Shown here one piece after another: positions 1 through 64,000 of a stretch of DNA of 64,000 nucleotides. The number at the start of each line of letters is the position of its first letter. Within the stretch, counting starts at the first letter, position 1. The notes under the pieces are model-generated. The model made no database searches, was not told the DNA's origin, and was given only the letters and a program-made list of their open reading frames with translations. The DNA is from Syntrophomonadales bacterium. GTDB lineage: Bacteria; Bacillota; Syntrophomonadia; Syntrophomonadales; DTU052. The stretch is from NCBI GenBank assembly GCA_050951725.1, contig JBMNJO010000001.1, positions 924,967-988,966 on the forward strand, in the 5' to 3' direction. A program made the position numbers and the translations under genes.

Positions 1-744
1 CAGTTGAACCAGGGCTCCGTTGCTGTCTCCAAACACCAGGTGGTCAACCTGGGCCAGGGCCTGCAGCACCTTTTCCCAGTTTGTTATCCGATTCCTCTCC
101 GCCAGCAGTTCCTCATCCTCACCCTCCACCAGGGCCGCCGCTTCAATCTCGCAGATCTGGTAATCGATAAACTCCATATCCTGGATCCGCTGTCCCATGG
201 TGGCCTGCAGTTCCTCAATGCGGTTGACGGTCGACTTCCATTCGTGGTAGATGTCAGCCAAACGGGGTGCTATTTCTCTGATGTCAGGGGAGAGACAGTC
301 CAGGAACTGTCGGTGAAATCGGGGGTTTAAGACCTGCTGGTTGGCGTTCTGCAGGTGGATGTCAACCAGGTATTCGGCCAGGTTTTTCAGCATGGCCGCA
401 GTGACGGTGCGCCCGTTCACCCGGTTGATGGTTCGCCCCTGAGGGGTAATCTCGCGGCGTATTATCAGGATATCATCATCATCCTCCCACAGGCCTTCCT
501 CCTGCAGGAACTGACACAACGGGGAATCTATCGCTACCTCGAAGACTCCTTCAACCAGGCATTTACTGCTATGGTCCCGGATTACACCTGAATTGATACG
601 CTCACCCACCAGGAGTTCCAGGCAGTCAACAACAATCGATTTGCCGGTGCCGGTCTCCCCGGTCAGGACGTTCAGTCCTTCCCTGAATTGCAACCGCAGC
701 TCATCGATCAGGATCATATTCTTTATGTACAGTTCTCGAAGCAC
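1..744 (-). CDS. recN: DNA repair protein RecN, N-terminal part (gene continues past the left edge)
   Basis: Not in the ORF track because it runs off the window. The reverse-complement translation from GTG at 744 reads MLRELYIKNMILIDELRLQFREGLNVLTGETGTGKSIVVDCLELLVGERI, with Walker A GETGTGKS. It sits downstream of argR, as in Bacillus and Clostridia. Confidence 0.85.
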   Translation of the reverse strand, partial: MLRELYIKNMILIDELRLQFREGLNVLTGETGTGKSIVVDCLELLVGERINSGVIRDHSSKCLVEGVFEVAIDSPLCQFLQEEGLWEDDDDILIIRREITPQGRTINRVNGRTVTAAMLKNLAEYLVDIHLQNANQQVLNPRFHRQFLDCLSPDIREIAPRLADIYHEWKSTVNRIEELQATMGQRIQDMEFIDYQICEIEAAALVEGEDEELLAERNRITNWEKVLQALAQVDHLVFGDSNGALVQL

Positions 745-903
745 AAAAACCAGCTCTTTTACTCTAAGACTTCATTAACCGTGCATTAACAGCAGCAACA
801 AATGAGGCACCCGTTTGTGTGACGCCTTGCCATAGAAAAGGAGTCTTTTCACGGCGTCCGGGCACCGGGAAACTGGTCACGTCAGGCCGGATTCCCAGAT
901 GTT

Positions 904-1353
904 CTACTGCAGTAATGAGCGGAACCGTATCAGTATATCCGGAACCGCTTCCTTGGGTTTAATCACTACAATAATTGTATCATCACCGGCTACGGTTCCC
1001 ACTATCTCCGGTATGCCAGAAGTATCAATATTTGAGGCAACCAGGTGAGCAGAACCTGGTATGGTCTTGAATACCAACAGGTTTTCACTGTCGGTCACCT
1101 CCAGTACCGTGTCAAGAAACACACGCCGCATCCTCTCCATAGAGGACCTGGGAGCCGGGGCATCCGGAAGGGCGTAGTGGTAGCCATCAGGGGTTGATAC
1201 CTTGACCAGTTTCAATTCCTTAATATCACGTGATACCGTTGCCTGGGTCACCAGATAACCCTGGTCCGAAAGGGCCTCACACAGTTCCTCCTGCGTGGAT
1301 ATCTTCTGGTTAGTCACAATGTCACGTATAGCCATATGCCGTCGCGCCTTCAC
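904..1353 (-). CDS. argR: arginine repressor ArgR/AhrC
   Basis: 149 aa. N-terminal winged helix (IRDIVTNQKISTQEELCEALSDQGYLVTQATVSRDIKEL) and C-terminal oligomerisation region (GTVAGDDTIIVV). Confidence 0.9.
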   Translation of the reverse strand: MKARRHMAIRDIVTNQKISTQEELCEALSDQGYLVTQATVSRDIKELKLVKVSTPDGYHYALPDAPAPRSSMERMRRVFLDTVLEVTDSENLLVFKTIPGSAHLVASNIDTSGIPEIVGTVAGDDTIIVVIKPKEAVPDILIRFRSLLQ

Positions 1354-1922
1354 CTTTTACCCCCTTCCAATCTTTGCACCACCACCAACAGCGGGGGGTG
1401 ATGGATCTGATTGATGAATTTCACCTTTAAGACCTCAAAATCCTGCTGATCAAGTTTCCCGGTAAGTGTCACTACTTCCTGGGTTTCCTCCGCCCCTCCC
1501 TCGTGACCGGGATAACAGACGATAGTCATAACCCCTCCCGGTCGGAGGAGATGGACCGCCTTTTCTATGGCCTCCCGGGAACACTCAGCAGTGGTAGCCG
1601 TTTCCCGGGGAGCACCCGGGAGAAACCCCAGGTTGAACATGATGGCTCCTACCGTTGAACTCACGTAAGAGGCCAGGTTGCGAAAGTCTTCCTCATATAG
1701 CTGAACCCGGGCTGACAACCCATGCTTCTCCAGCCGGGCGCGGGTATTGGCGATGGCCCGGGGTGATATATCAAAAGCCAGGACCTGCCCGCCGCTCACG
1801 AGTCCGGCGAGGAACAACGTGTCATGACCATTGCCGCAGGTGGCATCGATCACCGTGTCACTTGGTTTAACCACCCTCTGAATACAGAGGTGGGACAGAT
1901 TAACGGCATTGCGAAAACTCAT
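1350..1922 (-). CDS. class I SAM-dependent methyltransferase (YtqB-like)
   Basis: 190 aa with SAM-binding motif VIDATCGNGHDTLFLA. Start and stop overlap the neighbouring genes by 4 nt. Confidence 0.7.
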   Translation of the reverse strand: MSFRNAVNLSHLCIQRVVKPSDTVIDATCGNGHDTLFLAGLVSGGQVLAFDISPRAIANTRARLEKHGLSARVQLYEEDFRNLASYVSSTVGAIMFNLGFLPGAPRETATTAECSREAIEKAVHLLRPGGVMTIVCYPGHEGGAEETQEVVTLTGKLDQQDFEVLKVKFINQIHHPPLLVVVQRLEGGKR

Positions 1923-2713
1923 AGCTGCAGTTTTTTGCTCAAGACCTCAAGAATACTGTGGTCCTTGAGCTTCACCAGACTGAGCTGGTAGGGAGACCGC
2001 TTTACCTCCACCTCATCTCCGGGCGATACGGTGAGGGTATCCTGCCCATCCACGGTAAGCACTACCTTTTCAGTCTCCGGAATAATGGTTAAGGTGTGAC
2101 TGGCATTCATCACCAGGGGCTTTAAAGCAGGCACGTAAGGACAGACTGGCGTAAGAACCATTACCTGGGCATCGGGCATCATCACCGGTCCGCCAGCCGA
2201 CAGTGAGTAGGCAGTGGAACCCGTTGGGGTGGCACAGATAATGCCATCAGCAACATACCCGGCTACTGGTTTCCCGTCCATCAATACCTGCAGGCGTATC
2301 ATACGGGCAATTCCCTGCCGTAATACAGTGGCTTCATTGAGGGCCTCGCTCTGAAAAATGATGTCATCTCCTCGGCGGGCGGTTATCCGCAACATCATGC
2401 GGTCCTCGAGACGGTAATCCCGGTTGATTATGCGCTGTAAATACTGGTTTAACTCATGGACCTCCAACTCCGCCAGAAAGCCAACTCGGCCCAGGTTTAT
2501 AGTTAAAAGAGGGATCCCCAGGTGACCACACCTGCGGGCGGTCCCCAGGATCGTACCATCCCCCCCGAATACCACCAGAAGGTCAGGGGCGTTGTCCCCT
2601 TCATGCCAGTCGGGGATTACCGTAAGGCCCTGGGATTCCATGGTAAGAGCTACCTCATGGGCCACCCTGCGGGTTGCATCCCGACGGGAGTTTGAGACCA
2701 AACCAACAATCAT
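1919..2713 (-). CDS. nadK: NAD+ kinase
   Basis: 264 aa with the GGDGT motif (VVFGGDGTILG) and typical length. Confidence 0.9.
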   Translation of the reverse strand: MIVGLVSNSRRDATRRVAHEVALTMESQGLTVIPDWHEGDNAPDLLVVFGGDGTILGTARRCGHLGIPLLTINLGRVGFLAELEVHELNQYLQRIINRDYRLEDRMMLRITARRGDDIIFQSEALNEATVLRQGIARMIRLQVLMDGKPVAGYVADGIICATPTGSTAYSLSAGGPVMMPDAQVMVLTPVCPYVPALKPLVMNASHTLTIIPETEKVVLTVDGQDTLTVSPGDEVEVKRSPYQLSLVKLKDHSILEVLSKKLQL

Positions 2714-2783
2714 TTCAAATCTCCTAGTTTATACTATTTGTTCGAAAGCTGTATCTGATTCCACTGCCAGTCATATTTCGCTA

Positions 2784-2976
2784 GTTTGCATGGATAAGTA
2801 TTGGTCGCCAGATTTCGCATAGGCTTCCCTCTGGTTGTCTCACAACCTTAGAGGTATGGTGAATTTGCGTTCATCCTCTCACCCCGGCTATGCGGCTCAA
2901 CACATTTCGTCGTTCACCTTCACAGGGTGTTGCTCCCGTGATCCGTAAAGGCTGCTCAATACTTATGCATTCAAAC
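2784..2976 (+). repeat. structured intergenic repeat, copy E1 (strand tentative)
   Basis: 193 nt in the tlyA-nadK spacer. It is bounded by 20-nt inverted termini, GTTTGCATGGATAAGTATTG (2784-2803) and CAATACTTATGCATTCAAAC (2957-2976). It shares internal blocks with the copies at 23585, 45733, 59571 and 63289. Confidence 0.6.
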
Positions 2977-2981
2977 TACCG

Positions 2982-3806
2982 TCATCCCTGATTTGGTACC
3001 GGCTTATCGAGTTGGTGGTGTGCATCCGCCACCACCCGGGAAAGCATGGCATAATCAACGGTTTCTGTCAGTCCCTTCTTCAGATGGAAGAAGAACTCAA
3101 TGTTCCCATTGGGACCTTTGATGGGCGAATAGCAGGCGTTCACCAGGGCCAGTCCGCATTCCGATGCCTGCCGTGCCACTCGGTGCAAAACCTCTTCGTG
3201 AACTTCTGAACTCTTGACCACACCTTTTTTGCCCACTTGCTCACGTCCGGCCTCAAACTGGGGTTTGACCAGGGCCACCACCTCACCGTCATCGGTCAGC
3301 AGTCCGGCTGCCACCGGGAGAACCAGGCCCAAGGAGATAAAGGCTACATCAATGGTAATGAGGTCCATCTTCTCGGAGAAATCCTCCGGGGTCACGTACC
3401 TTATATTGGTGCGTTCGATCGTAGTAACCCGGGGGTCCTGGCGCAGGCTCCAGTCGAGCTGACCATACCCCACATCGACCGCATAGACCTTACGGGCGTC
3501 GTGCTGCAGGGCACAATCGGTGAACCCTCCGGTGGAAGCACCCACATCCATTACCACCTTATTCGCAAAATCCAGGTCCATTGCCTGGATGGCTCCCAGG
3601 AGTTTCAGCCCCCCGCGGCTGACAAAGTTCGGTCCATCATTGCCCAACACCCGGAGTTCGGAACCCTCGGGTATCTTCTGCCCCGGCTTTTCCACCCTCT
3701 GCCCATCCGCAAAGACCAGACCGGCCAGAATCAGGGCCCGCGCCTTTTCGCGGCTCGGGGCGAAACCCTCCACGTGCAATCTGATGTCAGCCCGTTCACC
3801 CGACAC
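2982..3806 (-). CDS. tlyA: TlyA-family rRNA 2'-O-methyltransferase (hemolysin A-like)
   Basis: 274 aa with an S4-like N-terminus, FVSRGGLKL, and an FtsJ-like SAM motif DVGASTGGFTDC. Confidence 0.85.
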   Translation of the reverse strand: MSGERADIRLHVEGFAPSREKARALILAGLVFADGQRVEKPGQKIPEGSELRVLGNDGPNFVSRGGLKLLGAIQAMDLDFANKVVMDVGASTGGFTDCALQHDARKVYAVDVGYGQLDWSLRQDPRVTTIERTNIRYVTPEDFSEKMDLITIDVAFISLGLVLPVAAGLLTDDGEVVALVKPQFEAGREQVGKKGVVKSSEVHEEVLHRVARQASECGLALVNACYSPIKGPNGNIEFFFHLKKGLTETVDYAMLSRVVADAHHQLDKPVPNQG

Positions 3807-5696
3807 TCATATCCCCCTGACAGCTCTTAATCTTTTTAACTCCGGCCAGCGGTTAACCACCGATTCCACCACTGCGGAGGGCTCAAGACCCACATCCTGC
3901 AGGAGGCGGGTAACCGCCCCATGCTCCACAAACGAGTCGGGAATCCCCATATGCAGGAATTCCACCTCCACTCCTTTCGCATTCAAGGCCTCCGACACCC
4001 CGCTGCCAAAGCCTCCCATCAATACATTCTCCTCCAGGGTAATCACACGCCGGCAATGACTGGCCCAGAAACTGATCATACTCTCATCCAGAGGCTTAAC
4101 GAACCGGGCATTGATTACCGCAGCTGATATCCCCAGATCCCGCAGGTAGTTCGCAGCTTCCCGGGCTATGCTTACGGTTCGGCCAATAGCTATAAGCAGG
4201 ACGTGGTCACCCTCCTGCAGCAACTCAGCCTCACCCGGGCCAATGAAGTCAGGCGTTTCCTTGATATCTATCCCTATCCCGCTGCCCCGGGGATAACGAA
4301 CGGCTACCGGCTGATTGTAATGCAGGGCCGAATCCAGCATATCGTTCAATTCATCCTCGTTGGCCGGGGCCATAACGATCATGTTCGGTATCTGCCGCAG
4401 GTAGGAGAGGTCAAACACTCCGTGATGGGTAGGACCGTCCTCACCCACCAGTCCCGCCCGGTCAATCGCAAAGACTACCGGCAGGTTCTGCAGGCAGACA
4501 TCATGGATAACCTGGTCAAAGGCCCGCTGCAGAAAGGTGGAGTATATCGCCACCACCGGTCTCACACCGCCCCGGGCCAATCCCGCTGCCATGGTAACCG
4601 CATGCTCTTCACAGATACCAACATCATAAAACCGTTTCGGGAATTTATGCGCAAACAGGTCAAGCCCGGTACCGCTGGTCATGGCAGCAGTTATCCCGAC
4701 CAGTCGCGGATCAGTTTCCGCTTTCCTGACCATGAACTCACCAAACACCTGGGTATAAGTTTTGGCCCCAGATTTCAGGGTTTTTCCGGTCGCCACGTCA
4801 AACGGGCCGATGCCGTGGAATACATCCGGGTTCAGCACCGCGGGAGGATAACCTTTTCCCTTTTCGGTTATCACATGGATAAGTACCGGCCCCTTTATAT
4901 GCCGCGCCTTCTGAAACATCACTATCATATCTTCAATATTGTGGCCATCAATCGGCCCTAAATACGTGAACCCCAGTTCCTCAAACACTATCCCGGGCAC
5001 GATCAGGTATTTCACCATATCCTTTATCTTGCCCGCAGCCTTCACCAGATTGGCACCAATCCCCGGAATTCTCAAGAGGGCCTGTTCCACCTCTTCTTTT
5101 CTCCGGGTATATGCCGGGTCCATACGGAGTTTGGCGAGATAACCGGATAGTGCTCCCACATTAGGGGATATCGACATGGCATTATCATTGAGGACCACAG
5201 TAAGATCAAGACCGAGGTGACCGGCATGGTTCATGGCCTCGAAGGCCATGCCTCCCGTCAACGCCCCGTCACCGATAACCGCCACCACCGAATGATGGTC
5301 ATCTCCTAAATCACGGGCCAGGGCCAGTCCGACGGCCGCCGAGATCGAGGTGCTGCTGTGACCGGTATTGAATGAATCATAAGGACTCTCATCCACCCGC
5401 GGAAATCCGGAAAGGCCACGATGCTGGCGCAGGCTGGCCATGCGATTAATCCTTCCGGTGAGCATCTTATGTACGTAGCTCTGGTGGCCCACATCCCATA
5501 TAATCTTGTCCTGCGGCAAGTCGTAAACGTAGTGCAGTGCCAGGGTAAGCTCCACCACGCCCAGGTTGGCTGCCAGGTGACCGCCGGTCCGGGCTACCGT
5601 GTTAACCAGGAGTTCCCTGACCTCCTGAGATAAAACCCTCAGCCGGGCTGGAGGAAGTTTTTTTAAATCCGACGGGTTATTGATATTCTCTAGAAT
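3807..5696 (-). CDS. dxs: 1-deoxy-D-xylulose-5-phosphate synthase
   Basis: The track ORF starts at an internal Met (5558). The upstream in-frame sequence ILENINNPSDLKKLPPARLRVLSQEVRELLVNTVARTGGHLAANLG is the conserved Dxs N-terminus. There is no ATG, GTG or TTG between the upstream stop (5703-5705) and this conserved sequence. ATT at 5696-5694 follows AAGGTGA by 6 nt. Confidence 0.9.
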   Translation of the reverse strand: MLENINNPSDLKKLPPARLRVLSQEVRELLVNTVARTGGHLAANLGVVELTLALHYVYDLPQDKIIWDVGHQSYVHKMLTGRINRMASLRQHRGLSGFPRVDESPYDSFNTGHSSTSISAAVGLALARDLGDDHHSVVAVIGDGALTGGMAFEAMNHAGHLGLDLTVVLNDNAMSISPNVGALSGYLAKLRMDPAYTRRKEEVEQALLRIPGIGANLVKAAGKIKDMVKYLIVPGIVFEELGFTYLGPIDGHNIEDMIVMFQKARHIKGPVLIHVITEKGKGYPPAVLNPDVFHGIGPFDVATGKTLKSGAKTYTQVFGEFMVRKAETDPRLVGITAAMTSGTGLDLFAHKFPKRFYDVGICEEHAVTMAAGLARGGVRPVVAIYSTFLQRAFDQVIHDVCLQNLPVVFAIDRAGLVGEDGPTHHGVFDLSYLRQIPNMIVMAPANEDELNDMLDSALHYNQPVAVRYPRGSGIGIDIKETPDFIGPGEAELLQEGDHVLLIAIGRTVSIAREAANYLRDLGISAAVINARFVKPLDESMISFWASHCRRVITLEENVLMGGFGSGVSEALNAKGVEVEFLHMGIPDSFVEHGAVTRLLQDVGLEPSAVVESVVNRWPELKRLRAVRGI

Positions 5697-5702
5697 GGCT
5701 AT

Positions 5703-6284
5703 TCACCTTCTTCCCTTAAAAAGCTCCATCCCGGTGAGGTTCTCCCACCATCTCAGGACTTCAGCCACTTTAAGGATGATCGAGTTGGCATTATTGATGG
5801 CAATACTCTTGCCTATGGTTTTTCCTCCTACCGTCACCGCCGCAATCAGACTGGTCATCGCTGCTCCCAGGAGTACAGTATCCACAACGGTAAACATGGA
5901 ATACCGGGCATAAAACGTATAAACTATAGAAGCGCCGATGGCTCCACTGAGGGTTCCGGCAATATCCCCCACCACATCGGCAGTTAAATTGGCTACCAGG
6001 TCCGCATTGCGGACAATCCTGACCGCCTGGCTGGCTCCGCGAATCTTCTTGGCAGCCATAGCGTTAAAAGGAACAACATCAGCCGCAGTAGCCGCAGTAC
6101 CGATGGCGTCGGAAACGATACCCGCCACCACCACCAGTCCCAGGGACAAAAAAGAAACAAAAAGATCCTGGACCGCATTGATGATCGACTCCAGGCCGAG
6201 GCTGATGATCAAGCCGGACATAAAGGTAAAAAACGTGATCCACAGGGCTGGTATAAATATGTTGCCTTCGGTGACCCTGGCCAA
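5703..6284 (-). CDS. oapA: OLE-associated membrane protein OapA
   Basis: 193 aa, multi-pass membrane protein with a TTG start, located immediately downstream of the OLE-like RNA and upstream of dxs. It contains a D-x-x-x-D motif (LTADVVGDIAG). Confidence 0.75.
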   Translation of the reverse strand: MARVTEGNIFIPALWITFFTFMSGLIISLGLESIINAVQDLFVSFLSLGLVVVAGIVSDAIGTAATAADVVPFNAMAAKKIRGASQAVRIVRNADLVANLTADVVGDIAGTLSGAIGASIVYTFYARYSMFTVVDTVLLGAAMTSLIAAVTVGGKTIGKSIAINNANSIILKVAEVLRWWENLTGMELFKGRR

Positions 6285-6299
6285 AAATACACTCCCTGA

Positions 6300-6890
6300 A
6301 TAAGTAGAATAAAGCGGAGGTTACCCCCTGAGTAAACGCTGTGACTTAGGTCCAGCAGGTTTTCCCGTTGAACATCCTGCTTGTCGCCAAGCAGGCGGTT
6401 TCCCTTTACGCTCAACCCGTGTTGTCGCCGTACACGAGGCTGGATTACCACTTAGTGCACACTTTAATCCCCAGAGGGTCGTGCCTGGCACACAGTCTAG
6501 GGGATTTCCCCGACAACCTCTACCAATTCTTAGCCTCTTTTGCAGCAGGGGTTTCAGAAGAGGGAAAACGGAACCGTGGCCATCGGTCTCCGTACCTCTA
6601 TAACTCATCCGCCCATACCACTCAAGGCAGGCTACACTGCACCCAGCTTCCTACCAGATGCAGGTTTTCCCGAAGGATTGCTCCTTCGAGCCTCCACGGG
6701 TGGGGGGTCAGTTCCCGCATGCCGTTGCAGGCTGCCCCGGCACCCTTAACTCCCAGCACCAACCCCCAACTGGGCGTTGAAAGCTGACACCAGAATCTTC
6801 ATCGATGTGCCCTATAACGGATTTTTAGGCCCGTCTTCAGAATTGGTGAGATTGACTAGAATACTGCAACCTCCACCCATAATTCTAATT
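6300..6890 (-). ncRNA. ole: OLE (ornate, large, extremophilic) RNA; ends approximate to about 40 nt
   Basis: About 590 nt with only short, mutually overlapping ORFs on both strands. The segment is GC-rich with dense local complementarity. It lies between a promoter and oapA, followed by dxs-tlyA-nadK-argR-recN, which is the known ole synteny. Confidence 0.75.
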
Positions 6891-6931
6891 CATCATTATA
6901 GCATAAACTCATTTCGCTTACATGAAGCCCT

Positions 6932-6960
6932 ATTGTACATCGCCCTGGTTCTGCAGTCAA
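6932..6960 (-). promoter_or_regulatory. candidate sigma-A promoter for OLE/oapA
   Basis: Minus-strand TTGACT (6960-6955), a 17-nt spacer, then TACAAT (6937-6932). A second extended -10, TGcTATAAT, lies at 6903-6895. Confidence 0.45.
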
Positions 6961-6974
6961 AGGAAATGTCTCCT

Positions 6975-7006
6975 AATTTTAAAAGGGCTCTTCTTAGAGC
7001 CCTTTG
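6975..7006 (-). terminator. intrinsic terminator after the EF-G paralog
   Basis: Minus-strand AAAGGGCTCTAAGAAGAGCCCTTTTAAAATT, 6 nt after the stop at 7012. Confidence 0.7.
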
Positions 7007-7011
7007 GTTGT

Positions 7012-9039
7012 TTATTCCTTTTCCCGCTTGGCTTTTTCGATTATTTCCTCCGCCACTTTGGGAGGTGCCTCCTCGTAGTGGTCAAACTCCATCTTGAATC
7101 GGCCACGTCCCTGGGTAATAGATTTCAGGTCAATACTGTAACGGAGCATCTCCTTCAGTGGAACCTGGGCTTTGATTACCTGGTTTTTACCGTGCGGTTC
7201 CATTCCCATGACCCGTCCCCGCTTGCTGTTCAAGTCGCCGATGATATCTCCCATGAACTGTTCAGGCACCTCAACCTCAACATTGCATATCGGTTCCAGC
7301 AAAGCAGGCCGGGCCTGTTCCATGCCCTTACGGAAGGCCAGAATGGCTGCCAGTTTAAAAGCCATTTCTGACGAGTCGACCGAGTGATAGGAACCATCGT
7401 AAAGGATAGCTTTGATATTGGTCACCGGATACCCGGCCAATACCCCTTCAACCATGGCTTCCCGCAGGCCTTTCTCAACAGCCGGGACATACTGCTTGGG
7501 TACTGAACCTCCAAAGAGCTCCTCACCGAAGACAAACTCCTCTTCAGCCGGTTCCATCCGCAGCCACACATGTCCGTACTGCCCGTGTCCTCCGGATTGT
7601 TTCTTGTGTTTGCCTTCTACCTGGACCTGTCCGCGGATGGTCTCCCGGTAGGGTATACGCATCTCGATGGTATTGACGTCTACCCCGAACTTGCGGTTAA
7701 GACGCTCGATAATAATATCGGTGTGGCTCTCGCCCATGGTATGGAGAATGGTCTGTTTGGTCTCGACATTCTTCTCCAACCTGATGGTCGGGTCCTCTTC
7801 CATCAATCTCTGCAGGGCATTGCCCAGTTTATCCTCGTCACCCTTGGCCTTGGGCTCAATAGCAGTACCCAGAGTGGGCTGAGGAAACTCGATGCTCGGC
7901 AGCTCCTGGGGATTATTCTTGACGGTCAGGATATCGCCGGTAGTAGTTACCGAAAGCTTGGCCACGGCAACGATATCACCGTTTTTGGCCTCTGGTACCG
8001 GATGCTGTTCCTTGCCGCGCATGACCAGAATTTGCCCCAGCTTTTCATCTTTTTCCTTGGAAGCGTTATAAACTACGGAATCAGCCTTGATGTTGCCCTG
8101 GACCACTTTGAAGAAGTTCAAGCGCCCAATATAGGGGTCAGCTATGGTTTTGAAGACCAGGGCTGCCAGGGGCTCCTGGGACAGATCTTTATCAGCATTC
8201 GCTGCTGGTGATGCCATACAGTCGACAATAAAGTCCATTACCGGCAGTACTCCAATGTTATTCAGGGCTGAACCACAGAATACGAAGACTACCGCACCTT
8301 TGGATGCGGCTTCCGCAATCCCGACCCTGATTTCTTCCTGAGTCAGTTCCTCTCCCTCCAGGTATTTGTCCAGGAGGTCGTCGTCGCCTTCAGCAGCTGC
8401 TTCGATCAGCTGTTCTTTATAGTTTTCAACCTCATCCAACATGTCAGCAGGAATCTCTTCCTCCCGGTACTTGCCGCTGCCCGGTTCAAAGATGAGGGCT
8501 TTATTCTTCAGCAGGTCAACAACTCCCTTGAAGCCGGCTTCTGCACCGATGGGGAGTTGCAGCGGTACGATGGTACCCGAGAATTTACTCTTAAGATCGT
8601 CCAACACCTTGTAGAAGTTGGCGTTTTCACGGTCCATCCGGTTGATAAAGGCAATCTTCGGTATATCCTGTGCCTCTTCCCAGAACATTTCCGTTTGCAC
8701 CTCAACCCCCGCCGTGGCCGAGACTACTACTAGGGCGCTGTCCGCCACCTTTACTGCCGATCTGACCTCTCCTAAAAAGTCGGCAAAGCCCGGAGTGTCC
8801 AGAATGTTAATCTTGTGGTCCCGGTACTCACATGGTACCAGACTGGTGCTGGTACTGATCTTGCGTTTAATCTCTTCTGGAAAAAAGTCGGATACCGTGT
8901 TGCCGTCATCTACCTTGCCCAGCCTGCTGGTAGCACCAGTGTTGTAAAGCATGGCTTCAGTCAAGGTGGTCTTCCCTGAACCTCCGTGGGCTATGAATGC
9001 TATATTTCTTATTTGTGGGGTTGGGTATACCTTCATCAA
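7012..9039 (-). CDS. elongation factor G family GTPase (EF-G paralog)
   Basis: 675 aa with G1 motif AHGGSGKTTL and DTPG. Domain IV/V-like C-terminus with EF-G length and layout. Confidence 0.85.
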   Translation of the reverse strand: MMKVYPTPQIRNIAFIAHGGSGKTTLTEAMLYNTGATSRLGKVDDGNTVSDFFPEEIKRKISTSTSLVPCEYRDHKINILDTPGFADFLGEVRSAVKVADSALVVVSATAGVEVQTEMFWEEAQDIPKIAFINRMDRENANFYKVLDDLKSKFSGTIVPLQLPIGAEAGFKGVVDLLKNKALIFEPGSGKYREEEIPADMLDEVENYKEQLIEAAAEGDDDLLDKYLEGEELTQEEIRVGIAEAASKGAVVFVFCGSALNNIGVLPVMDFIVDCMASPAANADKDLSQEPLAALVFKTIADPYIGRLNFFKVVQGNIKADSVVYNASKEKDEKLGQILVMRGKEQHPVPEAKNGDIVAVAKLSVTTTGDILTVKNNPQELPSIEFPQPTLGTAIEPKAKGDEDKLGNALQRLMEEDPTIRLEKNVETKQTILHTMGESHTDIIIERLNRKFGVDVNTIEMRIPYRETIRGQVQVEGKHKKQSGGHGQYGHVWLRMEPAEEEFVFGEELFGGSVPKQYVPAVEKGLREAMVEGVLAGYPVTNIKAILYDGSYHSVDSSEMAFKLAAILAFRKGMEQARPALLEPICNVEVEVPEQFMGDIIGDLNSKRGRVMGMEPHGKNQVIKAQVPLKEMLRYSIDLKSITQGRGRFKMEFDHYEEAPPKVAEEIIEKAKREKE

Positions 9040-9115
9040 GTTCCCTCCTTGTTTGTATTCAAGACAGATTTACTTAGTCCACTTCCACAGCAAATCCTCT
9101 TAATTATACCTGATT

Positions 9116-9364
9116 TTACTTACCCTGAAAAATAGAAATTAACTTGTAAATCAAAACCGCTGCAATTATAAATATCACCAATTGCTGTAAAAAAACCAGC
9201 CGCAGGCTGTCCAACAAAGTAAGGACAGTTCCCAGAGCCACCGGAAAGAGGATTGCAGGGCGAAACTGTTCATAGCCCTGGCTCTGACGAAACTTGACCC
9301 ACCGACCCAGGTTGATAATGGCGAAAAAAAGAAGGCAGTTAAGAAGCAGACTTATCCAGAACAT
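9116..9364 (-). CDS. small membrane protein, unknown function
   Basis: 82 aa with two or three hydrophobic segments. It abuts the surE stop. Confidence 0.45.
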   Translation of the reverse strand: MFWISLLLNCLLFFAIINLGRWVKFRQSQGYEQFRPAILFPVALGTVLTLLDSLRLVFLQQLVIFIIAAVLIYKLISIFQGK

Positions 9365-10141
9365 CTAAATGTGGTCCACGTAGTCGTGATAGATCCGCCG
9401 GTATTTTTTCACCATTTCATAATTGGTCAGGTCAAAATGAATCGGTGTCAGGGAAACAAACCCTTCATTAACGGCAGTCACATCACTGTCCGGTTCCTGG
9501 TCCTCTTCAACCACATCTCCGCCCATCCAAAAGTAGGTGTTGCCCCGGGGGTCCCTGCGTTCCTCAAAGACATTCTCGTACTGTCTTCTGCCCAAACGGG
9601 TGACCCGCATGCCCTTGATTTCGGGACGGGGTATACCTGGGACATTGATATTTATTATCGTATCCCGGTCAAAACCGTCCTTTTCCAGTTGGCGACAGAC
9701 CGCACGGGTAAAACGGGCGGCGAAACCATAATCCTCCGGGTCCTCCTCCAGACACAGGGACACAGCTATGGATGGCACCCCCATAATGACTCCCTCCATA
9801 GCCGCTGATACCGTCCCGGAATAGAGAACATCCCAACCCAGGTTGGCCCCTTTGTTGATCCCAGAGACTACCAGATCCGGCGGCCCAGGGAGCAGGGCTG
9901 AAATTCCCAGTTTAACACAATCCACCGGGGTTCCGTAGACCACCCAGGTACTCTGGGCGGCATCGATCCCGTCCACACGTTTGATCATAATAGGGTCAAA
10001 AACGGTGATGCCGTGACCGGTACCACTCCGCTCCCGGTCAGGCGCTACCACGAAGACCTCCGCCATCTCAGCCAGGGTCTCCGCCAGCATATGCAGCCCC
10101 GGCGAATTGAGACCATCGTCATTGGTAACCAGTAACCTCAA
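9365..10141 (-). CDS. surE: 5'/3'-nucleotidase SurE
   Basis: 258 aa. The N-terminus MRLLVTNDDGLNSPGL is the SurE signature. Confidence 0.9.
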   Translation of the reverse strand: MRLLVTNDDGLNSPGLHMLAETLAEMAEVFVVAPDRERSGTGHGITVFDPIMIKRVDGIDAAQSTWVVYGTPVDCVKLGISALLPGPPDLVVSGINKGANLGWDVLYSGTVSAAMEGVIMGVPSIAVSLCLEEDPEDYGFAARFTRAVCRQLEKDGFDRDTIININVPGIPRPEIKGMRVTRLGRRQYENVFEERRDPRGNTYFWMGGDVVEEDQEPDSDVTAVNEGFVSLTPIHFDLTNYEMVKKYRRIYHDYVDHI

Positions 10142-10152
10142 TTAATTCCCTC

Positions 10153-10677
10153 CTAGTCGAAAATCCGGAAATGATTAAGCGGCCAGTATATGAGAAAGGC
10201 CTGACCTTTAAGATGGTCTTCGGTTAACCAGCCATTCCACAGGTGACTGTCGTAACTCATGTTGCGGTTATCCCCCATCACAAACAGGGCGTGCTCCGGT
10301 ACTTTGACCGGCCCATACTCGTAATTGGGGGGCTCTGCTATGTATGTTTCCTCCAGAGCCTCATCGTTAACCCATACCTTGCCATCCTTAACCTCTATTT
10401 TGTCTCCTGGCACTCCGATGATGCGCTTAATGAAGTCGTCTTTCTGATTTATGATGGCCGGAGGTTCAAATACCACGATATCCCCGCGCTGCGGCTCCTT
10501 GAAGTAGTAGATGAATTTGTTAACCATTACCCGGTCACCCACCTGAATGGTCGGCAGCATCGAACCTGAAGGAATCCACCGGCCTTCGATGACAAAGGTA
10601 CGGAGGATCATCGCCAGAAAAAATGCCACCACAACTATGCCGATAAACTCTTTTAGGAGACCCCTGAACTGGTTCAT
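10153..10677 (-). CDS. lepB: signal peptidase I
   Basis: 174 aa with an N-terminal TM segment, the SGSMLPT serine box, and the GDNRNMSYDS box. Confidence 0.9.
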   Translation of the reverse strand: MNQFRGLLKEFIGIVVVAFFLAMILRTFVIEGRWIPSGSMLPTIQVGDRVMVNKFIYYFKEPQRGDIVVFEPPAIINQKDDFIKRIIGVPGDKIEVKDGKVWVNDEALEETYIAEPPNYEYGPVKVPEHALFVMGDNRNMSYDSHLWNGWLTEDHLKGQAFLIYWPLNHFRIFD

Positions 10678-10693
10678 AAATTAATCCTCCATA

Positions 10694-10879
10694 TTATATC
10701 TCATAAATACTGACGGTCATCTTGCCTGTTTCCCGGTCTTTGGTCAGCCCAAACATGAGCTTCTTGGACTTCAATGTCTTATTGAGAAAATCCACTACTC
10801 TGATCAATTCCGGACTGCCGTCAAAGGTCTTTTTAGCCAGTAGTTCCAGTTTCCCCGAATCTTCCGGAGCCATAAACAC
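10694..10879 (-). CDS. small hypothetical protein
   Basis: 61 aa ORF co-directional with lepB. No family recognised. Confidence 0.35.
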   Translation of the reverse strand: MFMAPEDSGKLELLAKKTFDGSPELIRVVDFLNKTLKSKKLMFGLTKDRETGKMTVSIYEI

Positions 10880-11035
10880 TCTCCTTTTATATTTTATAGA
10901 ACACCCCGTAATCTTAAAACCGGCTTTCGGTGCCGGTCAGGATTATCAAACAGAGTTGTATGTCTGTAATAGGCCGGACAGCACCGTTTCCCCGGATTAC
11001 AGGCCAGCCAGCAGCGGGATGGCAACTACACCGTT

Positions 11036-11596
11036 CTAATTGCCTCTTATCAGTGCCAGGGCCTCAGCCCGCGATGCGGGATTGGTTTCGAATATTCCTC
11101 TGACCGCCGAGGTAATGGTAAGGGTGCCTGGTTTTAGCACCCCCCGCATGGTCATACACATGTGCTCGGCCTCAATGACCACGATAACCCCCCAGGGCTG
11201 CAGGCGCTCGTTGATGGTGTCCGCTATCTGGGAGGTCAGCCGTTCCTGTACCTGAAGGCGACGGGCAAATCCCTCAACTACCCGGGCCAGTTTGCTGAGT
11301 CCGGTGATCTTTCCTTTGCGTGGTATATACGCCACATGGGCCCTGCCATAGAATGGTAAGAGGTGGTGCTCACACAAAGAATATAGAGGTATATCTTTTA
11401 GCATTACCATCTCATCATGGGACTCGGTGAACATGACTTCAAGGTACTGACCAGGGTCCTCATGGATGCCCTTACATATCTCTTCATACATCCTGGCCAC
11501 CCGGCTGGGTGTGTCCCTCAGTCCCTCGCGCCCGGGGTCCTCCCCCATGGCCTCAAGGATCATGCGGACGGCCTGGGTTATCTTTTCATTATCCAT
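11036..11596 (-). CDS. folE: GTP cyclohydrolase I
   Basis: 186 aa with the CEHHLLPF motif and HMCMTMRG. Confidence 0.9.
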
Positions 11597-11855
11597 ATCA
11601 TTATCTCCAGTCTTGGTTCATTAAAATGGTGTATATGCTGTTTCTGCTATTCCAGTATCGGAGTTCAGACTACCCCTAAATTCTATCATTAAATTGAGGG
11701 AGCGCAAATCAAGAACGAGCCGCTCCTCATCATGGCAACTGGGCGATTAACATTCATTCCGCGTTGGTTCCCTGCGAAAACAGATAACCCGTAAGGTTGG
11801 GTGCAGAATTATGCAGGAGTCTGTGCATGGTGTTAACGCCTGTTATCTTTCATTA

Positions 11856-12947
11856 TTAGTCTGCTCTTACCCTGCATAACAGTATGTTTTTCTCATTTTC
11901 ATAACTGTAATCGCAGCTCTCACTGCGGCTCCGGATAAGCACCTGTCCGAGTTGATCATCCTGGCTCCCGGTTTCAAGCGGATTTAATGGAATCCCGGCG
12001 CTCTCAACGACCAACTCCAGATTACCGCTCTTCTCGGAGTAAGCCAGACTGACTGTAATATCTGAGAAATCCTGCTGCAGGACCAGGATCTCTTCGACCA
12101 GCAAGAGTACATTCCCGCAGACCCGCCTGGATAGGAGGTGTTTTTCACAAAAAGCCTGGATTTCGCCGTTCATGCCATAAAGATCGTAGTCCTCACTGGT
12201 AATACGGCAGCGAAGAGTGCGCACCCGGTTGATGAAGGCTCGGGTTTTTTCTTTCTGTGGGTTTTCAAACAGCTCTTCGGGGGTACCCTCCTCATAGATA
12301 ATACCTTCATCCATATAAAACACGCGGGTAGCCAGATTCTGGGCAAACTCCATCTCGTGAGTGACAATAACCATGGTCATCCCTTCTTTGGCCAGGCGTC
12401 GGATAACCGCCAGCACCTCACTGACCATCGTCGGGTCCAGAGCTGAGGTGGGCTCATCAAAAAGCATGACCTCCGGCTCCATCGCCAGGCAGCGGGCAAT
12501 GGCTACCCTCTGCTTCTGTCCGCCGGAGAGCTCATCCGGAAAAGCATTGGCCTTTTCGGCCAACCCGACCATTTTCAGCAGTTCCATGGCTTTGATGCGC
12601 GCATCGGCCCGGCTCCGTCCCAGGAGCTTTATAGGCCCGATGGTCAGATTATCCATAACAGAAAGGTGAGCATACAGGTTGAACGACTGAAAAACCATGC
12701 CCATCTTCTGGCGTATCCTTGCCACATTGGTATCCTTGTCCAGCAAGGGAACCCCGTCAATGTATATTCTGCCGCCACTCGGTTTCTCCAGCAGGTTGAG
12801 GCAGCGCAAGAGAGTACTTTTCCCGGTGCCTGAAGGTCCAATAATCGCAACAATCTCACCTTTATGGATCACGCTGTTCACGTCCTTCAGCACTTCCAGA
12901 TCACCAAACCTCTTACTCAGGTGTTCAATCTTAATCATTGCTGACAC
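11856..12947 (-). CDS. amino-acid ABC transporter ATP-binding protein with a ~120-aa C-terminal extension
   Basis: Walker [10 protein letters not shown], signature LSGGQKQR, Walker [11 protein letters not shown] and H-loop VTHEM lie in residues 1-240. There are about 120 extra residues after the NBD. Confidence 0.85.
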
Positions 12948-15918
12948 CTCCTACCGGACGGTTCCTTTTCGGGTCAGTTTTTATGGCCAGATAATCCAAT
13001 ACCAGGCCCAGTAACCACGCCATGAGGAAGTAGAGTATGGCCACCATTATCAGGGGGAAGAACGCATCAAAGGTGCGGCTGCGGATAATATCACTGGCCT
13101 TAGTCAGGTCCTGTACTGCTATATAACCAACCACCGAGGTCATCTTCACCATAGAGATGAACTCACCCTTGTAAACAGGAAGCACCTGCCGTATGGCCTG
13201 CGGCATTATTATATACAGGAAGGTTTGCAGTTCGGTGAAGCCACCGGCAATGCCGGCTTCTCTCTGTCCCTTATCCACACTCTCGATGGCGGCGCGGAAC
13301 ATCTCGGAGACATAGGCCCCAAAGTTCATGGCAAAGGCAATCACTGCGGCAATAACCGGTTCAATGTTTACCGAGGCAAACACCACATAAAAGACTATCA
13401 TCAGAAGCACCAGCACCGGAATTCCCCGCAGGACGGAGATATAAACCCGGGCAAACCCCTGCAGGAACTTGTTCTTCGCCATCCGCATGTAGCAGATCAG
13501 GGCCCCCAAGAGGGTACCAAAAATTACCGCCAGGACAGATATCAGCGCGGTAACCTTCAAGCCATCTATTATGAGCTGATAGCGATCCTCCACAATAATA
13601 TTATTGTAAAAACTGTTGCCAACCCGTTGAAGAATAGATTCAGGTTTACCTGCTTCATTCTCGCCGGCATCCTGGCCGGCAATATTGTCCTTATGGGCAA
13701 TCACCGCAGTCTTGAACTCCAGATATTTGTCAGAGAAGTCTATGGTCTGAGCCCTCTCCTCTGTTATTGCGATACCATCGGCTATCATATCAACCTTGCC
13801 CGAGGCCAGGGCTGCGATCAAGGACCCGAACTCCATAGTCATTATCTCCAGAGGATACCCTTCATAGGCTGCAAACCGCTGGATTATCTCAATGTCAAAG
13901 CCGACATACTCATTGTTCATGACCGCCACATATGGAAGGTCACCTACCGCCACCCCCGCAACCAGTTTCTCACCGGTTCTCGGGTTATCAAACTTCGGCA
14001 TGACAGCCTTCTCTGGATCATTCTCCATCCAGCGCTCGTATACCTCATCATAGGTGCCATCGGCCCGTATCTCTTTTAGAAAGTTATTAAATTTCTCCCG
14101 TAACTCAGGGTTATTCTTGCTGAATCCAATTCCCAGGTCCTTGGTGAACACATCATCGGTTACGATCCCGATATCAGGATTGTTTTTTAGCAGTACCTTG
14201 GCTGAGGTATAATCGAGCATGGCCGCGTCGATCTTGTTGCTCTTAAGGGCCAGAATCATGTCTGAAGTACCTTCAAAGCGGTATATTTTGGCTTCAGGAT
14301 ACCTCTCGGCGATAAAGGCATCGAATATCGTCCCAACATATACCCCTACCCGTTTATCGGCTATATCATCAAGCTCTGACATCTTGTTGGAGTTACCCTG
14401 AGCTATGTTCTTTTTCAGAGTTAAGAAAGAAGCCCCTAAATCGTAATATGGATCGGAAAAAGCTATCTCTTTTTGGCGCTCCTCTGTCATCATCAAGCTG
14501 CTGGAGATCATATCAATCTTATTGGTGGACACTGCGGCGATTAAGCTGCCGAATTCCATATCCTGAAACACAAGTTCCTTGCCCAGATAGGCGGCAAACC
14601 TTTGGTCAAGTTCAGCATCGAACCCGATCAATTTTTTATCCTTGACCGCCATGAAGGGAAGTCCCGAATCACTGGCTATTCCAACAATCAGTTTCCCATT
14701 GTTACCGGAGTTCTCGATTACCGGCATTTCGGTAGATCCATCGGTCATCCAGCGTTTAACCATATCATCATAGGTGCCATCAGTTTTGATTTCCTGGAGG
14801 AAACTATTAAATTGTTCACGCAGGGCCTGGTTATCCTTGTTAAATCCCATCCCAATTGGAACTGAGTAGACCACATCACCGAGCATGGCCAGATCCGGGT
14901 TTTCTCGGATTAATCTCCGCAATAATTCATGGTTTATCAAGGCCGCATCAACTTTGTCGCTTTTGAGGGCAATTAACAAATCGGTAATATTCTTGTACTG
15001 CAATAGGCTGGCGTCGGGGTAATTAGCATTGGCATAGGTATCGTGGACCGTGCCTAATAGCACCCCGATACGTTTGTCTCTTATATCATCAACGGTCCCC
15101 AACTGAGCACTGCTGCTGTCAGTTGCAGATTGGTTGTCATCCCGGACCAGAGCGGCAATTCCCCCTGCGTAATAACTCTGGGTGAACAATACCTGTTTCG
15201 CCCTCTCTTCAGTAATGGATAATCCCGCGCCAATCATATCCACCTTGCCGGACACCAGAGCCGGGATCAGGCCGCCAAAATCCATGTTTACCACTTCGAG
15301 CTGCATATCCAGTTCCTGAGCTATGTAGGCAGCTAGTTCAATGTCAAAACCTACAATCTGGTGATTACCGTCCATGAAGGCCATTGGCTCGGTAACTGCC
15401 GCAGTTCCGAATCTTAAAGTGCCATTATCCCCGATGAGTTCAATATCCGGCATCGGAGCCGGCGCACCTCTTTCGGGAAACCAGCGCGTCATCATCTCGT
15501 CATAGGTACCGTTAACCCTTAGTTCATCGATGACTCTATCCGCCGCTGTTTTTATTTCCTGATCGTCAAGTCTCACCGCGAACCCGTAGTTGTCCTCAAC
15601 CAGAACTTCTGGCAATACTGTTACCCCTTCATTTTTACCAGCGATGTTTTGGAGGACGGGTTTATCATAGGCTGCAGCGTCTGCTTTGCCCTCTTTAACT
15701 GCTATAGCACAATCCAGAACCGTATTGTAATAAGTCAACTCGGCGTCTGGAAACCTCTCCCGCACAAACTGGTCCGCAATGGTACCGGTAGGCACAGCGA
15801 AGGTCTTGCCGCCCTGAAGCATCGATAAATCCGTTATAAATCCTTTCTCTCCACCGCATCCCAGCAGCGACAGAGCAAAACAGAGTATTAGGATGATCCC
15901 AACCACTTTATTTCGCAT
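12931..15918 (-). CDS. fused lipoprotein / multi-substrate-binding-domain / amino-acid ABC permease
   Basis: Start moved to [23 protein letters not shown] (AAGGAG RBS; lipobox LLGC). There are repeated PBP type-3 modules (GFDIEL...SGKVDMI...TEERAK) followed by a His/Glu/Gln/Arg-type permease TMD at the C-terminus. Confidence 0.8.
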
Positions 15919-16163
15919 AGCAACACTCCTTATCATTTGGCTCGGAAAATCTTTATCAGAAATGCACCTAAACGGCAATAAAGCTATCCTTGTTCATTCG
16001 ACAGGCGTTTAATATTCTCCTTCGCAAATGCCATTGAATGGTAAAGATAGTTCCATGATTAACCCACAACTTCTGGTTTGCCGCATAGCCTCACTAGCAG
16101 GAACTGGATGTACAGGTTGGGGACTGATAATCATGCCGCCAGACCTGGCGCTTTATGAGCAGT

Positions 16164-16190
16164 CAAAAAAACACCCGTTGACAGGTGTTG
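16164..16190 (-). terminator. intrinsic terminator closing the small-peptide transcription unit
   Basis: Minus-strand AACACCTGTCAACGGGTGTTTTTTTGA. Confidence 0.6.
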
Positions 16191-16401
16191 ATTGAAGAAC
16201 AAAAGATTATTCAGCAGATTCAAATGCGGTTGTTGGAGAGGTCAAAATCGACGAGTTCGCGATTTACATTTTGTTGTTGCCCGAGGTATATGCAAAAATA
16301 TAGGGATGGTACATGAATTTCGCCTTCCTACCATCCCCACATTCGTAAGGCTTTTTCCCGACATGGGTCTTAAGACGATATGTCAGCCCATTTAATAAAA
16401 A

Positions 16402-16539
16402 TCAGGACTTGTTACCGTCATATATACTGTTTACTCCGTATTTTCCTCCAACTTCCTTACCGCCTGATGCCTTTTCCAACTCAGTATCGGTAAGTATCAC
16501 AGTCCCGTTCTTGTCCTTGTCCTTATCCTTATCCGGCAC
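16402..16539 (-). CDS. 45-aa peptide with a double-glycine-type leader (candidate secreted or modified peptide)
   Basis: Below the ORF-track size cutoff. GTG start 5 nt after AAAGGGGTGA. Translation: MPDKDKDKDKNGTVILTDTELEKASGGKEVGGKYGVNSIYDGNKS. A TATAAT lies at 16582-16577. Confidence 0.5.
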   Translation of the reverse strand: MPDKDKDKDKNGTVILTDTELEKASGGKEVGGKYGVNSIYDGNKS

Positions 16540-16974
16540 TCTGATCACCCCTTTCGTTTAATCTCATCTTAATAAGATTATACGATAATTATTTGGAAGT
16601 AGCTCAAACGGCTTGAGAATAAAATACATTTCCGCCTTATAGATGGGGTTATTCCATATATTAATAGCATTGAAATGTTTACACCATATCGTCAATTCCG
16701 TCCAACTTAGTGAGAATATCTTTGGATGCAACTCTTGCACCGAATTCATTTATCTGGAAACAGGCGGGTTGAAAACGACTTGGCAAAAGAATCAGGTGAA
16801 AGAGTCTCCTTGACCCGTACCTGGAATGGTGCCAGAAAAACATTACAGACCCTTACAATCGGAAGACCTTTTGAGAGAATGGAATTCGGATATCTTCGAT
16901 GATATCGCCGTTCATCCGGTTGCCGTGTCGGGACCCTTCAGGCCCGAGGAACCAGAGGTTAATGATTTATAACA

Positions 16975-17622
16975 CTATCTTATATTCGTTACCACGCTTT
17001 CACCGTTTCTGATTTCTATATGGCAGGCAGTGGATCCGGCATCAGCCAGGTGCTGGTTGTGGGTGACCATGATCACCTGGCGGTCAAATGAATTGCACAC
17101 AGCATTCAGGAACTCCGCCACCTGACGTACATACTGTTCGGAAACGTGTTTGCCAGGTTCGTCCAGGATCAGGGGGCCGCCGAGGGGGGGACGGCTGGTT
17201 TCCAGAAGAGCTACACGCAAAGCCAGGGAAATAACATCAACAATTCCGCCTCCCCGAGAGTCACGCGGATCATTCTGTACCACCTGTTCTCCGCCATAGG
17301 TCGAGGAAACAGAAAATTCAGCCTCGGACCTCTCGGCGCGTTCCTCAAAATCAATATGAAAAACGTGGTCACTCTCAAATATCATCTTCAGGGCGTTGGT
17401 TACCAGCCGTTCCATGGTTTCCTTGGACTCACGGCGGGCATAATCGCCGGCCATGCTGAACAGCCTTGCCACCTGGCGCAGCGTTTCGACCTGGTTTTTT
17501 AGATCGGCGATCCGGGCCTCCTTCTGCTGTTTCTGGCCCTGGAGGCTGTCGCGCTGGCCTTTGCGCCGGTTGAGATCATCACGAAAACTAGCCACACTTT
17601 TTTTCAGGGCAGCGTGTTCCAA
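16975..17622 (-). CDS. Rad50/SbcC-like ATPase, C-terminal piece (signature motif, Walker B, H-loop)
   Basis: 215 aa with a TTG start 1 nt after the upstream stop. Coiled-coil N-terminus, then SRGGGIVDVISLALRVAL, LILDEPGKHV and VIMVTHNQ. Confidence 0.8.
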   Translation of the reverse strand: MEHAALKKSVASFRDDLNRRKGQRDSLQGQKQQKEARIADLKNQVETLRQVARLFSMAGDYARRESKETMERLVTNALKMIFESDHVFHIDFEERAERSEAEFSVSSTYGGEQVVQNDPRDSRGGGIVDVISLALRVALLETSRPPLGGPLILDEPGKHVSEQYVRQVAEFLNAVCNSFDRQVIMVTHNQHLADAGSTACHIEIRNGESVVTNIR

Positions 17623-17623
17623 A

Positions 17624-17890
17624 TCACCATCCCACCTTTTTCAGGTACTGCATGGGTATCAATTCCTCAATCCTTTTAATCAGGGAGTCCATTTCCATCC
17701 GAATCTCCCGGATACGGGCATCAAGTTCTTCGGGTTGGCAACCCAGGTCCTCTATACGCTGGTGGACCTGCTCCAGGTCTTTCTTCAGCACCTCGTATCG
17801 GGCCAAGGCCCGGTTCCGGTCATTGCTGGCGTCTTTTAATGCTTTCTCCAACTTCTTAATACGGGCATCGTAAGATTCTTTTTCCAACAA
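17624..17890 (-). CDS. 88-aa coiled-coil protein (middle piece of the split Rad50-like protein)
   Basis: Heptad-rich sequence (KKLEKALKDASNDRNRALARYEVLKKDLEQVHQRIEDL). TTG start after GTGGGGGTG. Confidence 0.6.
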   Translation of the reverse strand: MLEKESYDARIKKLEKALKDASNDRNRALARYEVLKKDLEQVHQRIEDLGCQPEELDARIREIRMEMDSLIKRIEELIPMQYLKKVGW

Positions 17891-18028
17891 CTACACCCCC
17901 ACTTTGGAAAGATGGTTATTATTTGTCGCCCCTTCCAAGGGGCTCTCTTCCTTTACTCCGAATTGTTTATGTTTATGATCACCTGCTGGATATTATATCC
18001 ACGAAAAACAGGTCATACATGGTTTTTT

Positions 18029-19360
18029 CTATAAGATCTCCCGGCGGATACGGGCAATGGTGTCCTGGTTTATCTCGGCGAAACAGGTGGGACATCTCCC
18101 GGCATTCTGCAGGAGGTCACCGTATTCGTCAGCAAGGGTTCGGGCCCGTAAATCGACCTTCTCCAGTTCCTGCTGGGCCTTCTTAACCCCCTCCTCAGCT
18201 TTATGCCAGTTGCCAATGATGTTCTGAAATAATCCCAGACGCGTTAAAAGCGTTAAGGAGTCCTGAATCGCTTGTTCCGCTCCGTCAAGATCTTCCAGTG
18301 ATGCAATTATGGCTGCATAATTCTTCATTTCCTCTGATTTCTGCTTTCGTTCTTTCTCCAGTCCTGCCAGTTCCTTGCGGGTGGCCTGTAACTCAAAGCC
18401 CTCCTGTCTCAGGGTCTTCATCTTATCCAGGTACTCCTCAGTCTTTTCCAGTCCCTGGGTAGAGTCGATAGTCAGGTCACAGATCTTCAGTTCTTCCAGG
18501 GTATGGTTTCGCTGTTGCTGCAGATTACGGATCTCCTCCAGTACGCGCATCAGCCTGGCTATCTCCGCCTGGTTTGTATAGGCCTCATCAAGATGATCGA
18601 GCTGCTCCAGGGCCTCCTTGATTTCTGTCATCTGCTGCCGGGTTTGTCTCAGGGTATTCCGTGCCTCTTCCAAGATCCTGACTTCCCGGTCCAGTTCCGA
18701 GAACCGCTTCAGCAACTGTTCCAGGCTTTCCAGCCGGGTCTCCTCCTCTTCCAGATTGGCATAGTTCTGAAGCTGCTGGTCCAGTAACTCGATATCACCC
18801 TCTAAACGGCTGATCTCGTGAAGTGCCTGGGAGGTATCCCTCAGAGTGTCGCGCTGGGCGGCGTCAATGATGTGCAGGTTGGCCATGCGGCCCAGGATCT
18901 TGGAACGGGTGGTACCTGACTCCTCGAGCAGGAAAGGGGCCTCCAACTGGCTGGCCAGGTTTATCTCCACCGCCCGGTCACGGTCGATGACCAGTTTGGA
19001 GATGTCCAGGGCCTTTCTTACCTCCAAGGGCACTTCCTTGTTGAACCGTTCAAAAACCAAGACCTCCTCGCCCGGGACCTCCAGGATATACCGGTTGACC
19101 CGGCTGCTCTCATCACGGATTCTCTCCACTGCCACCCCGTTGCTCAATTCCACCCGTACCTCGCACCGGGTCTCACCAACCCTGATAAAGCCGGTACCTC
19201 TAGGTTCATTATAAACCAACCAGCGCAGGGCGCGGACAATGGCAGACTTCCCCTGATCAGAGGGACCAACGATTATGTTAAGCCCCGGAGTGAACTCAAA
19301 GTCTGTTTCCCGGTGAGACTGGAAGTTCCTCAGTCGCAGTCTTTTTATGTAGGTCTTCAT
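18029..19360 (-). CDS. Rad50/SbcC-like ATPase, N-terminal piece (Walker A, coiled coil, zinc hook)
   Basis: 443 aa with Walker A GPSDQGKS, a Q-loop region QLEAPFLL, a long coiled coil, and a C-terminal hook GRCPTCFAEI. The ATGA start overlaps the mre11-like stop. Confidence 0.8.
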   Translation of the reverse strand: MKTYIKRLRLRNFQSHRETDFEFTPGLNIIVGPSDQGKSAIVRALRWLVYNEPRGTGFIRVGETRCEVRVELSNGVAVERIRDESSRVNRYILEVPGEEVLVFERFNKEVPLEVRKALDISKLVIDRDRAVEINLASQLEAPFLLEESGTTRSKILGRMANLHIIDAAQRDTLRDTSQALHEISRLEGDIELLDQQLQNYANLEEEETRLESLEQLLKRFSELDREVRILEEARNTLRQTRQQMTEIKEALEQLDHLDEAYTNQAEIARLMRVLEEIRNLQQQRNHTLEELKICDLTIDSTQGLEKTEEYLDKMKTLRQEGFELQATRKELAGLEKERKQKSEEMKNYAAIIASLEDLDGAEQAIQDSLTLLTRLGLFQNIIGNWHKAEEGVKKAQQELEKVDLRARTLADEYGDLLQNAGRCPTCFAEINQDTIARIRREIL

Positions 19361-20346
19361 CGCAAATCTCCCCGTCCCAGAAGTGATTCTTCCGCCTCAG
19401 CGATTCGTCTCAAGGCCTCCAGGCGGACCTCCTCACTAAGGTTCTCCGCCTTGGCCAGTTCGCTTATTATCTGACCGACATTCCAACGTCTCAGTTCTGT
19501 GGCTTCCTTTACCTCCCGGGTGAAACTCTCCATCGCCAGAACCCGGGTCTCCATCTCCTCCACCCGGGTGCGGTCCAGGACCTCCTCTCCTGGAGGTGCT
19601 GACTGCAGGGGGATCAAGCGGCAGTTCACCGCCCCACCTGTAAGGTCAATCAGTGCCACCTTCACTTTCCGCTCAATCTCCCGGTGATGGTTGCTGAGGC
19701 GGACCAAGGCCCCCGGGTTCACATAGTGACGGTCTCCCCGCTGAAGGGCGCCATAACCCAGGTGATAGTGCCCGGAAAGCACCAGGTCGGCACCAGAGTT
19801 CCCCAGATCATCGATCAGGGTATAATCACCCGGGAACTGCTGTCTATCAAGCAGCATCCCGTGAATCAGGTGTATGGTAAGATCGCTCTCTGTATCCTTC
19901 TCCACGCAGTAGTCCAGATGGCGGGGACGCCGGTCAATATCCAGATGATACGGCTGCCCAATGAGGCAGGCCCTGATCCCGCCAGCCTCCAGCCTCACAC
20001 TCTCAGAAGGTCCTAACAAGCGGAAAAATCCCATCCGAGCTGTGAAACCCAGCACGGTACGCGGCAGCGTCTGCAGATTGCCGCCAAAAATGTCGTGGTT
20101 TCCAGCAACCCCATAGAGAGGGACCCTGAGCTCCCGTATTATCTCCAGAAAATCAGCGGCCACAGACAGTGCCGGATTCGGAGTATCAAAAAAGTCTCCC
20201 CCATGCAGCACATAGTCAACCTGGTAGTCATTGGCCAGCCTGACTACTTCCGCCAGCTTTTCTTTCAAGGCAGACAGCAGATTGTCCTTCCGGTTGACCG
20301 GTGAATTCCCCCGGAAATGTGAATCCGTAAAAAACAAAATCCTCAT
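19357..20346 (-). CDS. Mre11/SbcD-like metallophosphoesterase nuclease
   Basis: About 329 aa. Phosphoesterase motifs DSH, GGDFFD, GNHD and GHYH, plus a helical C-terminus. Confidence 0.8.
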   Translation of the reverse strand: MRILFFTDSHFRGNSPVNRKDNLLSALKEKLAEVVRLANDYQVDYVLHGGDFFDTPNPALSVAADFLEIIRELRVPLYGVAGNHDIFGGNLQTLPRTVLGFTARMGFFRLLGPSESVRLEAGGIRACLIGQPYHLDIDRRPRHLDYCVEKDTESDLTIHLIHGMLLDRQQFPGDYTLIDDLGNSGADLVLSGHYHLGYGALQRGDRHYVNPGALVRLSNHHREIERKVKVALIDLTGGAVNCRLIPLQSAPPGEEVLDRTRVEEMETRVLAMESFTREVKEATELRRWNVGQIISELAKAENLSEEVRLEALRRIAEAEESLLGRGDLR

Positions 20347-20609
20347 CAAACTACACCCCTATACATATGGGACACGGGGACAGGTGCCCTGTCCCGCTTT
20401 TGCCCTACTAATTCGGGGACACCCTAATGAATCTCCATTTGGGGGACATCATACTAAATTTTCTATTACTTGAGGAAAGAGAATTTGGTATGGCGTCCCC
20501 CAAATAGACACCTCTATCAAGTAGAACGTAAACCTGGCTCCCCACTCCAGACAAACCGTCCTCCGTTATTGATTCTCACTACAACGCACGGCTTCCTCCC
20601 TCTTTACAT

Positions 20610-22463
20610 CTAATTCCGTGTAGGAAGGCGGTAGACCGTTACAAAGACGTTGTCTTCTTTTACCAGTTCCCCCTTCTGCACCATCTGCCCCAGCAGGCTG
20701 TTGATCTCCGCCCGGCTCATGGGCGTACCCCGCCGCTCCAGTTCCTGCAGGACATCGTTAATGTAGGTTTCATTGAGCGGCAGGTATTTCGTAAGTACCG
20801 ACCGGAACTCGCTGGCCCGGGAATCGGCCATCACTTCAAGCTCATCAAAGGGGTTGTCCTGGTGAGGACTGCGGGTTTTGGCGGCCCTGATTCTGACTGC
20901 CACGGTTCGCCCCACGATCGGTGATGAAATAAAGCCGTAACCGGAGGTAAGGTAGGGCAGACGCCGGATTTCTTCGCGACCCAGGTCAGTTTCTTCACTT
21001 ATAACCGACAGGTCCATGGATCTGACGGTGCGGAAGATAATCTTGGTATTGAGCTGGGCATTTATCGTATCATCTAGCAGGGCCGGCCGCTGACTGGCCA
21101 GAACCAGGAACACTCCGTATTTTCTGCCTTCCTGAGCGATTTCCCGGAACTCACGCAGTGAGGGAGAGGAATGATCACCTTTGGGCGCAAAGTTGTGAGC
21201 CTCATCAGTTACCACCAGGAATGGAGGAAAACTTGCGGCCGACTGCCCCTTCTGCAGGGCATCCCGGTATTCCCGCCGTTTACCATAGAGGTTTCGCAAT
21301 ACATATGAGGCATACACCCGCAACATCCTGATCGAGCCCCGGATCACGGTAACCTGCTGGTTTCGCAGTCCTTCCTCTATCCGGGTAATCCCGGCCTCGT
21401 GAAAGATACCTTCCCGTTTCAGGCTGTAGAGTCTCCAGCGGACTGCCCTCAGGCTGGCAGGTTGGCCCACCTGGTTCTGCAGGACCTTAAGCCGTTTCCA
21501 TTCCCGCTCCCGCTCCGGTCCACTCCCCCGGTTGAAGAACTCCTGCCGGTAGTCAGCCTCGTTATTCTCCAGCAGTCCGATCAGGTTGTCCAACCGTTCG
21601 GCAAAGGTGGTTAAACTGTCCTTTTTCAGGAGTACCGCCCGGGCGGCTGATTCCATGGCTTCACTGAGCGGGCTGACCGCTCCCAGCAGGTTGCACAGAT
21701 CACCCTCAGTAAGCATATCGAACCGTACCCCGATGTCCTGTCCCACAGTCAGGATCTGAAAACAGGAATCAAAAGACTCCTTAAAACCAGCAGGCAGGTC
21801 AGGCAGAAGCGGCTCAGAAAAACTCATCTCGTAGTGCGGGTCAAATACGATAACCGGCAGTCTCTTCTTCATGAATTCCTCAATCAGCACCCGGACCCCA
21901 AATGACTTGCCGGAACCGGACCCGCCAAAGATCCCGATGTGGGGATAGTCCTGCATGCTGCGGTAATCCAGCAGGAAAGGTACCCCCTGCTGCTCCACCA
22001 TCTTTCCCTCCTGAAACAGAGGGGCCAGGTGGCGTAAATAATCCGGTAGCGTCGGGTCCAGGGTCTCCGTACCCAGTATGACCCCCAGGGCCATAGACCG
22101 TTCCGGTTCCGCCTGCAGCAGAAGGTCCGCCACCTCCGTAAAATCAGGGACCCGGGCGCAAGACCCGGTTTTGACAGGATAGAAGAGCTCGCTGATGACC
22201 CTGATTTTACCCAGGTAAACTGTATCCCGCTCCAGTTCGTATCCAACCGCCTGCAATGCCGACACGATCTCGTGCCCCATCAGATACGGGGAACCCTCAT
22301 CAACCAGCGGCACCAGGGGATTAAGGGAGTAGGTCTCCACCACCTCGCCTACCGCGGTTTCCGGAGTATGCCCCTCCATGACCAGGAGCTCATTCAGCCG
22401 GAAAGGCCGGTCCTTACTGGCCACCCAGACATCTCGTTCATTGGTCCTCCCCACGACCTGCAC
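20610..22463 (-). CDS. HerA-like (FtsK/HerA superfamily, DUF87) ATPase
   Basis: 617 aa with Walker A GGSGSGKS, Walker B VVTDEAHNF, the LASQRP motif, and a winged-helix-like C-terminus. Confidence 0.8.
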   Translation of the reverse strand: MQVVGRTNERDVWVASKDRPFRLNELLVMEGHTPETAVGEVVETYSLNPLVPLVDEGSPYLMGHEIVSALQAVGYELERDTVYLGKIRVISELFYPVKTGSCARVPDFTEVADLLLQAEPERSMALGVILGTETLDPTLPDYLRHLAPLFQEGKMVEQQGVPFLLDYRSMQDYPHIGIFGGSGSGKSFGVRVLIEEFMKKRLPVIVFDPHYEMSFSEPLLPDLPAGFKESFDSCFQILTVGQDIGVRFDMLTEGDLCNLLGAVSPLSEAMESAARAVLLKKDSLTTFAERLDNLIGLLENNEADYRQEFFNRGSGPEREREWKRLKVLQNQVGQPASLRAVRWRLYSLKREGIFHEAGITRIEEGLRNQQVTVIRGSIRMLRVYASYVLRNLYGKRREYRDALQKGQSAASFPPFLVVTDEAHNFAPKGDHSSPSLREFREIAQEGRKYGVFLVLASQRPALLDDTINAQLNTKIIFRTVRSMDLSVISEETDLGREEIRRLPYLTSGYGFISSPIVGRTVAVRIRAAKTRSPHQDNPFDELEVMADSRASEFRSVLTKYLPLNETYINDVLQELERRGTPMSRAEINSLLGQMVQKGELVKEDNVFVTVYRLPTRN

Positions 22464-22481
22464 TGAATAACACTCTCCCCT

Positions 22482-23462
22482 CTACAGCCCGCGTCGCTCG
22501 CGGTTGGCAGTAAAAAACCTCTCCCTCACCAGAGGATCCAGACCGTTCATTATCACCGTTTCCATGGATTTACGGGTCAGCCTGACCTCCCGGTCGACCA
22601 GATCAAGCCACGCTGGAATGCCCCTACCCTGGGAAGGGGTTAACGAATAGATTAGATTCATAGCTGGCAGCAGGAACTCCCCCTGCTCCGCCAGGAAGTC
22701 ACAGGCAACTGCCTGGGGTGTGCTGCCCATACGGGCAAACACTGTGGTATAATTCCGCTTGATCGCGCTCTCCCCACCCAGAGCCACCATTTCACCCACC
22801 TCAAGGAGCCCGAACAGGAATTCACGATCATATATACGCAGACCCGGCACCTCCAGCCCGGTCAGTGAACAGAGCTCAGCAGTGGCGACCTCTTCGATCA
22901 CCCCGACCAGTATACAGTTGTGAGTTCGAGCCTCACTGACCAGTAACTCCCATTCGGGAAAGCGGTCAAACAACAAAAAGCCCCCATCAAGCATGATCAT
23001 GAAGGGCTTAAATGTTTGCAGGGCGTTCAAGGCCAGTCTTATTTCCATGTGAGCCATCTTCTCGCCCATCAGGCGGCGGTATGCCTCACTATCCTCCAGC
23101 CGGTTCTTGACGGCGAACTCACTTACTTCCGTGCTCAGTTCAGGATCAAAAGGGCAATAAATCTCGGAACCACTCAACTGGTTAGGTTCACCCTTGATAC
23201 TTCCCTTGGCCAAGGCCTGAACCAGGCAGACGGTATAAGGATAAAGGCCTCCGTAATCAGCCCGTGAGCCATCGACGGCTATCAAGGTCCGTCCCCCGGT
23301 CAACTCTACAATTTCCCAACGGTTAAGCCGCTGCAGAAAGCCGAAATCTGCAAGCATACGCAGTCTCTGGCGCCGGGTTTCCAGGGAAGGACAGAGGGAA
23401 TCACGATGGAGGAAATATTCGTTCAGGCGTCGGGTGGCGGCGAGAACCTCGTGGTTTAGCAT
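22482..23462 (-). CDS. NurA-like nuclease
   Basis: About 326 aa with acidic motifs IAVDGS, IMLDGGF and GVIEEV. It lies directly upstream of herA with an 18-nt gap. Confidence 0.7.
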   Translation of the reverse strand: MLNHEVLAATRRLNEYFLHRDSLCPSLETRRQRLRMLADFGFLQRLNRWEIVELTGGRTLIAVDGSRADYGGLYPYTVCLVQALAKGSIKGEPNQLSGSEIYCPFDPELSTEVSEFAVKNRLEDSEAYRRLMGEKMAHMEIRLALNALQTFKPFMIMLDGGFLLFDRFPEWELLVSEARTHNCILVGVIEEVATAELCSLTGLEVPGLRIYDREFLFGLLEVGEMVALGGESAIKRNYTTVFARMGSTPQAVACDFLAEQGEFLLPAMNLIYSLTPSQGRGIPAWLDLVDREVRLTRKSMETVIMNGLDPLVRERFFTANRERRGL

Positions 23463-23584
23463 TTTCAACCTCGCCCGGATTTTTCCTTATTATATATTAA
23501 CCTCCGACCCCGTTCAATTACCTGCTAAACACCCAGGGACGTTAAGTCATCATGAGATGAAGCTGTTCAGCTTGCAGGGAAACT

Positions 23585-23810
23585 TAAGCATGATTCCCCG
23601 CGAAAACCCAGGAGGCGGTTGGCGTAGCATGGTAGCAACGGTGAAGGCTCACGGCGAAAGGGGGCGAGCCCCATGGACGGGGCGAGAGGGCCACTGAACA
23701 CGGACATGAATTGGCCCGGTGCCCCATTCGTCGTGAGACAAGCAGTTGGTGTTGCCCATGTGAAGTCTGGCGACGAATATTTATGCATCCAAACTCCGAA
23801 TCGCAACTTT
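23585..23810 (-). repeat. structured intergenic repeat, copy E2 (strand tentative)
   Basis: Shares the GTTTGGATGCATAAATATTCGTCGCCAGACTTC terminus and internal blocks with the other copies. It is bracketed by a perfect 13-nt direct repeat, TTGCAGGGAAACT, at 23572-23584 and 23811-23823. Confidence 0.6.
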
Positions 23811-23910
23811 TTGCAGGGAAACTATTAACTCGTTTGCAAACGCAGGAGCCAAGCTCATTCGATTGCTGGACGAGCCGGATGAACGGATGGTGTCCAAAAA
23901 GGAAGGACGG

Positions 23911-24369
23911 CTACTTGAGCATTATTCTGGTACCAACCGCTAACAAGGCGACCCCCAACAGGTCGATCCAACGAAACGGGACTTTTTCCATCCCCATGAT
24001 CCCAAAACGATCGATCATAACCGCCGTCAGAATCTGGGCGAAGATGATGCCCGTCGTAGCATTACCCACCCCTATCTGCGGCATGCTTTTGACCACCCCG
24101 AAGATGATGATTACGTTCAGCAACCCGCCCAGGTAGACATACCACGGCGCCTCGCTGCCCTTGGCCAGCCCGCCAAAACCCGTTCCCGTTACCAGAATTA
24201 CACCCACAACCGTAATCAGCCCAATTATGTGCACCACCAGCGTGGACTCCCATAAACCGATCACCTTGCCCAGCACACTGTTCATGGTTCCCTGGACTGC
24301 CATGGCAGCCCCTGCCACCATCGCAATAATCAGATAGGTCCAATTCAATGAAGTCACCTCTTCAGACAA
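23911..24369 (-). CDS. DMT-superfamily membrane protein (DUF606/YdcZ-like)
   Basis: 152 aa with five hydrophobic helices and a YdcZ-like sequence pattern. Confidence 0.6.
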   Translation of the reverse strand: MSEEVTSLNWTYLIIAMVAGAAMAVQGTMNSVLGKVIGLWESTLVVHIIGLITVVGVILVTGTGFGGLAKGSEAPWYVYLGGLLNVIIIFGVVKSMPQIGVGNATTGIIFAQILTAVMIDRFGIMGMEKVPFRWIDLLGVALLAVGTRIMLK

Positions 24370-24526
24370 TATAGATTAGTGTGTCATGGCGGTATAGCGT
24401 TTATTCGTACCTTTTCCCTGGAACGGATTTGGACTCCTTCGCAGAAATGTTGAAGGCTCTGCCGTAACTAACGTGCAGAGCCGAGTTGGAACCAAATTCT
24501 GTGGCGATGGTCTGGAAAGCGAAGTC

Positions 24527-25303
24527 CTATCTCATCTTCACTGCATCAATTACCCTTTTGAAGGCCTCGGAAATCAAAGTGGAATCCATCCCAATCGGGA
24601 TATACTTAAAGCCCTCACGAGCTCTCTTTCTGGCTTCGTCTGCCGTATTGCAGTAAATTCCTGGTATCTTGCCATACTGCTCACAGACCTTGACTACCCT
24701 GTTGGCGGCTTCCTGAATCTGCGGACTCCCCACCTGACCTGGTATCCCCATCGATTGGGAGAGATCAAATGGTCCCAGGAAAATTACATCCACTCCCGGA
24801 ACCGCCGCAATCTCTTCCAGGTTTCTCAGCCCGATTACATTCTCACAGTGGACCACTACCATTGTCTCCTCGTTTTCGCGCCTGAAGTAATCGAATATCG
24901 GGACCAGACCGTAATCAGCGGAACGCGGGAAGGCCACACCACGCATCCCTTGCGGGTGATACTTGGCTCGCTGTACCGCCAGTTGTGCCGAGGCAGCATC
25001 ATTAATCTGGGGTACCTGGACCCCGTGAGCACCCACGTCCAGGCTGCGCAGGATTATAGTCTCTGAGTTTTCGGTAACCCGGGTTATCGGCGTCATTCCC
25101 GTTATCTGTGCAGCCCGGATCAGGTTCACCGTGGTTTCGGGGGACATATAACCATGCTCAATATCAAGAATAACGAAATCGAATCCTGCCAACCCGCAGA
25201 TCTCGACGATATCGGGGGAGTTGTTGCAGATTAGAGTGCCAAAACACGGTCTTCCTTCATAGAGTTCTTTCTTCAGCCGATTATTGAACATATTGAGATT
25301 CAC
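24527..25303 (-). CDS. HpcH/HpaI-family aldolase
   Basis: 258 aa TIM-barrel aldolase pattern (DFVILDIEHG, GAHGVQVPQI, FLGPFDLS). Confidence 0.75.
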   Translation of the reverse strand: MNLNMFNNRLKKELYEGRPCFGTLICNNSPDIVEICGLAGFDFVILDIEHGYMSPETTVNLIRAAQITGMTPITRVTENSETIILRSLDVGAHGVQVPQINDAASAQLAVQRAKYHPQGMRGVAFPRSADYGLVPIFDYFRRENEETMVVVHCENVIGLRNLEEIAAVPGVDVIFLGPFDLSQSMGIPGQVGSPQIQEAANRVVKVCEQYGKIPGIYCNTADEARKRAREGFKYIPIGMDSTLISEAFKRVIDAVKMR

Positions 25304-25449
25304 TGGTTTCTCACTGGTGTTGAGTGGAGAACCTTATGCCGCCTCTGTCACCAATGGAAACGCAGTTGTACACCTTCCTTTTAGCACTATGTATTGTTAT
25401 AGTTTAATCCTACCGTAGGTTAAATACAATGGACTGTAGTCAAGCAGGT

Positions 25450-26163
25450 TTAGAGAAAGGTTGCCACCAGGATGACCGCTATTCCCAACAAGCCCCCTAT
25501 GTACCGCCAGCGTGAGTTGGTTCGCTGCGCTTCCGGCCATAACTGGCGGAGCACCAGGTATACCATAACCCCGCTGGCCAGGCCCATGAAAAACCCAAAA
25601 TAGTGCGGCAGGACTGAAACCGCCAACTTTCCTAACAGGAACCCAATAGGGGTTACCACCCCGACTGCCAGGATCTCCAGTCCCACCTTCATCTTGGCTC
25701 TGCCACCCATCAAGAGTGGTGCAGCTATGGCCATTCCCTCAGGGATATTATGGATACCAATCCCCAAAGCAATCGCCGCAGCAGTTCGGGTGCTGACCTC
25801 GTAGCCAAGAGAAATGGCCATACCCTCGGGGAGATCGTGGAGTGCAATTCCCAGCATGATCAGATAACCGATGCGGACCATACGGTGGCCATTTCCAGTA
25901 CCCCGGGAGTTGGTAATCATACTGATCAGGGCGATTAAGGCTGCTCCAGCGAAAGCCCCAAAAATAAATCCTCCCCTACCGCCGCTGACCAGAACCGAGG
26001 GAATTAGGTCAAATACAACCACTGCAACCATAACCCCGGCGGCAAGACCCAGGAAAAATGACAGTTCTTTCCGCTCTATCCTCGAACGAAGAAAGACCAA
26101 AACCGCCCCCAGGAAGGTGCAGACCCCTGCTGCCACGCTGTAGCTGAAACCGCTCAGTACCAT
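25450..26163 (-). CDS. ZIP-family metal (zinc) transporter
   Basis: 237 aa, polytopic, with duplicated HDLPEGMA / HNIPEGMA motifs. Confidence 0.8.
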   Translation of the reverse strand: MVLSGFSYSVAAGVCTFLGAVLVFLRSRIERKELSFFLGLAAGVMVAVVVFDLIPSVLVSGGRGGFIFGAFAGAALIALISMITNSRGTGNGHRMVRIGYLIMLGIALHDLPEGMAISLGYEVSTRTAAAIALGIGIHNIPEGMAIAAPLLMGGRAKMKVGLEILAVGVVTPIGFLLGKLAVSVLPHYFGFFMGLASGVMVYLVLRQLWPEAQRTNSRWRYIGGLLGIAVILVATFL

Positions 26164-26306
26164 AAAAATAACCCGCCTTGTTTTTTTAAAACTTATGGCG
26201 GGTTGTGCTATCTGATGTTAAAAATCGCACCGGGTTTCCGGCGCAGATCAGCAGACATATAGCAGGCTGTTATAATCCAGGCCGGCTTTGGAGCCGGAAA
26301 CATTAA

Positions 26307-27068
26307 TCAGGACAGCCCCACAAACTCGGCAATTATCCGGCTGAGCTCGTCCGGGGTCTCTATCATGGTCATATGCCCGGCCTTTTCTATGGTCGCCAGT
26401 TGCGAACCCTTGATGCTGTCGTGCAGGAAATTGGCCAGTTTCACCGGAGTCATTTTGTCATCCAAGCCCACAACAATTAAGGTGGGCAGGTTTATCTCGT
26501 CCATTCTCTGGGTAACGTCGAACACACTGCACGCCAGGAAGTCCTGGTAGAAGGTGTACACTGGAACCTCAGCCTGACTCGCCATGAACTCCTCAATCAT
26601 CGCCGGATCGCACTGAGGAGAGAAGGACAGCCTGACAAAGGCCGGGTCCTGACGGCCTTCTGCCAACGCCTCCAGTAATGCAGGTGCGACTCTCATCCGG
26701 GCTCCAGCGCCAACAAGCACCATCCCGTCGATTACTCCGCTGGTGTCCAGGGCCACGGTAAGCGTGATGGCTCCACCCATCGATTGGCCCACCAGGTACA
26801 ATGGCCGGGGAGCATCAATAACCCGGATGAACTCCGCCACCGCCCGGGCATATTCCCCCACATCACTAACCGGCTGGCCTCCTGACTGGCCATGTCCGGG
26901 CAGGTCAACCGCATATCCGGCAAACCCGTCTGGCAGGTTTTCCATCTGACGGACCCAGAGGCTGTGATCGGCTCCCGCACCGTGGACAAAAACCAGGCTG
27001 CCCCTGGCTTCCGGCGGCCGGTTAACCGCATAAAACATATCTTCTCCCCGGACCTTGATCTTCGGCAT
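26307..27068 (-). CDS. alpha/beta hydrolase
   Basis: 253 aa with an HG oxyanion region (FVHGAG), nucleophile elbow GQSMGG, and C-terminal AGHM. Confidence 0.8.
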   Translation of the reverse strand: MPKIKVRGEDMFYAVNRPPEARGSLVFVHGAGADHSLWVRQMENLPDGFAGYAVDLPGHGQSGGQPVSDVGEYARAVAEFIRVIDAPRPLYLVGQSMGGAITLTVALDTSGVIDGMVLVGAGARMRVAPALLEALAEGRQDPAFVRLSFSPQCDPAMIEEFMASQAEVPVYTFYQDFLACSVFDVTQRMDEINLPTLIVVGLDDKMTPVKLANFLHDSIKGSQLATIEKAGHMTMIETPDELSRIIAEFVGLS

Positions 27069-27100
27069 TTGAACTCCCCTCCTTGTTAATCTGGATGTTC

Positions 27101-27316
27101 CTAAAGTTCGCCGGTGACTTCGTAACCGGCCTCCTCAATGCTTTTCTTCATGGCCGGCAGATTGACCTGGGCCTCATCATATTCGACGGTGACTGTGCCC
27201 TGGCTCAGATTCACCTCAGCCCGATTTACACCTTTCAAGGCCAGCAGCGAATCCTCAACCGCCCGCTGACAGTGATTACAGCTCATACCGGTAACTTTCA
27301 ATTGTTTTACACTCAT
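27101..27316 (-). CDS. copZ: heavy-metal-associated (CopZ-like) metallochaperone
   Basis: 71 aa with the GMSCNHC metal-binding motif. Confidence 0.85.
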   Translation of the reverse strand: MSVKQLKVTGMSCNHCQRAVEDSLLALKGVNRAEVNLSQGTVTVEYDEAQVNLPAMKKSIEEAGYEVTGEL

Positions 27317-27569
27317 CCTGCAAATCTCCTATCGATTTTGTTAAAGTCTCACGGTTAAACAGAATTTCAACAACTGGTGAAAATATCCTTTATTCCTGAT
27401 CAGGTTCGGTTCCAGCAAATACTTGTCCCCATTCAATGGAAAAAGGGCACGGTATAATGTCAGTCTGATTAATAAGCCTGATATGTATACCGTGCAAGTA
27501 AACGATCAAGCTGGATTTCTCCCTCTGCCGTACCAGCCATACGAAAGCCTGCAGCTGACGCCCTGCCTC

Positions 27570-28226
27570 CTAGGCAGACTGGATCTTCTTCAGGATAAAC
27601 TCGACGCTGCGGGCTATGAGAGCCGCAGCCTCAGCCCTGGTCAGCGTATCATTGGGGCGGTAGTATTCCGCCGTCTGAACAATACCGTTTTCCGCAAGCC
27701 ACTTTACGTCCTTTTCAGCCCAGTGATTTACCAGGTCCTTAAACACCTTTACCTCCTCCTTAAACGTGGCGGTAAACCTGTCCGGGGACTGGTACTGTTT
27801 TATCATCTGGTTTATATCATATCCTGGCAGTTCAAAACGCGGCCTATCCTTTAGGGTTTTAAAATCGCCCCCCCATCGCAGGCCCAGTGATTTGCCCAAC
27901 TGGCCCACTCTGTCATACAGGTCAAGTCGATTCCACGTAACCTTTCCATTCAACATGACCGCAACATCAAAGGCCAAACCCCAGCAATGCATACTATAGG
28001 GATACCGTACATTGGTTACAATGTTTCCGCTGGCGGTCCTTCCCTGCGCATACAATGCATCCTGTTCCTGCCGGGTACGCAGGGTCTGGGTAATAATAAT
28101 TTCGATACCGTTTTGCCGGGAAAGGTCGATAAGTTGTCTGCAAAGAGTCCGAAGCTGGGGATGTAAGAGTTCGATGTCTCTCAATTGCAACCCTCCTCGC
28201 AATTCAGGTCCTCTCATCATAAACAA
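27570..28226 (-). CDS. peptidase M15-like cell-wall hydrolase with a C-terminal SLH domain
   Basis: 218 aa. The SMHCWGLAFDV and WGGDF...DRPRFEL blocks resemble LAS/M15 peptidases. The C-terminus FKDLVNHWAEKDVKWLAENGIV resembles an S-layer homology domain. Confidence 0.65.
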   Translation of the reverse strand: MFMMRGPELRGGLQLRDIELLHPQLRTLCRQLIDLSRQNGIEIIITQTLRTRQEQDALYAQGRTASGNIVTNVRYPYSMHCWGLAFDVAVMLNGKVTWNRLDLYDRVGQLGKSLGLRWGGDFKTLKDRPRFELPGYDINQMIKQYQSPDRFTATFKEEVKVFKDLVNHWAEKDVKWLAENGIVQTAEYYRPNDTLTRAEAAALIARSVEFILKKIQSA

Positions 28227-28452
28227 TAACTGGGATGGTGCTAATACGAGTAGTTTTTGCCCATTTACTACCTCTATGCCAATTATTTCCCATGACCAGC
28301 CTGCTCACTATTTTATTCATTACCGTACGATAGAGTTCCTGTAGCGATGTTCCTGGAAAATTTATTGCGGCTCACATCCTCGTTTTCAAACTGGTTCTGA
28401 CGGTAATATTCCATACATTTTGGCCATACTTTTAGGCAAGGAGGTGTATAAG

Positions 28453-28821
28453 ATGGTGCGTAGAATTGCCGGAGAGTTTCGTGGTCTTCTGGTTGCTCTG
28501 ATATCTGCTGTCATTATCGGTTCCATTCTGGCAATGGTCGTTTACTGGACTCCATTGCGGGAAACATTGCTGGACCCCCTGGCTGATTTCACTCTTATGC
28601 TGGGCGTATTCATTGGAGGCTGGTATTCCGCCCGACATTATGGCAACCGGGGACTCCTCCGGGGCATGGCCATCGGTCTGATGTTCTTCGTATTTGTATT
28701 CCTGGCGACTCTGATCTTCAATCCCGCCTTGGTCTCGTTCGGCTCCATAATTAAAGACCTGGCCTTGGGAATTGTCTGCGGCGGTTTGGGGGGTATTCTG
28801 GGAGTGGGGATGTCCGATTAG
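28453..28821 (+). CDS. small integral membrane protein (TIGR04086/YrzE-like)
   Basis: Start moved to the ATG after AAGGAGG. About 122 aa with four hydrophobic helices. Confidence 0.55.
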   Translation: MVRRIAGEFRGLLVALISAVIIGSILAMVVYWTPLRETLLDPLADFTLMLGVFIGGWYSARHYGNRGLLRGMAIGLMFFVFVFLATLIFNPALVSFGSIIKDLALGIVCGGLGGILGVGMSD

Positions 28822-28925
28822 AAAGGTTATAAGAAGCTGATTAACCACATGGCAAGGCCAACAAATAACAGGATTACCCCGGCTATTAAAACAAAGGAAC
28901 AGTTTCTTACCAGTGTTGTTCCCTC

Positions 28926-28954
28926 CCAAAATAAGAGGAGTAGCATGCTACTCC
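28926..28954 (-). terminator. probable terminator downstream of the DinG-like gene
   Basis: Perfect 18-nt palindrome GGAGTAGCATGCTACTCC (28937-28954), followed on the minus strand by TCTTATTTTGG. Confidence 0.4.
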
Positions 28955-29079
28955 TAGCCGATTAGTTTAGACAGAATCTTTCGGAGAAAATTGGGAACCC
29001 GGAAATAATAGACACGCAAGACCTTCACCCCTCTGGCTTTTGGTTTATTATACTGATAAGGCACCCAAAAGGTTCATAC

Positions 29080-31605
29080 TCATTTTGGATCTCTGAACCA
29101 TTTTCTCAGTTCTGGTTCCAGATCGTTATAGTTGATTTCAATTATATTCTGCATCGGCATGCTGTCACGAAAGAGGATGCTGTAGTGGCGTCCGGCCGGG
29201 GGAAGGCAGAAGCGCCGGTCAAGTATCACCACCACCCCGGAATCAGTCTCACTCCTGATCAGGCGGCCGATTCCCTGCCGGAATCTTATTACGGCTTCAG
29301 CCAGCGAATACTCTTTAAATGCATTCCTCCCCTGTTTGGACAGGCGCTCCGTCCAAGCCTCTGCCAGGGGTTCAGTAGGAGGACGAAAAGGCAGGCGGGT
29401 CAGAACCAGGCAGTTCAGCATGTCGCCTGGCAGGTCGACTCCTTCCCAGAACGTCTCCGAGCCCAGGAGGATACCGTCCGGCCTGCCGGATAGTTTGGCG
29501 ATGAGCGTGCTGTAATCACCATCCAGATACTGACATATCATGCGTTCCGATAGATCAGGGCCCTCGTCCCGCAGTAGGCTGGCGGTCTGCAGCAGGAGGC
29601 TGCGGGCGGTGAACAGGACCAAAGTGCGCTTGCCGGTCGTCCGGGCGATGGTCTTGACGCACCCGGCTATTAATTGAGCATACTGTGAGCTTCCGGGCTC
29701 GGCCAGGTTGCGAACCGCCAGGGTACGGCAGTTGTGTTCATAGTCAAAGGGGGAGGGGGATACCCACTCCCGGACAAGCTCGGGATCCAGACAGTCGAGA
29801 CCCAAACGTCTTTTTATATATTTGAAACTACGACCTACAGTAAGAGTGGCTGAAACCAGTATCAGGGACTTCAACCCCGGATAAAGCTGCTGGTTAAGCT
29901 CCGATCCGATATCCAAAGGCGCAGCGGCAAGGGAGGATAACCCGCGGGGTTCACTCTCCATCCAGACTACTTCCTCTTCACTTCCCAGCTCTACACTATC
30001 ACCAATAAGCCATAAATCATTAGCCATGTCCCGCACCTCGCCACTGAGTCCATATATTGTCAATCCCTCTTCCGAGTCGGGTATCATATCAACCAATTCC
30101 TCCAAGGACCGCTGCACATTACGCAGGGCCCCGGCTACCTCCCGGCAACCCTGGCAGAGCTCGGGAACCGCTTCCATGTCTGGTTTAATACGTCGAGGGC
30201 CCAAGGAACCAGGCACCGTGGCAATGTCACACAACGCCAGACCGTGAATGGCCTGGCGCGTTAGATCCACCAGCCTTACGGTTTCCATCAATTCCTGCTT
30301 ACACTGATGATAACGGGCCTTTAATGATGCCAGGTAACCACGCTCAATCCCGTTTCGTTTCTCGGAGAGCTTTGCTAAAAGCCGCAGGCCCTCTTCCACC
30401 GCGAAAGAAACGCCCAGTTTCTCGAAAGCAGTACGGTCAAGGTTATGGGCCTCATCAATGATAAGGCGCTGATACGAAGGCAGGATATGTCCTCCCGTGG
30501 CCATGTCGCTTAGGAGCAGGGCATGGTTGACCACGATGATATCGGCCTTGTTGAGTTTCCTGCGGGCGGCAAAGAAGTAACACTGCTGATGCCAGGGGCA
30601 GAGGTTACCGCCGCAGCCATGGCGCTGGCAGCTAACCTGCTTCCAAAGGGAGGTGCCCTGATTGTCCCATCTCAGTTCCTGGAACTCACCCTGTCCTCCC
30701 CGGGCCAGCCATAAGCAGAGTCCCACCAGCAGACGCCGCTCCTCGACGGTCAGATCATCCGGATTGTGCTTGAGAAAGTGCCATCGGTGCAGACACAGGT
30801 AGTTGTCCCTGCCATAGGCAATGCGCCAGGTAAAGGAGACCGGCAGGAACTCGGTCAATAACGGCAGGTCCTTTTCCGCCAACTGGCGCTGCAGGGCCTT
30901 GGTCCGGGTGGCGATAACCACCTTTTGGCCGTTGGCTGCTGCCCAGTAGACAGATGGGATCAGGTAGGCCAGGGTTTTACCTACCCCGGTACCGGCCTCA
31001 GCCAGCAGAAACTCGTCCCTTTCAAACGCTATGCACACCTCACGGGCCATTGACTCCTGCTCGGGACGATAGCAGTATGATTCCATTATCCGGCTTAAGA
31101 CGCCCGCAGGTCCCAGGATATCTAACACCTGATCGCGGGAAAACTCGGAAACCGGCTCATATTTCCGTTCAGGACGGGACAATTCACGGTAATTATGGAC
31201 CGTATCCAGGATCAGCCCCTCACTGGCCGCATCCAGGAAATCCCGCACAGGATCCCCCATGGGAAGGATGGGCATCGTCTCCTGCAGGACTGAAAGATCC
31301 AGCCGGCGGGCCTCCTGCCATAGTTCCTGTAAAACCTGAATCCAGTCGGCACCTCTACCATTCCCGACCAGTCCGTTCCAAGCCTGGTCAGGCTTCAGCA
31401 CACTCCACAATTCCGAAAGAAAAATGTGCTTTCCCGGTGCCAATACCAGCAGGGGCTGACCGGGGTGGTTCTGAACCAGGTGTAAAGCATGACGGGGCAC
31501 ACTGTCCTTGGCGGGCATGACCTTCAATTCACCGTTCTCGACTATAAAAGCGGTTGTTTCCAGGCCGCGGCTGTCCATCTGTTTGAGCAGCAGAATAAGC
31601 TCCAA
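29080..31605 (-). CDS. DinG/XPD-family ATP-dependent DNA helicase (Fe-S type)
   Basis: 841 aa with Walker A AGTGVGKT, the DEAH box IIDEAHNL, a four-Cys cluster (CLHRW...CQRHGCGGNLCPWHQQC), and C-terminal helicase motifs. Confidence 0.8.
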   Translation of the reverse strand: MELILLLKQMDSRGLETTAFIVENGELKVMPAKDSVPRHALHLVQNHPGQPLLVLAPGKHIFLSELWSVLKPDQAWNGLVGNGRGADWIQVLQELWQEARRLDLSVLQETMPILPMGDPVRDFLDAASEGLILDTVHNYRELSRPERKYEPVSEFSRDQVLDILGPAGVLSRIMESYCYRPEQESMAREVCIAFERDEFLLAEAGTGVGKTLAYLIPSVYWAAANGQKVVIATRTKALQRQLAEKDLPLLTEFLPVSFTWRIAYGRDNYLCLHRWHFLKHNPDDLTVEERRLLVGLCLWLARGGQGEFQELRWDNQGTSLWKQVSCQRHGCGGNLCPWHQQCYFFAARRKLNKADIIVVNHALLLSDMATGGHILPSYQRLIIDEAHNLDRTAFEKLGVSFAVEEGLRLLAKLSEKRNGIERGYLASLKARYHQCKQELMETVRLVDLTRQAIHGLALCDIATVPGSLGPRRIKPDMEAVPELCQGCREVAGALRNVQRSLEELVDMIPDSEEGLTIYGLSGEVRDMANDLWLIGDSVELGSEEEVVWMESEPRGLSSLAAAPLDIGSELNQQLYPGLKSLILVSATLTVGRSFKYIKRRLGLDCLDPELVREWVSPSPFDYEHNCRTLAVRNLAEPGSSQYAQLIAGCVKTIARTTGKRTLVLFTARSLLLQTASLLRDEGPDLSERMICQYLDGDYSTLIAKLSGRPDGILLGSETFWEGVDLPGDMLNCLVLTRLPFRPPTEPLAEAWTERLSKQGRNAFKEYSLAEAVIRFRQGIGRLIRSETDSGVVVILDRRFCLPPAGRHYSILFRDSMPMQNIIEINYNDLEPELRKWFRDPK

Positions 31606-31742
31606 ATAAATCCTCCCCCGGGCACCTCCCCCGGCGGTCTTTGTATAAGCCAGCCTTCAACGTGGCCTTTATGTATCCAAAAAGCAGAAGTTGGCGGAAA
31701 AGATTCAGGATGGGAATTTGACAGGAATAACTCTGGGACACT

Positions 31743-32057
31743 TCAAGCCCTATTCCAGATGCAGGGGGTAATGCTCTTCTGGTTGCCATCACGTATCAGG
31801 TGATACACCCCACTGATCTCAACACCGCCCTCACGCAACACCTGACAGGATTCCTCAGCATCTGCGGGCTTGATTTTAAGGGACAGGCCGCAGCTGGTGC
31901 TTATCTCCCGGGGGGTTGGCATGACCACGAACTCACGGTTGGCCGCCTTCATTAATTTCTCCCCCTTGAGGGCTCCTGAGGTGGATGCAAACGTAATCAC
32001 ACAATAATCATTCAGTTTAATAAGATTCCCAATGCCCGATAGCGAGGACTCAGTCAA
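31743..32057 (-). CDS. DUF3343-family small protein
   Basis: 104 aa; the pattern VITFASTSGALKGEKLMK...VMPTPREISTSCGLSLKI is typical of DUF3343. Confidence 0.6.
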   Translation of the reverse strand: MTESSLSGIGNLIKLNDYCVITFASTSGALKGEKLMKAANREFVVMPTPREISTSCGLSLKIKPADAEESCQVLREGGVEISGVYHLIRDGNQKSITPCIWNRA

Positions 32058-32640
32058 GTTCTATCTCTCCTACTATATAAAAAGTACCTTGAGTGGTGGC
32101 GATAACCTTGTCTTCACATACCACCTCGGCACTGGCAAAGTAAAGGTGTGATCCGATCCGGTCAACCCTTCCCCGCCCAACCATCTCCTTGCCCATGGGG
32201 GCAGTGGTGAAAAAGTTAATACCGTAATTAACCGTAACGCCTTTTTTGCCAGTAGTTCGCACTGCATTAGCCATGGCGGCGTCCGCGAGAGTTGACACCA
32301 GGCCTCCATGGGTAATGCCCAGAGGGTTGCCATGCTCATCTCGAGTTTGAACTGCCATCTCGACCCAGCCGGGCCCTAAAGTCTTGGTAGTAATACCTGT
32401 TAAAAGGTAGAATGGCGCTTTGGAATTTGTCTCGGTAATAACAGCAAACAATCTCTCATCAATGCCTTGATTGGATGGAATCATTTCCCGGTTGGGCCTC
32501 CTTTGCGAAATGTTAACTATCACGATTATAAGGTACGCGAGAAGCAGGGGCAAGAATAAGCCCCTGATAAATCCAGCCAAGAGGTTGTCGGTGAGTGCAG
32601 ATATGGGACTGAGACCCCTTTTCAAGCAGGATTCCGTCAA
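32050..32640 (-). CDS. PaaI/hotdog-fold thioesterase, possibly with an N-terminal membrane anchor
   Basis: The C-terminal 140 aa has the hotdog pattern (NPLGITHGGLVSTLADAAM). The start is uncertain: TTG at 32640 or ATG near 32484. Confidence 0.65.
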   Translation of the reverse strand: MTESCLKRGLSPISALTDNLLAGFIRGLFLPLLLAYLIIVIVNISQRRPNREMIPSNQGIDERLFAVITETNSKAPFYLLTGITTKTLGPGWVEMAVQTRDEHGNPLGITHGGLVSTLADAAMANAVRTTGKKGVTVNYGINFFTTAPMGKEMVGRGRVDRIGSHLYFASAEVVCEDKVIATTQGTFYIVGEIELD

Positions 32641-33086
32641 GTATCTTACACAACCTCAGGCTGAAAAGGTTATAATTGTCCGCCATCGTTTGGTTATGCT
32701 AAACTTAATTCAACTTCCCAGCAACCCCGCAGAGCCACTATTCTCGAACTTGACCTGGCACTACATCTTCTGGGAACTTAACTGTTTTGGTCTTCAGGGA
32801 TCCTGAACCCCCGATGTGCATATATCTTCTAAGAAAAGACGCAGCAAACAACCGCCAATGAAGTGGTAGGCTTTGATTCAATGATCCTGCTGACACTGCA
32901 GCCTGTACGGGTAGAGTTTCCCAACCTCAAACATTTATTGCGGGGTCTACATCCCGGTCAATATCAAGTCCATTTGAACACTTTGGTGTTCGCACAGACA
33001 GATTTGTCTTAATTAATAAGACCGTAATTTGAACAGATCTGTCATGTGCCTCATATTATTTTTGTTGTAACAAGGGGGGGTCATAC

Positions 33087-34022
33087 ATGAAGGACAAACG
33101 GATGACTTTAAAAGAAGCAGTGAGCAAGTTTACCTGGGATGGGTGTTCCCTGAACATCGGCAGCATATGTGCCCGTGAACCTATGGCGGTTGCACATGAG
33201 ATCATTCGCCAGGGCAGAAAAAACATAACTTTTATAACTGATACTACTTCTGACCCGGCGGAATTGATGGTTGCGGCTGGTTGCTTCAGTCGAATTGAGG
33301 CTGCTTATATTTGGATTGGGGTAGTCGGCCAGGGTTATAATATCCGGCGAGCGGTAGAAGAAGGGATTCCCAATCATATTGAAATCGAGCCCTATTCGAA
33401 CTATACCGCGGGACTTCGTTTGATGGCAGGATCGATGGGGCTTCCCTTCCTCCCCACCAAATCGCTCCTGGGCAGCGATATTATTAAGTATAATCCAAAA
33501 ATAAAAGTAATCGATGATCCCTATGGCAGCGGACCAATTGCGTTGGTGCCAGCAGCCACTCCCGATACCACCTTTATTCATGTCCAACGATCCGACATGG
33601 CGGGCAACTGTCAGATATGGGGGATGTTGGGCAATGATGATTTTGCCGCCAAGGCCTGTAAAAATGTGGTTATCACCTGTGAAGAGATTGTTCCCACCAG
33701 CGAGATACGAAAAATTCCCAACATGACCGTTATTCCAGAATACGCTGTATCAGCAGTAGTGGAGCTGCCATTTGGTTGTCATCCTTTATCCTTAACGGGA
33801 TGCTATTGGATGGATAATCCCTTCCGCCAGACATTTATTCAAGCCTCAAGGACCAGAGAAGGGGTTATGGCCTGGTTGGATGAGTGGGTTTATCAGGTAG
33901 AGGACCATCAGCAGTACCTGGATAAGGTAGGGCGTGACCGTTTAGCAAAAATTCAGGAATTGGAACAGGACAACTGCATGATTCCCGAGATAATATCGAG
34001 AACGAGGGAGGGGTTGTTTTAA
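33087..34022 (+). CDS. CoA-transferase subunit A (glutaconate-CoA-transferase-like)
   Basis: 311 aa family I CoA-transferase alpha pattern. The stop overlaps the start of the beta subunit. Confidence 0.75.
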   Translation: MKDKRMTLKEAVSKFTWDGCSLNIGSICAREPMAVAHEIIRQGRKNITFITDTTSDPAELMVAAGCFSRIEAAYIWIGVVGQGYNIRRAVEEGIPNHIEIEPYSNYTAGLRLMAGSMGLPFLPTKSLLGSDIIKYNPKIKVIDDPYGSGPIALVPAATPDTTFIHVQRSDMAGNCQIWGMLGNDDFAAKACKNVVITCEEIVPTSEIRKIPNMTVIPEYAVSAVVELPFGCHPLSLTGCYWMDNPFRQTFIQASRTREGVMAWLDEWVYQVEDHQQYLDKVGRDRLAKIQELEQDNCMIPEIISRTREGLF

Positions 34023-34891
34023 TGAAGAAATACGCTGATAAATATACAATTTCGGAAATGATGGCAGCTGTTTGTTCGTTGCAGCTCAGCAATGATGATG
34101 TAGCTTTTGTCGGAGTTGGAATTCCGCTGATGGCCGGTGCAGTTGCGGCCGCTACCCATGCTCCCGAGGTTACCATAGTTTATGAAGGTGGGGGCGTGGG
34201 GGCCAAGAGTCGCAGGATGCCCTGGACAATTTCCGATACGCCAACCACAGACAATGCGTTGGTTGCAAGTTCAATGAACCGGATTTTCAGTGATCAGCAA
34301 CGGGGTTTCATCACCGTAGGAATTATTGGCGGCGCGGAAATTGATAAATACGGTAACCTGAACACTACAGCCATCTTTGGCAAGGACGGAAGCTATGATC
34401 ATCCCCAGGTAAGATTACCGGGCAGCGGCGGAGCCAATGATATAGCTTCTTCTGCCCAGCGAACGGTTATTGTTATGCGCCTCCAGAAGGGTAAGTTTGT
34501 CAATAAGATAGATTTTATCACCAGTCCCGGTTTTCTGTCCGGTCCCGGTGCACGGGAGAAAGCCGGCCTATTAGGCGGTGGACCCAGTGCAGTTGTAACC
34601 GACCGCGGCCTCTTCAAATTTGATGAAGAAACCAAAGAAATGTATTTGGACGCCATATATCCAGGAATGACCGTCGAACAGATCAAGGGATTCATCGACT
34701 GGGATTTAAAGGTATCCCCCCAATTATATGAAATGGAGCCTCCCACTGAGGAACAGATTGCGATTATGCACACCCTGGATCCGATGGGAACTGTTTTGGG
34801 CAGTAAGTCCTTGAAGGGCGGGATAGTTCCCTTCGATGTATACTACGATTCTCTGAAAAAGTCGTATCAGAGCCGGACACTGTCTCTGTAA
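34022..34891 (+). CDS. CoA-transferase subunit B
   Basis: 289 aa with the beta-subunit pattern (VYEGGGVG, GGAEIDKYGNLN, GSGGANDIA). Confidence 0.75.
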   Translation: MKKYADKYTISEMMAAVCSLQLSNDDVAFVGVGIPLMAGAVAAATHAPEVTIVYEGGGVGAKSRRMPWTISDTPTTDNALVASSMNRIFSDQQRGFITVGIIGGAEIDKYGNLNTTAIFGKDGSYDHPQVRLPGSGGANDIASSAQRTVIVMRLQKGKFVNKIDFITSPGFLSGPGAREKAGLLGGGPSAVVTDRGLFKFDEETKEMYLDAIYPGMTVEQIKGFIDWDLKVSPQLYEMEPPTEEQIAIMHTLDPMGTVLGSKSLKGGIVPFDVYYDSLKKSYQSRTLSL

Positions 34892-34976
34892 ATATGCTAA
34901 TCAACTACCAGGAACCCCATAATTAATGAGGTGGGGACTACCGGAACACTCCCCGACCTTTATCTATGTAATAAAT

Positions 34977-35010
34977 GAGAGAACCCGAGGCAATTGGGTT
35001 CTCTTTCGTC
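34977..35010 (+). terminator. intrinsic terminator after the CoA-transferase genes
   Basis: GAGAGAACCC-GAGGCAATT-GGGTTCTCTTTCGTC. Confidence 0.6.
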
Positions 35011-35065
35011 ATAAAAAGTGTTTACATATCTCTCACTCATTTTCTATTGAGGGAAATGTGGGAAC

Positions 35066-36259
35066 CTAAACCCGTCTAAAAACGGCAAAAACCTGCAGGG
35101 GAAACCCTGAATCGTCGGCCACCAGCTTTACCCGATCCGCGTCAGGCAGTCGTTGGACAACCTCTGGAGGCAGGTAGTCAAAAAGCCTCATTTCCACCAG
35201 TTCCAGGCCGCAGCTTTGGAACAGGTCCGAAAGGCTGGCCGGTTCCCAGTGATGCAGGTGCAGCATGGCGGGGAAAGTAGCTCCCCGTGAATCCTCCTCG
35301 AGCCTTTGATACAGCTCACCGTTGGTATTTGGGACCGTGACAAATACCAGGGCGCCGGGGCGGGTTACCCGGGCAAACTCCCGGATCACCGTGGAGGGAT
35401 CATAGGTATGCTCCAGTACATCCAGGCATACTATGACATCAAATGTTTGATCGGGAAAGGCAAGACTGTCAAGGCTGCCCTGGATAAAGCTCAACTGTTC
35501 CGGGCGATCCTGCAGGAGACCCTCCCTGATGGATGCCCGGCTACCGCTGAAGATCTCCCCCATCTCAGTTTCAATCAGGCTTAGTACCCGGGGTAAAAAC
35601 GAGTGCTTACCCCTCTGCAGCAGGCTGGCCATACCCTGGGCCCGGTTCAAACGGGGCCGACAGGCGTCAATACCAGTAACTTCCAGGTGCTGACTCATCA
35701 ACAGGGAGGCAAACCCTGCTCCGCAACCGGCATCCAGGACACATCCCCGGAGTTCCCTGACCTTGGGGTATACCAGATCGAGGAATGAATACTCCCCACC
35801 CGAGGAGAAGTTTATCAGGGCGATGATCTCGTTGAAGGCAAACAGGTCCTTTTGCTTCAAAGACGGAGCCTGGTTGTTCCGGAACCAATTCCGGGCCTCG
35901 CGCTGCTCAATTAAAATCGGGATCAGTTCCTCGACTTCCGAGATACCATAGTAATCCATGGCCCTGGTCTTCGCCGCCAACGGCAGCCGTTCCCAGGCAT
36001 ACTGAATGAAGAAGGGATAACAGACATTACTGCTGTCATCAAACATGATGCAGTGAGCCGGATCCTGCTGGCGAATATCCGCCATGATCTCATAGAATGC
36101 CATCTGAAACTCCAGGCCCTCTTCATCACTTCGTTTAAACATACCGGCCAGGTTACGCGCGTTCTGCTCCAGACCGGCCGGCAACAGTGCGGTTACCCGG
36201 GCCGCGATATCCGGAATGGTATGGCTCAGGTAGTAATCAAGAAACCGCTCCAGAATCAT
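35066..36259 (-). CDS. SAM-dependent methyltransferase with an N-terminal domain of unknown function
   Basis: Start moved to MILERF (GGGGTGA RBS). The C-terminal half has VLDAGCGAGF and DVIVCLDVLEH class I motifs. It is the last gene of the glucan cluster. Confidence 0.75.
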   Translation of the reverse strand: MILERFLDYYLSHTIPDIAARVTALLPAGLEQNARNLAGMFKRSDEEGLEFQMAFYEIMADIRQQDPAHCIMFDDSSNVCYPFFIQYAWERLPLAAKTRAMDYYGISEVEELIPILIEQREARNWFRNNQAPSLKQKDLFAFNEIIALINFSSGGEYSFLDLVYPKVRELRGCVLDAGCGAGFASLLMSQHLEVTGIDACRPRLNRAQGMASLLQRGKHSFLPRVLSLIETEMGEIFSGSRASIREGLLQDRPEQLSFIQGSLDSLAFPDQTFDVIVCLDVLEHTYDPSTVIREFARVTRPGALVFVTVPNTNGELYQRLEEDSRGATFPAMLHLHHWEPASLSDLFQSCGLELVEMRLFDYLPPEVVQRLPDADRVKLVADDSGFPLQVFAVFRRV

Positions 36260-36420
36260 AAATTCACCCCTGCTCTTTTGTTTTATAACCTTTCTATCTT
36301 GTAAATTCCTTGGTTCCACAAAGACCAGGCAAGTCCTGGTATTGTTCAGCCACACTCTTAAGCCAGCCTTACCCGGTCCGTTCCATCGCGCCCGGTAAGA
36401 ACTTAAAACGTCAGTGCCAG

Positions 36421-38880
36421 TTATACCAACTGCACGAAATGGCTGTATTCATCGCGTTCCGGGCCATTCCCCAGGCACCAGCTGAGTTCAGCCTGAAAGG
36501 ATACCTGGCCGCTGGTTACCGCCACATAAGGCCTGATCAGCAACCCGGAAGCATCATAACTCAATTCACTGTGGGTGGGGAACACATGCCCCCGGTAATA
36601 GCTCTTCACTGCCGGTTCAACCACCACCCGTACTATAGCCTGGCCGGACGCGATCTCCCAGAACAGGGCATTACGCGAGGCTGTCCCCCGGCCGCTCACC
36701 GTTTCGCAGACATAGGCAAGTTTCCCAGGACGCGGACAGCGGTTTATTTCACTCCGGTATGTACCCCTTTCAATCTCCGGACGCAACACCTCATAATTTA
36801 CCTCACTGGTTTCACCCTCTATACCCAGCCAGGATACCGGCTGCAGTTCCCTCTCATCTGAAGGCACCATGGAGGTCACCAGTTCCGGTGCCAGGTACAG
36901 CTCTCCGCACTCACCATCGATAACCTGGACCTCAACCGACATAACAAGTGATGCCTCGCAAATATGAAAGGTCTTCCGCACCCTAAGCCTAAGGCACTCA
37001 CCGTCTTTAATAATGGAAGGAGAAGCCTCCAGGCTGATAACAATCTTATCCCCGTGGGTTTCCGTACTGACAAGCCGGTAACCGGGGGTTTCCTGATCCA
37101 GAGGCACCCACTTTTCATCCTCCCGGGTGGCAAACGTAAGCCCCATACTGTTACGGCATCTCTCCACCCGTCCCCCTTCCGGGTAGAACTCCTCCGTAAG
37201 ATCGGAATCAGTTTCAGTGAAGATCAGGGAGTGAGTGATAGCCAGCACCTCACTGTACGCTACCGGGAAGAGCATCTCCTTTTCCAGGTAACTCAGGAGT
37301 TCGGCAAACCCCAACTCCTGTTGTGACACACCCTGGTGGAATACCACCTGCCCCTTCCGCACGTGGACCACCACTGTCTGACGCGCGGTACGCACGATAA
37401 CCTCATCCTCGCCATCCATATCCCAATCCCGAACTTCAACAACCGGCAAACCGCCTGCCTGACCTTTGATCTTCTCAATGGCCAGGTCTGCCAGCCTCTC
37501 CGCCAGTTCCAGATAAGCGAGGCCCTGTAAATCGAAATAGGCACACGAACCGTAAGATGGGTGTCGGCTCGCCCAGCGCGGGTCTTCCTGGTAGGCCAGG
37601 TTCCTTACTCGCTGGATAACCCGGTACGCTCGCACCATCTCCTCCGAATGCCTGATCGACAGAAGTTCCTGGATGAGCTTAAACCGGTGAGGTGAGTCAA
37701 GGACCACATCGCGCAGAAGCAGCCGGGAAAGTCCAGGCAGCTCCAGATCACGCAGGACCAAGCGGTCGAGTTCCTGCATCCTGCGTTCCAGGTCCCGCTG
37801 CCGGGCCATAGCCCGACGCAGCCGTTCATCACCGAAGGTCACTCCCCGAATCCCCCGCCGGGCGGTCCAGTTCTCCCATTCTGCATATGAGCGGCTGGTA
37901 GCTGCCGGGTAGGTATCGAGAAAGCCCTGTCGCTCAAAGTAAGATCTCAGGCCGCAGAACTGCAATTCCGGGTCTTCCAGGACCAGTCGAAAGAACTCCT
38001 TTAGCCAGGCGGTATCTCCCCGGGGATCCTTGCTCCACTGCCCGAACTTTTCGGCATCCTCAAAGATCACAATCACCGGTTCCAGGTCCTTGCCCAGCCG
38101 ACGGGCCATCCTAATGGATTTCTCGGCCGCATCCTTCAGGTAAAAAACGTACTGCCGGGGTTTTATTATGCTGCGATCCCCATCCCCAAAAGACTGGCGT
38201 TTTAACAGGCGGTAACGAAACTCAGAATGCACCGGCAGGACAAAGAACTCCTGTCCCCCGATCTCATCGCGCAGGCCATAGAACAGGATCTCCGGCGGGA
38301 GATGGGAAACCGTAGTGCGGGCATGAGGATCATCAAACCCGAAATGTTTGCGGCAGTAATCAAATTGACCACCCGGATAGTTAAAGTGAGGCCCAAAGAA
38401 GGTCTCAGCATCCAGGTAGAGGAGAGGCGCCGCACCGACCAGCCGCGCTGCCACCGCCAGGTTGTAGAGCACCCATTCCCCGGCCTCCCTTTCCACCACA
38501 TGGATACCCTCCCACTCCAGGGCGTTAACCCCCAACAAGCGGGTGGAGATGTTAGCATACTCACGGACCTGAAACAGGATGTCATCAGGACGCGCAGACA
38601 ACTGGGCAAAGGCCTCGTCAGCCAGTCCCCCTATCAGGCCGAAACCATCCTTTCTTAGCATGGCCCTTAAACGCTCCAGGTAACTCGGTTTCTCATGGGC
38701 CAGCCAGAGAAGGAGCGGTCCGGAAAAGTGAAGGTTTATGTAAAACCCGGGGTCTGCAGCCATGCCTTCCAACAGTTCAATCCAGGGCAGGTAAGAGTTT
38801 TTAAAAACCTCTTCGCGGGTATGATGCAGCTGAAAATGGGGCTGGTGAAAATGAGGACAGAAGGCCACGTTTACTTTCAC
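36421..38880 (-). CDS. glycoside hydrolase family 57 protein (large, DUF1925/1926-type)
   Basis: 819 aa with a GH57 N-terminus (FCPHFHQPHFQL) and a long C-terminal beta-rich region. Confidence 0.75.
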   Translation of the reverse strand: MKVNVAFCPHFHQPHFQLHHTREEVFKNSYLPWIELLEGMAADPGFYINLHFSGPLLLWLAHEKPSYLERLRAMLRKDGFGLIGGLADEAFAQLSARPDDILFQVREYANISTRLLGVNALEWEGIHVVEREAGEWVLYNLAVAARLVGAAPLLYLDAETFFGPHFNYPGGQFDYCRKHFGFDDPHARTTVSHLPPEILFYGLRDEIGGQEFFVLPVHSEFRYRLLKRQSFGDGDRSIIKPRQYVFYLKDAAEKSIRMARRLGKDLEPVIVIFEDAEKFGQWSKDPRGDTAWLKEFFRLVLEDPELQFCGLRSYFERQGFLDTYPAATSRSYAEWENWTARRGIRGVTFGDERLRRAMARQRDLERRMQELDRLVLRDLELPGLSRLLLRDVVLDSPHRFKLIQELLSIRHSEEMVRAYRVIQRVRNLAYQEDPRWASRHPSYGSCAYFDLQGLAYLELAERLADLAIEKIKGQAGGLPVVEVRDWDMDGEDEVIVRTARQTVVVHVRKGQVVFHQGVSQQELGFAELLSYLEKEMLFPVAYSEVLAITHSLIFTETDSDLTEEFYPEGGRVERCRNSMGLTFATREDEKWVPLDQETPGYRLVSTETHGDKIVISLEASPSIIKDGECLRLRVRKTFHICEASLVMSVEVQVIDGECGELYLAPELVTSMVPSDERELQPVSWLGIEGETSEVNYEVLRPEIERGTYRSEINRCPRPGKLAYVCETVSGRGTASRNALFWEIASGQAIVRVVVEPAVKSYYRGHVFPTHSELSYDASGLLIRPYVAVTSGQVSFQAELSWCLGNGPERDEYSHFVQLV

Positions 38881-38943
38881 TTAAGGTACCCCCTCAACAA
38901 CGATATTGGACGCGAGTGCTTAACAGACAGGAATAACGGGATT

Positions 38944-40521
38944 CTATCTAGCAACGGTCAAAAAGAGGTCATCCTCCTCTTCCACCCTTTTCATCCATTC
39001 GATCGTTTCCGGGATGAACTGGTTTATCCTGACCATTTCCGTCAGACGCACCAGCTTGCCGAAGTGCTCCAGAAACCGGCGCACCGCGTAGTCACGGGTA
39101 TGGTTATTGGTTACCATAAAGAACCAGTCGCTGCTCTCCATGAGCATCAGTTCCTTAACCGCCTGGTTTCTGGCCCGAGTAATGAGATCACCTCCGGAAA
39201 TGCCGGCAATGCTCTCCAGTTCCCGGCGCGCCTTGCTGATGGTTTCCCACATCCAGGCCGTCTCCGGGTTAGACCACCCAAAGTGCTTACCCCCGGTACC
39301 CCAAGATGACTCCAGCACCTGGGCCTCAGGAATCGAATCCATCTCCTGCAGGACCGTACCCGGCAAGACCATCCGCCAGTGATCCCGTCCCGAGATCAGC
39401 CGCACCAGTTCCTCCAGCCAGTCTACCCCTTCCCACCACCAGTGTCCAAACAGTTCGGTATCATAGCAAGCCACGATCAGTGGTTCGGAATAGCCCAACC
39501 GGTCGGCTTCCCGGGCTATACCCTCAATCGTATCCATAAAATGAGCAGCATGCCTCTTTACAGTCTCCTGTGCCTGGTGGCGGTCATAAACAAGTTTACA
39601 TTCGGGATTTACGTCTCGTCTGGTCACCCGCCAGTACTTGAGGCCGGAACCCGGGAGCTGTTTATGAAAATCCCGGTAATAGGCATCACCAGGATAGCCG
39701 TAATCCTTGGACCATACCTGCAGGCTGACCATGGTATTGCGGCCGAAAACCCCCATTGATCGATCTTTGACACGATAGGGACTGTAGGTGGAAAGACCAG
39801 TTTTTTTGTACTCTGAGTTATCCGTTTCCGGGGTCAGGTGGTACCCGGAAAAGGTTTGGGCGGGCCTGCCCCCTTCGATGGCGTGGCCATCGACAAAGAA
39901 GTATCTGATGTTATGTTGCTCCAGGACCTCTTCAATGCCCTGGCTATAACCGCATTCAGGCAGCCAGAAGCCCTGAGGTTCGTATCCCAGGTGTTTGACA
40001 AAACACTCCGTTCCGGCAGCTATCTGTCGTTCCAGGCTGGTCCGGTCTTCAATTAACGGCAGGTAGGCATGGGTACCAGCGGTGGCCAGGATATCGAGGG
40101 GCACCCTCTGACTGAGACCCTTTATCACCTCGATCAAATCCCCACCGAACTCCGCAACAAAGCTGCGGCGGATATCCTGATAGAACCGGCGGTAATCAGC
40201 AGCCACCCGGGCCAGATCCTTTTGTCCCCGGGCCATAAAGGAGCGCTCATCAGCAGACGCCTGACCTTCACATGATTTCAGATATTCGATAAACCCGTCC
40301 CGAAGGTATTCTGATTGCAACTGCTCCATAAGAGTAGGGCTGAGGCTCAGGGTGAGCGGAGCAGAAATCCCGTCATCCAAGAGGCCCTGCCAGGTCTGTA
40401 ACAAGGGGATATAGGTTTCTGCCATGGCCTCAAACAGCCATACTTCTCCAAACGGCCATCGGCCCTGGCGTTTGACGTAAGGCAGGTGGCTGTGCAGGAC
40501 CAACATCAGTCTCGGACTCAT
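38944..40521 (-). CDS. GH57-type 1,4-alpha-glucan branching enzyme
   Basis: 525 aa. The N-terminus LVLHSHLPYVKRQGRWPFGEVWLFEAMAETYIPLL is the GH57 branching-enzyme signature. Confidence 0.8.
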   Translation of the reverse strand: MSPRLMLVLHSHLPYVKRQGRWPFGEVWLFEAMAETYIPLLQTWQGLLDDGISAPLTLSLSPTLMEQLQSEYLRDGFIEYLKSCEGQASADERSFMARGQKDLARVAADYRRFYQDIRRSFVAEFGGDLIEVIKGLSQRVPLDILATAGTHAYLPLIEDRTSLERQIAAGTECFVKHLGYEPQGFWLPECGYSQGIEEVLEQHNIRYFFVDGHAIEGGRPAQTFSGYHLTPETDNSEYKKTGLSTYSPYRVKDRSMGVFGRNTMVSLQVWSKDYGYPGDAYYRDFHKQLPGSGLKYWRVTRRDVNPECKLVYDRHQAQETVKRHAAHFMDTIEGIAREADRLGYSEPLIVACYDTELFGHWWWEGVDWLEELVRLISGRDHWRMVLPGTVLQEMDSIPEAQVLESSWGTGGKHFGWSNPETAWMWETISKARRELESIAGISGGDLITRARNQAVKELMLMESSDWFFMVTNNHTRDYAVRRFLEHFGKLVRLTEMVRINQFIPETIEWMKRVEEEDDLFLTVAR

Positions 40522-40526
40522 CTGAC

Positions 40527-43031
40527 CTAACTCCCAACCTGTAGTTTACCCTCCAGAAACCGCAGCTGATTGATCATGCTGACATAATTTCTGGTTATTT
40601 CATTGGCTTTCTCCAGAGAAGAAGCCTCGGTATATATGGTAAAGAGGGGTTCCTCATCATCCGGAAGTACCAGACTCCATCCCTCATCGTGCAGGATCTT
40701 TATCCCCTCCGTCAATTCAAGCTGATCATCCTTGAACTTTTCGAGCAGCATCCTCATCACCCGGGCCTTTTCATCAGCCGGAATGTGGACCTCCTGGCGG
40801 TCCAGGTAAAAGTTGGGCATTGTGCTGACCAGGCCGGACAGGCTCAGGTTCTCGCGTCCCATCAGCTCCAGTATCTTGACCAGAGAGGATATGGCATCGC
40901 ACATTATCTGAAACTCTGGCATCTCATCTCCTTCAAACAGGACCTTGGTCTCGGTTACCCCGGTCACGATCAACCCCGTGTTCACCTCCTGGGCCTTCAA
41001 GACCAGTCCGTCATACTCGTGGGCCAGCTTCTCTATCACCCGGGGAGCCGCTACCGGCACAGGAACCGCCTGCCGACGGGTAAATTTCAGCAGCAGGAAA
41101 CATACCAGGATAACCATCTGTTCATCAGTAATCACTTCGCCCTTTTCATCAATCAGGACTAAACGGTCAGCGTTCTGATCAATCAAGACCCCCATATCAG
41201 CATGGTTCTTGATCACCGTCTCCTTCAGGATCTCAATACCCCCGGCAATGTCCTCCAACGTCTTCACGCCACAGCCTTCTTCCAAGCCCTCAGGGGTGAT
41301 GATCTGGCACCCGATTCGGCTCAGCAGAACCGGTAAAAACGAGGTAAAATTCCGCGCATCATAGTACAGGGCCACTTGGAATCGGGCATCACTGATCACC
41401 CTGAAGTCGGTTGTATGCATGACACCCTCGATATACTGAGCAATGACATTGGAAAAGAAGACGGTTTCCCCCACTCCTTCAGCATCGGTGCGGGCGAAAG
41501 CCTCCCGGGTAAAGATGTTTTCCAGCTTGCGCCGGGTATTGGCATGGATGTTGAGGCCCCGTCGGTCAAAAAACTCCACCAGCAAAGCAGTATCATCATC
41601 CGGTGACTGGCGGATCTGTACCCCGCCATCAGCCTGCAGCAACCGGGTGGTATACCTGACAATCCCAGAGGTGGCCATTCCCAGGTCATAGACATTCACT
41701 CCAGTGGAAAGCACCCCGGCCGAAAAAGCTCGCTTGAGCATCTTGGAGGCGTTCAGGCTGTCACACCCGACCGCAACTGACTTGCCATCACCAAGCAGGG
41801 TACCATAGGCGGCACCCAGTTTGGCCAGAAATTCTGGGGTGATCTCCAGATTGATCAACCCGGAAACCCCCCGGGCACCAAACAGGAATTTGGACATCCG
41901 CGTGCCCCATATAACATTAGAACTTACATTGGAACCCTGTTCAATGTTCTTCTCCGGCCAGATTCGCACATCCATGCGGACAGTGCTGTCAGCACCCAGG
42001 ACCGAGTCATCACCGATCACCGCCCCCTCCAAAACCGTGTTGTGCCCTTTCAAGACCGCATTGTTGCACACCACTGTCCCGCGCAATTCAGTCTTTCTGC
42101 CGGCGAAGACCTTGTTCCAGAGGATGCTCCTTTTTAGTGATACCCCCTCATTAAGGGTCGAGCCTTTTCCGATCACAGAATAAGGCCCTACCGTGACGCC
42201 TCTTTTGATATGACTGCCCTGACCGATATAACAGGGGGCCTCTATCCTGGCGTCCGGGGGAATCGTTGCTCCTTCCCCAATATACACGCCATCCCGGACC
42301 TGCGGTGCATCGATATTAACCTTTACCAGTCCGTTGAGGATATCGTAATTGGCCTGACGATATTGCTGTATCCCACCGATATCACACCAGTATTCCGGGC
42401 ATAAGGTAGCATAGAGCCGCTGTTGCTTAGCCATAAGAAGCGGAAAAAGATCCTTGGAAAAGTCAAATACCTGTTTATCCTCAAAATAATCAAATATCTC
42501 TGGTTCCAGGACATAGATCCCGGTGTTGGCCAGGTCGCTGAAGGCAGCCGCCCAGCTTGGTTTCTCCAGGAACCTGGTAATGCGCCCCTCCTCATCAGTC
42601 ATCACGATCCCATACTCCAGGGGGTTATCAACCCGGCTCAAGGCCAGAGTGGCGATAGCCTCCTTTTCCTGGTGAAAACTGACCACCCGGCTCAGGTCGA
42701 TATCAGTGAGGGTATCCCCGCTGATGACCAGAAAGGTCTCATCCAGGTACCGGCGGGCATTGCGCACACTGCCGGCTGTTCCCAGCGGGAACTCCTCTAC
42801 AAAGTAGCGCATCTTGACGCCGAATTGCGATCCGTCTCCAAAATGCTGGCTAATGGCATTCGGCAGGTAGAACAAGGTTACTATTATCTCTTCGAATCCA
42901 TGTTTTTTTAAGAGCTCTACTATATACTCCATAACCGGACGATCCATTACCGGGACCATCGGTTTGGGTTGTTTACAGGTCAAAGGTCGAAGCCGGGTAC
43001 TCTCACCCCCGGCCATTATTACCGCTTTCAT
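40527..43031 (-). CDS. sugar-1-phosphate nucleotidyltransferase fused to a left-handed beta-helix and a PGM/PMM-like domain
   Basis: 834 aa with N-terminus [18 protein letters not shown], hexapeptide repeats, and a C-terminal alpha-D-phosphohexomutase-like fold. The expected TASHNP loop reads IRQSPDD. Confidence 0.75.
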
Positions 43032-44221
43032 TATCCCACCCCATCTTTCTCGGCTTTACGAACCAGCCTGAAATACACCTGGGAGGTCAGCCTGGTGATC
43101 TTGTCCCAGTTGTACCGGTCCTTGATTACCTGCAGGGCCTGGAACCGTAAGCGGTTGGCCAACCGACTATCAGAAAGGATTCTTATCAGGGCCATAGCCA
43201 GCCCCTCCTCATCCAAGGGAGCGAACTTGAGCCCGGTTTCCCCATCGTTAACGATCTCCGCCAGTCCCCCCACATCACTCACTACCACCGGCGTACCGGA
43301 TGCCATGGCTTCCAGAGCCACAATCCCAAACGGCTCATAAAGGCTGGGGAAGACCGCCACATCTGCCCGGTGATAAATCCGGTCCCTCAACTCATCACTG
43401 ATATAGCCGGCAAACCAGATCCTCTCGCTCAGGCCCAGTTCGCAGGCCAGTTCCTGCAATTCCATTCCCTGCGGTCCCCGTCCGGCAATGACCAGCTTGG
43501 CAGCCGGTATCTCCTGGGAGACCTTAAGAAATGCTCGTATAAGGCTGGCCACCCCCTTTTCGGGCACCAGTCTTCCAATATAAAAAATGACCTGATCCTG
43601 GTCATCAATTCCCTCAAACCTATCATCCAGGGAGGATTCATTTAACTGATACCGGTTCATGCTGGCCCCGTTCGGTATAACTGCGATCCGCGATGGGTTG
43701 GCATTAAACAGGCTCTCTATTTCATAGCGCATGTAGTTGCTGCAGCAGACGATACGCTCGGACTCCAGAACCAGGTTCCGTTCGATATCATGGATCTCCT
43801 TTTGCATCGGATTATGCAATCCCAGGTTGCGTCCATATTCGGTGGCATGGATAGTCGACACCAGCGGAATGTTAAGCACCCGGCTGAGTGACCTTCCCGC
43901 GTAACCGACCAGCCAATCATGGGCATGAATCAGATCGAATCCCCCCGCCTGGTAGTCGAGCCTGATCCCTTCGCGGATAAGGTCGCTGTTGAAGCTGAAT
44001 ATCCAGGACTTAAACCTGGTGGAACTGGTGAGAGGGCTGCCTACGCGGTATACCCGGGCTCCCTGCGATTCCTCATAGGCGGCACAGCCTTCCACCAAAG
44101 GTGTCAGTATATGCGCTTCAACGCCATAACCCGCCAGACGTTGTGATAACTCATAGACATGCCTGCCCAGTCCGCCGATAACCTGCGGAGGAAACTCCCA
44201 GCTGAGTATCAGTACTCGCAA
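43031..44221 (-). CDS. GT4-family glycosyltransferase (alpha-glucan/glycogen-synthase-like)
   Basis: Start moved to TTG ([12 protein letters not shown]) after AAAGGGGGAAAG. The E-x7-E region [14 protein letters not shown] is present. Confidence 0.8.
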
Positions 44222-44337
44222 ATAACTTTCCCCCTTTGATTTCCTATTAAGTTCCACAATTCCATCCCCTTCTCCTTCTGTACAATCCCAATTCTTTTCT
44301 GTAGAATGAGACCATCAAGTTTGTGGGGGGCTAAAAC

Positions 44338-45639
44338 ATGAGCAGAACCGATAGTTCCGTTGCTTTCTCTCCGGCGGAAAGCCATAAGCAGCCGGAGTCC
44401 ATGATCAGGGATAGGGGCCTGGCTGCTTCCGGGTACCGGAAGATTGAGTGGGCCAGCCGGCATATGCCAGTACTTAACCTTCTGCAACAGGAATTCCAGG
44501 CCACCAAACCCCTCGAGGGTTTAAGGATTGGCCTGTGTCTACACCTGGAGGCCAAAACTGCCCACTTCGCACAAACTCTTAAGAAGGCAGGCGGCCAGAT
44601 TTTCGCCTGTGCCAGCAACCCTCTCTCCACCCAGGACGACGTGGTAGCCGCACTGGTCGACAGCGGGATAACCACTTTCGCCTGGCACGGTGCCACTGCC
44701 GAGGAATATGACACACACCTTGCAGCTACTCTTGACTGCTGGCCAGATGCCGTAATTGACGATGGTCAGGACCTGGTAGCCATGCTGCACAAGAACCGCA
44801 AAGAACAGGCCCGGGGTATAATCGGCGGTTGTGAAGAAACCACCACTGGTATTCATAGACTCCGATCCATGGAACGGGAAGGCCTCCTGCTTTTCCCCAT
44901 GATAGCTGTTAATGACGCATATATGAAGTACCTTTTTGACAACCGTTATGGAACCGGGCAGTCTGTATGGGATGCCATCATGCGCACCACCAACCTGGTG
45001 GTAGCGGGCAAGACGGTGGTAATTGCCGGCTATGGGTGGTGTGGTAAAGGGGTTTCCATCCGTGCCAAGGGACTGGGAGCCAAGGTAGTAATCACCGAGA
45101 TTGATCCCATAAAGGCCAACGAGGCTATCATGGACGGGTTTACTGTTATGCCCATGAGTGAGGCCGCTCCGCTGGGCGACGTGTTCATAACCGTTACCGG
45201 TAACATAAATGTTATCCGCGAGACTCATATCGAGCGGATGAGGGATGGAGCCATTCTTTGCAACGCCGGGCACTTTGATGTTGAGGTAGCCAAACCGGAC
45301 CTCGATAAACTGTCTTCTGCGAAAAGAATTATCCGCAACAATATAGAAGAATTCACCCTAAAGAACGGGCGGCGGGTATACCTCCTGGGTGAAGGCCGTC
45401 TGGTCAACCTGGCTGCAGGTGACGGTCACCCTGCCGAAGTAATGGACCTCAGTTTTTCTCTTCAGGCCCTGTCACTCATTTACCTGATTCAGAACCACAA
45501 GTCACTCGGGCCCAAGGTTTACAATGTCCCGGCCCAGATTGATCAAAAGGTCGCCAACCTGCGTCTGAAGACCTTGGGAGTGGAGATTGACCGGCTTACT
45601 CCCGAACAGGAAGCTTACCTGGCAAGCTGGGAAGTCTAA
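44338..45639 (+). CDS. ahcY: adenosylhomocysteinase
   Basis: 433 aa with KIEWASRHMPVL, the NAD-binding GYGWCGKG, and the HFDVE motif. The start may be the internal ATG at 44401. Confidence 0.9.
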   Translation: MSRTDSSVAFSPAESHKQPESMIRDRGLAASGYRKIEWASRHMPVLNLLQQEFQATKPLEGLRIGLCLHLEAKTAHFAQTLKKAGGQIFACASNPLSTQDDVVAALVDSGITTFAWHGATAEEYDTHLAATLDCWPDAVIDDGQDLVAMLHKNRKEQARGIIGGCEETTTGIHRLRSMEREGLLLFPMIAVNDAYMKYLFDNRYGTGQSVWDAIMRTTNLVVAGKTVVIAGYGWCGKGVSIRAKGLGAKVVITEIDPIKANEAIMDGFTVMPMSEAAPLGDVFITVTGNINVIRETHIERMRDGAILCNAGHFDVEVAKPDLDKLSSAKRIIRNNIEEFTLKNGRRVYLLGEGRLVNLAAGDGHPAEVMDLSFSLQALSLIYLIQNHKSLGPKVYNVPAQIDQKVANLRLKTLGVEIDRLTPEQEAYLASWEV

Positions 45640-45653
45640 TCATTGAACCAATA

Positions 45654-45690
45654 AGGGAGGGGCAGATTCTGGCCCTCCTTTTTTTGCCGT
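45654..45690 (+). terminator. intrinsic terminator after ahcY
   Basis: GGGAGGGGCAGATTCTGGCCCTCCTTTTTTTGCC. Confidence 0.65.
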
Positions 45691-45732
45691 TTTGTGCCAC
45701 TGATTACCCTGCCAAAAGTAATAATCTCTTAC

Positions 45733-45790
45733 GTTTGGATGCATAGATATTCGTCGCCTGACTTCGCATGATGGAACACCATCCAAAAGG
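45733..45790 (+). repeat. structured intergenic repeat, truncated copy E3 (one terminal module only)
   Basis: GTTTGGATGCATAGATATTCGTCGCCTGACTTCGCATGATGGAACACC matches most of the terminal ~50 nt of copy E2 (by-eye alignment). The similarity then stops. Confidence 0.5.
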
Positions 45791-45917
45791 GTTTCGCCCG
45801 AGGAATCACCGATGCCTCCCGTTTACAAAGAATAACATTATACAAACCGTGGAATTTTGGAATCCTATCCTTCAGGAACAGTTATCACTACATTCATGGT
45901 TACGGGAGGCAGAGGAC

Positions 45918-46841
45918 TTGAATATACGCAAATCTTGGCTCTTATTTGCAGCCTTGGGATTGATCATCGGTATTGCATATACGATGACCAGCTGGTTCCC
46001 TGGAACACCCCAATCCAAGCCATTTCAATCCGGAATGGAAGCAGGACCTGGTAAACACTATACCCTTGGCGACACTACCGGCCGGACTATCCTGCAAACC
46101 GGTTTCCCGGTTGCCGTGGGAGATGAATTCATTGATGAGGACAACACTCGTTACCGAATTTCCTCTTTGGATGGATGGAACGGAACCATGGAGCGGGTAA
46201 TTGAGAAGAAGCCAGCCAGAAAAGGTCTTACCGCCATTATCGAAGGGGCGCAGCCCGTTCAGGCCGAAGCAGAGCCGCCACCGAGGGTCGCTATCTACTG
46301 CACTCACTCCGACGAATCATATAAGCCTTCCCAGGGTAAGACATCAGAGCGCGGCGGTGGAGCGATATTCCGGGTGGGCTATGCTCTGGCTTCCAGCCTG
46401 GTCGATGATGGCATTACCGTTGACCAGAGTTTTGCGGCACACGATCCCCATGACATTAACGCCTATTCACGTTCCCGACGCACCCTGATGCAGCTCCTGA
46501 AGGATGGTCCCACAGCCGCCTTTGATGTGCACCGGGACTCAGCTCCGGCCGAGGCCTATCTCACCTACATCACTGGAGTTGAATCAGCCAAAGTAATGAT
46601 TGTAATCGGGCGACAGAATCCCAACATGAACGCCAACATGGCATTTGCTGAACGGGTTAAGAAACGTGCTGATGAAATGTACCCGGGCCTGATCCGCGGG
46701 ATATTCATTGGACGGGGCAGCTACAACCAGGACCTGTTCCCCCGGGCCCTGCTGTTCGAAATCGGCACTTCGGAGTTACCAGAGCAATACGCACAGAACG
46801 CCGCCCATTGCCTGGGTGACGTCCTCGGCACCCTACTATAA
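45918..46841 (+). CDS. spoIIP: stage II sporulation protein P
   Basis: The IYCTHSDESY motif, an N-terminal TM segment, and a SpoIIP-like C-terminal domain. The start is tentative (TTG after GGGAGG); the track ORF begins at 45768. Confidence 0.75.
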   Translation: MNIRKSWLLFAALGLIIGIAYTMTSWFPGTPQSKPFQSGMEAGPGKHYTLGDTTGRTILQTGFPVAVGDEFIDEDNTRYRISSLDGWNGTMERVIEKKPARKGLTAIIEGAQPVQAEAEPPPRVAIYCTHSDESYKPSQGKTSERGGGAIFRVGYALASSLVDDGITVDQSFAAHDPHDINAYSRSRRTLMQLLKDGPTAAFDVHRDSAPAEAYLTYITGVESAKVMIVIGRQNPNMNANMAFAERVKKRADEMYPGLIRGIFIGRGSYNQDLFPRALLFEIGTSELPEQYAQNAAHCLGDVLGTLL

Positions 46842-47120
46842 ATACGTAGGCTTGGAATCGCGGCGCGGGAATTCCCATCTCTTTAGAGGATAGAATGAAA
46901 GCGCCGTCATCTTTCCCCGCCTTCATCATTGGATAACTTCCACAGAAACATTTTCGGCAGAGACGGGCTGATCTTCCGGAGTCTCTCGGAAGCCCCATCC
47001 CCTTTGAGTTACGGGAGTTACTATCCTTTTGAGACAACTATGAACGAAATCGGTTGGCGCAAAGACGACCCGGACCGACCCTTCGGTTCGCCGAATATTA
47101 TCTTCCTGGGGATGCCCCCT

Positions 47121-47549
47121 TTAGCTCCCTTCTTTCCCCACGACTTGGACATAAACATTTCTGGTGCGAGGGCCATCGAACTCGCAGAGAAAGATACCCT
47201 GCCAGGTTCCCAGAACCAAACGGCCTTCACTGATGATAAGGTTTACCGAAGGCCCCACCAAACTGGCCTTGATATGTGCATCCGAATTTCCCTCGGCATG
47301 CCGGTACTGAGGGAGATTGGCCGGGGCGATGTCTGATAAACCCTTCAGCAGGTCGTGTTTGACACTGGGATCAGCGTTTTCATTTATGGTGACAGCAGCA
47401 GTAGTATGGGGCACAAAAACCGTAACCAACCCGTTTACTACCCCATTCTTTTGAGTAATTCGCTTAACCTCAGGAGTGATATCGATCAGGTCATTTCGAG
47501 TTCGCGTACCTACCACAAAACTCTCCAAATATCTTACCTCCCTTTTCAT
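47121..47549 (-). CDS. yjbQ: YjbQ/UPF0047 family protein
   Basis: 142 aa with the PHTTAAVTINENADPSV and EGNSDAHIK motifs. Confidence 0.85.
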   Translation of the reverse strand: MKREVRYLESFVVGTRTRNDLIDITPEVKRITQKNGVVNGLVTVFVPHTTAAVTINENADPSVKHDLLKGLSDIAPANLPQYRHAEGNSDAHIKASLVGPSVNLIISEGRLVLGTWQGIFLCEFDGPRTRNVYVQVVGKEGS

Positions 47550-47587
47550 TTCCCGGGATTACGAACCTGTGACCAAATAGCACCATT

Positions 47588-48421
47588 CTATGCAGATTGC
47601 TTTTGGCTTTCCACAACAGCAACTGCCTGGCTGATATCATAAACCAGATCCACCAGGTGCGTACAGCCTGATGAATATCCGAGATCTTTGGCAATTTCCT
47701 TCTTGGTCATACCGGTAAGACTCTGGCCCACCAGCTTTGCCAACAGTTCCGAGTTCTCAAAGCAGACCCTGTCTGGGGCCCGCAGATAATTACCCGTGGA
47801 TTCCCTTATGGTGCCATCCGATTCAGCTACGATATTCACCGTCAGTTCATGGAATGAATCAACGAAGTTCGCATTAATCAACATGCGGTTCTCAGAACTG
47901 TTTAGAATGTTGGTGGATTTCATGCGATTATACAACGAGTTGCCGCGAACGGCTCCACCTATGTAGTCCATCCACGGTTGAGCAACGCGATCAAGATTGG
48001 TATAGTAGCGGCAACTGTTTTTAAGGGTTTCATTCCAGTAGTCATCGTACTCTCTCTCTGAAGCATAACCTCTCTCCTGGTAGACAAAGGTTTCGGCTTG
48101 CATAAGACCTCTTGCACACTCAGCTAAGAGTTCACGCGCCAGTCCTCCCCCCTGTTCACCAACCTGCTGTTTCAAAACCGGCCCAATATGCATAAATGCC
48201 TCGATACCCTTTAGCTCGGGCACCTGAAAGCATCCCTTAAGAGTCTTATCGGGCGACCGATATACCTCCCACCAGGCATCCTTTATATTAAAACTTGCTA
48301 CCTCAACCTGCAGCATGCCTGTTGCCTCGACATCAGTAGTCAGGTACACACACTGTGACCATAGTTCGTCATCCCTGCGGAGAACCGTCGTAAAGTAGTT
48401 GGCATGATAGATACACTGCAA
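47588..48421 (-). CDS. hypothetical protein, possibly DUF2889
   Basis: 277 aa with a TTG start. The C-terminal RAPDRVC...GCTHLVDL pattern resembles DUF2889, recalled from memory. Confidence 0.45.
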   Translation of the reverse strand: MQCIYHANYFTTVLRRDDELWSQCVYLTTDVEATGMLQVEVASFNIKDAWWEVYRSPDKTLKGCFQVPELKGIEAFMHIGPVLKQQVGEQGGGLARELLAECARGLMQAETFVYQERGYASEREYDDYWNETLKNSCRYYTNLDRVAQPWMDYIGGAVRGNSLYNRMKSTNILNSSENRMLINANFVDSFHELTVNIVAESDGTIRESTGNYLRAPDRVCFENSELLAKLVGQSLTGMTKKEIAKDLGYSSGCTHLVDLVYDISQAVAVVESQKQSA

Positions 48422-48468
48422 CCAAGAACACCTCCAAGTATTGCTTCGTAGTAAGGACTTGCCTCACG

Positions 48469-48506
48469 CTTTCTTAATCTTTCTTTTTTGGTCTATCTTT
48501 CCCCTT
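48469..48506 (-). promoter_or_regulatory. conserved promoter-proximal motif, copy 1
   Basis: Minus-strand AAGGGGAAAGATAGACCAAAAAAGAAAGATTAAGAAAG, ending 47 nt upstream of the 48421 start. Confidence 0.5.
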
Positions 48507-48565
48507 CATTCGAACACGCATTTTCCCAGTTTAAGTCGACTATATCATACCTTAAGGTGTACGAA

Positions 48566-49891
48566 TTACCTTACGAGGTTCATTTTCTTCGCGGCATATC
48601 TCAGCTCGTCGCGGAAGTCCGGGTGAGCAATAGAAATGATGGACTCAACCCTTGACTTTATGCTCTGGCCTTTAAGTAAAACCGCCCCGTACTCGGTAAC
48701 CACCCAGTGAACCTCGGTGCGAGGTGTCGTCACGAAACTGCCCGGGTATAACTGCGGTACAATTTTGGACTTCCTCTCCCCCTTTTTATTGACAACGACT
48801 GATTCCGTACAGATGAAAGACTTCCCTCCTTTGGACATCCAGGCTCCCTGAACAAAGTCAAGCTGCCCTCCGGTAGATGAATACTGGACTGGTCCGATGG
48901 ACTCTGAAGCACATTGACCGGTAAGATCAACCTGGAGCGTAGCATTAACCGATATCATATTTTCATGCTGCGCTATAACATATGGATTGTTAACCATACC
49001 ACAGCCATGCATCTCAACCAGCGGATTCTCATGCACAAAATCATAGATCTTTTGAGTGCCCTCAACAAAAGCTCCTACCCACTTATGAGGCATGAAGGTC
49101 TTCTTTGTACAGGTAATGACCCCGGCTTCATACAGATCCAAGAATACATCGGAAATGACCTCCGAATGGACCCCAAGTTCCCGTTTATCCATAAGGTATC
49201 GACCAACCGCACCTGGAATCCCCCCGACTCCGAGCTGCAGTGTAGCCCCATCGGGAACCATTTCCGCCACATATTGCCCAATCATTTCCCATTCTTTCTT
49301 CATCGGGGGTGTCGGTTCTTCAACCAGAGGGATGTGGTGTTCTGTTATAACGTCAACCTCCGATATATGAACTTGATTATTGCCGTGGGTCCGGGGCATA
49401 TACCGGTTGACTTCTACAATAAGCAAGCGCCGATGCGGATTGGATTTTGCCATGTCCCAACCAATGTCAACGTTTACCCCGAGGCTAAAAAAGCCATGGC
49501 GGTCCATGGGGGATACCCGCAACAACGCAACCTGCACCGGACGCAATCCTTGAATCGATATTCTTTGCAAATCACCTAATTTCACTGGGGAGTAAGTGAA
49601 ATAACCTTCTTTAATTCTTTCTCTTTCCTCCCAAACAAAAAGGGAATCATATTCAATTTTATCTTTGATCTCAGGATCCATAAGCGACATACCAGCAGCC
49701 AGACTAGCCGCCAGAATTGTTGGTTTATGAAGTTTTCGTTCCTTAACCCGTTTAACAATGGCTTCATACAATCCCACCGGTTGCCCATTGGAAAGTGCCG
49801 TACTGATGACTTCCCCATCACGGATCATTGCTGTCGCATCATCTGGTGTCCTCAGCTTGGCCTGGTACATTTGCTGCCATCGGTTATCCAT
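48566..49891 (-). CDS. acetyl-CoA hydrolase/transferase family protein (4-hydroxybutyrate CoA-transferase-like)
   Basis: 441 aa with typical family length and motifs (LQLGVGGIPGAV, SSTGGQLDF). Confidence 0.75.
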   Translation of the reverse strand: MDNRWQQMYQAKLRTPDDATAMIRDGEVISTALSNGQPVGLYEAIVKRVKERKLHKPTILAASLAAGMSLMDPEIKDKIEYDSLFVWEERERIKEGYFTYSPVKLGDLQRISIQGLRPVQVALLRVSPMDRHGFFSLGVNVDIGWDMAKSNPHRRLLIVEVNRYMPRTHGNNQVHISEVDVITEHHIPLVEEPTPPMKKEWEMIGQYVAEMVPDGATLQLGVGGIPGAVGRYLMDKRELGVHSEVISDVFLDLYEAGVITCTKKTFMPHKWVGAFVEGTQKIYDFVHENPLVEMHGCGMVNNPYVIAQHENMISVNATLQVDLTGQCASESIGPVQYSSTGGQLDFVQGAWMSKGGKSFICTESVVVNKKGERKSKIVPQLYPGSFVTTPRTEVHWVVTEYGAVLLKGQSIKSRVESIISIAHPDFRDELRYAAKKMNLVR

Positions 49892-49937
49892 GCTCTCCCT
49901 CCATCAGCTAAAGTCATTTTATATTTGATTTTCGTAT

Positions 49938-49975
49938 TGTTCTTAATCTTTCTTTTCTGGCCTACAATTCCCCTT
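49938..49975 (-). promoter_or_regulatory. conserved promoter-proximal motif, copy 2
   Basis: Minus-strand AAGGGGAATTGTAGGCCAGAAAAGAAAGATTAAGAACA, ending 46 nt upstream of the 49891 start. It matches copy 1 at 31 of 38 positions. Confidence 0.5.
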
Positions 49976-50315
49976 TATCAGCCCTGAATTGGCCACTTCC
50001 ATGAAGCTCCTTTTTTGATTTTTTACTAAGCGTGTAACGAATCAATGGTTTCCTGGTTCAGAATTAACATCCGGCGAATGTTTTTTCGGTGCAGTCGTTT
50101 AATTCCTTTGCTGTTGTTTCCATTGCTTATTGTATCTTAATGGACATTTCCAATATTGACAATATGATGCAGGATTTTACCGTTTTCCGGAGAATTAACA
50201 ATTATTTAAATATTGCGGACAATCTGCCAGGGGGGCGAAAGGGGATGATTAACTTGTTCTTGCCTGTCTAAGAGCACCAGCCAATTGTCTATTGACGGGA
50301 GGAGGAATCAACAAG

Positions 50316-52268
50316 ATGACACTTAAAGTTGTTCCAAATACTGACTACAGAATTCAGTGGTTGGATTTATGGCACGATTACATCCACACCGTGCCCCAGA
50401 TGTTTTACCATTCGGTTAGGCATCACGGCGATCGTAATGCACATTTATACTGGAAAGATGATCACTGGACGGCTTTGAGCTATCAAGACTTTGCGGTCAT
50501 TGCTGAAGAAATTGCAGCTGGTCTCATCAGCCTGGGAGTAAAAAAGGGGGACAATTTAGTAATCATGTCCCTCACTTGCGCTGAATGGGGCTGGGCCGAT
50601 ATGGGGATAGAGCTGGCCGGAGGCTGCACCACCACGATTTTTCCGAGTCTGGGGAAAGATGACGTTACATATATTATTAACCATTCACAGGTCTCCTACG
50701 TGTTCGCCGGCAATCCGGATATAGCCTCCATGATCAATTCCTTACGTTCTGAACTACCTACCCTTAAAGGCATCATTTGCTTTCACGGACTGCAATCAGG
50801 CGATGGCAAAGACCTGTTTACATTAGATGACATACGAACAGCCGGGAAAGAGTTTCTGACTAATAATACTACAGCACTCAAAGTAAGGATAGCCAGTATT
50901 ACCCCGGATGATGCCGCTACCACTGTCTATACATCCGGCACCACCGGAAAGCTTAAAGCGGTCAGGTTATCTCATGGCGAAGTAACCGGCGGGCTCTGGC
51001 GCTGCCTGAGAAATCAAATGATGGGCAACATCGGTTTTACCACTGAGGATGTATATCTATCGGTTATGCCCATGGCCCATATTATGGAACGTACTTACGG
51101 CATGTTCTGTATTATGGCCGTAGGGGCATGCCTGGCTTGGGGAAGAGGTCCGACCATGGTTATTCAGGATATGCAGGAGATTAAACCAACAATTATGGTT
51201 GTGGTTCCAAGGATGATGGACCGGATCTTGAAAGGACTCCGCCAGGTTTTTGCCGCTACCCCGGAAGGCGCCAACCTCTGGGATTGGGCCATCGATGTCG
51301 CCATGCGAGCCGTTGATGCCCGTATTGACAAAGACGGTACCTTTGATGCGAGTCTCGACTTTTTGGACGAACTGACCGGAGAAATCAGAGAGGAATATAT
51401 TAAAGCTAAAGAAGCAGTTTTTGATAAAGTACACGCTGCTATGGGCGGACGGTTTCGTTGCTTTGCTTCTGGCGGAGCTGCCATTCTTCCTGAACTTCAC
51501 AAACCGTTTCTGGGAATGGGGTTCTTTGTAGCCAACGGCTACGGCCTGACTGAAACCCTTTGTGGTGTAGCAGTTGGACGTGGCACCTCTGTCAAAGTTA
51601 GCTGGAATGCACCGATCGCTCCCGGACTTGAATGGCGACAGGATGATGACGGTGAACTGTTGCTAAGAGGCATTGGAATCATAAAGGAGTATTACAACGA
51701 TCCTGAGTCAAATATGGTTTGTTTTACCGAAGATGGGTTCTTCAGAACCGGTGATATAGTGGAATTTGATGATCATGGTATCATGCGCGTCGTTGACAGA
51801 AAAAAAGAAATCATTGTGATGGACACTGGTAAAAATGTGGCTCCAGCCAAATTAGAGTCCCTAATCATGCAGAACATTCTCATTGATCAAGTGCTTATCA
51901 TTGGTGACGGCAGGAAATATATCACCGCGCTTATCTGTCCGAACTGGGATGAAATCATCAAGCTCTGCGATGCGAAAGGTATATCCTATGCAAAAGACCA
52001 GTTGCGTTATGAAATCGTCAACGGACTGTCTGTCTGCGTAGAAGTGGGACCAGATCTCGCCGGCAATGAATTCGTTAATCAAATTGTCGCCAAAACGGTC
52101 ACATCGGCCAATCAGGAACTGGCAGACTTTGAACAGATAAAGAAATTTAAAATTCCCCGCAGAAAATTCTTACAAAGATTTGGAGAACTTACCCCTACAT
52201 CTAAGACTAAGCGCAGAATTATTTCGACCAATTTCGCAGCTGATATTGAGTCGCTCTATCAAGATTAA
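50316..52268 (+). CDS. long-chain fatty-acid-CoA ligase (AMP-forming)
   Basis: Start moved to the ATG after GGGAGGAGG. It has the AMP-binding motif YTSGTTGKLK and TGDIVEFD. Confidence 0.85.
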   Translation: MTLKVVPNTDYRIQWLDLWHDYIHTVPQMFYHSVRHHGDRNAHLYWKDDHWTALSYQDFAVIAEEIAAGLISLGVKKGDNLVIMSLTCAEWGWADMGIELAGGCTTTIFPSLGKDDVTYIINHSQVSYVFAGNPDIASMINSLRSELPTLKGIICFHGLQSGDGKDLFTLDDIRTAGKEFLTNNTTALKVRIASITPDDAATTVYTSGTTGKLKAVRLSHGEVTGGLWRCLRNQMMGNIGFTTEDVYLSVMPMAHIMERTYGMFCIMAVGACLAWGRGPTMVIQDMQEIKPTIMVVVPRMMDRILKGLRQVFAATPEGANLWDWAIDVAMRAVDARIDKDGTFDASLDFLDELTGEIREEYIKAKEAVFDKVHAAMGGRFRCFASGGAAILPELHKPFLGMGFFVANGYGLTETLCGVAVGRGTSVKVSWNAPIAPGLEWRQDDDGELLLRGIGIIKEYYNDPESNMVCFTEDGFFRTGDIVEFDDHGIMRVVDRKKEIIVMDTGKNVAPAKLESLIMQNILIDQVLIIGDGRKYITALICPNWDEIIKLCDAKGISYAKDQLRYEIVNGLSVCVEVGPDLAGNEFVNQIVAKTVTSANQELADFEQIKKFKIPRRKFLQRFGELTPTSKTKRRIISTNFAADIESLYQD

Positions 52269-52296
52269 TACCGAGCACTACAATCCTTCTGTTATT

Positions 52297-52334
52297 AGGT
52301 CCCCTCCTGCCGCAGGAGGGGACCTGAGTTTTGT
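52297..52334 (+). terminator. intrinsic terminator after the acyl-CoA ligase
   Basis: AGGTCCCCTCCTGCCGCAGGAGGGGACCTGAGTTTTGTG. Confidence 0.75.
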
Positions 52335-52412
52335 GTAAAATGCGCAGTACTATGATCACTATAATGTCTCTCATGATTCTTACCTCGATATGCTTATTAA
52401 TCCGTATTTTTC

Positions 52413-52575
52413 TCAAATTGACCGTATGAAAGATCCGACTACAGCCGCAAAGCGCTCTGGCTGGTCTAAGTGAACGCTGTGGCCAGCATCCCGGATTTGT
52501 TCTGCCTGAAGTCTTGGATTAAGACCTTGCAGCTCTTTGGCAACTTAATTCTACCAAGCAGTTGCGCCCATGTCC
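52413..52575 (-). pseudogene. C-terminal remnant of an alpha/beta hydrolase
   Basis: The minus-strand translation AKELQGLNPRLQAEQIRDAGHSVHLDQPERFAAVVGSFIRSI* matches a typical hydrolase C-terminus (the GH...P motif). It is preceded by an in-frame stop. An LLGRIKLP segment lies in another frame upstream. Confidence 0.5.
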
Positions 52576-52749
52576 TTTTCACATTAGGAGGCGACTCAAA
52601 TTTGCGAAACTTATTGTAACCTTATCCCAATTCTGTGGAGATCTTCGGCTCTCAATCAGGTTTAAGGCTTCAACTGCTCTATCAACGTTCGAATTCATCC
52701 GGATAAGGGTTAGAATATAGATATAAATACCCGGAAAGGATGCGATCTG

Positions 52750-53430
52750 ATGACGGTTAAGATATGTCCGCAGGTATACCAGGTGGGAGGAGATGGTCTG
52801 TCCCACCCACATGATTGCTGTGTTTATCTGGTGGAAGCAGAAAATGATTTGGCCTTGATTGACACCGGAGCAGGCAAGGGGACCGGACGAATACTCAAGA
52901 ATATTGAAAGCTGCGGCTTTTCTCCTGACAATGTTCGCTATATTCTGGTCACCCACGGACATATAGATCATATCGGAGGATTGAAGGAACTGAAGGAAAA
53001 GACCGGCGCTGCAGTTGTAGCCCACAAATTGGAGCTTGATGCTATAGAAAACGGCAATCCCCGTCTAACAGCCGCCGCCTGGTATGGAGTAAAATACAAG
53101 CCGGTTAAGGTTGACCGGGTCATCAAAGAGGATAATGAAACCCTTACAATGGGTAACACGGAATTTGTATTCCTACATACCCCTGGTCACACTCCAGGCA
53201 GCCTGTCTATACTCTGTCAGGGTGGTGGTCTGAATGTGCTGTTCGGTCAGGATATTCACGGCCCTTTTAACAGGGAATGGGGCTCAGATATGAAGGAATG
53301 GCGCAGTTCAATGCAGCGACTGCTCACCCTTAATGCCGACATACTCTGTGAAGGTCATTTTGGGACTTACGAACCGGCTTCGTCTGTACGTCAATATATT
53401 GAGTCTTATTTGCGACAGTATAAAAGATGA
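52750..53430 (+). CDS. MBL-fold metallo-hydrolase
   Basis: 226 aa with THGHIDHIGG and HTPGHTPGS motifs. Confidence 0.85.
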   Translation: MTVKICPQVYQVGGDGLSHPHDCCVYLVEAENDLALIDTGAGKGTGRILKNIESCGFSPDNVRYILVTHGHIDHIGGLKELKEKTGAAVVAHKLELDAIENGNPRLTAAAWYGVKYKPVKVDRVIKEDNETLTMGNTEFVFLHTPGHTPGSLSILCQGGGLNVLFGQDIHGPFNREWGSDMKEWRSSMQRLLTLNADILCEGHFGTYEPASSVRQYIESYLRQYKR

Positions 53431-53732
53431 CATTCTCCATCACTCCAGACAATGCGTATAACGAAGTAGCTACGCGTTGTCGGTAACCCAACTGCGAACA
53501 AGGCCCTGCGCTCACCACAAACGTAGAACCACCAAAAATGGAATTTCGCAAGAAATAAAATAAGCCGCATTTCTGCAGCTTACGTACTATATATCTGCCA
53601 CCCGTTTTGCCACTCACCCGCCACCATGCTAACAAACAAGTGCGGATACTACGGGATTCGTGTGGAATGTGTCTCCCAGTATTTTATTATCCTTTACAAA
53701 TGCCTGAATATTGGCGTTTATCAACCTTAAAT

Positions 53733-53807
53733 TGGTGCGCCCGGCAGGAATCGAACCTGCGCGCCTGGCTCCGGAGGCCAGCGCTCTATCCTCTGAGCTA
53801 CGGGCGC
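53733..53807 (-). tRNA. tRNA-Arg (anticodon CCG), CCA encoded
   Basis: Minus-strand GCGCCCGTAGCTCAGAGGATAGAGCGCTGGCCTCCGGAGCCAGGCGCGCAGGTTCGATTCCTGCCGGGCGCACCA. Cloverleaf with a 7-bp acceptor stem, anticodon loop CTCCGGA, and a GGTTCGATTCC T-arm. Confidence 0.95.
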
Positions 53808-53889
53808 TTACCGAGATATTATATCACCACCGGATGCGAAGGTCAAAGTGTATCGTCATACATGTTGACTAATATGCTTCACCTGTCAT

Positions 53890-54501
53890 CTACCGCTGCC
53901 AGAATCGTTTCTGGACCATTCGCATACCGATATAACCAACAATGCATATTGCAACCAGTAAGGCCAGAGTGGTATAAATATCCTCCGTCGCCACCATTCG
54001 GTTACCCAGGCCGGTATAGATAATGGCCGTTGGTATTTTACCAATTGCTGAGGCAGAAATAAAGATCCAGGCCGAAATACCCGAAATACCTCCGACAAAA
54101 TTAATCAGCGGTGTAGGTACCACCGGAAATATCCGGGCAATAACAATGCCCCAGAAGCCCAGAAATGGAGTTACCTCCCTCAGGTCATGTTTAAACCAAC
54201 GTTTTAACCGGATATGCAACCATTCCCACCCGGTAAGACGAACCATGTAGAAGGCAAAACAGGCTCCGGCCAGTGCCCCCGACCAGGAAAGGAAGAACCC
54301 TTCCCAAAAGCCGAATATGATTCCGGCGGCACCCGCCAAAATAAAATAAGGGAAAACCGGCAACGCTGCCTGTATTGCAAAGAGGATAAAGGCCACCAGA
54401 GGTGCCAGTAATCCATACCCTCTTAAATAATCGACTGCTGCATGCACATTGGTAAAGTCCACTATTTTGTTGTCATCTCCGCTAAAAGAGTGTTCAGCCA
54501 T
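53890..54501 (-). CDS. TVP38/TMEM64 (DedA-related) membrane protein
   Basis: 203 aa, polytopic, with RIFPVVPTPLINFVGGISGI typical of the family. Confidence 0.7.
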   Translation of the reverse strand: MAEHSFSGDDNKIVDFTNVHAAVDYLRGYGLLAPLVAFILFAIQAALPVFPYFILAGAAGIIFGFWEGFFLSWSGALAGACFAFYMVRLTGWEWLHIRLKRWFKHDLREVTPFLGFWGIVIARIFPVVPTPLINFVGGISGISAWIFISASAIGKIPTAIIYTGLGNRMVATEDIYTTLALLVAICIVGYIGMRMVQKRFWQR

Positions 54502-55232
54502 TGCAGGGTAATCTGCTCCCGCAACGGCTGATGCTCGGTAAACCGGTGATCAGCCCCCGGTACGATATGAACCTCTACCGCACCCACGGCCTGCTCTCCT
54601 AAAAACCTGGCGTTTTTGGGATCAACATCAGTGTCGTTTTCCCCGTGGACCACCAGCAGTGGGCGGTCTTTCAGGGCTTGCAGGTATTTAACAAAATCAT
54701 GCTGTAACAGGTCCTTAGCAAAACCAGGCCCTAGTGTAAAGGTACCTTTGTCATCTTCAAAAACCATAGGACTCGTGGGCAATACCAGTCCATGCGAGGC
54801 AGACTGCAAGAACGTCTCCGTTAGAAATACCGGTGCCGACCACAGTACCACAGCTCGAACCCGCGGTTCCCGGGCACTGGCTACCAGTGCTGTGCTGCCG
54901 CCAAAGCTCCTTCCTAACACAATCAAGGGACTCTTATCACGTTCCAATGAGTGCTCAATCACTGCCTGCAGGTCGTAGGCCTGGCGTGACAGGGTCATAT
55001 CGGAAAAGCTGCCCTCACTTTCCCCACTACCGGCAAAATCAAAAGCCAGAATGCTCCCTCCCATGGCAGTTACCTTTCGGGCAAAGCTCTCAATCCGTCC
55101 TGAGTTCTCTTTGGCTCCCCGGAAGCCATGGGCCACCACCATTTGAAACCGGGGTTGACTGGCTGGAAGAAACAGCAGACAGGCCAGCCTGCAGCCCTCC
55201 TGATTGGGGATTAAGTATTTGTCATAGAACAT
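54462..55232 (-). CDS. alpha/beta hydrolase
   Basis: 256 aa with HGFRG, nucleophile elbow GRSFGG, and C-terminal GADH. Confidence 0.8.
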   Translation of the reverse strand: MFYDKYLIPNQEGCRLACLLFLPASQPRFQMVVAHGFRGAKENSGRIESFARKVTAMGGSILAFDFAGSGESEGSFSDMTLSRQAYDLQAVIEHSLERDKSPLIVLGRSFGGSTALVASAREPRVRAVVLWSAPVFLTETFLQSASHGLVLPTSPMVFEDDKGTFTLGPGFAKDLLQHDFVKYLQALKDRPLLVVHGENDTDVDPKNARFLGEQAVGAVEVHIVPGADHRFTEHQPLREQITLQWLNTLLAEMTTK

Positions 55233-55243
55233 TTGACCGACTC

Positions 55244-55429
55244 CTACATGGGTTTTTTCGGCTTCATCTGGTTATCTGATTCGTACCTCACCCGATGACT
55301 GCAGATATCACACACATAGATCATTTTGCCGCGTTCGTCCTCTTCTGCTTCCTCAAGCCTCCGATAATCCTTGTGATCCCGAGGAACCTCCGCCTTCTTA
55401 CCACATAACGCGCATCTTGCAACAACCAC
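55244..55429 (-). CDS. YlaI/DUF2197-like zinc-ribbon protein
   Basis: Start moved to the GTG after AAGGGGAGGAG. 61 aa with CALCGK...CDICSHR. Confidence 0.6.
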   Translation of the reverse strand: MVVARCALCGKKAEVPRDHKDYRRLEEAEEDERGKMIYVCDICSHRVRYESDNQMKPKKPM

Positions 55430-55751
55430 AATTACTCCTCCCCTTAATTGTTTTCCATTAGACCATTGCCGGCCTAACCTCAACCAGTACGGCTGGCAAG
55501 AGTATCCGGTCGGATAACTAAACAACTCCAATAAATGCAGATCTGTCTGCGTCCAACTCTATCATCTACGTATGCGCCTGCATTTATGGTTACGTCCTGT
55601 GGCTGCTATTACTACCTTGTGTCTGCAGACAACTGACCTATATGCCTTACCTCCCAATGGGTGACCAGTATCGACCAGTCAATGTACTGTAGTTCCATAA
55701 TAAACCTGATCTCATAGTCACGGGTGAAGCGGAACAGGGTAAGTCACATCG

Positions 55752-56060
55752 CTATTCCTCAGTAATCTTTTTTATAAATGTAACCTGGGCGTAATTAAAG
55801 ATGGCGGTTACGTTTCCATCCGCATCATAAAGATTGGTGGTTGTCTGACCGCCAATGAATACAGTTGTATCCTCCCCCAATCTCAGACCTCTCATATAAC
55901 CCTGCAGCTTGTTCCCGTCCCGGAACGAAATTTCGACCTTGACTAACGGAGGCAATTCCTGGTTATCTCCAATCTCTGGCAACTTCCAGTCGGTGCATCC
56001 TCCTACAAACAGGCATATCAAAATTATCCCTGCAACAAGGAATACGAGCTTTTTTTTCAA
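55752..56060 (-). CDS. small lipoprotein, unknown function
   Basis: 102 aa with a signal peptide and lipobox (LFVGGC). Confidence 0.6.
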   Translation of the reverse strand: MKKKLVFLVAGIILICLFVGGCTDWKLPEIGDNQELPPLVKVEISFRDGNKLQGYMRGLRLGEDTTVFIGGQTTTNLYDADGNVTAIFNYAQVTFIKKITEE

Positions 56061-56062
56061 GT

Positions 56063-58507
56063 TTACCTCCTGAAGTGGCTTCTGCCCGGAGTATGGTTTA
56101 TCCGCCGCAGTTTTTCACGCCGCCGGGGTTCCCCCCACTCCCGCAGACGGCGATTTACCAGATAATGCACACTATCTCTGGTAAACTCTCCGTTGGGTTC
56201 CATTTCACCGGCCTTTATACCCATAAGTATTTCGATCCCCTGATCGACGTTGTCGATGGCCCAGATGTGGAACTGTCCTTTCCGCACCGCTTCTGTAATC
56301 TCTTCATCCAGCATCAGGTTCTCGACATTTCGGCGGGGTATCATCACTCCCTGCTCTCCAGTAAGACCTCTTCTCTTACAGACCTCGAAATACCCGGATA
56401 TTTTCTGATTCACTCCGCCAATCGGCTGTATCTCCCCATTCTGGTTGACGGAACCGGTTACTGCAATACCCTGCTTGATCGGGACTCCGGCCAGACTTGA
56501 TATAATTGCATATAATTCTGCACTGGATGCACTATCCCCTTCAATGCCCTGATAAGTCTGTTCAAAGGTTACACTGGCCGACAGGGACAGAGGCTTATCC
56601 TGTGCATACTGGCCTCCCAGATAACCACCAAGGGTCAAGACCCCTTTGGTATGTATGGTACCGCTCATGCGCACCTCGCGTTCAATGTTCACAACCCCTT
56701 TTTCACCCATAAAGGTTTTGGCCGTGATCCGCGAAGGCTTGCCAAACATGTGATCCCCTATGGAATATACAGCCAATCCGTTGATCTCTCCCACCCGTTC
56801 ACCGGTCACCTCAATCAGAATCTTGCCGTCTTCGATCGCTTCCATGATCTTGTCTTCCAGCATATTGGAACGATAAACCTTCTCTTTGAGTGCTTGCTCC
56901 ACATCCTCGGCCTCAACCAGCTGGTGGTTGTTGTACCGGGCCCAGGTTGCCGACTCCAGAATTATGTCACGTATCCGGTTGAAGGTGATACTAAGTTTTC
57001 GTTGGTCTTCCGCCAGCCAAGTGCCGTAGTCAATTACCCTGGCAACTGCCTTGTTGGTGAAATGAGGCAGATTGTCCTTGCGACAGGTGGTACTGATGAA
57101 GGAACAGTATTCATTGATATGTTCCAACTCCCGGCTCATCTCGGTGTCGAACTCGACCTTGATTTTAAACAGCTTGCCGAAGTCTTCATCATGCATCTTC
57201 AGCAGGTAATAGACGAAAGGCTCACCGATAATGATGACCTTCAAATCGATCGGGATCGGTTCTGGCTGCAGGGTTTCCGCGCCTCCGAGGCTCAGGGACT
57301 TGTATAGACTCTCAATAGCTGCCTCCCGGTTTTTGAGCACCCGTTTCAGGGTGTCCCAGACCATGTAATTCCGGATAAGATCAATAAAATTCAGGATAAG
57401 GTAGCCACCATTGGCGCGGTGTATAGCTCCGCCCCTGATCTTAGTAAAATCTGTGGATAGAACCCCGAATTCACCTTCGTATTCAATGGTTCCAAACAGA
57501 TTGATAAAGGTGGGATTGGTTTCAACGACCACCGGTGCCTCAGTGCGGTCCGAGTTGTCAATCACCAGGTTTATCCTGTAGCGCCGCATGGCATGCCTTT
57601 TGTCAAGCCGCTTGAAAAGAATCAAGGGGTTCTGGCTCTCCTCCTGTTCGACGAAGAGCTCCAGGTTTTCAATTATATCGCGTTGCATCTCTTCCAGATG
57701 GATGACTATCTGCTGAAAATCCCGGTAGTTGTCATACAAGACAAAGAAAAGCGGGGCGATTGCGCCCCGGGCAGTTTCCTGTTCCAGGAGCCGCAGGCTT
57801 TCCTTTATTCCCCGTTCTAATTCCCGGTACTGTCTGATACCTTCATTGATTAATTCCTGAATAACCCGTCCCCGTTCCATCAGTTGAAATTTTTGCTTCT
57901 CATCCAACTCCTCGAATTCTTCGGGAGTAATTGGATGTCCATCTTTCAAGGGCACACTGGCAAACCCGTTCTGGCTTCTGGTGATAGTAAACCCCCGCTG
58001 CCGGGCTTCCTGTTCGGCATTGGCGTAAAGTTTGTTCGTCTTTTCGTAGAACTCCGTCAGTATCTGGTTTTTCTCCAACTCATAATCCTGTCCGTTAAAG
58101 ACCTTGGCCAACACCTGTTTGACCTTGTGGATCATGCCATCGATGTCGCGAACCAGCTTCTTTCCCATACCTCCAGGCAGACTGATGGCCCGGGGACGGT
58201 CGGGATCCCGAAAATTGAAGACATAACACCAGTCGTTCGGTACTTCACGGGTACTTGCTTTCTTTTTGGCCATATCACGTGCCAGGGTAGTCTTCCCGGT
58301 ACCCGCAGGACCGCACAGGAAAAGGTTGTAGCCGTGATAAGGAACATCCAAACCAAACTGCAAGGCCTTGATCGCCCGGTCCTGGCCAATAACACCCTTT
58401 AAAGGTTCAATTTCCGATGTATCCTTGAATGGTAAATGCTTAATATCACACATTTTTCTCAACTGATCTGCATTCAGTTCCAGGTCGACCCTAGTCAGAT
58501 TTATCAC
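56063..58507 (-). CDS. Lon-like AAA+ protease
   Basis: 814 aa with Walker A GPAGTGKT, an inserted helical region, and a C-terminal Lon S16 proteolytic domain (GDSASSAELYAIISSL). Confidence 0.8.
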   Translation of the reverse strand: MINLTRVDLELNADQLRKMCDIKHLPFKDTSEIEPLKGVIGQDRAIKALQFGLDVPYHGYNLFLCGPAGTGKTTLARDMAKKKASTREVPNDWCYVFNFRDPDRPRAISLPGGMGKKLVRDIDGMIHKVKQVLAKVFNGQDYELEKNQILTEFYEKTNKLYANAEQEARQRGFTITRSQNGFASVPLKDGHPITPEEFEELDEKQKFQLMERGRVIQELINEGIRQYRELERGIKESLRLLEQETARGAIAPLFFVLYDNYRDFQQIVIHLEEMQRDIIENLELFVEQEESQNPLILFKRLDKRHAMRRYRINLVIDNSDRTEAPVVVETNPTFINLFGTIEYEGEFGVLSTDFTKIRGGAIHRANGGYLILNFIDLIRNYMVWDTLKRVLKNREAAIESLYKSLSLGGAETLQPEPIPIDLKVIIIGEPFVYYLLKMHDEDFGKLFKIKVEFDTEMSRELEHINEYCSFISTTCRKDNLPHFTNKAVARVIDYGTWLAEDQRKLSITFNRIRDIILESATWARYNNHQLVEAEDVEQALKEKVYRSNMLEDKIMEAIEDGKILIEVTGERVGEINGLAVYSIGDHMFGKPSRITAKTFMGEKGVVNIEREVRMSGTIHTKGVLTLGGYLGGQYAQDKPLSLSASVTFEQTYQGIEGDSASSAELYAIISSLAGVPIKQGIAVTGSVNQNGEIQPIGGVNQKISGYFEVCKRRGLTGEQGVMIPRRNVENLMLDEEITEAVRKGQFHIWAIDNVDQGIEILMGIKAGEMEPNGEFTRDSVHYLVNRRLREWGEPRRREKLRRINHTPGRSHFRR

Positions 58508-58563
58508 TCCTTCATAAAAGCCGGTTTCATAATGATTCCAATTCCTATTCTACTGCGATGATT

Positions 58564-59388
58564 TTAAAAAGTGTATCCCATGCCGCTCCCGCCTTTGCTG
58601 ACCCTGGTTCCCAGTTCCCCGTATATCTGCGCGGCAGCGAAAAAGCCGGTGCAGTGGCTTACGGCAATTGTCTCCATATCGTATGACCGAAGTTGGTCAA
58701 TAGTCTTTCTCATCCTTGCTTCGTTGGCATTGATAAGATGGGTCCCTCCAATCCAGGCCTTGATCCTGTCAACCCCGGTCAGCGTCCTGGCATATTCTAT
58801 AGTGTTGATCATTCCAGCATGGGCACATCCACTTATTATGATAAGACCGTCAGGATGCTTGATAAAAAGGGCCTGGTCGTCATCGAAATTGTCGGTTTCC
58901 ATCTTTCCATCCACCTCAACACCAAAGTTCCCACCGGTGTCTTCAAAATCATTGGTACGGGGTATGGATCCGGACAGGATAACCCCCGGCATCAGTTCAA
59001 CCGGGCTGTCGTTGTACACCAGGTTGGCACCTTTCTTTTCCAGTTCCTCTGGTCGAGGCATGCCGATAAAGATCCTCTGATCACCGGCCAATGAGTATTT
59101 GGGTAGGGGAGCTTTACTATGTATATATACATCTCTGGGCCCCAGATATTCGAGGACCGGTGGCAATCCTCCGACGTGGTCAAAATGACCGTGACTGATG
59201 GCTATGAGTTCTACAGCCTGGGGTGGTATTTGCATCGTCTTTAGGTTTCTGACCAGGCCATCCGCCATGCCCGTATCAAATAGTATTCCCCGACCGTCAA
59301 CTCTAACCAACATCCCCAGACCATATTCGCCTACTACGCCGGGAATTGGAGTCGAGTTCTCTATGAGAACAGTCACGTCTACCTTCAT
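58564..59388 (-). CDS. MBL-fold metallo-hydrolase
   Basis: Start moved to MKVDVTVLIENS (GGGGGAATGGTGG RBS). It has the SHGHFDHVGG motif. Confidence 0.8.
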   Translation of the reverse strand: MKVDVTVLIENSTPIPGVVGEYGLGMLVRVDGRGILFDTGMADGLVRNLKTMQIPPQAVELIAISHGHFDHVGGLPPVLEYLGPRDVYIHSKAPLPKYSLAGDQRIFIGMPRPEELEKKGANLVYNDSPVELMPGVILSGSIPRTNDFEDTGGNFGVEVDGKMETDNFDDDQALFIKHPDGLIIISGCAHAGMINTIEYARTLTGVDRIKAWIGGTHLINANEARMRKTIDQLRSYDMETIAVSHCTGFFAAAQIYGELGTRVSKGGSGMGYTF

Positions 59389-59570
59389 CCACCATTCCCC
59401 CTTTCTGTAGTAATGATACCTTAATTTCCCGGAAAGCACACCCCCTTCCTGCTGTACCAGACAGGCGGGAACTACGGTCAAAGTGGGACAGGGAAACAGG
59501 TTCGCTGACCTGCTTTTCCGAAAGCAGCAGGACTGTAACAGGTACTTTCCGATTAAATCTTGAGTCTAGA

Positions 59571-59773
59571 GCCTGCGCAAAATTCCGGTGAGCGGACGTT
59601 GTATCCGAACGCCGCCGCACCCTGCTGAGCGACGGTGGAAATCAACCAAGCGACAGGACGCGAGATAAGTTTTTGTGACATGGACGAATAGAAGGAGTGA
59701 TGCTCGCCACCTGAACCTGAGCATTTGGCGTTACCAGTGCAGGACCCAGGAACGAACGGAATTTGCGCACGCC
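59571..59773 (-). repeat. structured intergenic repeat, copy R4 (strand inferred from wobble pairs)
   Basis: 203 nt. The terminal arms GCCTGCGCAAAATTCCG and CGGAATTTGCGCACGCC pair with each other. It is closely similar to copy R5 throughout. Confidence 0.65.
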
Positions 59774-59854
59774 GCTGCACATGAAGCCAGCTGTAGTCCT
59801 CCGCCCAGCATTCAATATTGAACAGTGAACTCGTCCCCTGTCCCACCTGCTGGT

Positions 59855-61870
59855 CTACCGTGAGAGGTTTTTCCACCAGTCCAACAGTTTCTGAATGCGG
59901 GGAATGGTTTTGCTTTCGTCGGTGGTATCTTCGTTCCCGCCCAACCAGTTTTCCCAGTTCCACCAGTAGTCCTGTTCCTGGTGCTCGTAACAGATTTGCT
60001 GGGGTTCGCTGCCGGTTAGGAACGCGGCTTCTATAGTGCGGGGACAGTTTTCGGTGGCAATCAACCCGGTATCAAGGTCAATCCGGGCCCTTACAATTCC
60101 CTGGGGTACCCTGAACTCCGATCGGGGCTGGTCTTCGAGAGCGGCCCCCATGAAACGGGCCCAAATAGGGCCGGCTATTCTGCCGCCGGAAAGGCCCACC
60201 GACCTGGCCTGTGAGTCATATCCCACCCATACGGCACAACTTAGTAACGGGGTATAACCGACAAACCAGGCATCGCGGTATTCCTGCGTGGTTCCGGTCT
60301 TGCCGGCTGAGGGACGTCCCACAGTGGAAGCCAAGTGAGACCCGGTTCCCCCGGACTGCATGACACCGGTAAGCATATCTGTGGTAATATAGGCATTTTG
60401 CGGGCTGATTATCTGCTCGGTTTGAGGCTCATTGGTTTCCAGGACCCGACCGTCAGCATCGGTCACCTTGAGAACAGCCACCGGTGTGACCAGTCGTCCA
60501 TCATTGGCGAACACTCCATAAGCAGAGGCCATCTCCAAAGGGCTTACCTCTGAGGTACCCAAAGCCAGTGACAAATATGGTTTTATCGGCCCCTCAAACC
60601 CAAATTTTCTGGCATGTTCGGCGGTCCTTTCCGGGCCTACCGCCTCATTTAACCTCACCGAAACAACGTTGTCGGAAACCATAATTGCTTCCTTCAAGGT
60701 GAATGGGCGGTAATGATACCCCTCATCTCCATAGTCAGTCGGCGCATAATCTGGTGCGCCCTTCTGCGGAAAACTCACTGGTTCACACATTATCATGTCA
60801 GCCGCAGTCAGACCCACATCGATGGCTTTGGAATAGAGGAATGGCTTGAATGCAGATCCCGGCTGCCGTTTGCTGTCCACCGCCCGGTTAAAAGGTGCGG
60901 TAACAAAGTCCCGTCCCCCAATCATCGCCCGAATATGGCCATTACTGGGATCAACCGCCACCAGGGCTGCCTGCAGCTCGTCGTTCTGGCTGGACAAGAC
61001 CTCATCATATGCTTGCTGCGCTTTTCGCTGCATGTCCAGGTCCAGGGTAGAAAAGACCCTCAGTCCCCCTCCGTAAGCCACAGCCGCCCCATACTTTTCT
61101 ACCAGATAATCGGCCACCATTTGTGAAAAATAGGGGGCGTCCCCACGGAGCGCCCCAGTTTTACGGTACTTCAGTTCCTCAGCGACGGCTGCTTCTTTCT
61201 CTTGCTCTGTAATAAACCCGAGTTCAACCATCTGGCTGAGTACCACCTGCTGCCTGGTCTTGGCGTGTTCCGGATAGCGATAAGGATCATAATAACTCGG
61301 CCGCCGCGGGATAGAGGCGATGATAGCACTTTCTGCCAGGCTCAGCTCCCGGGCCGGTTTGCCGAAGTAGGTTCTGGCAGCGGCCTCTATGCCGGTGGCT
61401 CCCTGTCCAAAGTAGATGGAATTAAGGTACATGGTAAAAATCTCATCCTTTGAAAAACGCCTCTCGAGGGCCATGGTATAGAACAGTTCTTTGAATTTGC
61501 GCACAAAGGTCCGCTCATGAGTCAAATACAGATTTTTAGCGGTTTGCTGGGTGATGGTGCTGCCACCCTCGGTCACCCGCCGGTTCTTGATGTTTACCCA
61601 GGTGGCTCGGGCCAGGGCCCGGGGATCAATCCCGATATGACTGTAAAAATTTCGGTCCTCGGTGGCGATGAATGCCTTTTCCACATAATCCGATATCTCG
61701 TCTAGACTAACCTGGTTTTGATTTTGGGGGTTTAGGCTTTTGATCTCCTGCCCATTGATATCATAGAGGATTGAGGGCTCTGGCATCCGCAGTCCCGGAA
61801 GTCCCCAATTGAACCCCAGGATGGCAACCAGTCCCAACAGCAGGATGATAACCAGTATGATTCTTTTCAC
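59855..61870 (-). CDS. class A penicillin-binding protein (PBP1A: transglycosylase/transpeptidase)
   Basis: 671 aa with an N-terminal TM segment, GT51 motifs (EDRNFYSH, GGSTITQQ), and transpeptidase motifs SAFKP and KTGTT. Confidence 0.9.
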   Translation of the reverse strand: MKRIILVIILLLGLVAILGFNWGLPGLRMPEPSILYDINGQEIKSLNPQNQNQVSLDEISDYVEKAFIATEDRNFYSHIGIDPRALARATWVNIKNRRVTEGGSTITQQTAKNLYLTHERTFVRKFKELFYTMALERRFSKDEIFTMYLNSIYFGQGATGIEAAARTYFGKPARELSLAESAIIASIPRRPSYYDPYRYPEHAKTRQQVVLSQMVELGFITEQEKEAAVAEELKYRKTGALRGDAPYFSQMVADYLVEKYGAAVAYGGGLRVFSTLDLDMQRKAQQAYDEVLSSQNDELQAALVAVDPSNGHIRAMIGGRDFVTAPFNRAVDSKRQPGSAFKPFLYSKAIDVGLTAADMIMCEPVSFPQKGAPDYAPTDYGDEGYHYRPFTLKEAIMVSDNVVSVRLNEAVGPERTAEHARKFGFEGPIKPYLSLALGTSEVSPLEMASAYGVFANDGRLVTPVAVLKVTDADGRVLETNEPQTEQIISPQNAYITTDMLTGVMQSGGTGSHLASTVGRPSAGKTGTTQEYRDAWFVGYTPLLSCAVWVGYDSQARSVGLSGGRIAGPIWARFMGAALEDQPRSEFRVPQGIVRARIDLDTGLIATENCPRTIEAAFLTGSEPQQICYEHQEQDYWWNWENWLGGNEDTTDESKTIPRIQKLLDWWKNLSR

Positions 61871-62262
61871 GTTATCCCTCCTCCAGGAGAGTTAATTCTG
61901 GTGTAATACCGATATGCAATCAGGCCGCAGGCCGACATTGCATTACGATGCCATCTCACAGCCCTGTCTATATTATAAGGTAAATATTCCCATTTATCAC
62001 CTGGGATATCCCAGAATCATTATTGACTGCCATTGTTTATTTTTGTTTTAAAACCATTACCGTTGACTATTATCGATCATCACGCGTATAGTAAAATGTG
62101 GACCGCAAGGTGACGATATCGTATAAGGATGGTGGTTTGAGTGGACCCCTGGCCAGACCGATGGCTTGAACAATCTCTTTATATAACAACATTTATTTTG
62201 GGGGGGTAACTCAATCTTCACCTGACGGTTTTGCCCTCCCGTAAAAAGGAGGGTTTGTTTAT

Positions 62263-63237
62263 ATGATCAAGACCTATTTTTATAAGCATGCCGATAATTC
62301 CATGTATCATGACGTCGACCTTTCTCTTTTGGATGTTCTCCTTTCTGACCAGGAAAACCTGTTGTGGATCGACCTCTATGACTGTTCGGTTCAGGAACTG
62401 ACTTATATCGGCAAGGTATTCAGTTTCCATCCCCTGGCCCTGGAGGACTGTCTCCAGGAGAGCCCGCGCGCCAAGGTTGACCACTACGAGGATTACAGTT
62501 TTTTCGTATTCCACGCCATGAAGTACAACGAAGAGGCTGAGGATGACGAGATAACCAGCATTGAACTGGATGTATTCCTGGGCACCAATTACGTGGTGAC
62601 CATCCACCCCACCGCACTCTACGCGGTCGGCGAAATCGCCCGGGTAAGCCTCAGGAAACCGGAAATGATGAACCGGGGACCTGATTACCTCCTCTATAAT
62701 ATTGTTGATAAATTGGTTGATGATTATTTCCCCATCGTTGAGCGATTGGGGGAGAGGATTGATGAACTGGAAGACGAGATGTATGTACACCCGGCCAAAG
62801 AGATTACGGAAGAAATTATGGCCCTCAAACGCTCCATTATCCTCTTACGAAAAGTTGTAATCCCGCAGCGCCGGATACTGGCCAATGTCAACAACCGGTA
62901 CTCATTTTCGGTTAGCGACGAGAACCGCCCCTATTACTATGACCTGGTGGAGCACCTGGACCGGATTATCGACGCCTCGGATGCCTACCGGGATCTGGTT
63001 AACGGCTCGATCAACACCTACTATTCAGTAGTATCCAGCCGTACCAACGAGATCCTGATGGTGCTGACAGTTATCTCCACCATCATGATGCCTCTGACCT
63101 TCATCACCGGACTTTACGGCATGAATGTCCATATCCCGGGACAGGATAACCCTTACTACTTCTGGTACATCGCGCTCGGCTGCGTCACCCTCATAGCCAC
63201 CATGCTGGCCACCTTCCGCCGCAAAAAATGGATATAA
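62263..63237 (+). CDS. corA: CorA-family magnesium/cobalt transporter
   Basis: 324 aa with the YGMN motif followed by two C-terminal TM helices. Confidence 0.9.
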   Translation: MIKTYFYKHADNSMYHDVDLSLLDVLLSDQENLLWIDLYDCSVQELTYIGKVFSFHPLALEDCLQESPRAKVDHYEDYSFFVFHAMKYNEEAEDDEITSIELDVFLGTNYVVTIHPTALYAVGEIARVSLRKPEMMNRGPDYLLYNIVDKLVDDYFPIVERLGERIDELEDEMYVHPAKEITEEIMALKRSIILLRKVVIPQRRILANVNNRYSFSVSDENRPYYYDLVEHLDRIIDASDAYRDLVNGSINTYYSVVSSRTNEILMVLTVISTIMMPLTFITGLYGMNVHIPGQDNPYYFWYIALGCVTLIATMLATFRRKKWI

Positions 63238-63250
63238 GAAATGGGACAGA

Positions 63251-63276
63251 GGGACAGATCTACTGTCCCATTTTTT
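63251..63276 (+). terminator. intrinsic terminator after corA
   Basis: GGGACAGATCTACTGTCCCATTTTTT. Confidence 0.8.
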
Positions 63277-63288
63277 GCTGCAGCTAAG

Positions 63289-63499
63289 GCCTGCGGTAAA
63301 TTCCGGTGAGCGGATGTTGGGTCCGAACTGTGCAACACCCTGCGAAGCTGAAGATGGAAAGCAGCCGAGCGACACGAGGTCGCGAGATAAGCCTTTTAGA
63401 CATGGACGTCGATTAGGCGGGGTGCTGCTTTCCACCTGAATCTAAGCAGTTGGTGCTGCCAGCGCAGGACCCAGGAAGCGAACGGAATTTACCGCAGGC
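63289..63499 (-). repeat. structured intergenic repeat, copy R5 (best preserved; strand inferred from wobble pairs)
   Basis: 211 nt with a perfect 17-bp terminal stem, GCCTGCGGTAAATTCCG / CGGAATTTACCGCAGGC. An internal 14-bp helix joins 63352-63365 and 63424-63437. Confidence 0.7.
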
Positions 63500-63622
63500 C
63501 GACGCGCGCGTAACCAGTAAACTCCCCGCACCAAGAAAACGGAAACAAGGGATCCAAGCCCCTTGCTTCCATATCCTGCATTGCATCACGGGGACAGTCC
63601 CCGTGATGCAGTTTGCTTCCGT

Positions 63623-64000
63623 TTATCCTCTTTCCCACTGCAGTATTCCCCGGGTTATAACCTGAGCCATGCGGTAGATCATGCTCAGCCGGCCCTGGTT
63701 CAGCTGTCCCGTTGAACGCAGGCTGTGGATCACCTCCACTTTTCCCACGATGGAGATATGGCCTACCAGGGGCAGTCGTTTGCGCAAGGCCTTGCCCGGA
63801 TATACTCCGCAGTTCTTTAACTCGATAATGCCTATCTCTTCGCTTTTGCCTGCTGACGCGTCGATGGCCAGTTCCAGAAAACCCGGATGTTCCTTTTGTA
63901 TCATCTCAATCCTGTTCCTGAGATTGCGGGCATGGATCGGCTGATCCAGGGTACCGTACACCGGCAGGGGGCACCCGGCCTCGACCAGCATGGTACCCAC
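63623..64000 (-). CDS. yyaC: sporulation protein YyaC-like (GPR-family protease fold), C-terminal part; the gene continues past the right edge
   Basis: VYGTLDQPIHARNL and AIDASAGK match the YyaC pattern (GTL..PVHA.N; DAclG). Confidence 0.7.
   Translation of the reverse strand: MGTMLVEAGCPLPVYGTLDQPIHARNLRNRIEMIQKEHPGFLELAIDASAGKSEEIGIIELKNCGVYPGKALRKRLPLVGHISIVGKVEVIHSLRSTGQLNQGRLSMIYRMAQVITRGILQWERG

Follow-up and report, generated by a model that had tools for sequence, protein, structure and literature searches.

The tlyA-nadK spacer in the 64,000-nt stretch of Syntrophomonadales DNA analysed here (the window) is 268 nt long, and the question raised by this locus is what occupies it and whether the occupant works as an RNA. 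On the minus strand, the order is OLE RNA, dxs, tlyA, the spacer, nadK, a methyltransferase gene, argR and recN, with gene identities taken from precomputed Pfam families on identical contigs. The gene upstream of the spacer, tlyA (S4 + FtsJ; 2982..3806, minus strand), is intact in length (274 aa), and the gene downstream, nadK (NAD kinase; 1919..2713, minus strand), conserves with its relatives the RBS and a proximal spacer of about 46 nt. A full-length OLE RNA (6301-6888, minus strand; RF01071, 484.6 bits) is followed by an oapA-like gene of 193 aa (5703-6284) and then by dxs, tlyA, the spacer element and nadK, an order that places the element inside a conserved OLE-linked operon. The first-pass annotation, made from the letters alone, had described the spacer as filled by a 193-nt copy, E1, of an unclassified structured repeat.

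The element in the spacer

That E1 is one copy of a structured repeat is supported; however, it reaches farther outward than the 193 nt assigned to it. An nhmmer search with an intact copy of the family (L015:702-970) aligned window positions 2757-2979 to family positions 1-242 (E = 7.9e-27, 73% identity), and the full extent of this degenerate copy is 2754..2979, in the plus orientation of the family. Reading from the nadK side, E1 retains an outer terminal inverted repeat (2754..2765, plus strand; GATTCCACTGCC, family consensus GATTCCACTGCA), followed by a subterminal spacer (2766..2783, plus strand; AGTCATATTTCGCTA) carrying a weak -10-like box, CATATT, whose versions elsewhere in the family are TATAAT, TATATT and AATAAT. 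Next comes the closing stem P1, with a first arm at 2779..2803, the left terminus of the earlier annotation, and a second arm at 2957..2981; the arms are 25 nt long and 88% complementary, which confirms the inverted termini claimed before, the 20-mers given then matching at 18/20 positions. The outer terminal inverted repeat expected beyond the second arm, on the tlyA side, is missing, and the tlyA stop codon (2982-2984) lies 6 nt past the inner arm. Between the arms, the family covariance model R1, built from external loci only and without any window sequence, detected a degenerate TwoAYGGAY-like core at 2819..2939 on the minus strand (cmsearch, 30.5 bits, E = 6.8e-5). The TwoAYGGAY-sense strand of E1 is the minus strand of the window, which is the sense strand of the operon.

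Sequence blocks of E1 had also been said to recur at four other intergenic loci. Their recurrence is above chance, since GTCGCCAGATTTCGCAT, with 2 mismatches, is found again at 23758 (minus strand) and 45753 (plus strand), giving 3 matches against 0.13 expected, and GCAACACCCTGYGAAGSTGAA is present at 2913 (minus strand) and 63332 (plus strand), 2 against 0 expected; however, the four loci are not equivalent. A scan of 2600-3100 yielded zero sigma-70 promoters and zero intrinsic terminators, and E1 is neither a canonical terminator nor a sigma-70 promoter, in agreement with the initial view that it looks like neither a terminator nor a simple promoter spacer. A sporulation-sigma promoter perceived by eye in the GCATAAATATT arm was dropped, given its poor -10 fit and the conservation of that spacer as part of the repeat.

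The same spacer was also compared with that of close relatives. In three relatives whose TlyA is 83, 82 and 76% identical, it measures 135, 112 and 102 nt and the element is absent (empty sites in L026, L028 and L030), and the alignment to the relatives restarts exactly at the outer terminus of E1 (...CCAGATGTGG... set against ...TC|AGATACAG...). Orthologous 20-kb stretches from those relatives also gave no match to the family covariance model. A further relative, with 67% identical TlyA, has an unrelated spacer of 309 nt. Because the close relatives lack the element, E1 is alien to the operon spacer, and because homology resumes at its terminus, we regard it as a lineage-specific insertion that was later trimmed. 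This presence/absence polymorphism is a property expected of a miniature inverted-repeat transposable element (MITE).

Mobile-DNA anatomy of the family

The family unit is non-coding and about 269 nt long; it starts with GATTCCACTGCAAAAAGGTATAATTCGCAG, some 30 nt outside the start first given, and ends in ...TTTTTGCAGTGGAATC. A degenerate pattern of the left arm, scanned over one genome per species, matched only in Syntrophomonadaceae. In the scan of the genome collection, at least 13 copies were found on 6 contigs of the MAG JBMNGL01, where copies are 93-98% identical to each other, while in the fragmented MAG CAZXIR01 5 copies lie within about 110 nt of contig ends, family copies breaking the assembly of that MAG; one further site was found elsewhere. 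In each of the ten complete copies the ends are perfect inverted repeats of 12 nt, GATTCCACTGCA...TGCAGTGGAATC, and all ten are also bordered by AT-rich direct target-site duplications of 5-8 bp, typically 6, such as AAGAGT, ATAGAT, ATGATT, AAGAAG and ATATTCT; in L036, from another metagenome, ATTGTT stands on both flanks. Intact copies can pair from the first to the last nucleotide, as a long closing stem plus a core.

The family thus has the terminal inverted repeats, the target-site duplication and the small, non-coding, multicopy character of MITEs, and in behaviour and anatomy it is MITE-like; this, and the likeness of its core to a known Rfam motif (see below), make the label "unclassified" too strong. 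E1 itself keeps the nadK-side terminus alone. Several bacterial MITEs fold as hairpins, among them the Correia elements of Neisseria, the enterobacterial ERIC/IRU, the pneumococcal RUP and bcr1 of Bacillus. These are non-coding elements of 100-350 nt with terminal inverted repeats and target-site duplication, present as many near-identical intergenic copies, which often sit within operons or a short way ahead of genes; when co-transcribed, the entire element can fold into one hairpin, and decayed relics are common. The family resembles Correia, ERIC, RUP and bcr1 in size, lack of coding sequence, terminal inverted repeats, duplications and copy number, a likeness of anatomy, with no relation in sequence expected, but differs in its AT-rich duplication of 6-7 bp and, from usual MITEs, in an interior that forms a covariation-supported multi-helix fold common to non-mobile relatives. 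E1 is best filed as a decayed bacterial MITE.

Three MITE copies carry, at the same position, a nested 85-nt element with inverted ends of its own, CCTGGATTCC...GGAATCCAGG, and constitute a 353-nt composite subfamily; the nested element lies approximately at 4205-4290 in L009, 2295-2380 in L014 and 2030-2115 in L019, and L012 contains a remnant of it.

Perfect 12-nt terminal inverted repeats together with duplications of 6-7 bp are the signature of a cut-and-paste (DDE-type) transposase, for which reason we propose that the MITE is moved in trans by such an enzyme. A search of the window and the 55 loci (about 0.5 Mb) for an autonomous element or a transposase bounded by matching ends came out negative, and therefore the transposition mechanism is deduced from the anatomy only; an autonomous partner should be recognisable by the family end pair GATTCCNCTGC...GCAGNGGAATC. 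The loci and the window were also free of extra matches to the outer terminus and of distant inverted pairs. As a candidate partner we considered L010, which diverges after 55 nt, and it proved to be a truncated copy beside a GlcF-like gene and not a transposon. The ends of IS200/IS605 elements or omega-RNAs, and those of IS110 with its bridge RNA, were dropped in view of the terminal inverted repeats and duplications and of the lack of an adjacent tnpB or IS110 gene. The outer terminus GATTCCACTGCAAAAAGTT (e.g., L001 1658-1676) resembles the IS6-family inverted repeat GGTTCTGTTGCAAAGTT, but IS6 elements usually make 8-bp duplications as opposed to the 6-7 bp of the family. Viral contigs gave 0 matches for both diagnostic patterns, and a literature search retrieved nothing on MITEs in Syntrophomonas.

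The folded core, its relatives and its strand

The centre of an intact copy, read on the strand opposite to the MITE plus strand, is ...GGGGGCGAG-CCCC AUGGAC GGGG-CGAGA-GGGCUA..AC AUGGAU GU..UAGCCC-GG..., which gives a pair of hairpins, each with an AYGGAY loop. We aligned 18 distinct external cores (135 nt), from both MITE-type copies and non-MITE relatives, and RNAalifold returned a five-helix structure of 38 pairs, compensatory changes being present at 18 of these. Paired cells amounted to 94.6%, against 36-50% in slid controls, and 0/500 shuffles reached the observed values. From the covariation, the shuffles and the slid controls it follows that the core fold is real and common to MITE-type copies and non-MITE relatives.

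Two adjacent hairpins with AYGGAY terminal loops are the hallmark of the TwoAYGGAY motif (RF01731), in whose original description the closing stem, P1, is often very large and can reach 24 bp (Weinberg et al., 2010; PMC2864571 supplement). At the Rfam gathering threshold, the whole window contained only OLE and one tRNA. A permissive search of E1 against Rfam gave nothing relevant, with no TwoAYGGAY match at E <= 10; for nine other copies, TwoAYGGAY was the top and the sole recurring match, always at 22.3-35.4 bits and so below its threshold of 43 bits. These matches are those at window 63317-63473 (25.4 bits, E = 0.094), in L015 (22.3 bits, model positions 45-113), in the five tandem units of L050 (22.7-31.5 bits), in L054 (35.4 bits) and in L035 (35.0 bits), and all except that of L015 (8/9) span the full model. 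The likeness extends to an 'AG' linker between the hairpins and a 'CGG' 3' of hairpin 2, to the enclosing helices with a closing stem that is often very long, and to occurrence in Clostridia. Both AYGGAY loops are present in intact relatives, namely L015 (AUGGAC, AUGGAU), the window copy E2 (AUGGAC, ACGGAC), L047 and L054. On the other hand, every copy scores under 43 bits, loop 1 is missing in some lineages (L001, L045) and reads ACAGGAGG or ACACGAGG in copies of the type of w63 (see below), and in the literature examined we found no description of MITE packaging, duplications or tandem arrays for TwoAYGGAY. Judged by sequence and fold, the family core appears to be a divergent relative of this orphan motif; because it stays below threshold, we leave it outside RF01731.

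The function proposed for TwoAYGGAY RNAs is the sequestration of CsrA through the two GGA loops (Gardner and Eldai, 2015; PMC4333381). Intact family members share with CsrA-titrating sRNAs of the CsrB/RsmZ type an A(N)GGA in two hairpin loops. Their hairpin 2, ACAUGGAUGU, is comparable with the CsrA SELEX consensus, RUACARGGAUGU, and the five units of the L050 array would display about 10 GGA loops. By analogy, then, hairpin 2 and the multi-unit arrays would fit the idea of a CsrA sponge. With no GGA loop left, E1 could not titrate CsrA. Used as tblastn queries, CsrA and a retron reverse transcriptase gave no match in the window and the loci, which cover a small part of each genome, and a literature search provided nothing useful on CsrA in Syntrophomonas.

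The other window loci that share blocks with E1 fall into different classes. E2 (23585..23824, minus strand) is a MITE-type copy (R1 106.7 bits; nhmmer E = 2.9e-41) with one P1 arm deleted and an intact core at 23629-23759 (plus strand). E3 (45702..45790, plus strand) is the left portion, about 90 nt, of a MITE-type copy, without core (nhmmer family positions 2-86, E = 4.3e-8). It holds one stem arm along with the outer terminus and the -10-like box. Its position is upstream of spoIIP (Pfam), with the ahcY terminator on its other side, and it could supply promoter or 5'-UTR sequence to spoIIP. The remaining two, w63 (63285..63505, plus strand; core 63326-63463, R1 101.7 bits) and w59 (59565..59790, plus strand; core 59608-59738, R1 17.0 bits, E = 0.059), are paralogous elements of about 215 nt that have only the core in common with MITE-type copies. 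Both of these non-MITE relatives are closed by GGCCTGCGGTAAATTCC/GGAATTTACCGCAGGCC, a 17-bp stem unlike the outer stems of the MITE, and have no target-site duplication; w63 looks intact. Its degenerate counterpart w59 is the direct-repeat partner of the 63261 locus (families D1, D4 and D7), for which a relative (L038) has an ortholog truncated at the 3' end. Inverted repeats containing GGGACAG flank or precede these two elements, at 59483-59493 / 59835-59846 and at 63240-63275 (GTGGGACAGGG...CCCTGTCCCAC and ATGGGACAG..CTGTCCCAT); these are possibly terminators or another small repeat.

A metagenome scan with the core pattern added MITE-type copies from other species, the truncated ortholog in L038 and two head-to-tail arrays. 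One array has five units with a period of about 310 nt (L050 4354-5732, minus strand) and sits between a cbiN-like gene and cbiQ of an operon for cobalt/nickel transport; the second (L041 5333-5715, plus strand), of two units repeating every 246 nt, sits between genes for a hydrolase and an H+-pyrophosphatase. Arrays and singletons of this kind lack terminal inverted repeats and duplications, and therefore arrays and MITE copies may arise differently.

Regarding the functional strand, the evidence conflicts. By crude longest-ORF gene calls, on which the orientation counts rest, the AYGGAY strand runs against its neighbours in about 23 of the 27 loci with co-directional flanks, an antisense group to which both tandem arrays, E2 and w59 belong, and orientation is mixed in 3 more (binomial estimate for the ~23:4 split, about 3e-4). 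The four sense-oriented loci are E1, L037, L049 and L034, and sense copies are mostly damaged: E1 and L034 score 30.5 and 31.5 bits, L049 has an insertion of about 50 nt, and the first loop of L037 is AUGAAC. The AYGGAY strand folds better by 7-24 kcal/mol in most MITE-type copies, and G-U pairs outnumber A-C mismatches on it by about 17 to 10. The opposite strand runs with the neighbouring genes and carries the conserved -10-like box (TATAAT, TATATT, AATAAT or CATATT), placed for a transcription start at the base of the closing stem, without a full sigma-70 promoter being called.

Decay of E1 and the competing explanations

Measured on R1, intact external copies score 100-160 bits, and in the window E2 and w63 reach 106.7 and 101.7 bits as against 30.5 for E1 and 17.0 for w59. 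E1 is degenerate: both AYGGAY loops are gone, as are a major helix and the outer terminus on one side. The loop of its hairpin 1 is AUAGCC instead of AYGGAY, hairpin 2 is mostly deleted, helices 1 and 2 contain many broken or non-canonical pairs, and the long-range helix, in which CGACGAAAGGGG pairs with CCCCUUUCGUCG, is broken; of the TwoAYGGAY architecture, the enclosing P1 stem is kept. The nested helices that the first-pass annotation had listed, GGTTGT-CTC-ACAACC and GGTGAA..TTCACC, turned out to be local pairings of E1 alone, which fill the space of the long-range helix and are not conserved elsewhere. With such a score, its loops lost and its conserved helices broken, E1 is unlikely to be the working structured RNA of about 190 nt that had been implied.

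We consider it highly probable that E1 arrived as a MITE and that, after trimming and mutation, what remains is a passive part of the operon mRNA able to form a hairpin. On this reading, the family is a mobile, non-coding repeat of Syntrophomonadaceae, and E1 is a degenerate, immobile copy that inserted into the tlyA-nadK spacer after the split from the relatives with about 83% identical TlyA. The outer terminus on the tlyA side has since disappeared, apparently together with some of the old spacer; the two AYGGAY loops and most of hairpin 2 are gone as well, and the main long-range helix no longer pairs. E1 would at present be transcribed passively within the dxs-tlyA-nadK-...-recN mRNA, forming a hairpin of about -63 to -73 kcal/mol with an effect, at most, on mRNA processing or stability; it would probably be neither a discrete RNA gene nor a terminator or promoter.

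A different possibility is that E1 serves the operon as a functional RNA, either a cis-regulatory or processing element, for example an RNase III site or a stabiliser by which tlyA and nadK expression is uncoupled, or an sRNA cut out of the mRNA. Its operon-sense strand, which coincides with the TwoAYGGAY-sense strand, folds very stably (-63.4 kcal/mol, z = -4.0, 0/200 shuffles as good), but the opposite strand folds about equally well (-61.7 kcal/mol, z = -3.7, 0/200 shuffles as good), which is what a relic palindrome should do. Six same-species metagenome contigs, out of 22 bearing an identical NadK, were read and have an identical spacer, and this invariance is compatible with neutrality in a clonal population as well as with retained function. 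Against a function stand the absence of the element from the spacer of the three closest available relatives, the rarity and mostly degenerate state of sense-oriented copies, and the fact that the family-conserved AYGGAY loops, helix 2 and hairpin 2 are precisely what E1 has lost. All this makes a functional E1 improbable in our opinion.

A second alternative concerns the family: it may be an RNA-templated (retron- or SINE-like) element copied in trans by a reverse transcriptase, with E1 as a dead retro-copy. Since the terminal inverted repeats double as the base of an RNA-like closing stem, the inverted ends may have a purely RNA-based origin; the head-to-tail arrays of 5 and 2 units among the relatives and the failure to find a transposase in the window or the 55 loci point in the same direction. 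In term counts, the 'Minerva' preprint of September 2026 (10.64898/2026.09.22.753630) has AYGGAY at 56 and reverse transcriptase at 14, with CsrA at 0 and transposase at 1, and as far as such counts speak for its content, they suggest that it treats TwoAYGGAY together with reverse transcriptase, both apparently in the abstract. However, the combination of perfect 12-nt terminal inverted repeats and a duplication uniformly of 6-7 bp is a classic mark of DDE transposition, the array and singleton relatives are devoid of both features, and the tblastn search with a retron reverse transcriptase, a weak test, gave no match in the window and the loci. On this balance, an RNA-templated origin also seems rather unlikely. 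The idea that the inverted repeat and the shared blocks arose by chance in an ordinary spacer has nothing in its favour except that some of these blocks are short, and it is refuted by the nhmmer match to an intact member (E = 8e-27), by the motif counts (3 against 0.13 and 2 against 0 expected) and by the covariance-model match (E = 6.8e-5), which leave it next to no probability.

The arrival and decay of a MITE, our preferred reading, can be joined with the orientation data in a wider scheme that we offer tentatively, as possible and on the whole doubtful. The TwoAYGGAY-like module would be an active RNA, titrating a protein through its two GGA loops or acting as partner of a reverse transcriptase, and would spread both as arrays and as MITE cargo. 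The ~23:4 antisense bias would then reflect selection against co-transcribing the active strand in host mRNAs, and the sense-oriented E1 would have survived in an essential operon only through the loss of its AYGGAY loops and core helices.

E1 itself is of little weight, although it explains the oversized operon spacer near the OLE RNA locus and shows, by way of warning, that a relic palindrome can be mistaken for a regulatory RNA. The family is weightier, as TwoAYGGAY has been an orphan since 2010, with the CsrA-sponge proposal dating from 2015. Four of its features appear to be new, since we found no description of them in the literature examined: a divergent branch with the fold packaged between transposon-like ends, head-to-tail arrays with as many as five units, a strong bias in orientation relative to neighbouring genes, and the mostly decayed state of copies in sense orientation. 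These would offer handles on the role of the motif and on its acting strand, and the Syntrophomonadaceae of anaerobic digesters provide abundant metatranscriptomes in which both strand and role can be tested.

Follow-up and report, generated by a model that had tools for sequence, protein, structure and literature searches.

One or three copies of a putative double-glycine-leader micro-gene at a lineage-restricted locus of a Syntrophothermus-like species

What does a 45-aa open reading frame lying alone in an intergenic spacer encode, and does the double-glycine-type leader that it seems to carry make it the precursor of a secreted peptide? This question arises from an earlier note on the window (the whole stretch of DNA analysed here, 64 kb), in which the frame was described as a stand-alone micro-gene and its leader compared with those of class II bacteriocins, signalling peptides and some RiPPs. 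The observation made in that note is confirmed, and its interpretation is partly supported. The most informative feature of the locus, which is beyond the view of that earlier reader, is a copy-number polymorphism of one versus three cassettes. Tentatively, we read the window micro-gene as the single-copy form of a strain-variable array (one or three micro-genes) of double-glycine-leader, exported signal-type peptides.

Gene anatomy of the micro-gene

The elements of the locus, all on the minus strand, are listed below in window coordinates. The cassettes to which the list refers are the single copy of the window and its tandem counterparts in a near-identical strain (see the next section).

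16577..16607, minus strand: putative promoter, read from the sequence (TATAAT at 16582-16577 and a -35-like TTGAGC at 16607-16602, spacer of 19 nt)
16546..16554, minus strand: Shine-Dalgarno sequence AAAGGGGTG, with 8 nt from its GGGG to the GTG start
16402..16539, minus strand: precursor peptide CDS of 45 aa, GTG start and TGA stop, product (M)PDKDKDKDKNGTVILTDTELEKASGGKEVGGKYGVNSIYDGNKS
16459..16539, minus strand: leader of 27 codons, M-PDKDKDKDKNGTVI-LTDTELEKASGG, with 93-96% DNA identity between cassettes
16533-16510, minus strand: hexanucleotide repeat (GAYAAG)4 inside the leader
16460..16494, minus strand: 35-nt block identical in all cassettes, coding for L(-12)TDTELEKASGG(-1)
16405..16458, minus strand: core of 18 codons, KEVGGKYGVNSIYDGNKS, Cys-free, GRAVY -1.03, net charge about +1, 1,915 Da
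16363..16391, minus strand: small post-stop hairpin (AUGGG...CCCAU), with an equivalent in the 3' region of all cassettes according to folding
16296..16344, minus strand: strong 16-bp hairpin followed by a U-rich stretch, dG -23.4 kcal/mol, z -4.4
16264..16314, minus strand: "second tiny ORF" MYHPYIFAYTSGNNKM of 16 aa, judged not to be a gene
16165..16189, minus strand: intrinsic terminator found by the terminator scan, with an 8-bp stem AACACCTG/CGGGTGTT followed by T7
16104..16741, minus strand: lineage-specific block (cassette, 3' region and terminator) without blastn counterpart in the sister species

The TATAAT, the strong Shine-Dalgarno sequence, the GTG start, the CDS at 16539-16402 and the terminator are thus all found where they had been described or close by, in a spacer that is AT-rich as claimed (38-43% GC vs. 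51% in the whole window). A consensus promoter scan around the micro-gene returned 0 sites, a -35 box at a spacing of 16-18 nt being not found; because of its 19-nt spacing, the TATAAT/TTGAGC pair is not called by such a scan. The TTGAGC at 16607-16602 is the best candidate for a -35 box, and the promoter block TTGAGCT.CTT.C.AATA.TTATCGTATAATCT is kept in the three cassettes of contig L008. The Shine-Dalgarno sequence and its distance to the start are also kept in all cassettes, in the form AAAGGAGTG in cassettes 2 and 3. With promoter, Shine-Dalgarno sequence and GTG retained by the paralogues of the sister strain, the description of a stand-alone micro-gene holds.

Gene calls exist for the exact 45-aa product on 7 Logan contigs and for a 48-aa version on 14 JGI contigs, where the gene callers chose an upstream GTG at 16548. 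We prefer the 45-aa model because this upstream GTG falls within the Shine-Dalgarno sequence.

Downstream of the stop codon, the stem of the small hairpin is kept in cassettes 1, 2 and 3, with a one-sided U-G to U-A change. The strong hairpin at 16344-16296 was not equalled by any of 200 shuffled sequences and probably acts, for the last cassette, either as a first terminator or as a 3' structure that stabilises the transcript; at the homologous position, cassettes 1 and 2 display just a 4-bp GGGG/CCCU stem followed by TTTT. The terminator at 16189-16165 is the sole terminator-like site between 15800 and 17100 and is common to the one- and three-cassette forms. The second tiny ORF, which had been proposed around 16310-16260 as a much weaker candidate, actually extends from 16314 to 16264. 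Its Shine-Dalgarno sequence (GGAAGG) and AUG are buried in the apical part of the strong hairpin and its codons 2-6 lie in the 3' arm; no comparative support was found for it, and the proposal does not stand. Nor was any supported ORF for a co-transcribed immunity gene found 3' of the peptide gene, the 16-aa ORF having no transmembrane segment.

Copy number and mosaic conservation of the cassettes

In a near-identical strain (contigs L008 and L010), three tandem cassettes occupy the same site as the single copy of the window. Each of the three has its own TATAAT, Shine-Dalgarno sequence and GTG, their ORFs are all open, and all leaders end in LTDTELEKASGG. The sole indel between these leaders is in frame and corresponds to one DK unit (6 nt). 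Conservation between cassettes is mosaic: identity is high in the leader, falls to 39-48% in the core and rises again to 69-93% in the 3' region. The divergence opens right past the GGC-GGN codons (Gly-Gly) and closes at the stop codon, and the contrast between conserved and variable parts is highly significant (Fisher test, P = 1.8e-10, 2.4e-5 and 1.0e-7). As the boundary falls on an in-frame Gly-Gly codon pair, with the frame defined by Shine-Dalgarno sequence and GTG, an origin as RNA only or as junk DNA gives no reason for it.

The three cores are QYIERPIEDI in cassette 1, LHISKPQPKRPE in cassette 2 and KEVGGKYGVNSIYDGNKS in cassette 3. They differ in length (10, 12 and 18 aa), predicted mass (1,275, 1,430 and 1,915 Da), GRAVY (-0.79, -1.65 and -1.03) and net charge (-2, +2 and +1), and none displays an amphipathic or hydrophobic segment. 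The window core, correctly described earlier as an 18-aa Cys-free sequence, aligns with those of cassettes 1 and 2 at an identity that is about random, and we judged them to be non-homologous. None of the three cores contains Cys, and that of cassette 1 also lacks Ser and Thr.

The window sequence is identical to cassette 1 of contig L008 down to position 16460 and identical to cassette 3 from position 16459 onward. By its sequence, the window copy is therefore the leader of cassette 1 joined to the core of cassette 3. At least 19 contigs, originating from many samples, contain the single-cassette allele, which thus persists in natural populations; one sample contains both the one- and three-cassette forms. 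Most strains lack cassettes 1 and 2, which are therefore dispensable. A collapse of repeats during assembly was considered for the single-cassette form and rejected: many independent assemblies cross the junction and extend into unique sequence on either side of it, and reads must span more than 35 nt of identical sequence there.

The synonymous-biased substitution that the earlier note expected of a conserved ORF is absent. Among the seven leader differences between cassettes, six are non-synonymous, and the population copies of the single-cassette allele are 100% identical, so that dN/dS cannot be obtained from population data. No signal of purifying selection was found in either set.

The end of the leader displays the features of a double-glycine-type signal. 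The Gly-Gly pair at -2/-1 (EKAS-G-G, then KEVGG in the window copy) is unchanged in the four cassette versions, Leu-12 and Leu-7 are invariant, Glu-8 is also present, and the invariant block begins exactly at -12. The protease LahT150 requires just the last 13 residues of a leader, with hydrophobic residues at -4, -7 and -12 and a Gly-Gly pair (PMC6363468). At -4, Val, Leu or Ile is usual, Thr is tolerated and charged residues abolish cleavage (PMC6363468); the micro-gene leader has an Ala at this position, small and non-polar, unlike the usual residues and absent from the leader variants assayed with LahT150 in that study. The invariant block from -12 to -1 coincides with the region recognised by C39 double-glycine proteases and the cores are swapped exactly at Gly-Gly, and the leader-core architecture proposed for this peptide is thereby upheld. 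We infer that the 35-nt block may serve both as a protease-recognition motif and as a recombination crossover zone. A strict version of the motif (L-x3-E-L-x2-[AVILMT]-x-G-G), defined post hoc with the peptide already seen, occurs in 1 of the 620 short ORFs of the window, which is the micro-gene ORF itself, and is absent from both control sets (4,051 short ORFs of other loci, covering 573 kb, and 18,795 of shuffled sequences). A loose version is common (about 1% of short ORFs).

Distribution and genomic neighbourhood

Homology detected by blastn with the sister-species sequences L011 and L013 ends at about 16742/16721 and restarts at about 16103/16034; a MAFFT alignment suggested residual similarity to the sister species down to about 16640. 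At the syntenic site, the ORF is absent from genomes in which the neighbouring gene is 81-94% identical, so the conservation in relatives that the earlier note had looked to is lacking. Neither tblastn nor a motif scan detected a homologous or analogous double-glycine ORF in the syntenic intergenic regions of nine related genomes. A phage or plasmid origin of the 642-bp block was also considered, and blastn gave no match to support it.

Searches at larger scale gave the same picture. The window peptide had no match in Pfam (E up to 1) or NCBIfam (E up to 10), including the ComC, Bacteriocin_IIc, NHLP and Nif11 models, and its proposed affiliation to bacteriocin or RiPP precursors thus finds no curated model. 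The leader of cassette 1 matched the leader part of Pfam Lactococcin (PF04369) below threshold (E = 0.055; 14.1 bits for a cut-off of 23.1). A word-indexed homology search recovered only four near-identical peptides from the same species, and an exhaustive HMMER profile search of 1.84 billion representative proteins found no homologue beyond the peptides of this species; three repeat proteins that it returned were spurious, being unrelated and matching through internal repeats. No homologue of the peptide family was found outside one species among 5.8 billion clustered proteins. Peptide-alignment scans of GTDB genome, JGI metagenome and viral contigs gave none, the low-complexity DKDKDK pattern saturating the search (0 of 600 stretches confirmed), and nothing was found for the peptide in the PDB or with PADLOC. 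A degenerate back-translation of LTDTELEKASGG had 0 matches in a metagenome contig collection, which implies that this collection does not include the JGI samples carrying the locus. As far as these searches reach, the peptide family is confined to one uncultured thermophilic Syntrophothermus-like species (Syntrophomonadaceae) of anaerobic-digester-type metagenomes.

We then surveyed the neighbourhood with Pfam scans of every ORF of 150 aa or more in the window (64 kb) and with gene tables for 10 kb past each edge (about 84 kb in total). Within this region, no C39/ABC exporter (Peptidase_C39 + ABC_membrane + ABC_tran) and no maturase (LanM/LanB, radical-SAM or YcaO) was found, in agreement with the earlier description of an orphan precursor. 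No histidine kinase was found either, the only response regulator being Spo0A, within 10 kb past the low-coordinate edge of the window, and the window and the 10 kb beyond each edge contain no immunity gene. An ABC importer operon (polar amino acid) lies downstream on the same strand; it starts at about 15922, with the terminator in between, and the binding domains of this transporter belong to the Lys/Arg/Orn-Gln-Asp family. In the sister species, this operon and its 5' region, conserved from about 16103, are retained but no cassette is present. A small gene adjoining the cassette locus is decayed.

Competing explanations and possible role of the peptides

Several other explanations of the locus can be confronted with these data. 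It may be functionless young lineage-specific DNA, i.e. a duplicated intergenic segment with a chance ORF and Gly-Gly motif that then underwent neutral losses of cassettes. The absence of the block from the sister species and from all databases searched, the mostly non-synonymous leader substitutions, the loss of two of the three cassettes in most strains, the AT-richness of the locus and the decay of the adjacent small gene all agree with this explanation. We nevertheless consider it unlikely: uniform neutral decay cannot give leaders of 93-96% identity and similar 3' regions around unalignable cores, all three copies preserve an open frame, its GTG and the Shine-Dalgarno sequence at an unchanged distance, the only indel being in frame, and the strict leader motif does not occur in about 23,000 control ORFs. 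Still less probable is a functional product at the RNA level, each cassette encoding a regulatory or dual-function RNA of about 270-400 nt that ends at the hairpin and terminator, with an incidental or secondary ORF. The 3' region of the window copy is significantly structured (z -2.5 over 245 nt, in addition to the strong hairpin) and all cassettes retain the small post-stop hairpin; synonymous variation is absent from the 35-nt block, and the 5' part contains about five GGA/AAGGA motifs. However, folding of the 3' region in cassettes 1 and 2 does not exceed that of shuffled sequences (z +0.1 to +0.3), the conserved/variable boundary is a codon boundary after Gly-Gly, the variable part stops at the stop codon, and a strong Shine-Dalgarno sequence and start codon are conserved. 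Moreover, an Rfam 15 scan of positions 15500-17500 (E up to 10) matched no family, the best scores of 13-20 bits against gathering thresholds of 47-60 (E >= 0.65) being at chance level.

If the product is a peptide, it could still be a small cytoplasmic protein, neither cut at Gly-Gly nor exported, whose N-terminal 27 residues are functional (e.g. as a disordered binding module) and whose tails are unimportant. The leader is highly charged and hydrophilic (GRAVY -1.23), the N-terminus is the conserved part, the tails are exchangeable and dispensable, and neither exporter nor protease is encoded in the surrounding 84 kb or so. We doubt this explanation, since the conserved block is the C39 window from -12 to -1 with its Leu-12, Leu-7 and terminal Gly-Gly, and since a 27-residue module without detectable fold or homologue would be required. 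A distant exporter would have precedents, as the ComC and ProcA precursor genes lie far from their exporters (ComAB and ProcT, respectively). Modification of the cores before cleavage at Gly-Gly, in the manner of prochlorosins and by a maturase (radical-SAM or other) encoded elsewhere, appears improbable. One conserved leader with several hypervariable tandem cores is a signature of combinatorial RiPP families, and Gly-Gly leaders also occur in class II lanthipeptides and in NHLP/Nif11 peptides, further substrates of LahT150. Yet lanthionine chemistry is impossible for cores without Cys, one of them also without Ser and Thr; in addition, the three cores have no common residue pattern for one enzyme, no maturase was found in the 84 kb, and neither NCBIfam nor Pfam has a precursor model that the peptides match. 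Finally, the ORF may be a cis-regulatory leader peptide, in which translation of the Asp/Lys codons controls read-through of the terminator at 16189-16165 into the ABC importer operon. Its position directly upstream of the operon and on the same strand, with the terminator between them, is suggestive, as are the four DK codon pairs and the substrate family of the transporter. This is by far the least probable explanation, and we rejected attenuation control of the operon: more than 210 nt separate the stop codon from the terminator, without any overlapping alternative pairing, sister species have the operon and its 5' region without any cassette, and such a device gives no reason for three cassettes with promoters of their own and exchanged C-termini.

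Returning to the array of exported signal-type peptides, the cassette products are probably a new, very narrowly distributed family of secreted peptides. We infer the transcription, translation, cleavage, export and biological role of the peptide as follows. Each cassette, with its own promoter, Shine-Dalgarno sequence and GTG, would produce a precursor made of an acidic leader of 25-27 aa, ending in an invariant double-glycine-type motif (L-12, E-8, L-7, A-4, G-2 and G-1), and a core of 10-18 aa. After translation of the 45-aa precursor, leader residues -12 to -4 would form a short helix and dock into the papain-like C39 peptidase domain of an AMS/PCAT-type ABC exporter encoded elsewhere in the genome. 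The precursor would then be cut after Gly27 and the linear 18-aa peptide KEVGGKYGVNSIYDGNKS exported. Homologous recombination inside the 35-nt identical leader block would add or delete cassettes.

A secreted signal-type peptide is our best guess for the role of the cores, which would act as diffusible signal or competition peptides following the logic of ComC/BlpC-like pheromones. The ComC/CSP, BlpC and plantaricin A-type pheromones (with AMS/PCAT exporters, e.g. ComAB) likewise have short precursors with a Gly-Gly leader of about 20-27 aa, hydrophobic residues at -7/-12 and Glu at -8, and a small, linear, unmodified mature peptide (18 aa predicted for the micro-gene, 17 aa for CSP). Their precursor genes need not adjoin the exporter, and their mature part varies among strains while the leader is conserved. 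However, the micro-gene peptide has no sequence homology to them and no match to Pfam ComC or related models, and unlike ComCDE or BlpCHR systems it has no adjacent histidine kinase or LytTR regulator (about 84 kb). It also varies by tandem copy number in one locus rather than by allelic pherotypes, its cores are not cationic-amphiphilic, and its N-terminal (DK)n repeat is unusual.

Other double-glycine systems show partial likeness. Class II bacteriocins such as lactococcins A and B (PF04369) share a double-glycine leader, and tandem small genes are typical of their loci. However, the match of cassette 1 is sub-threshold, the cassette cores are hydrophilic and no immunity gene or transporter is nearby. 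Mature unmodified class II bacteriocins typically have about 25-60 aa, are cationic and contain an amphiphilic or hydrophobic membrane-active segment. Cores of 10-18 aa with GRAVY values of -0.79 to -1.65 are too short and too hydrophilic for the class II bacteriocin that had been suggested; as they are short, polar and without amphipathic or hydrophobic segment, a diffusible signal or competition peptide is favoured over a pore-forming bacteriocin. Prochlorosins (ProcA) and NHLP/Nif11 peptides also combine paralogous precursors, near-identical Gly-Gly leaders and unrelated cores, their precursor genes can be remote from the processing and export genes, and their leaders are cut by C39 domains (LahT150). 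These leaders nevertheless have about 60-80 aa and are homologues of Nif11 or nitrile hydratase, whereas the micro-gene leader has 27 aa and matches neither, and no LanM-type enzyme was seen in the 84 kb around the micro-gene. In Clostridium (Acetivibrio) thermocellum, the peptidase-ABC transporter PCAT1 cleaves a double-glycine signal of its cargo CtA (PMC6959990). Both cases involve a thermophilic anaerobic Firmicute and a double-glycine cargo of unknown function, but the CtA gene adjoins its transporter, whereas the micro-gene encodes a tiny and polymorphic putative cargo, with no such transporter detected within about 84 kb. CtA, with about 90 aa, is also much larger than the micro-gene peptide.

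A bolder extension, which we regard as a long shot, is that this obligately syntrophic thermophile has a peptide repertoire driven by recombination. The 35-nt block would be at once an export/cleavage signal and the crossover site that reshuffles the cores, and co-existing digester strains would secrete different peptide sets, forming a strain-level recognition or partner-communication code (with kin and possibly with methanogen partners) in a group for which peptide signalling is not known.

The locus has modest practical value; synthesis and testing of the three predicted peptides (1.3-1.9 kDa) would be easy, and their function is a hypothesis. If our reading is true, the locus would represent an uncatalogued family of double-glycine-leader peptides, missed by Pfam, NCBIfam and homology searches over billions of proteins. 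Syntrophic fatty-acid oxidisers play a key role in thermophilic biogas communities but are hard to culture; our literature search found no peptide communication or competition system described in them; the cassettes would offer an entry point to such systems. Their one-versus-three polymorphism would then be a compact natural example of leader-guided recombination remodelling a secreted-peptide repertoire.

Anatomy and surroundings of the micro-gene

The TATAAT box, Shine-Dalgarno sequence (SD), GTG start, CDS and terminator claimed in the earlier note are all present on the minus strand, at or near the positions it had assigned. The hairpins of the 3' region are listed with them.

Features of the micro-gene locus (window coordinates)
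16582-16577, minus strand: TATAAT box, read in the sequence
16554-16546, minus strand: SD AAAGGGGTG, read in the sequence
16539, minus strand: GTG start, opening a 45-codon ORF
16404-16402, minus strand: TGA stop, closing this ORF
16391-16363, minus strand: small post-stop hairpin, present in all cassettes
16344-16296, minus strand: strong 16-bp hairpin of the last cassette (dG -23.4 kcal/mol, z -4.4)
16189-16165, minus strand: terminator-like site, the only one in the intergenic region

The product, (M)PDKDKDKDKNGTVILTDTELEKASGG-KEVGGKYGVNSIYDGNKS, agrees exactly with the peptide first read. The JGI gene callers used a GTG at 16548; as this codon falls inside the SD, the 45-aa model, also called on Logan contigs, was preferred. 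The putative promoter is weak: no -35 hexamer lies 16-18 nt from the TATAAT (the best candidate, TTGAGC, has a spacing of 19 nt) and a promoter scan returned 0 sites. The spacer has 38-43% GC vs. 51% for the whole window. The strong hairpin is followed by a U-rich stretch, then by the canonical terminator. The second tiny ORF of the earlier note does exist (16314-16264), but it is caught up in the strong hairpin, with its SD and AUG in the apical part and the five codons that follow in the 3' arm. Given this placement and the absence of comparative support, it was rejected as a gene.

Partner genes were searched by Pfam scans of every window ORF of at least 150 aa and in gene tables extending 10 kb past each edge (about 84 kb). 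The surrounding genes are housekeeping and sporulation genes, including dxs, nadK, argR, recN, spoIVB, spo0A, an EF-G-like gene and signal peptidase I, as well as glycogen enzymes, CoA transferases, LonC, a PBP, corA, dnaB and others. Within this span, neither a Peptidase_C39 nor a peptidase-bearing ABC exporter was found, and likewise no enzyme of the radical-SAM, LanM or YcaO type and no histidine kinase; over it, the peptide is thus indeed an orphan precursor, as had been proposed.

The 215-aa gene adjoining the micro-gene belongs to a NurA-HerA-Mre11-Rad50 cluster and encodes the C-terminal ATPase portion of a Rad50-like protein that is split. It shares 94% identity with its counterpart in Syntrophothermus sp. 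UBA1445 (MAG) and 81-86% with those of other Syntrophomonadaceae MAGs, which assigns the window to an uncultured Syntrophothermus-like bacterium. The Rad50-like ATPase is encoded as three separate ORFs.

Rad50-like ORFs (all within window 16975-19360)
ORF 1, minus strand: 443 aa, N-terminal ATPase and coiled coil; a CxxC zinc-hook-like motif lies close to its C-terminus, which reads ...CPTCFAEINQDTIARIRREIL
ORF 2, minus strand: 87-88-aa coiled-coil piece
ORF 3, minus strand: 215 aa, coiled coil and C-terminal ATPase

Full-length matches of the 215-aa piece in Syntrophomonadaceae, Tumebacillus and Tissierellia genomes show that the split is ancient and no frameshift artefact. Downstream of the micro-gene, on the same strand, lies an unusually large ABC importer component (12931-15978, minus strand; 1,015 aa, called as 995-1,001 aa elsewhere), which fuses four tandem polar-amino-acid binding domains (family-3 solute-binding) to a permease and is followed by its ATPase. 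This lineage also carries spoIVB, spo0A and spoIIP (window 45768-46841; contig L060 13035-15358, which lies about 3-5 kb past the low-coordinate edge of the window). The sporulation genes are set in a dxs-nadK-argR-recN-spoIVB-spo0A order, of the kind known from Bacillus and Clostridium.

A shared leader with exchangeable cores

Gene calls of the exact 45-aa peptide occur on 7 Logan contigs, those of its 48-aa version on 14 JGI contigs, all with identical gene order. Homology searches matched only four peptides, all from the same species, two of which have a common leader and different C-termini. At the same intergenic site, contigs L008/L009 (38 kb) and L010 of a near-identical strain carry three tandem cassettes, each with its own TATAAT, SD, GTG and leader.

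Cassette products on L008/L010
Cassette 1: ...LTDTELEKASGG-QYIERPIEDI
Cassette 2: ...LTDTELEKASGG-LHISKPQPKRPE
Cassette 3: ...LTDTELEKASGG-KEVGGKYGVNSIYDGNKS

In DNA alignments between cassettes, identity is 93-96% in the leader, including a 35-nt block with zero differences, and 69-93% in the 3' region, whereas the cores (39-48%) are effectively unalignable. Similarity breaks directly after the GGC-GGN codons and resumes at the stop codon (flank vs. core, Fisher p = 1.8e-10, 2.4e-5 and 1.0e-7 for the three pairs). The sole leader indel keeps the frame, being 6 nt long and equal to one Asp-Lys unit. Of the seven differences between the leaders of the cassettes, six alter the amino acid; population copies are identical.

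The window matches cassette 1 down to 16460 and cassette 3 from 16459 on, with full identity. The window allele is therefore a deletion recombinant, its crossover lying in the identical leader block. One cassette is the commoner state (at least 19 contigs, many samples); three cassettes were seen in two JGI samples, one of which also has the single form. A repeat-collapse artefact was rejected for the single form, because independent assemblies cross the junction into unique sequence at either end.

At the point corresponding to the strong hairpin, cassettes 1 and 2 have a mere 4-bp stem and TTTT; where three copies are present, much of the transcription probably continues as far as the shared terminators. 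The 5' UTRs of cassettes 2 and 3 (L008 10250-10280 and 10545-10575) have 19-21 nt inserted between the -10 box and the SD, an insertion absent from cassette 1 and the window; in cassette 2 it reads GGTTTCGTCATCTGGAAAACC and can form a 6-bp hairpin. The cassettes may therefore differ in expression or regulation. The cassette 1 ORF (L008 10121-10135) ends at a TAA three codons ahead of the TAACCCCCGATT context in which cassette 2 stops (ATA TAA GGA CAA AAA TAA CCC); a nonsense mutation may have truncated the cassette 1 core from QYIERPIEDIxGQK to QYIERPIEDI.

A family confined to one species

No relatives of the peptide were found in one genome per GTDB species, in viral contigs, among PDB sequences or by PADLOC, nor, with an exact degenerate pattern for LTDTELEKASGG included, in JGI metagenome contigs (a collection holding none of the JGI samples that carry the locus). 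Among 1.84 billion representatives, searched exhaustively with an HMMER profile, the only hits besides the peptides already known were repeat proteins, rejected as spurious. Conservation in related genomes, a check suggested in the earlier note, was not observed: in the closest species, homology at the syntenic site is lost near window position 16742 and regained near 16103, and the DNA in between carries no double-glycine ORF, whether homologous or analogous. Neither phages nor plasmids showed similarity to the 642-bp block. Together, these results mark the cassette as a recent, lineage-specific acquisition or invention.

A small gene (16643-16972, plus strand) converges on the Rad50-like gene. 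Its sister-species counterparts (L011 6384-6665, minus strand; L013 about 6240-6520) are intact; they have 93 aa, a TTG start behind an AAGGAGG SD, and nothing in Pfam matches them. The copies in the window and in every same-species contig are broken up into three reading frames (EFIYLETGG / VENDLAKESGERV / ...LREWNSDIFDDIAVHPVAVSGPFRPEEP), with the SD and upstream region replaced at the start of the cassette block; a gene for the final 48 aa is still annotated by JGI. The broken form appears to be a pseudogene that the cassette insertion created, or that was tolerated once the insertion had taken place. Six SNPs within 54 nt (16729, 16728, 16719, 16717, 16711 and 16676) set four contigs (L001, L007, L051 and L056) apart from the window, to which they are 100% identical over the remainder of a 1.1-kb stretch. 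The SNPs fall inside the decayed gene, a short way upstream of the cassette promoter, and may mark a small recombination tract.

Leader type and possible function

For the peptidase LahT150, the last 13 leader residues are enough for recognition, and a two-turn helix is formed by residues -4 to -11. Cleavage is lost or impaired when a charged residue is placed at -4 or -7 and with most substitutions at -12; the conserved Glu residues are dispensable (PMC6363468). The invariant block of the cassettes spans exactly -12 to -1, with Leu at -12, Glu at -8, Leu at -7 and Gly-Gly at -2/-1; position -13, just beyond it, is variable (Ile, Lys, Met). The double-glycine-type leader claimed earlier is thus borne out, with an Ala at -4 that is non-polar but atypical. 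Among the 620 short ORFs of the window, the micro-gene alone carries a strict positional version of this motif, as do 0 of 4,051 from 573 kb of other loci and 0 of 18,795 from shuffles; written after the peptide had been seen, it is a plausibility check and no test. A loose version, found in about 1% of short ORFs, is meaningless by itself. The window peptide has no match in Pfam or NCBIfam, and the cassette 1 leader matched the leader part of Pfam Lactococcin below threshold (E = 0.055; 14.1 bits, cut-off 23.1).

A family of double-glycine-leader precursor peptides best explains the anatomy and the leader/core mosaic. Cleavage of the precursors after Gly27 and export of the peptides would fall to a C39-type peptidase-ABC exporter whose gene lies elsewhere. 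The cores (10-18 aa) are strongly hydrophilic (GRAVY -0.8 to -1.65), Cys-free and without common pattern, which disfavours both pore-forming class II bacteriocins and lanthipeptide or sactipeptide chemistry; small unmodified signal-type peptides fit them best.

That the peptide is actually secreted is quite possible, but we hold this reading tentatively. Against it count the absence of an exporter within about 84 kb, of conservation beyond one species and of a purifying-selection signal, together with the atypical -4 residue, the weak promoter and the dispensability of two cassettes. The remaining probability is spread over five rivals: a small non-exported protein, young DNA without function, a modified RiPP, a function at the RNA level and attenuation of the ABC operon. 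The finding is readily testable and unsurprising in kind. If real, the family would be a new, extremely narrow member among the well-known double-glycine-leader peptides, its added interest being leader-mediated cassette polymorphism in a syntroph.

What the first reader, a model, noticed from the sequence alone, without database searches (positions are those of the whole stretch)
16975..23462. Archaeal-style NurA-HerA-Mre11-Rad50 gene set in a bacterial chromosome, possibly a repair or defence module
Six co-directional ORFs encode, in order:

- a NurA-like nuclease (DGS/DGG acidic motifs)
- a HerA/FtsK-type ATPase (GGSGSGKS, DEAH-like VVTDEAHNF)
- an Mre11/SbcD phosphoesterase (DSH, GDFFD, GNHD, GHYH)
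- a Rad50/SbcC-type ABC ATPase with a CPTC zinc hook

This four-component combination is the hallmark end-resection operon of thermophilic archaea. It is uncommon as a single cluster in Firmicutes, which normally use AddAB and SbcCD.

HerA-type ATPases and SMC/Rad50-like ATPases paired with nucleases are also recurrent building blocks of anti-phage systems. The cluster is flanked by atypical DNA. On one side is an AT-rich spacer with the peptide micro-gene. On the other is repeat copy E2 with 13-nt direct repeats. From sequence alone, housekeeping repair and defence-island roles cannot be separated.
Basis: partly seen in the sequence, partly recalled or inferred. Interest (0 to 1): 0.7.

Follow-up and report, generated by a model that had tools for sequence, protein, structure and literature searches.

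The report
Six-gene DNA-break repair operon, three-piece Rad50
This is a chromosomal DNA double-strand-break repair operon (NurA, HerA, Mre11-like nuclease, Rad50) of a Syntrophothermus-like Firmicute, notable because its Rad50 is naturally made of three separate proteins, a layout conserved in hundreds of Firmicutes and some of their phages and, as far as I could find, not described.

Summary

- **Not a rare archaeal import or defence island.** The Mre11-like/Rad50 module occurs in at least 262 species-level genomes, essentially all Bacillota.
- **Housekeeping context.** In 28 of 74 informative loci the module sits directly behind recA (recA-module-rny-ymdB-spoVS). In 32 it follows NurA-HerA, as here. 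Where unlinked, NurA-HerA lies in the core abrB-metG block.
- **Syntenic and constrained.** The window locus is syntenic across Syntrophomonadaceae, has housekeeping neighbours, shows dN/dS of 0.04-0.18, and gives no system-specific PADLOC hit.
- **Rad50 is always three proteins.** These are an N-lobe plus arm ending about 20 residues after the CPxC zinc hook (443 aa), an ~85-aa helical protein, and a C-lobe (215 aa).
- **Unusual arm.** It is built of ~47-residue helical repeats whose number varies between lineages, while the two partner proteins keep a constant length.
- **Phages share the split.** Bacillus phage 0305phi8-36 and PHROGs 16465/15167 have the same layout.

Best reading: a housekeeping end-resection machine. 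It is a new structural variant of a known kind.

The parts
23489..23517 (-). sigma-70-like promoter (TTGAAC-17-TATAAT) about 25 nt upstream of the nurA start codon
   Evidence: best-scoring consensus match in the region (10 of 12). This is a pattern match only.
22482..23462 (-). nurA: NurA-family 5'-3' nuclease, 326 aa from the ATG at 23462 (longest ORF starts at the TTG at 23468)
   Evidence: - Pfam PF09376, E=1.5e-13, full-length match above the gathering score.
- D66-G67-S68, E142 and D161-G162 are invariant in 22 orthologues.
- dN/dS 0.18.
- No sequence match to any PDB chain.
20610..22463 (-). herA: HerA/FtsK-type hexameric translocase ATPase, 617 aa
   Evidence: - DUF87, E=8e-19.
- Best NCBIfam hits are archaeal HerA models, but far below their cutoffs.
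- PDB hits are HerA chains, E=1e-16 to 1e-11.
- 1692 homologues; the top 120 are all 594-624 aa when full length and from Bacillota.
- dN/dS 0.07.
20350..20609 (-). herA-mre11 spacer carrying a long palindromic element (arms around 20434-20508)
   Evidence: - Inverted self-match.
- RNA fold z-score -3.3.
- Shared only with the closest relative, L006; the spacer is 0-105 nt in other relatives. It is therefore a lineage-specific insert, not a conserved part of the operon.
19357..20349 (-). mre11/sbcD-like metallophosphoesterase nuclease, 330 aa; its stop overlaps the Rad50-N start (ATGA)
   Evidence: - Metallophos, E=4e-15.
- Motifs I-V are invariant in 26 orthologues.
- The orthologue profile's top 26 PDB hits are all Mre11/SbcD.
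- PHROG 100, SbcD-like.
- Fused to the Rad50 head in P0430 and in phage 0305phi8-36 gp8.
18029..19360 (-). rad50-N: Rad50 N-lobe (Walker A, Q-loop), helical arm of ~47-aa repeats, and CPTC zinc hook; the protein ends 18 residues after the hook (443 aa)
   Evidence: - Pfam and NCBIfam hits.
- 112 of 120 homologues end 21-52 residues after the first hook cysteine.
- C423, P424 and C426 are invariant.
- AF2 pLDDT 83, with five helices separated by short breaks.
- Foldseek best match is P. furiosus Rad50.
- The hook region matches 1l8d and 6zff.
17624..17890 (-). cc88: conserved ~85-aa two-helix protein (motif LG[VC]xPExL), the middle piece of the split Rad50
   Evidence: - Found between rad50-N and rad50-C in 73 loci, including phage contigs.
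- dN/dS 0.04.
- No Pfam family above cutoff.
16975..17622 (-). rad50-C: coiled-coil stub plus Rad50/SMC C-lobe (signature-like SRGGG, Walker B LILDEP, H-loop His), 215 aa; its start lies 1 nt after the cc88 stop
   Evidence: - NCBIfam Rad50_Sulf model positions 666-868 of 872.
- 450 homologues of 190-256 aa.
- AF2 pLDDT 89.
- Foldseek matches the C-terminal head fragments of Rad50 and SMC: 1f2u_D, 9a9j_B, 5h66_B.
- PHROG 15167, E=5e-62.
- dN/dS 0.04.

Best explanation
The six genes form one chromosomal, vertically inherited operon for processing DNA double-strand breaks, feeding RecA-dependent recombination.

**Proposed mechanism.**
1. The Mre11-like nuclease binds a Rad50 ATPase head that has to be assembled from two polypeptides. 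The N-lobe comes from Rad50-N and the C-lobe from Rad50-C.
2. The ~85-aa helical protein cc88 joins the arm region.
3. The CPTC zinc hook at the C-terminus of Rad50-N dimerises or tethers complexes.
4. This complex recognises and clips DNA ends.
5. The HerA hexamer with a NurA dimer then translocates on the duplex and degrades the 5' strand, leaving 3' tails for RecA.

**Shown here.**
- The family identity of each protein.
- That the two Rad50 halves are complementary parts of one ABC head.
- That the split is conserved and under purifying selection.
- That the module is genomically coupled to recA or to NurA-HerA across Bacillota.

**Inferred.** The physical assembly, the enzymatic activities, the order of action and the in vivo role.
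For: **Family identity:**

**Complementary halves.**
- Walker A and the Q-loop occur only in Rad50-N. The signature motif, Walker B and the H-loop occur only in Rad50-C.
- Rare single-chain fusions join N-lobe to C-lobe (P0412, P0485), or Mre11 to N-lobe to C-lobe (P0430).
- Phage 0305phi8-36 gp8 is an Mre11::Rad50-N fusion.

**Conservation.**
- Mre11-like and Rad50-N were found together in 79 of the 80 genome loci fetched.
- The ~85-aa protein follows them in nearly all loci that extend far enough.
- Rad50-C follows it in all such loci but 13.
- dN/dS is 0.04-0.18 for all six genes.

**Recombination context.**
- 28 of 74 informative loci have recA just upstream. In 17 of these the gap is 0-3 nt or the ORFs overlap. 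rny-ymdB-spoVS lies downstream.
- 32 of 74 have NurA-HerA upstream instead.
- Where NurA-HerA is unlinked from the module, it sits between abrB and metG, in the tmk-holB-yabA...ksgA core block.

**Local context.**
- The locus is syntenic across Syntrophomonadaceae.
- Neighbours are housekeeping genes, with no integrase or defence gene.

**Translational coupling:** the mre11-like stop overlaps the rad50-N start, and rad50-C starts 1 nt after the cc88 stop.
Against: - No biochemical or genetic data exist for any member.
- No LexA (Cheo) box lies near the promoter, so damage induction is not supported here.
- The ascending arm (~257 aa) is much longer than the available descending helices (~140 aa). 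Its length varies in ~47-aa steps without matching changes in the partner proteins. The canonical antiparallel Rad50 coiled coil therefore cannot simply be assumed.
- 13 loci, including Acetivibrio thermocellus, lack an adjacent Rad50-C.
- Two Syntrophomonadaceae genomes with the same flanks lack NurA-HerA, so the two modules are separable.
- Related modules occur in phages, so horizontal movement happens.
Confidence: 0.75

Rival explanations
1. The cluster is an anti-phage or anti-plasmid defence system. A HerA ATPase with a nuclease, together with an SMC/Rad50-like ATPase with a nuclease, would sense and destroy foreign DNA, in the manner of SIR2-HerA, Lamassu, Wadjet or Gabija.
For: - PADLOC HerA, LmuB, GajA, mad3 and mad8 models give hits.
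- NCBIfam anti-phage HerA models hit at 48-58 bits.
- In Mahella, NurA-HerA lies next to a type I CRISPR-Cas cassette.
- NurA-HerA is absent from two syntenic relatives.
Against: - The PADLOC and NCBIfam hits are confined to the shared P-loop regions. They score below the archaeal HerA and Rad50 repair models, and far below every curated cutoff.
- NurA has no PADLOC hit at all.
- The position is conserved at family level.
- Across classes the modules sit in core loci: recA-rny and abrB-metG.
- No defence or mobile genes are among the neighbours.
- Purifying selection is strong and HerA identity is 43-50% across classes. This is unlike fast-turnover defence genes.
Confidence: 0.1
2. The Mre11-like/split-Rad50 module is a domesticated or remnant phage recombination module. 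It would serve a mobile element rather than the host.
For: - The same three-piece Rad50 occurs in Bacillus phages 0305phi8-36, vB_BboS-125 and phBC6A51.
- It also occurs on IMG/VR contigs carrying an integrase, a CI repressor and UvsX.
- The PHROG 16465 and 15167 matches are strong, E=1e-69 and 5e-62.
Against: - No phage genes lie within the 64-kb window around the cluster.
- The locus is syntenic across a bacterial family.
- Gene order differs. Cellular loci have mre11 first. The viral contigs have rad50N-cc-rad50C-mre11 or rad50N-mre11-rad50C.
- Identity to phage copies is 28-41%, no higher than to distant Bacillota.
Confidence: 0.07
3. The three Rad50 ORFs are fragments of a decaying rad50/sbcC gene, broken by nonsense or frameshift mutations. 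The cluster would then be non-functional.
For: - Rad50 and SbcC are normally single chains.
- rad50-N and cc88 are in the same reading frame, separated by 138 nt.
Against: - The same break points recur in the 80 genome loci and in phages. All 112 full-length homologues end 21-52 residues after the first hook cysteine. Rad50-C homologues are 190-256 aa.
- dN/dS is 0.04 for cc88 and for Rad50-C.
- The 138-nt gap contains further in-frame stops, and the gap length varies among relatives. Readthrough is therefore excluded.
Confidence: 0.01

Closest known systems
Archaeal herA-mre11-rad50-nurA end-resection operon (Sulfolobus, Pyrococcus, Thermococcus; e.g. PMC2288612, PMC3326311)
   Same: - The same four protein families sit in one co-directional operon.
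- The Rad50 N-lobe, hook and C-lobe match archaeal Rad50 best among solved structures and NCBIfam models.
- HerA matches archaeal HerA models best.
   Different: - This is a bacterial clade.
- All scores are far below the archaeal equivalog cutoffs, e.g. HerA 73 bits against 970 and Rad50 72 bits against 1000.
- The gene order here is nurA-herA-mre11-rad50. From my own knowledge, the archaeal order is usually herA-mre11-rad50-nurA.
- Rad50 is three polypeptides, with a short arm of ~47-aa repeats.
- In many relatives the two gene pairs are unlinked.
Deinococcus radiodurans NurA-HerA (PMC9960219) and Thermus HepA (PMC5448004)
   Same: A bacterial nurA-herA gene pair implicated in DNA end resection.
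   Different: - Those papers treat nurA-herA as a two-gene operon of its own (PMC9960219).
- Neither describes linkage to Mre11/Rad50 genes or a split Rad50.
- The window NurA has no detectable sequence match to any solved NurA.
Bacterial SbcCD (E. coli, B. subtilis) and T. maritima Mre11-Rad50
   Same: - An Mre11/SbcD-type phosphoesterase paired with a zinc-hook ABC ATPase.
- The Mre11-like profile aligns to T. maritima Mre11 over positions 1-219.
   Different: - SbcC and Rad50 are single chains of roughly 850-1050 aa (own knowledge).
- The TIGR00619 sbcD and NF041751 sbcC cutoffs are not met.
- No match was found beyond the nuclease core of Mre11, so a capping domain was not detected.
Bacillus phage 0305phi8-36 gp8/gp7/gp5, vB_BboS-125 gp32/gp34/gp35, and PHROGs 16465 ('exonuclease') and 15167 ('ATPase')
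   Same: The same three-piece Rad50 layout: N-half to the hook, an ~80-90-aa protein, and a ~210-235-aa C-lobe.
   Different: - These are phage-borne and have a different gene order.
- In 0305phi8-36 the nuclease is fused to Rad50-N, and an extra gene (gp6) lies between the pieces.
- Published analysis of gp8 recorded that one P-loop NTPase segment "was not observed" (PMC3175470). That paper does not mention gp5, the separately encoded C-lobe.
Defence systems with HerA or SMC-like ATPases (SIR2-HerA, DUF4297-HerA, Lamassu LmuB, Gabija GajA, Septu/retron PtuA, MADS mad3/mad8)
   Same: Shared P-loop ATPase folds, with partial HMM hits.
   Different: - No effector or partner genes of those systems are present.
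- The hits are limited to ATPase cores.
- The genomic context is core housekeeping.

Membership tests
NurA nuclease (PF09376) | Full-length match to the NurA domain model above the curated threshold | tested here: met
   51.2 bits against a cutoff of 21, covering profile positions 2-253 of 254. Orthologues in L001 and L090-L092 also carry PF09376.
NurA nuclease (PF09376) | Conserved acidic catalytic residues of the RNase H-like fold | tested here: met
   D66 (in DGS), E142, D161 (in DGG), D214, D257 and D292 are invariant in 22 orthologues. The mapping onto the catalytic residues of solved NurA structures was not done.
NurA nuclease (PF09376) | NurA three-dimensional fold and dimer | not tested
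   There is no PDB sequence hit.
HerA (FtsK-HerA superfamily) | HerA central ATPase domain with Walker A and Walker B | tested here: met
   DUF87 at 69.1 bits against 23.2. GGSGSGKS and VVTDEAH are visible in the translation. PDB hits are to HerA chains.
HerA (FtsK-HerA superfamily) | Adjacent, co-directional nurA partner gene | tested here: met
   an 18-nt gap here. The same pairing appears in every HerA context examined.
HerA (FtsK-HerA superfamily) | Equivalog of the archaeal DSB-repair HerA (NF040819, NF040937) | tested here: not met
   73 and 70 bits against cutoffs of 970 and 800. This is a distinct bacterial clade.
Mre11/SbcD nuclease | Five calcineurin-type phosphoesterase motifs | tested here: met
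   D9/H11, G50-G51-D52 with D55 (GDFFD), G83-N84-H85, H163, and H194/H196 are invariant or nearly so in 26 orthologues.
Mre11/SbcD nuclease | Closer to Mre11/SbcD than to other metallophosphoesterases | tested here: met
   the top 26 PDB hits are all Mre11/SbcD (best E=2.7e-10). The next family, Vps29, scores 1.6e-3. PHROG 100 is SbcD-like.
Mre11/SbcD nuclease | Curated family thresholds (TIGR00619 sbcD, TIGR00583 mre11) | tested here: not met
   29.4 bits against 77.65, and 31.9 bits against 434.6.
Mre11/SbcD nuclease | Capping domain and C-terminal Rad50-binding helices | tested here: inconclusive
   Profile matches stop at about position 220. Residues 255-330 read as helical in the sequence, but this was not modelled.
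Rad50/SbcC ABC ATPase | N-lobe with Walker A and Q-loop, of Rad50 fold | tested here: met
   G32, G37, K38 and Q138 are invariant. Foldseek best hits are 9a9j_A and 1f2u, P. furiosus Rad50.
Rad50/SbcC ABC ATPase | C-lobe with signature motif, Walker B and H-loop | tested here: met
   Present, but on a separate 215-aa protein. R123-G124-G125-G126, D154-E155-P156 and H188 are invariant. The fold matches Rad50 and SMC C-terminal head fragments.
Rad50/SbcC ABC ATPase | CxxC zinc hook | tested here: met
   C423-P424-x-C426 are invariant in 102 sequences. The profile matches the Rad50 hook structures 1l8d and 6zff.
Rad50/SbcC ABC ATPase | Single polypeptide whose two coiled-coil strands are joined at the hook | tested here: not met
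   - There are three ORFs, and the split is conserved in the 80 genome loci and in phages.
- The ascending and descending helical lengths do not match.
Known anti-phage systems (PADLOC-DB 2.0) | System-specific protein models and partner genes | tested here: not met
   only generic HerA, LmuB, GajA and mad hits over the P-loop regions. NurA has no hit. No partner genes are among the neighbours.
Defence island or mobile element | Variable location, with neighbouring defence or mobility genes | tested here: not met
   The location is syntenic across Syntrophomonadaceae. Neighbours are housekeeping genes. Elsewhere the modules sit in core loci.

The most novel reading that the evidence does not exclude
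The family is an ancestral, recA-linked Mre11-Rad50 machine of Bacillota in which the Rad50 arm is not a canonical intramolecular antiparallel coiled coil.

- The chain is naturally "nicked" just after the zinc hook.
- The arm is an array of a variable number of ~47-residue helical repeats carried only by the N-half.
- The constant-length ~85-aa protein and the C-half stub complete it in some other way. For example, several copies of the small protein could decorate the repeats, or arms could pair in trans.

If so, it would be a natural experiment on what the continuity and length of the Rad50 and SMC arms are for.
Probability: 0.3. Interest if true: 0.8.

Novelty: new variant of a known kind. 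Interest (0 to 1): 0.6.

Why it matters
- **Rad50 architecture.** Rad50/SbcC is treated as a single chain whose two coiled-coil strands meet at the zinc hook, and how arm and hook transmit information is still debated. A widespread lineage that makes Rad50 from three proteins, cut right after the hook, offers a ready-made system for testing those ideas. The arm repeats vary in number, and some relatives lack arms altogether.
- **NurA-HerA in bacteria.** The pair is fused to the Mre11-Rad50 module in some lineages and unlinked in others. It sits next to recA or in core replication-gene blocks. This is comparative evidence that NurA-HerA and Mre11-Rad50 cooperate in bacteria as they do in archaea. 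It also suggests many anaerobic and thermophilic Firmicutes have a resection pathway beyond AddAB and SbcCD.
- **Annotation.** These proteins are currently labelled "AAA family ATPase", "ATP-binding protein", "exonuclease" or "chromosome segregation ATPase". A published analysis of phage 0305phi8-36 did not find the second Rad50 ATPase segment. It is encoded three genes downstream, by gp5.

Tried and rejected
- **SOS regulation.** A search for a Firmicute LexA/Cheo box (CGAACNNNNGTTCG, up to 2 mismatches) found none in the promoter region. The window total matched chance expectation.
- **Readthrough or frameshift joining the Rad50 pieces.** Rejected. The 138-nt gap has further in-frame stops, rad50-C is in another frame, and gap lengths vary among relatives.
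- **cc88 as a diverged copy of an arm repeat or of the Rad50-C stub.** hhalign probabilities were 12% or lower, so this is not supported.
- **NurA against solved structures.** Neither the single sequence nor the 22-sequence profile gave a hit.
- **Structured RNA in the spacers.** Rfam at gathering thresholds found nothing in or beside the cluster. The herA-mre11 hairpin is shared only with the closest relative.
- **Literature.** Six full-text searches and several papers gave no description of a natural split Rad50, or of a Firmicute NurA-HerA-Mre11-Rad50 operon. Iyer et al. 2004 and Constantinesco et al. 2004 are not held, so an earlier passing mention cannot be excluded.
- **Missing Rad50-C in Acetivibrio-type loci.** A profile HMM found none within ±10 kb. 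Whole genomes could not be searched.
- **Arm geometry.** The AF2 monomer of Rad50-N gives helix boundaries only (pTM 0.39). It says nothing reliable about how the helices pack.

Full report
**1. Observation**

The region 16975-23468 carries six co-directional minus-strand ORFs:
- NurA: 22482-23462 from its ATG; the longest ORF starts at 23468.
- HerA: 20610-22463.
- A metallophosphoesterase: 19357-20349.
- A 443-aa ATPase: 18029-19360.
- An 88-aa ORF: 17624-17890.
- A 215-aa ATPase fragment: 16975-17622.

Pfam gives NurA (E=1.5e-13, full length), DUF87/HerA (8e-19), Metallophos (4e-15) and AAA_23/SMC_N.

The gene junctions suggest one operon:
- The mre11-like stop overlaps the start of the 443-aa gene (ATGA).
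- The 215-aa gene starts 1 nt after the stop of the 88-aa gene.
- The best sigma-70-like site lies just upstream of nurA.

The exact HerA protein, with the same six gene calls, occurs on contigs assembled from several independent runs.

**2. Rad50 is three proteins, and that is the family norm**

Motif distribution across the pieces:
- The 443-aa protein has the Walker A motif, the Q-loop, a long helical region and the CPTC hook. It then ends 18 residues later.
- The signature-like motif (SRGGG), Walker B (LILDEP) and the H-loop histidine are on the 215-aa protein.

Evidence that the split is conserved:
- Of 120 homologues of the N-half, 112 are full length and all end 21-52 residues after the first hook cysteine. 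C423, P424 and C426 are invariant.
- The 450 homologues of the C-half are 190-256 aa.
- An exhaustive search of 1.84 billion representatives finds 1257 relatives at E≤1e-10. The top 150 are almost all stand-alone proteins of ~200-260 aa.
- In the 80 genome loci fetched with the N-half profile, Mre11-like and Rad50-N are adjacent in 79. The small helical protein follows in nearly all loci that extend far enough. The C-half is present in all such loci but 13.
- dN/dS against the closest relative is 0.17 for Rad50-N, 0.04 for cc88 and 0.04 for Rad50-C. These are not gene fragments in decay.

Evidence that the pieces are Rad50:
- AF2 models are confident: pLDDT 83 for the N-half and 89 for the C-half.
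- Foldseek matches the N-terminal and C-terminal head fragments of P. furiosus Rad50 and of SMC proteins.
- The hook region of the profile matches the Rad50 hook structures 1l8d and 6zff.
- The classic Rad50 head structure 1f2u holds the N- and C-terminal head segments as separate chains (A/B and C/D). A two-chain head is therefore physically possible.

Rare relatives act as Rosetta stones:
- P0412 and P0485 join the N-lobe directly to the C-lobe, with no CxxC hook and little or no arm.
- P0430 is Mre11-like + N-lobe + C-lobe in a single chain.

**3. The arm is unusual**

- Hydrophobic autocorrelation over 102 arms peaks at lags 47 and 94 (0.29 and 0.25). This is above the heptad lag of 7 (0.22).
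- AF2 places helix breaks at 199-202, 255-256, 302-307 and 355-357.
- Family lengths cluster near 390, 440, 485 and 530 aa.
- The small protein (78-101 aa) and the C-half (about 215-230 aa) do not co-vary with arm length.
- The ascending helices total ~257 aa. About 140 aa are available to descend.

A simple one-to-one antiparallel coiled coil therefore cannot hold for the whole family. I could not resolve the real geometry.

**4. Distribution and context**

The pattern scan found 262 relatives among one-genome-per-species contigs. In the 80 loci inspected, the lineage names are Bacillota, from many families: Syntrophomonadaceae, Thermacetogeniaceae, Tepidanaerobacteraceae, Thermosediminibacter, Acetivibrio, Peptococcaceae, Symbiobacteriaceae, Natroniella, Mahella, Tumebacillus and Marininema.

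Three MAGs are labelled otherwise. The two labelled Chitinophagales and Acidobacteriota share Syntrophomonadaceae flanks and are probably mis-binned. The one labelled Ignavibacteriales has an Acetivibrio-type locus.

Among 74 loci with enough upstream DNA:

| Context upstream of the module | Loci | Notes |
|---|---|---|
| recA | 28 | 17 with a 0-3 nt gap or overlap; typically cinA-ligT-recA-[module]-rny-ymdB-spoVS |
| NurA-HerA, as in the window | 32 | |
| Other | 14 | Includes the Acetivibrio type: HisPhos-mre11-rad50N-cc-rimO-pgsA, with no Rad50-C within 10 kb |

HerA orthologues at 43-50% identity are found across classes. In Mahella, Anaerosalibacter and Selenihalanaerobacter the NurA-HerA pair sits between abrB and metG. 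That places it in the origin-proximal core block tmk-holB-yaaT-yabA-...-rsmI-abrB | nurA-herA | metG-tatD-rnmV-ksgA. Mahella and the Halanaerobiales thus have both modules, unlinked.

Fusion of the two modules into one operon in some lineages, and separation in others, is standard comparative evidence of a functional link.

**5. The window locus is not an island**

- The flanks are conserved in order across Syntrophomonadaceae. Upstream lie a DinG-like helicase, a ZIP transporter and a YdcZ exporter. Downstream lie folE, signal peptidase, surE and an EF-G paralogue.
- Pfam shows no integrase, transposase or defence gene nearby.
- The AT-rich spacer and the ABC transporter downstream are an insertion seen only in the window and its closest relative.
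- The 13-nt direct repeats bracket a ~240-bp insert in the upstream spacer. Its core recurs at two other places in the window.
- Two relatives with the same flanks lack NurA-HerA (L011, L012). That pair can therefore be lost or gained, while the Mre11-Rad50 module stays.

**6. Defence versus repair**

- PADLOC gives only generic P-loop hits and nothing for NurA.
- NCBIfam ranks the archaeal repair HerA and Rad50 models above the anti-phage HerA models, all far below their cutoffs.
- Together with the recA and abrB-metG contexts and the strong purifying selection, the evidence favours a housekeeping end-processing role.
- No LexA box was found, so regulation is unknown.

**7. Phages**

- The N-half matches PHROG 16465 (E=1e-69). 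The C-half matches PHROG 15167 (E=5e-62).
- Bacillus phage 0305phi8-36 encodes gp8 (769 aa; its C-terminal ~430 residues match Rad50-N, and it was published as an Mre11/Rad50 fusion), gp7 (92 aa), gp6 and gp5 (the C-lobe).
- vB_BboS-125 has gp32, gp34 and gp35 in the same roles.
- IMG/VR contigs carry the pieces in other orders, next to an integrase, a CI repressor, helicases or UvsX.
- A 2011 paper noted that the 0305phi8-36 fusion lacks one ATPase segment (PMC3175470). That segment is gp5.

The split design is therefore shared between Bacillota and their phages. The direction of transfer is not settled.

**8. Comparison and verdict**

In function, this most resembles the archaeal HerA-NurA plus Mre11-Rad50 resection system.

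In membership:
- NurA, HerA, the Mre11 nuclease core and the Rad50 head and hook features are met.
- The curated archaeal and bacterial equivalog thresholds are not met.
- The single-chain Rad50 architecture is not met.

I found no paper describing a natural split Rad50 or this Firmicute operon. Two key older papers were not available.

I rate it a new structural variant of a known kind. It is an ordinary repair function carried by an unusual, widespread and apparently overlooked Rad50 architecture.

Noticed in passing
window 6301-6888 (-): A full-length OLE (Ornate Large Extremophilic) RNA: Rfam RF01071, 484.6 bits, model positions 1-616 of 616. The apparent conserved ORFs at 6368-6787 and 6922-7371 seen in relatives overlap it wholly or partly, so they probably reflect conservation of the RNA rather than coding sequence.
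   Followed up: no
window 16402-16539 (-): A small ORF in the AT-rich spacer downstream of the cluster, preceded by a Shine-Dalgarno-like AAAGGGG. It encodes VPDKDKDKDKNGTVILTDTELEKASGG|KEVGGKYGVNSIYDGNKS. This looks like a double-glycine leader peptide followed by an 18-residue core, i.e. bacteriocin- or RiPP-like. A terminator-like hairpin follows at 16170-16189.
   Followed up: no
window 11856-15978 (-) plus spacer 15979-16974: A 1015-aa fusion of three SBP_bac_3 solute-binding domains with a permease domain, plus an ABC ATPase gene. Together with the ~1-kb AT-rich spacer, these lie between rad50-C and folE only in the window and its closest relative, L006. Other Syntrophomonadaceae go straight from rad50-C to folE.
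   Followed up: partly
window 23572-23823; also 2783-2846 and 45733-45781: - A ~240-bp insert between the ydcZ-like gene and the nurA promoter, bracketed by a perfect 13-nt direct repeat (TTGCAGGGAAACT).
- A 49-66-nt core of it recurs, inverted, at two other intergenic places in the window.
- It looks like a small non-autonomous repeat element.
   Followed up: partly
window 20434-20508: A long palindromic element (GGGGACRCCATAC...GTATGRTGTCCCC) in the 260-nt herA-mre11 spacer. The RNA fold z-score is -3.3. It is shared only with L006. Other relatives have 0-105-nt spacers or overlapping genes.
   Followed up: partly
L086/L087 (Acetivibrio thermocellus) and 12 other loci (L039, L048, L054, L057, L060, L061, L065, L070, L073, L076, L078, L081): These loci have mre11-like, rad50-N and the small helical gene, followed directly by rimO-pgsA. 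No Rad50 C-lobe gene lies within 10 kb, even by profile HMM. Without it the ATPase would lack its signature and Walker B motifs. The gene may be elsewhere in the genome, or the module may work differently.
   Followed up: partly
proteins P0412, P0485, P0430 (metagenomic representatives): Single-chain relatives without a CxxC hook and with little or no arm. P0412 is N-lobe + C-lobe in 368 aa, and P0485 is the same in 403 aa. P0430 is Mre11-like + N-lobe + C-lobe in 693 aa. They resemble the minimal heads engineered for crystallography.
   Followed up: partly
L103 (Bacillus phage 0305phi8-36, record 146905-150941): gp5, annotated "ATPase", is the Rad50 C-lobe that a published analysis of the gp8 Mre11/Rad50 fusion reported as not observed. 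gp7 (92 aa) sits where the small helical protein sits in the cellular operons, but its sequence was not compared.
   Followed up: partly
L090 (Mahella australiensis, locus 6990-16962): Here nurA-herA is followed directly by a type I CRISPR-Cas cassette (Cas6, Cas8-like TM1802, Cas7, Cas5, Cas3). Upstream it keeps the rsmI-abrB core context.
   Followed up: no
L013, L014, L076 (and proteins P0019, P0131, P0271, P0288): Contigs or proteins from MAGs labelled Chitinophagales, Acidobacteriota, Ignavibacteriales, Saccharibacteria or Methylocystaceae carry this Bacillota module. L013 and L014 also have Syntrophomonadaceae-type flanks. Binning or labelling errors are likely.
   Followed up: partly
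window 29080-31605 (-): An 841-aa DinG/XPD-like helicase (DEAD_2 + Helicase_C_2) lies five genes upstream of nurA. It keeps that position in several Syntrophomonadaceae loci, e.g. L011, L012, L018, L019, L038 and L072.
   Followed up: no
window 59543-59752 and 63261-63477: Two diverged direct repeats (73-79% identity), spaced ~3.7 kb apart. They probably mark paralogous genes.
   Followed up: no

Follow-up and report, generated by a model that had tools for sequence, protein, structure and literature searches.

A putative Rad50/SbcC-like ATPase encoded by three conserved cistrons beside Mre11-, HerA- and NurA-like genes in Bacillota

Three adjoining genes of a Syntrophomonadales bacterium, here called p1, p2 and p3, very probably encode a functional Rad50/SbcC-type ABC ATPase in three translationally coupled cistrons downstream of an Mre11-like gene. 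The best reading of the locus is a putative split Rad50/SbcC-like ATPase, for which we infer assembly in trans and a role with Mre11 and HerA-NurA in DNA-end processing. Comparison across loci shows that the division into three ORFs is ancient and has been kept across Bacillota, that each of p1, p2 and p3 is under purifying selection, and that p1 and p3 carry the N-lobe and C-lobe motifs of one ABC head. Rad50 and SMC-like ATPases are treated as single chains, in which the protein's own coiled coil ties together the two halves of the head. No earlier description of a naturally split Rad50/SbcC was found in a full-text literature search.

Gene cluster and head motifs

The window, that is, the whole stretch of 64,000 nt that was analysed, contains the cluster in the order nurA-herA-mre11-p1-p2-p3, and all coordinates given below for its genes and their features are on the minus strand. 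The first gene of the cluster (22482..23462) encodes a NurA-like nuclease of 326 aa. It matches Pfam PF09376 NurA with 51 bits against a cut-off of 21, and its orthologue at locus L001 is annotated as NurA. A cobalamin riboswitch was considered for the region 23500-23800 and was dropped, as the evidence did not support it. The herA-like gene (20610..22463) encodes a hexameric ATPase/helicase of 617 aa with the HerA central domain (Pfam PF01935, E 8e-19), while its scores against the NCBIfam HerA models are far under their cut-offs. PF01935 and PF09376 thus lie in adjoining genes and both are above the Pfam cut-offs. The Mre11/SbcD-like metallophosphoesterase gene (19357..20349; 330 aa) has a probable ATG at 20346. 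It matches Pfam Metallophos with E 4e-15 and the NCBIfam mre11/sbcD models weakly, and its stop overlaps the start of p1 as ATGA. The p1 gene (18029..19360) encodes 443 aa comprising a Rad50-like N-lobe, a helical arm and a CPTC motif. It is followed by a spacer of 138 nt (17891..18028; 141 nt if p2 starts at 17887), by p2 (17624..17890), a helix-loop-helix protein of 87-88 aa, and by p3 (16975..17622), which encodes an N-terminal helix and a Rad50-like C-lobe in 215 aa. The TTG start of p3 lies 1 nt past the p2 stop, and SD-like sequences precede all three starts. Together, p1, p2 and p3 amount to about 745 aa. A first-pass annotation had described this three-piece Rad50-like ATPase, with its RBS-like sequences, the p3 start and the motifs of p3, and all of these were recovered here.

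The N-terminal part of p1 contains an NFxSH motif, as in Rad50, and a Walker A motif GPSDQGKS (19244..19267; aa 32-39) in which G32, D35, G37 and K38 are invariant in 87 homologues. The Q-loop glutamine Q138 is likewise invariant (87 homologues). The complementary motifs are found in p3. These are a signature-motif variant SRGGG (17245..17259; aa 122-126; R123 and G124-126 invariant in alignment A1), a Walker B/D-loop LILDEP (17155..17172; aa 151-156; L153, D154, E155 and P156 invariant) and an H-loop VTHNQ (17053..17067; aa 186-190; H188 invariant). The signature is RGGG in 163 of 267 members of the p3 family and xGGG in most of the remainder. Because RGGG lacks the canonical Ser-Gly-Gly-Glu/Gln, head engagement may differ.

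Database matches place both lobes near Rad50. In the PDB, the sequence matches of p1 and p3 are two-chain Rad50 catalytic domains, for example chains A and B of 1F2T and 1II8, and a phmmer search with p3 returned Rad50 C-fragments including that of P. furiosus Rad50. The top Foldseek matches of the p1 AF2 model (mean pLDDT 84.7) are Rad50 N-half heads. The best NCBIfam matches of p1 and p3 are archaeal Rad50 models, p3 aligning to positions 666-868 of the 872 of Rad50_Sulf. No curated Rad50/SbcC NCBIfam model reached its cut-off (Rad50_Sulf, 72 bits against 1000; sbcc_Staph, 26 against 920). The p3 family has 426 representatives at E<=1e-30, nearly all of them 200-260 aa long.

Conservation of the split and alternative explanations

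A p3 relative is encoded in 472 species genomes, and gene layout was examined in 80 of these. Mre11, p1, p2 and p3 occur there as separate ORFs in 75 distinct loci across Bacillota, with triplets of the 443/87/215 type downstream of Mre11, with or without NurA-HerA. p1 is immediately preceded by Mre11 in 78 of 82 loci, and HerA and NurA are linked in 35 of 82. The best 120 homologues of p1 (264-534 aa) and of p3 (192-256 aa) are all stand-alone proteins. All relatives compared, with identities between 81% and about 30%, keep three separate ORFs, as the comparison of orthologues proposed in the first-pass annotation brought out. Within Syntrophomonadaceae, synteny is stable between zip/ydcZ and folE/surE/fusA flanks at 54-81% identity. 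The three-ORF pattern is far beyond chance, since the layout recurs in 75 distinct loci and the window sequence is found nearly identical in four independent assemblies. An observation that counts against the proposed model is that the Mre11-p1-p2 cluster of Acetivibrio thermocellus has no p3 within 5 kb.

Rare single-chain relatives without the coil also exist, namely P0391 (403 aa), P0351 (368 aa) and P0354, a 693-aa Mre11-head fusion. In all three the N-lobe is joined directly to a C-lobe, and the long arm and the CxxC are absent. Their C-lobes are of the p3-type family (E about 1e-43 to 1e-46). P0391 follows an Mre11-like gene, and no p2 gene is found nearby, so that coil, hook and p2 are missing together. 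Because these relatives join an N-lobe to a C-lobe, the lobes of p1 and p3 are taken to belong together.

Taken alone, the sequence of the window could be read as a formerly single rad50/sbcC ORF in decay, broken up by frameshifts and an insertion, since the 138-nt gap is full of stops and p3 is offset from p2 by 1 nt. The first-pass annotation favoured a genuine split and kept a pseudogene as an option. The comparative data bear out the former and refute the latter, because the split is conserved and under selection: the three ORFs are shared by the 75 loci over deep divergence, dN/dS is low in every piece (p1 0.12-0.17, p2 0.03-0.06, p3 0.04-0.07), SD sequences and start codons are conserved, and no long-coil single-ORF relative was found among the best 120-150 matches of each search. 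The probability left for decay is negligible. Equally negligible is a sequencing or assembly artefact producing false stops and a gap. It has in its favour only the general possibility of such errors in metagenome-derived sequence, and it is refuted by independent assemblies, for the 2,386 nt from p1 to p3 recur with 0-1 mismatch and an identical gap in four JGI metagenomes. Programmed recoding, by which a +1 frameshift or stop read-through would fuse p2 to p3 or p1 to p2, has somewhat more to recommend it. In the window, a UGA preceded by the SD-like AAGGTGGGA stands 1 nt ahead of p3, which is in the +1 frame, so that the junction superficially resembles the prfB frameshift site, and p1 and p2 share a frame. 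Nevertheless, we consider recoding very improbable. The p2-p3 junctions use TAA, TAG and TGA, each of the three relative frames (37/14/24) and spacings of -14 to +59 nt, and this variability of frames and stop codons argues that no recoding is conserved. Start codons at the split junctions are predominantly ATG. In addition, the P-site codon UGG of the window is unable to re-pair in +1, two further in-frame stops lie within the p1-p2 spacer, and in some lineages the cistrons are separated by entire inserted genes, such as a Nudix gene between p1 and p2 in Symbiobacteriaceae. At locus L055, about 2.1 kb separates p2 from p3.

Another explanation accepts the three genes as functional and assigns them to anti-phage defence, as an SMC-like system of a Lamassu-like or HerA-associated kind, rather than to housekeeping repair. 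In PADLOC, LmuB profiles do match p1 (E 1e-14) and p3 (E 5e-9) and profiles of HerA defence systems match the HerA gene, and there are weak matches to NCBIfam anti-phage HerA models. However, all of these profile matches are far under family level and archaeal Rad50 models score higher. An Mre11-type phosphoesterase together with NurA-HerA constitutes the archaeal end-resection set, and the stable synteny in Syntrophomonadaceae is unlike that of mobile defence islands. A defence system is therefore an unlikely reading, although less remote than recoding.

The spacer between p1 and p2 has stops in all three frames, as first described, and a GC content of 0.41, compared with 0.49-0.54 in the ORFs. 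It contains the TATAAT-like GGATATAATATCC and the hairpin GCCCCTTCCAAGGGGC, both noted in the first-pass annotation. The box is present, but a promoter scan of the spacer found no -35 partner for it and no sigma-70-like promoter on the coding strand, and it is deleted in the closest relative. The hairpin is likewise real, but on the coding strand no U-run comes after it. An Rfam search of the spacer gave no match at E<=1, and its RNA fold is no better than that of shuffled sequences (z -0.77). Among close relatives, conservation within the spacer is limited to the SD and the start of p2, and in most relatives the distance between p1 and p2 is -40 to +30 nt. By these comparisons, the 138-nt gap is a lineage-specific, fast-evolving spacer and not a feature of the system. 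It is merely an intergenic stretch that is expanded in the Syntrophothermus-like lineage and retains p2's own SD and start. Separately, 18 of 21 nt of the hairpin resemble the core of a repeated element of about 255 nt upstream of nurA. A MITE origin of the spacer was considered on this account and is kept as a lead, although BLAST shows no wider similarity beyond the hairpin core.

The repeat arm, p2 and the position of the CxxC motif

A new finding, read from sequence periodicity, is the construction of the p1 arm from 47-residue helical repeats that follow one another in tandem and differ in number between relatives. The repeat-built arm spans 18101..18766 (aa 199-420). Its autocorrelation peaks at 47, 94 and 141, and consensus sequences of the repeats were derived. 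Across 185 p1 homologues, the distance from D166 to the Cys is quantised as 156+47n(+7). The arm thus comprises three basal helices and 0-6 extra modules depending on the lineage, with two extra modules in the window. The module number thus differs between relatives without any accompanying change in p2 or p3. AF2 predicts helices over aa 164-420 with breaks at aa 199-202, 256, 301-306 and 356-357. What had been read as a short returning coil is probably this repeat-built p1 arm of variable length, and not a truncated return strand. The arm leads to a zinc-hook-like CxxC, CPTC (18083..18094; aa 423-426), in which C423, P424 and C426 are invariant in 87 homologues. AF2 places a beta-bridged turn at aa 421-431, and the Pfam profile Rad50_zn_hook PF04423 has no match to the window p1 at E<=0.01. 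By our count 17 residues follow CPTC, where 19 had been given.

p2 is 88 aa long, as first reported, when counted from its first TTG. The second TTG (17887), giving 87 aa, is the most likely start because all homologues and the gene calls on independent assemblies agree on it. All p2 homologues have 87 aa, and the p2 slot holds an ORF of 78-97 aa in the 75 loci. p2 had been described as pure coiled coil. It is instead a conserved helix-loop-helix with the loop LG(C/V)xPEEL, and it is more tightly constrained than the p1 arm. Conservation is 0.34 in segment a, 0.40 in the hook and tail, 0.39 in p2 and 0.28 in the N-terminal helix of p3, compared with 0.16-0.19 in the arm. The idea that two copies of p2 fill a deficit in the coil was rejected, as the p1 size classes step by 47 aa and p2 does not change.

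Two topologies of the arm fit these data about equally. In the canonical one, the CxxC would lie at the far tip, where zinc would join two complexes into a dimer. As return strand, the p1 tail, p2 and the p3 N-helix (about 157 aa) would then pair with the 156-aa basal stem, and the extra p1 modules would form a self-paired branch. In the fold-back topology, the p1 arm would return upon itself and leave the CxxC at the neck just above the head, bundled there with p2 and the p3 N-helix and conserved. Hydrophobic-seam width is about 0.3 in all helices, and because it is uniform it does not separate the two. Covariation between p1 helices a/b and e/tail in 163 sequences gave a best antiparallel register of x+y=82, where folding back would predict 86, with z only 3.0 and no significance when summed over bands.

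Folding back would make p1 a complete out-and-back arm with the CxxC at the neck, and p2 a new accessory subunit instead of a return-strand fragment. We give this a little less than an even chance. AF2 yields a balanced p1 hairpin in two size classes, reversing at aa 301-306 (n=2) or halfway through the odd module, at aa 308-324 (n=3), with pLDDT of 83-93 for helices b and e. The modules are inserted exactly between helices b and e, that is, at the would-be tip, and segment a, the hook and tail, p2 and the p3 N-helix, all conserved, would gather at the neck. The LmuB profile also covers p1 1-410 and then p3. On the other side, AF2 of a lone chain is prone to folding coils back, the context of the CxxC is like that of the apical Rad50 hook, the return pieces of 17+87+~55 aa agree in length with the 156-aa basal stem found in the n=0 class, and the coil-less relatives link helix a straight to a p3-type N-helix. 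Slightly more tentative still is the fuller proposal of a distinct Mre11-associated SMC-like machine, which would combine a free-tip repeat arm of adjustable length and a CxxC at the neck with p2 as an obligatory third subunit bundling with the CxxC tail and the p3 N-helix. In that case, zinc-mediated dimerisation would act as a gate to a small chamber of DNA dimensions on the head and not as a tether between distant ends.

Proposed mechanism and comparison with known systems

For the split ATPase as a whole, we propose that the p1 N-lobe and the p3 C-lobe pair non-covalently into one nucleotide-binding head and that two such heads sandwich ATP. p2 would be a small helical subunit that the coiled-coil apparatus cannot do without. 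A dimer of the Mre11-like protein would dock onto the heads, and the resulting complex may recognise DNA ends and nick or trim them, after which HerA-NurA would resect them. If so, the covalent loop between the Rad50 head halves is dispensable, which bears on models of ATP-driven motion along the arms. The split also offers a ready experimental system in which the halves can be labelled, mutated and titrated separately, and members of the family are found in cultivable hosts (Halalkalibacterium halodurans, Tumebacillus, Thermoactinomyces and Acetivibrio thermocellus). The 0-6 extra arm modules with constant partners amount to a natural experiment on arm length and function. The annotation of the three genes needs correction. 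At present p1, p2 and p3 appear as 'AAA family ATPase', 'hypothetical protein' and 'ATP-binding protein', and automated annotation of these genomes may overlook a complete Mre11-Rad50 system or mark it as defective.

The system shares with Rad50-Mre11 and SbcC-SbcD an ABC head with Walker A, Q-loop, Walker B/D-loop and H-loop, the NFxSH motif, a long helical arm between the lobes, an invariant CPxC and an adjoining, translationally coupled Mre11-type phosphoesterase. It differs in having three cistrons instead of one, so that the lobes and the coil are not in a single polypeptide. It also has an additional conserved 87-aa subunit, an arm of 47-residue repeats in variable copy number, and RGGG where the signature in Rad50/SbcC is SGGE/Q. 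The coil-less relatives have the same N-lobe motifs and the p3-type C-lobe, but their lobes are covalently joined.

Lamassu LmuB is a single chain that has LmuA and LmuC as effector partners and works without Mre11. It resembles the present system as a short-armed SMC-like ABC ATPase whose profiles align over p1 and p3. The likeness is weak, no LmuA/LmuC-type neighbours are found, and the genes here have Mre11, HerA and NurA neighbours and a different genomic behaviour.

NurA-HerA forms a long-range resection module. In thermophilic archaea, a herA-mre11-rad50-nurA operon is known (PMC2288612, PMC4351679). The same four functions are clustered here, whereas the host belongs to Bacillota, the order is nurA-herA-mre11-rad50, Rad50 is split, and HerA-NurA is linked in only part of the loci.

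The Rad50 head is able to assemble and bind ATP from separate N and C fragments (PDB 1F2T/1F2U, 1II8, 1US8, 3QKR). These two-chain catalytic domains are the top PDB matches of p1 and p3. They are engineered truncations without coil or hook, whereas the split described here is natural and retains the arm.

Gene cluster and integrity of the three pieces

Six consecutive minus-strand genes of the window encode a NurA-domain nuclease (PF09376; 22482-23462, 326 aa), a HerA-type ATPase (PF01935; 20610-22463, 617 aa), an Mre11/SbcD-like metallophosphoesterase (19357-20349, 330 aa) and the three pieces of a Rad50-like ATPase, namely p1 (18029-19360, 443 aa), p2 (17624-17890, 87-88 aa) and p3 (16975-17622, 215 aa). 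The stop codon of the Mre11-like gene overlaps the start of p1. The p1 protein carries a Walker A motif (GPSDQGKS), Q138, a helical region at aa 164-420 and the CPTC motif at aa 423-426, followed by 17 residues. p2 starts at a TTG, and a second TTG (17887) agrees with all homologues (87 aa). p3 starts at a TTG located 1 nt past the p2 stop and contains the SRGGG, LILDEP and VTHNQ motifs. An SD-like sequence lies upstream of all three starts alike. The first-pass annotation had described these pieces and placed their features correctly, except for small details of the residue count after CPTC and the p2 start.

The herA-mre11 spacer (20350-20609) is 260 nt long, compared with ~36 nt in the relative's locus L001. 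It contains a 31-nt inverted repeat (arms 20434-20464 and 20478-20508, 84% complementary) that may serve as a regulatory hairpin or represent one more inserted element. A 48-aa ORF (16826-16972, plus strand) is convergent with the p3 stop; gene calls in four independent assemblies (L088-L091) include it at this position, and loci L001 and L003 have longer opposite-strand ORFs (83-93 aa) in its place. Further along, a 1,015-aa minus-strand ORF (12931-15978) combines several SBP_bac_3 solute-binding domains with an ABC permease domain in a single fusion and is followed by an ATPase gene; its L001 orthologue (994 aa) has the same Pfam layout. The window also contains a full-length OLE (ornate large extremophilic) RNA at 6301-6888 on the minus strand (Rfam RF01071, 484.6 bits, model 1-616), which fits an anaerobic Bacillota host, and a minus-strand tRNA gene at 53736-53807 (Rfam RF00005, 68 bits).

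The 2,386-nt stretch from p1 to p3 recurs with 0-1 mismatch in four JGI metagenome assemblies from different samples, with an identical 138-nt gap between p1 and p2, which rules out an assembly artefact. The best 120 p1 homologues, from Syntrophomonadaceae, Acetivibrio thermocellus, Tepidanaerobacter, Thermosediminibacter and others, are all 264-534 aa long and run from the N-lobe through to CxxC; the best 120 p3 homologues have 192-256 aa and the p2 homologues 87 aa. When stop-to-stop ORFs of the 80 best loci were searched with the window's proteins, 75 distinct loci had separate ORFs for p1 (430-630 aa), p2 (78-97 aa) and p3 (211-228 aa) in that order, and no p3 ORF among the loci searched was long enough to take in p2. 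Relatives at 81%, 75%, 72% and 54% p1 identity keep a 443-447 / 87 / 215-225 aa triplet after the Mre11-like gene. The three-ORF layout is found in Clostridia (Syntrophomonadaceae, Thermacetogeniaceae, Desulfotomaculum, Symbiobacteriaceae, Tissierellia) and Bacilli (Tumebacillus, Thermoactinomycetaceae, Alkalihalophilus, Halalkalibacterium halodurans); a few MAGs under other taxon labels look mis-binned. When one genome per species was scanned, 472 genomes carried a p3 relative. Nei-Gojobori dN/dS of the window against four relatives is 0.12-0.17 for p1, 0.03-0.06 for p2 and 0.04-0.07 for p3. Decay into a pseudogene is ruled out by the stand-alone homologues, the conserved triplets, the 75 loci and the low dN/dS of each piece. 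The comparison of split with single-ORF orthologues proposed earlier hence bears out the view that the ATPase is genuinely split.

Cistron junctions and the 138-nt gap

At the p2-p3 junction of the 75 loci, the stops are TAA, TAG or TGA, all three relative frames occur (37/14/24) and the spacing ranges from -14 to +59 nt; p3 starts with ATG in 52 of these loci. The p1-p2 junction varies as much. A Nudix hydrolase gene (PF00293) lies between p1 and p2 in three Symbiobacteriaceae loci (L036 6231-6689, L056 and L081 6270-6716), and ~2.1 kb separate p2 from p3 in L055 (between 4861 and 6956) and L059. Variable stops, frames and spacings, together with genes and DNA inserted between the cistrons, speak strongly against recoding. 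The simplest reading of these sequences is that p1, p2 and p3 would be three polypeptides made from coupled cistrons.

The 138 nt after p1 have stops in all three frames, as noted at first pass, and a GC content of 0.41 compared with 0.49-0.54 in the ORFs. The p1-p2 spacing is -40 to +30 nt in most loci, and longer spacers of 108-245 nt are confined to a Syntrophothermus-like subclade that includes the window. Only the SD and start codon are kept in the aligned spacers. The 'TATAAT' palindrome that had drawn attention is absent from the closest relative, and no sigma-70-type promoter was found on the coding strand of the gap; the gap has no Rfam match and no unusual fold stability. The gap is an expanded intergenic spacer outside the design of the system. 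The small GC hairpin of the gap is similar to the core of a ~255-nt repeated element upstream of nurA and so, though the link is weak, could be left over from an insertion of that kind. The ~255-nt GC-rich insertion itself (23571-23825, plus strand; no Rfam match) lies in the nurA upstream spacer, with a flanking direct repeat TTGCAGGGAAACT and a core hairpin GAGCCCCATGGACGGGGCGAG. Its absence from the same site in locus L002 and the partial copies at 2783-2923 and 45733-45781 suggest a small element that is repeated or mobile.

The divided head and the modular arm

The best models for p1 and p3 are archaeal Rad50 (Rad50_Sulf 3-119 on p1 and 666-868 of 872 on p3), and their top PDB sequence matches are the N- and C-fragments, respectively, of the two-chain Rad50 catalytic domain. 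Structurally, the AF2 model for p1 (mean pLDDT 84.7) comes closest to Rad50 N-halves, with RecF and SMC heads ranking next. The curated Rad50/SbcC models all score below their cut-offs, and the Pfam hook model gives no match to the window's p1. An exhaustive p3 profile search gave 426 representatives at E<=1e-30, of which the top 150 are nearly all 200-260 aa. In two longer family members, P0391 (403 aa) and P0351 (368 aa), a short helical hairpin joins the N-lobe to the C-lobe, and in P0354 (693 aa) an Mre11-like domain is fused ahead of the joined lobes. All three are without the long arm and CxxC. The P0391 gene (L087 4001-5212) comes after an Mre11-like gene and no p2 gene was found near it. 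These single-chain relatives show that the p1 N-lobe and p3 C-lobe are two halves of one head, and they tie p2 to the arm and hook apparatus. P0396 is another coil-less single-chain relative, and the signature region of P0391 has degenerated to RNRA. In the A. thermocellus locus (L006 4012-6703), an Mre11-like gene precedes p1 (483 aa), whose annotation reads 'Rad50 zinc hook protein', and p2 (83 aa), and a MiaB-like gene comes next; no p3 lies within 5 kb of Mre11-p1-p2, so this species either has an unlinked p3 or completes the head in some other way.

The spacing between the invariant Asp at the arm start and the first Cys of CxxC takes discrete values among 185 p1 homologues, namely 156/157, 203, 250 or 257 (window), 293-298 or 304, 344, and 438. 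These values follow 156 + 47n, where n counts extra 47-residue modules and one additional heptad is optional. The arm shows BLOSUM autocorrelation peaks at offsets of 47, 94 and 141 and of 54, 101 and 148, and a T/S-x-x-L-x-x-A-E boundary recurs each 47 residues in the class consensus sequences. AF2 helix breaks fall at repeat boundaries in p1 of the window (aa 199-202, 256, 301-306, 356-357) and are seen in the n=3 p1 of A. thermocellus at aa 197-199, 252-253, 299-300, 346-347 and 392-394. Every length difference in p1 falls in the stretch that separates helix b (aa 203-255) from helix e (aa 358-420). The long outgoing and short returning coils seen at first pass are probably explained by these repeats, because the p1 arm varies freely, with no one-to-one match in the other pieces, while p2 and p3 keep constant lengths.

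Two topologies could accommodate this arm. The canonical one, with CxxC at the tip, has a chance just short of even. The p1 tail (~17 aa), p2 (~87 aa) and the p3 N-helix (~55 aa), ~157 aa in total, would return along a 156-aa basal stem (helices a, b and e), and the extra modules would form a self-paired branch facing the conserved p2 loop LGxxPEEL. The sequence context of CxxC is hook-like, the length of the return piece agrees with the n=0 class (L081), and helix a joins directly to the p3 N-helix in coil-less relatives. With a chance somewhat below even, the arm could instead fold back on itself within p1, so that helix b pairs with helix e, modules are added at the tip of this hairpin and CxxC lies at the neck beside helix a, p2 and the p3 N-helix. 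AF2 predicts a balanced hairpin in both size classes, with the odd module folded in half and pLDDT 83-93 on b and e, although lone-chain AF2 tends to fold coils back. In a covariation scan of p1 helices over 163 sequences, the best antiparallel register (x+y=82) came near the value expected for fold-back (86), but at a z of only 3.0 and without significance in the band-summed analysis. The module insertion site is where the tip of such a hairpin is expected, and the conserved segments (identity 0.34 for helix a, 0.40 for hook and tail, 0.39 for p2 and 0.28 for the p3 N-helix, compared with 0.16-0.19 for the arm) would gather at its neck.

Predicted function and comparison with known Rad50 complexes

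Homology and gene neighbourhood suggest that the complex works in the manner of Mre11-Rad50/SbcCD. The Mre11-type nuclease would be controlled at DNA ends by ATP-driven engagement of the heads, and HerA-NurA, which is linked in 35 of 82 loci, would carry out long-range resection as it does in thermophilic archaea (PMC2288612, PMC4351679, PMC7752040). Weak PADLOC matches to LmuB and HerA leave a small probability for a defence system; the stable synteny in Syntrophomonadaceae favours a housekeeping role over a defence island. The pieces are labelled 'AAA family ATPase', 'hypothetical protein' and 'ATP-binding protein' in databases, and a full-text literature search turned up no account of a Rad50/SbcC that is split in nature. 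In the signature motif, RGGG (here) or xGGG (wider family) stands in place of SGGE/Q. The system departs from known Rad50/SbcC in its conserved division over three genes, its 87-aa subunit, its arm of 47-residue modules and its RGGG signature.
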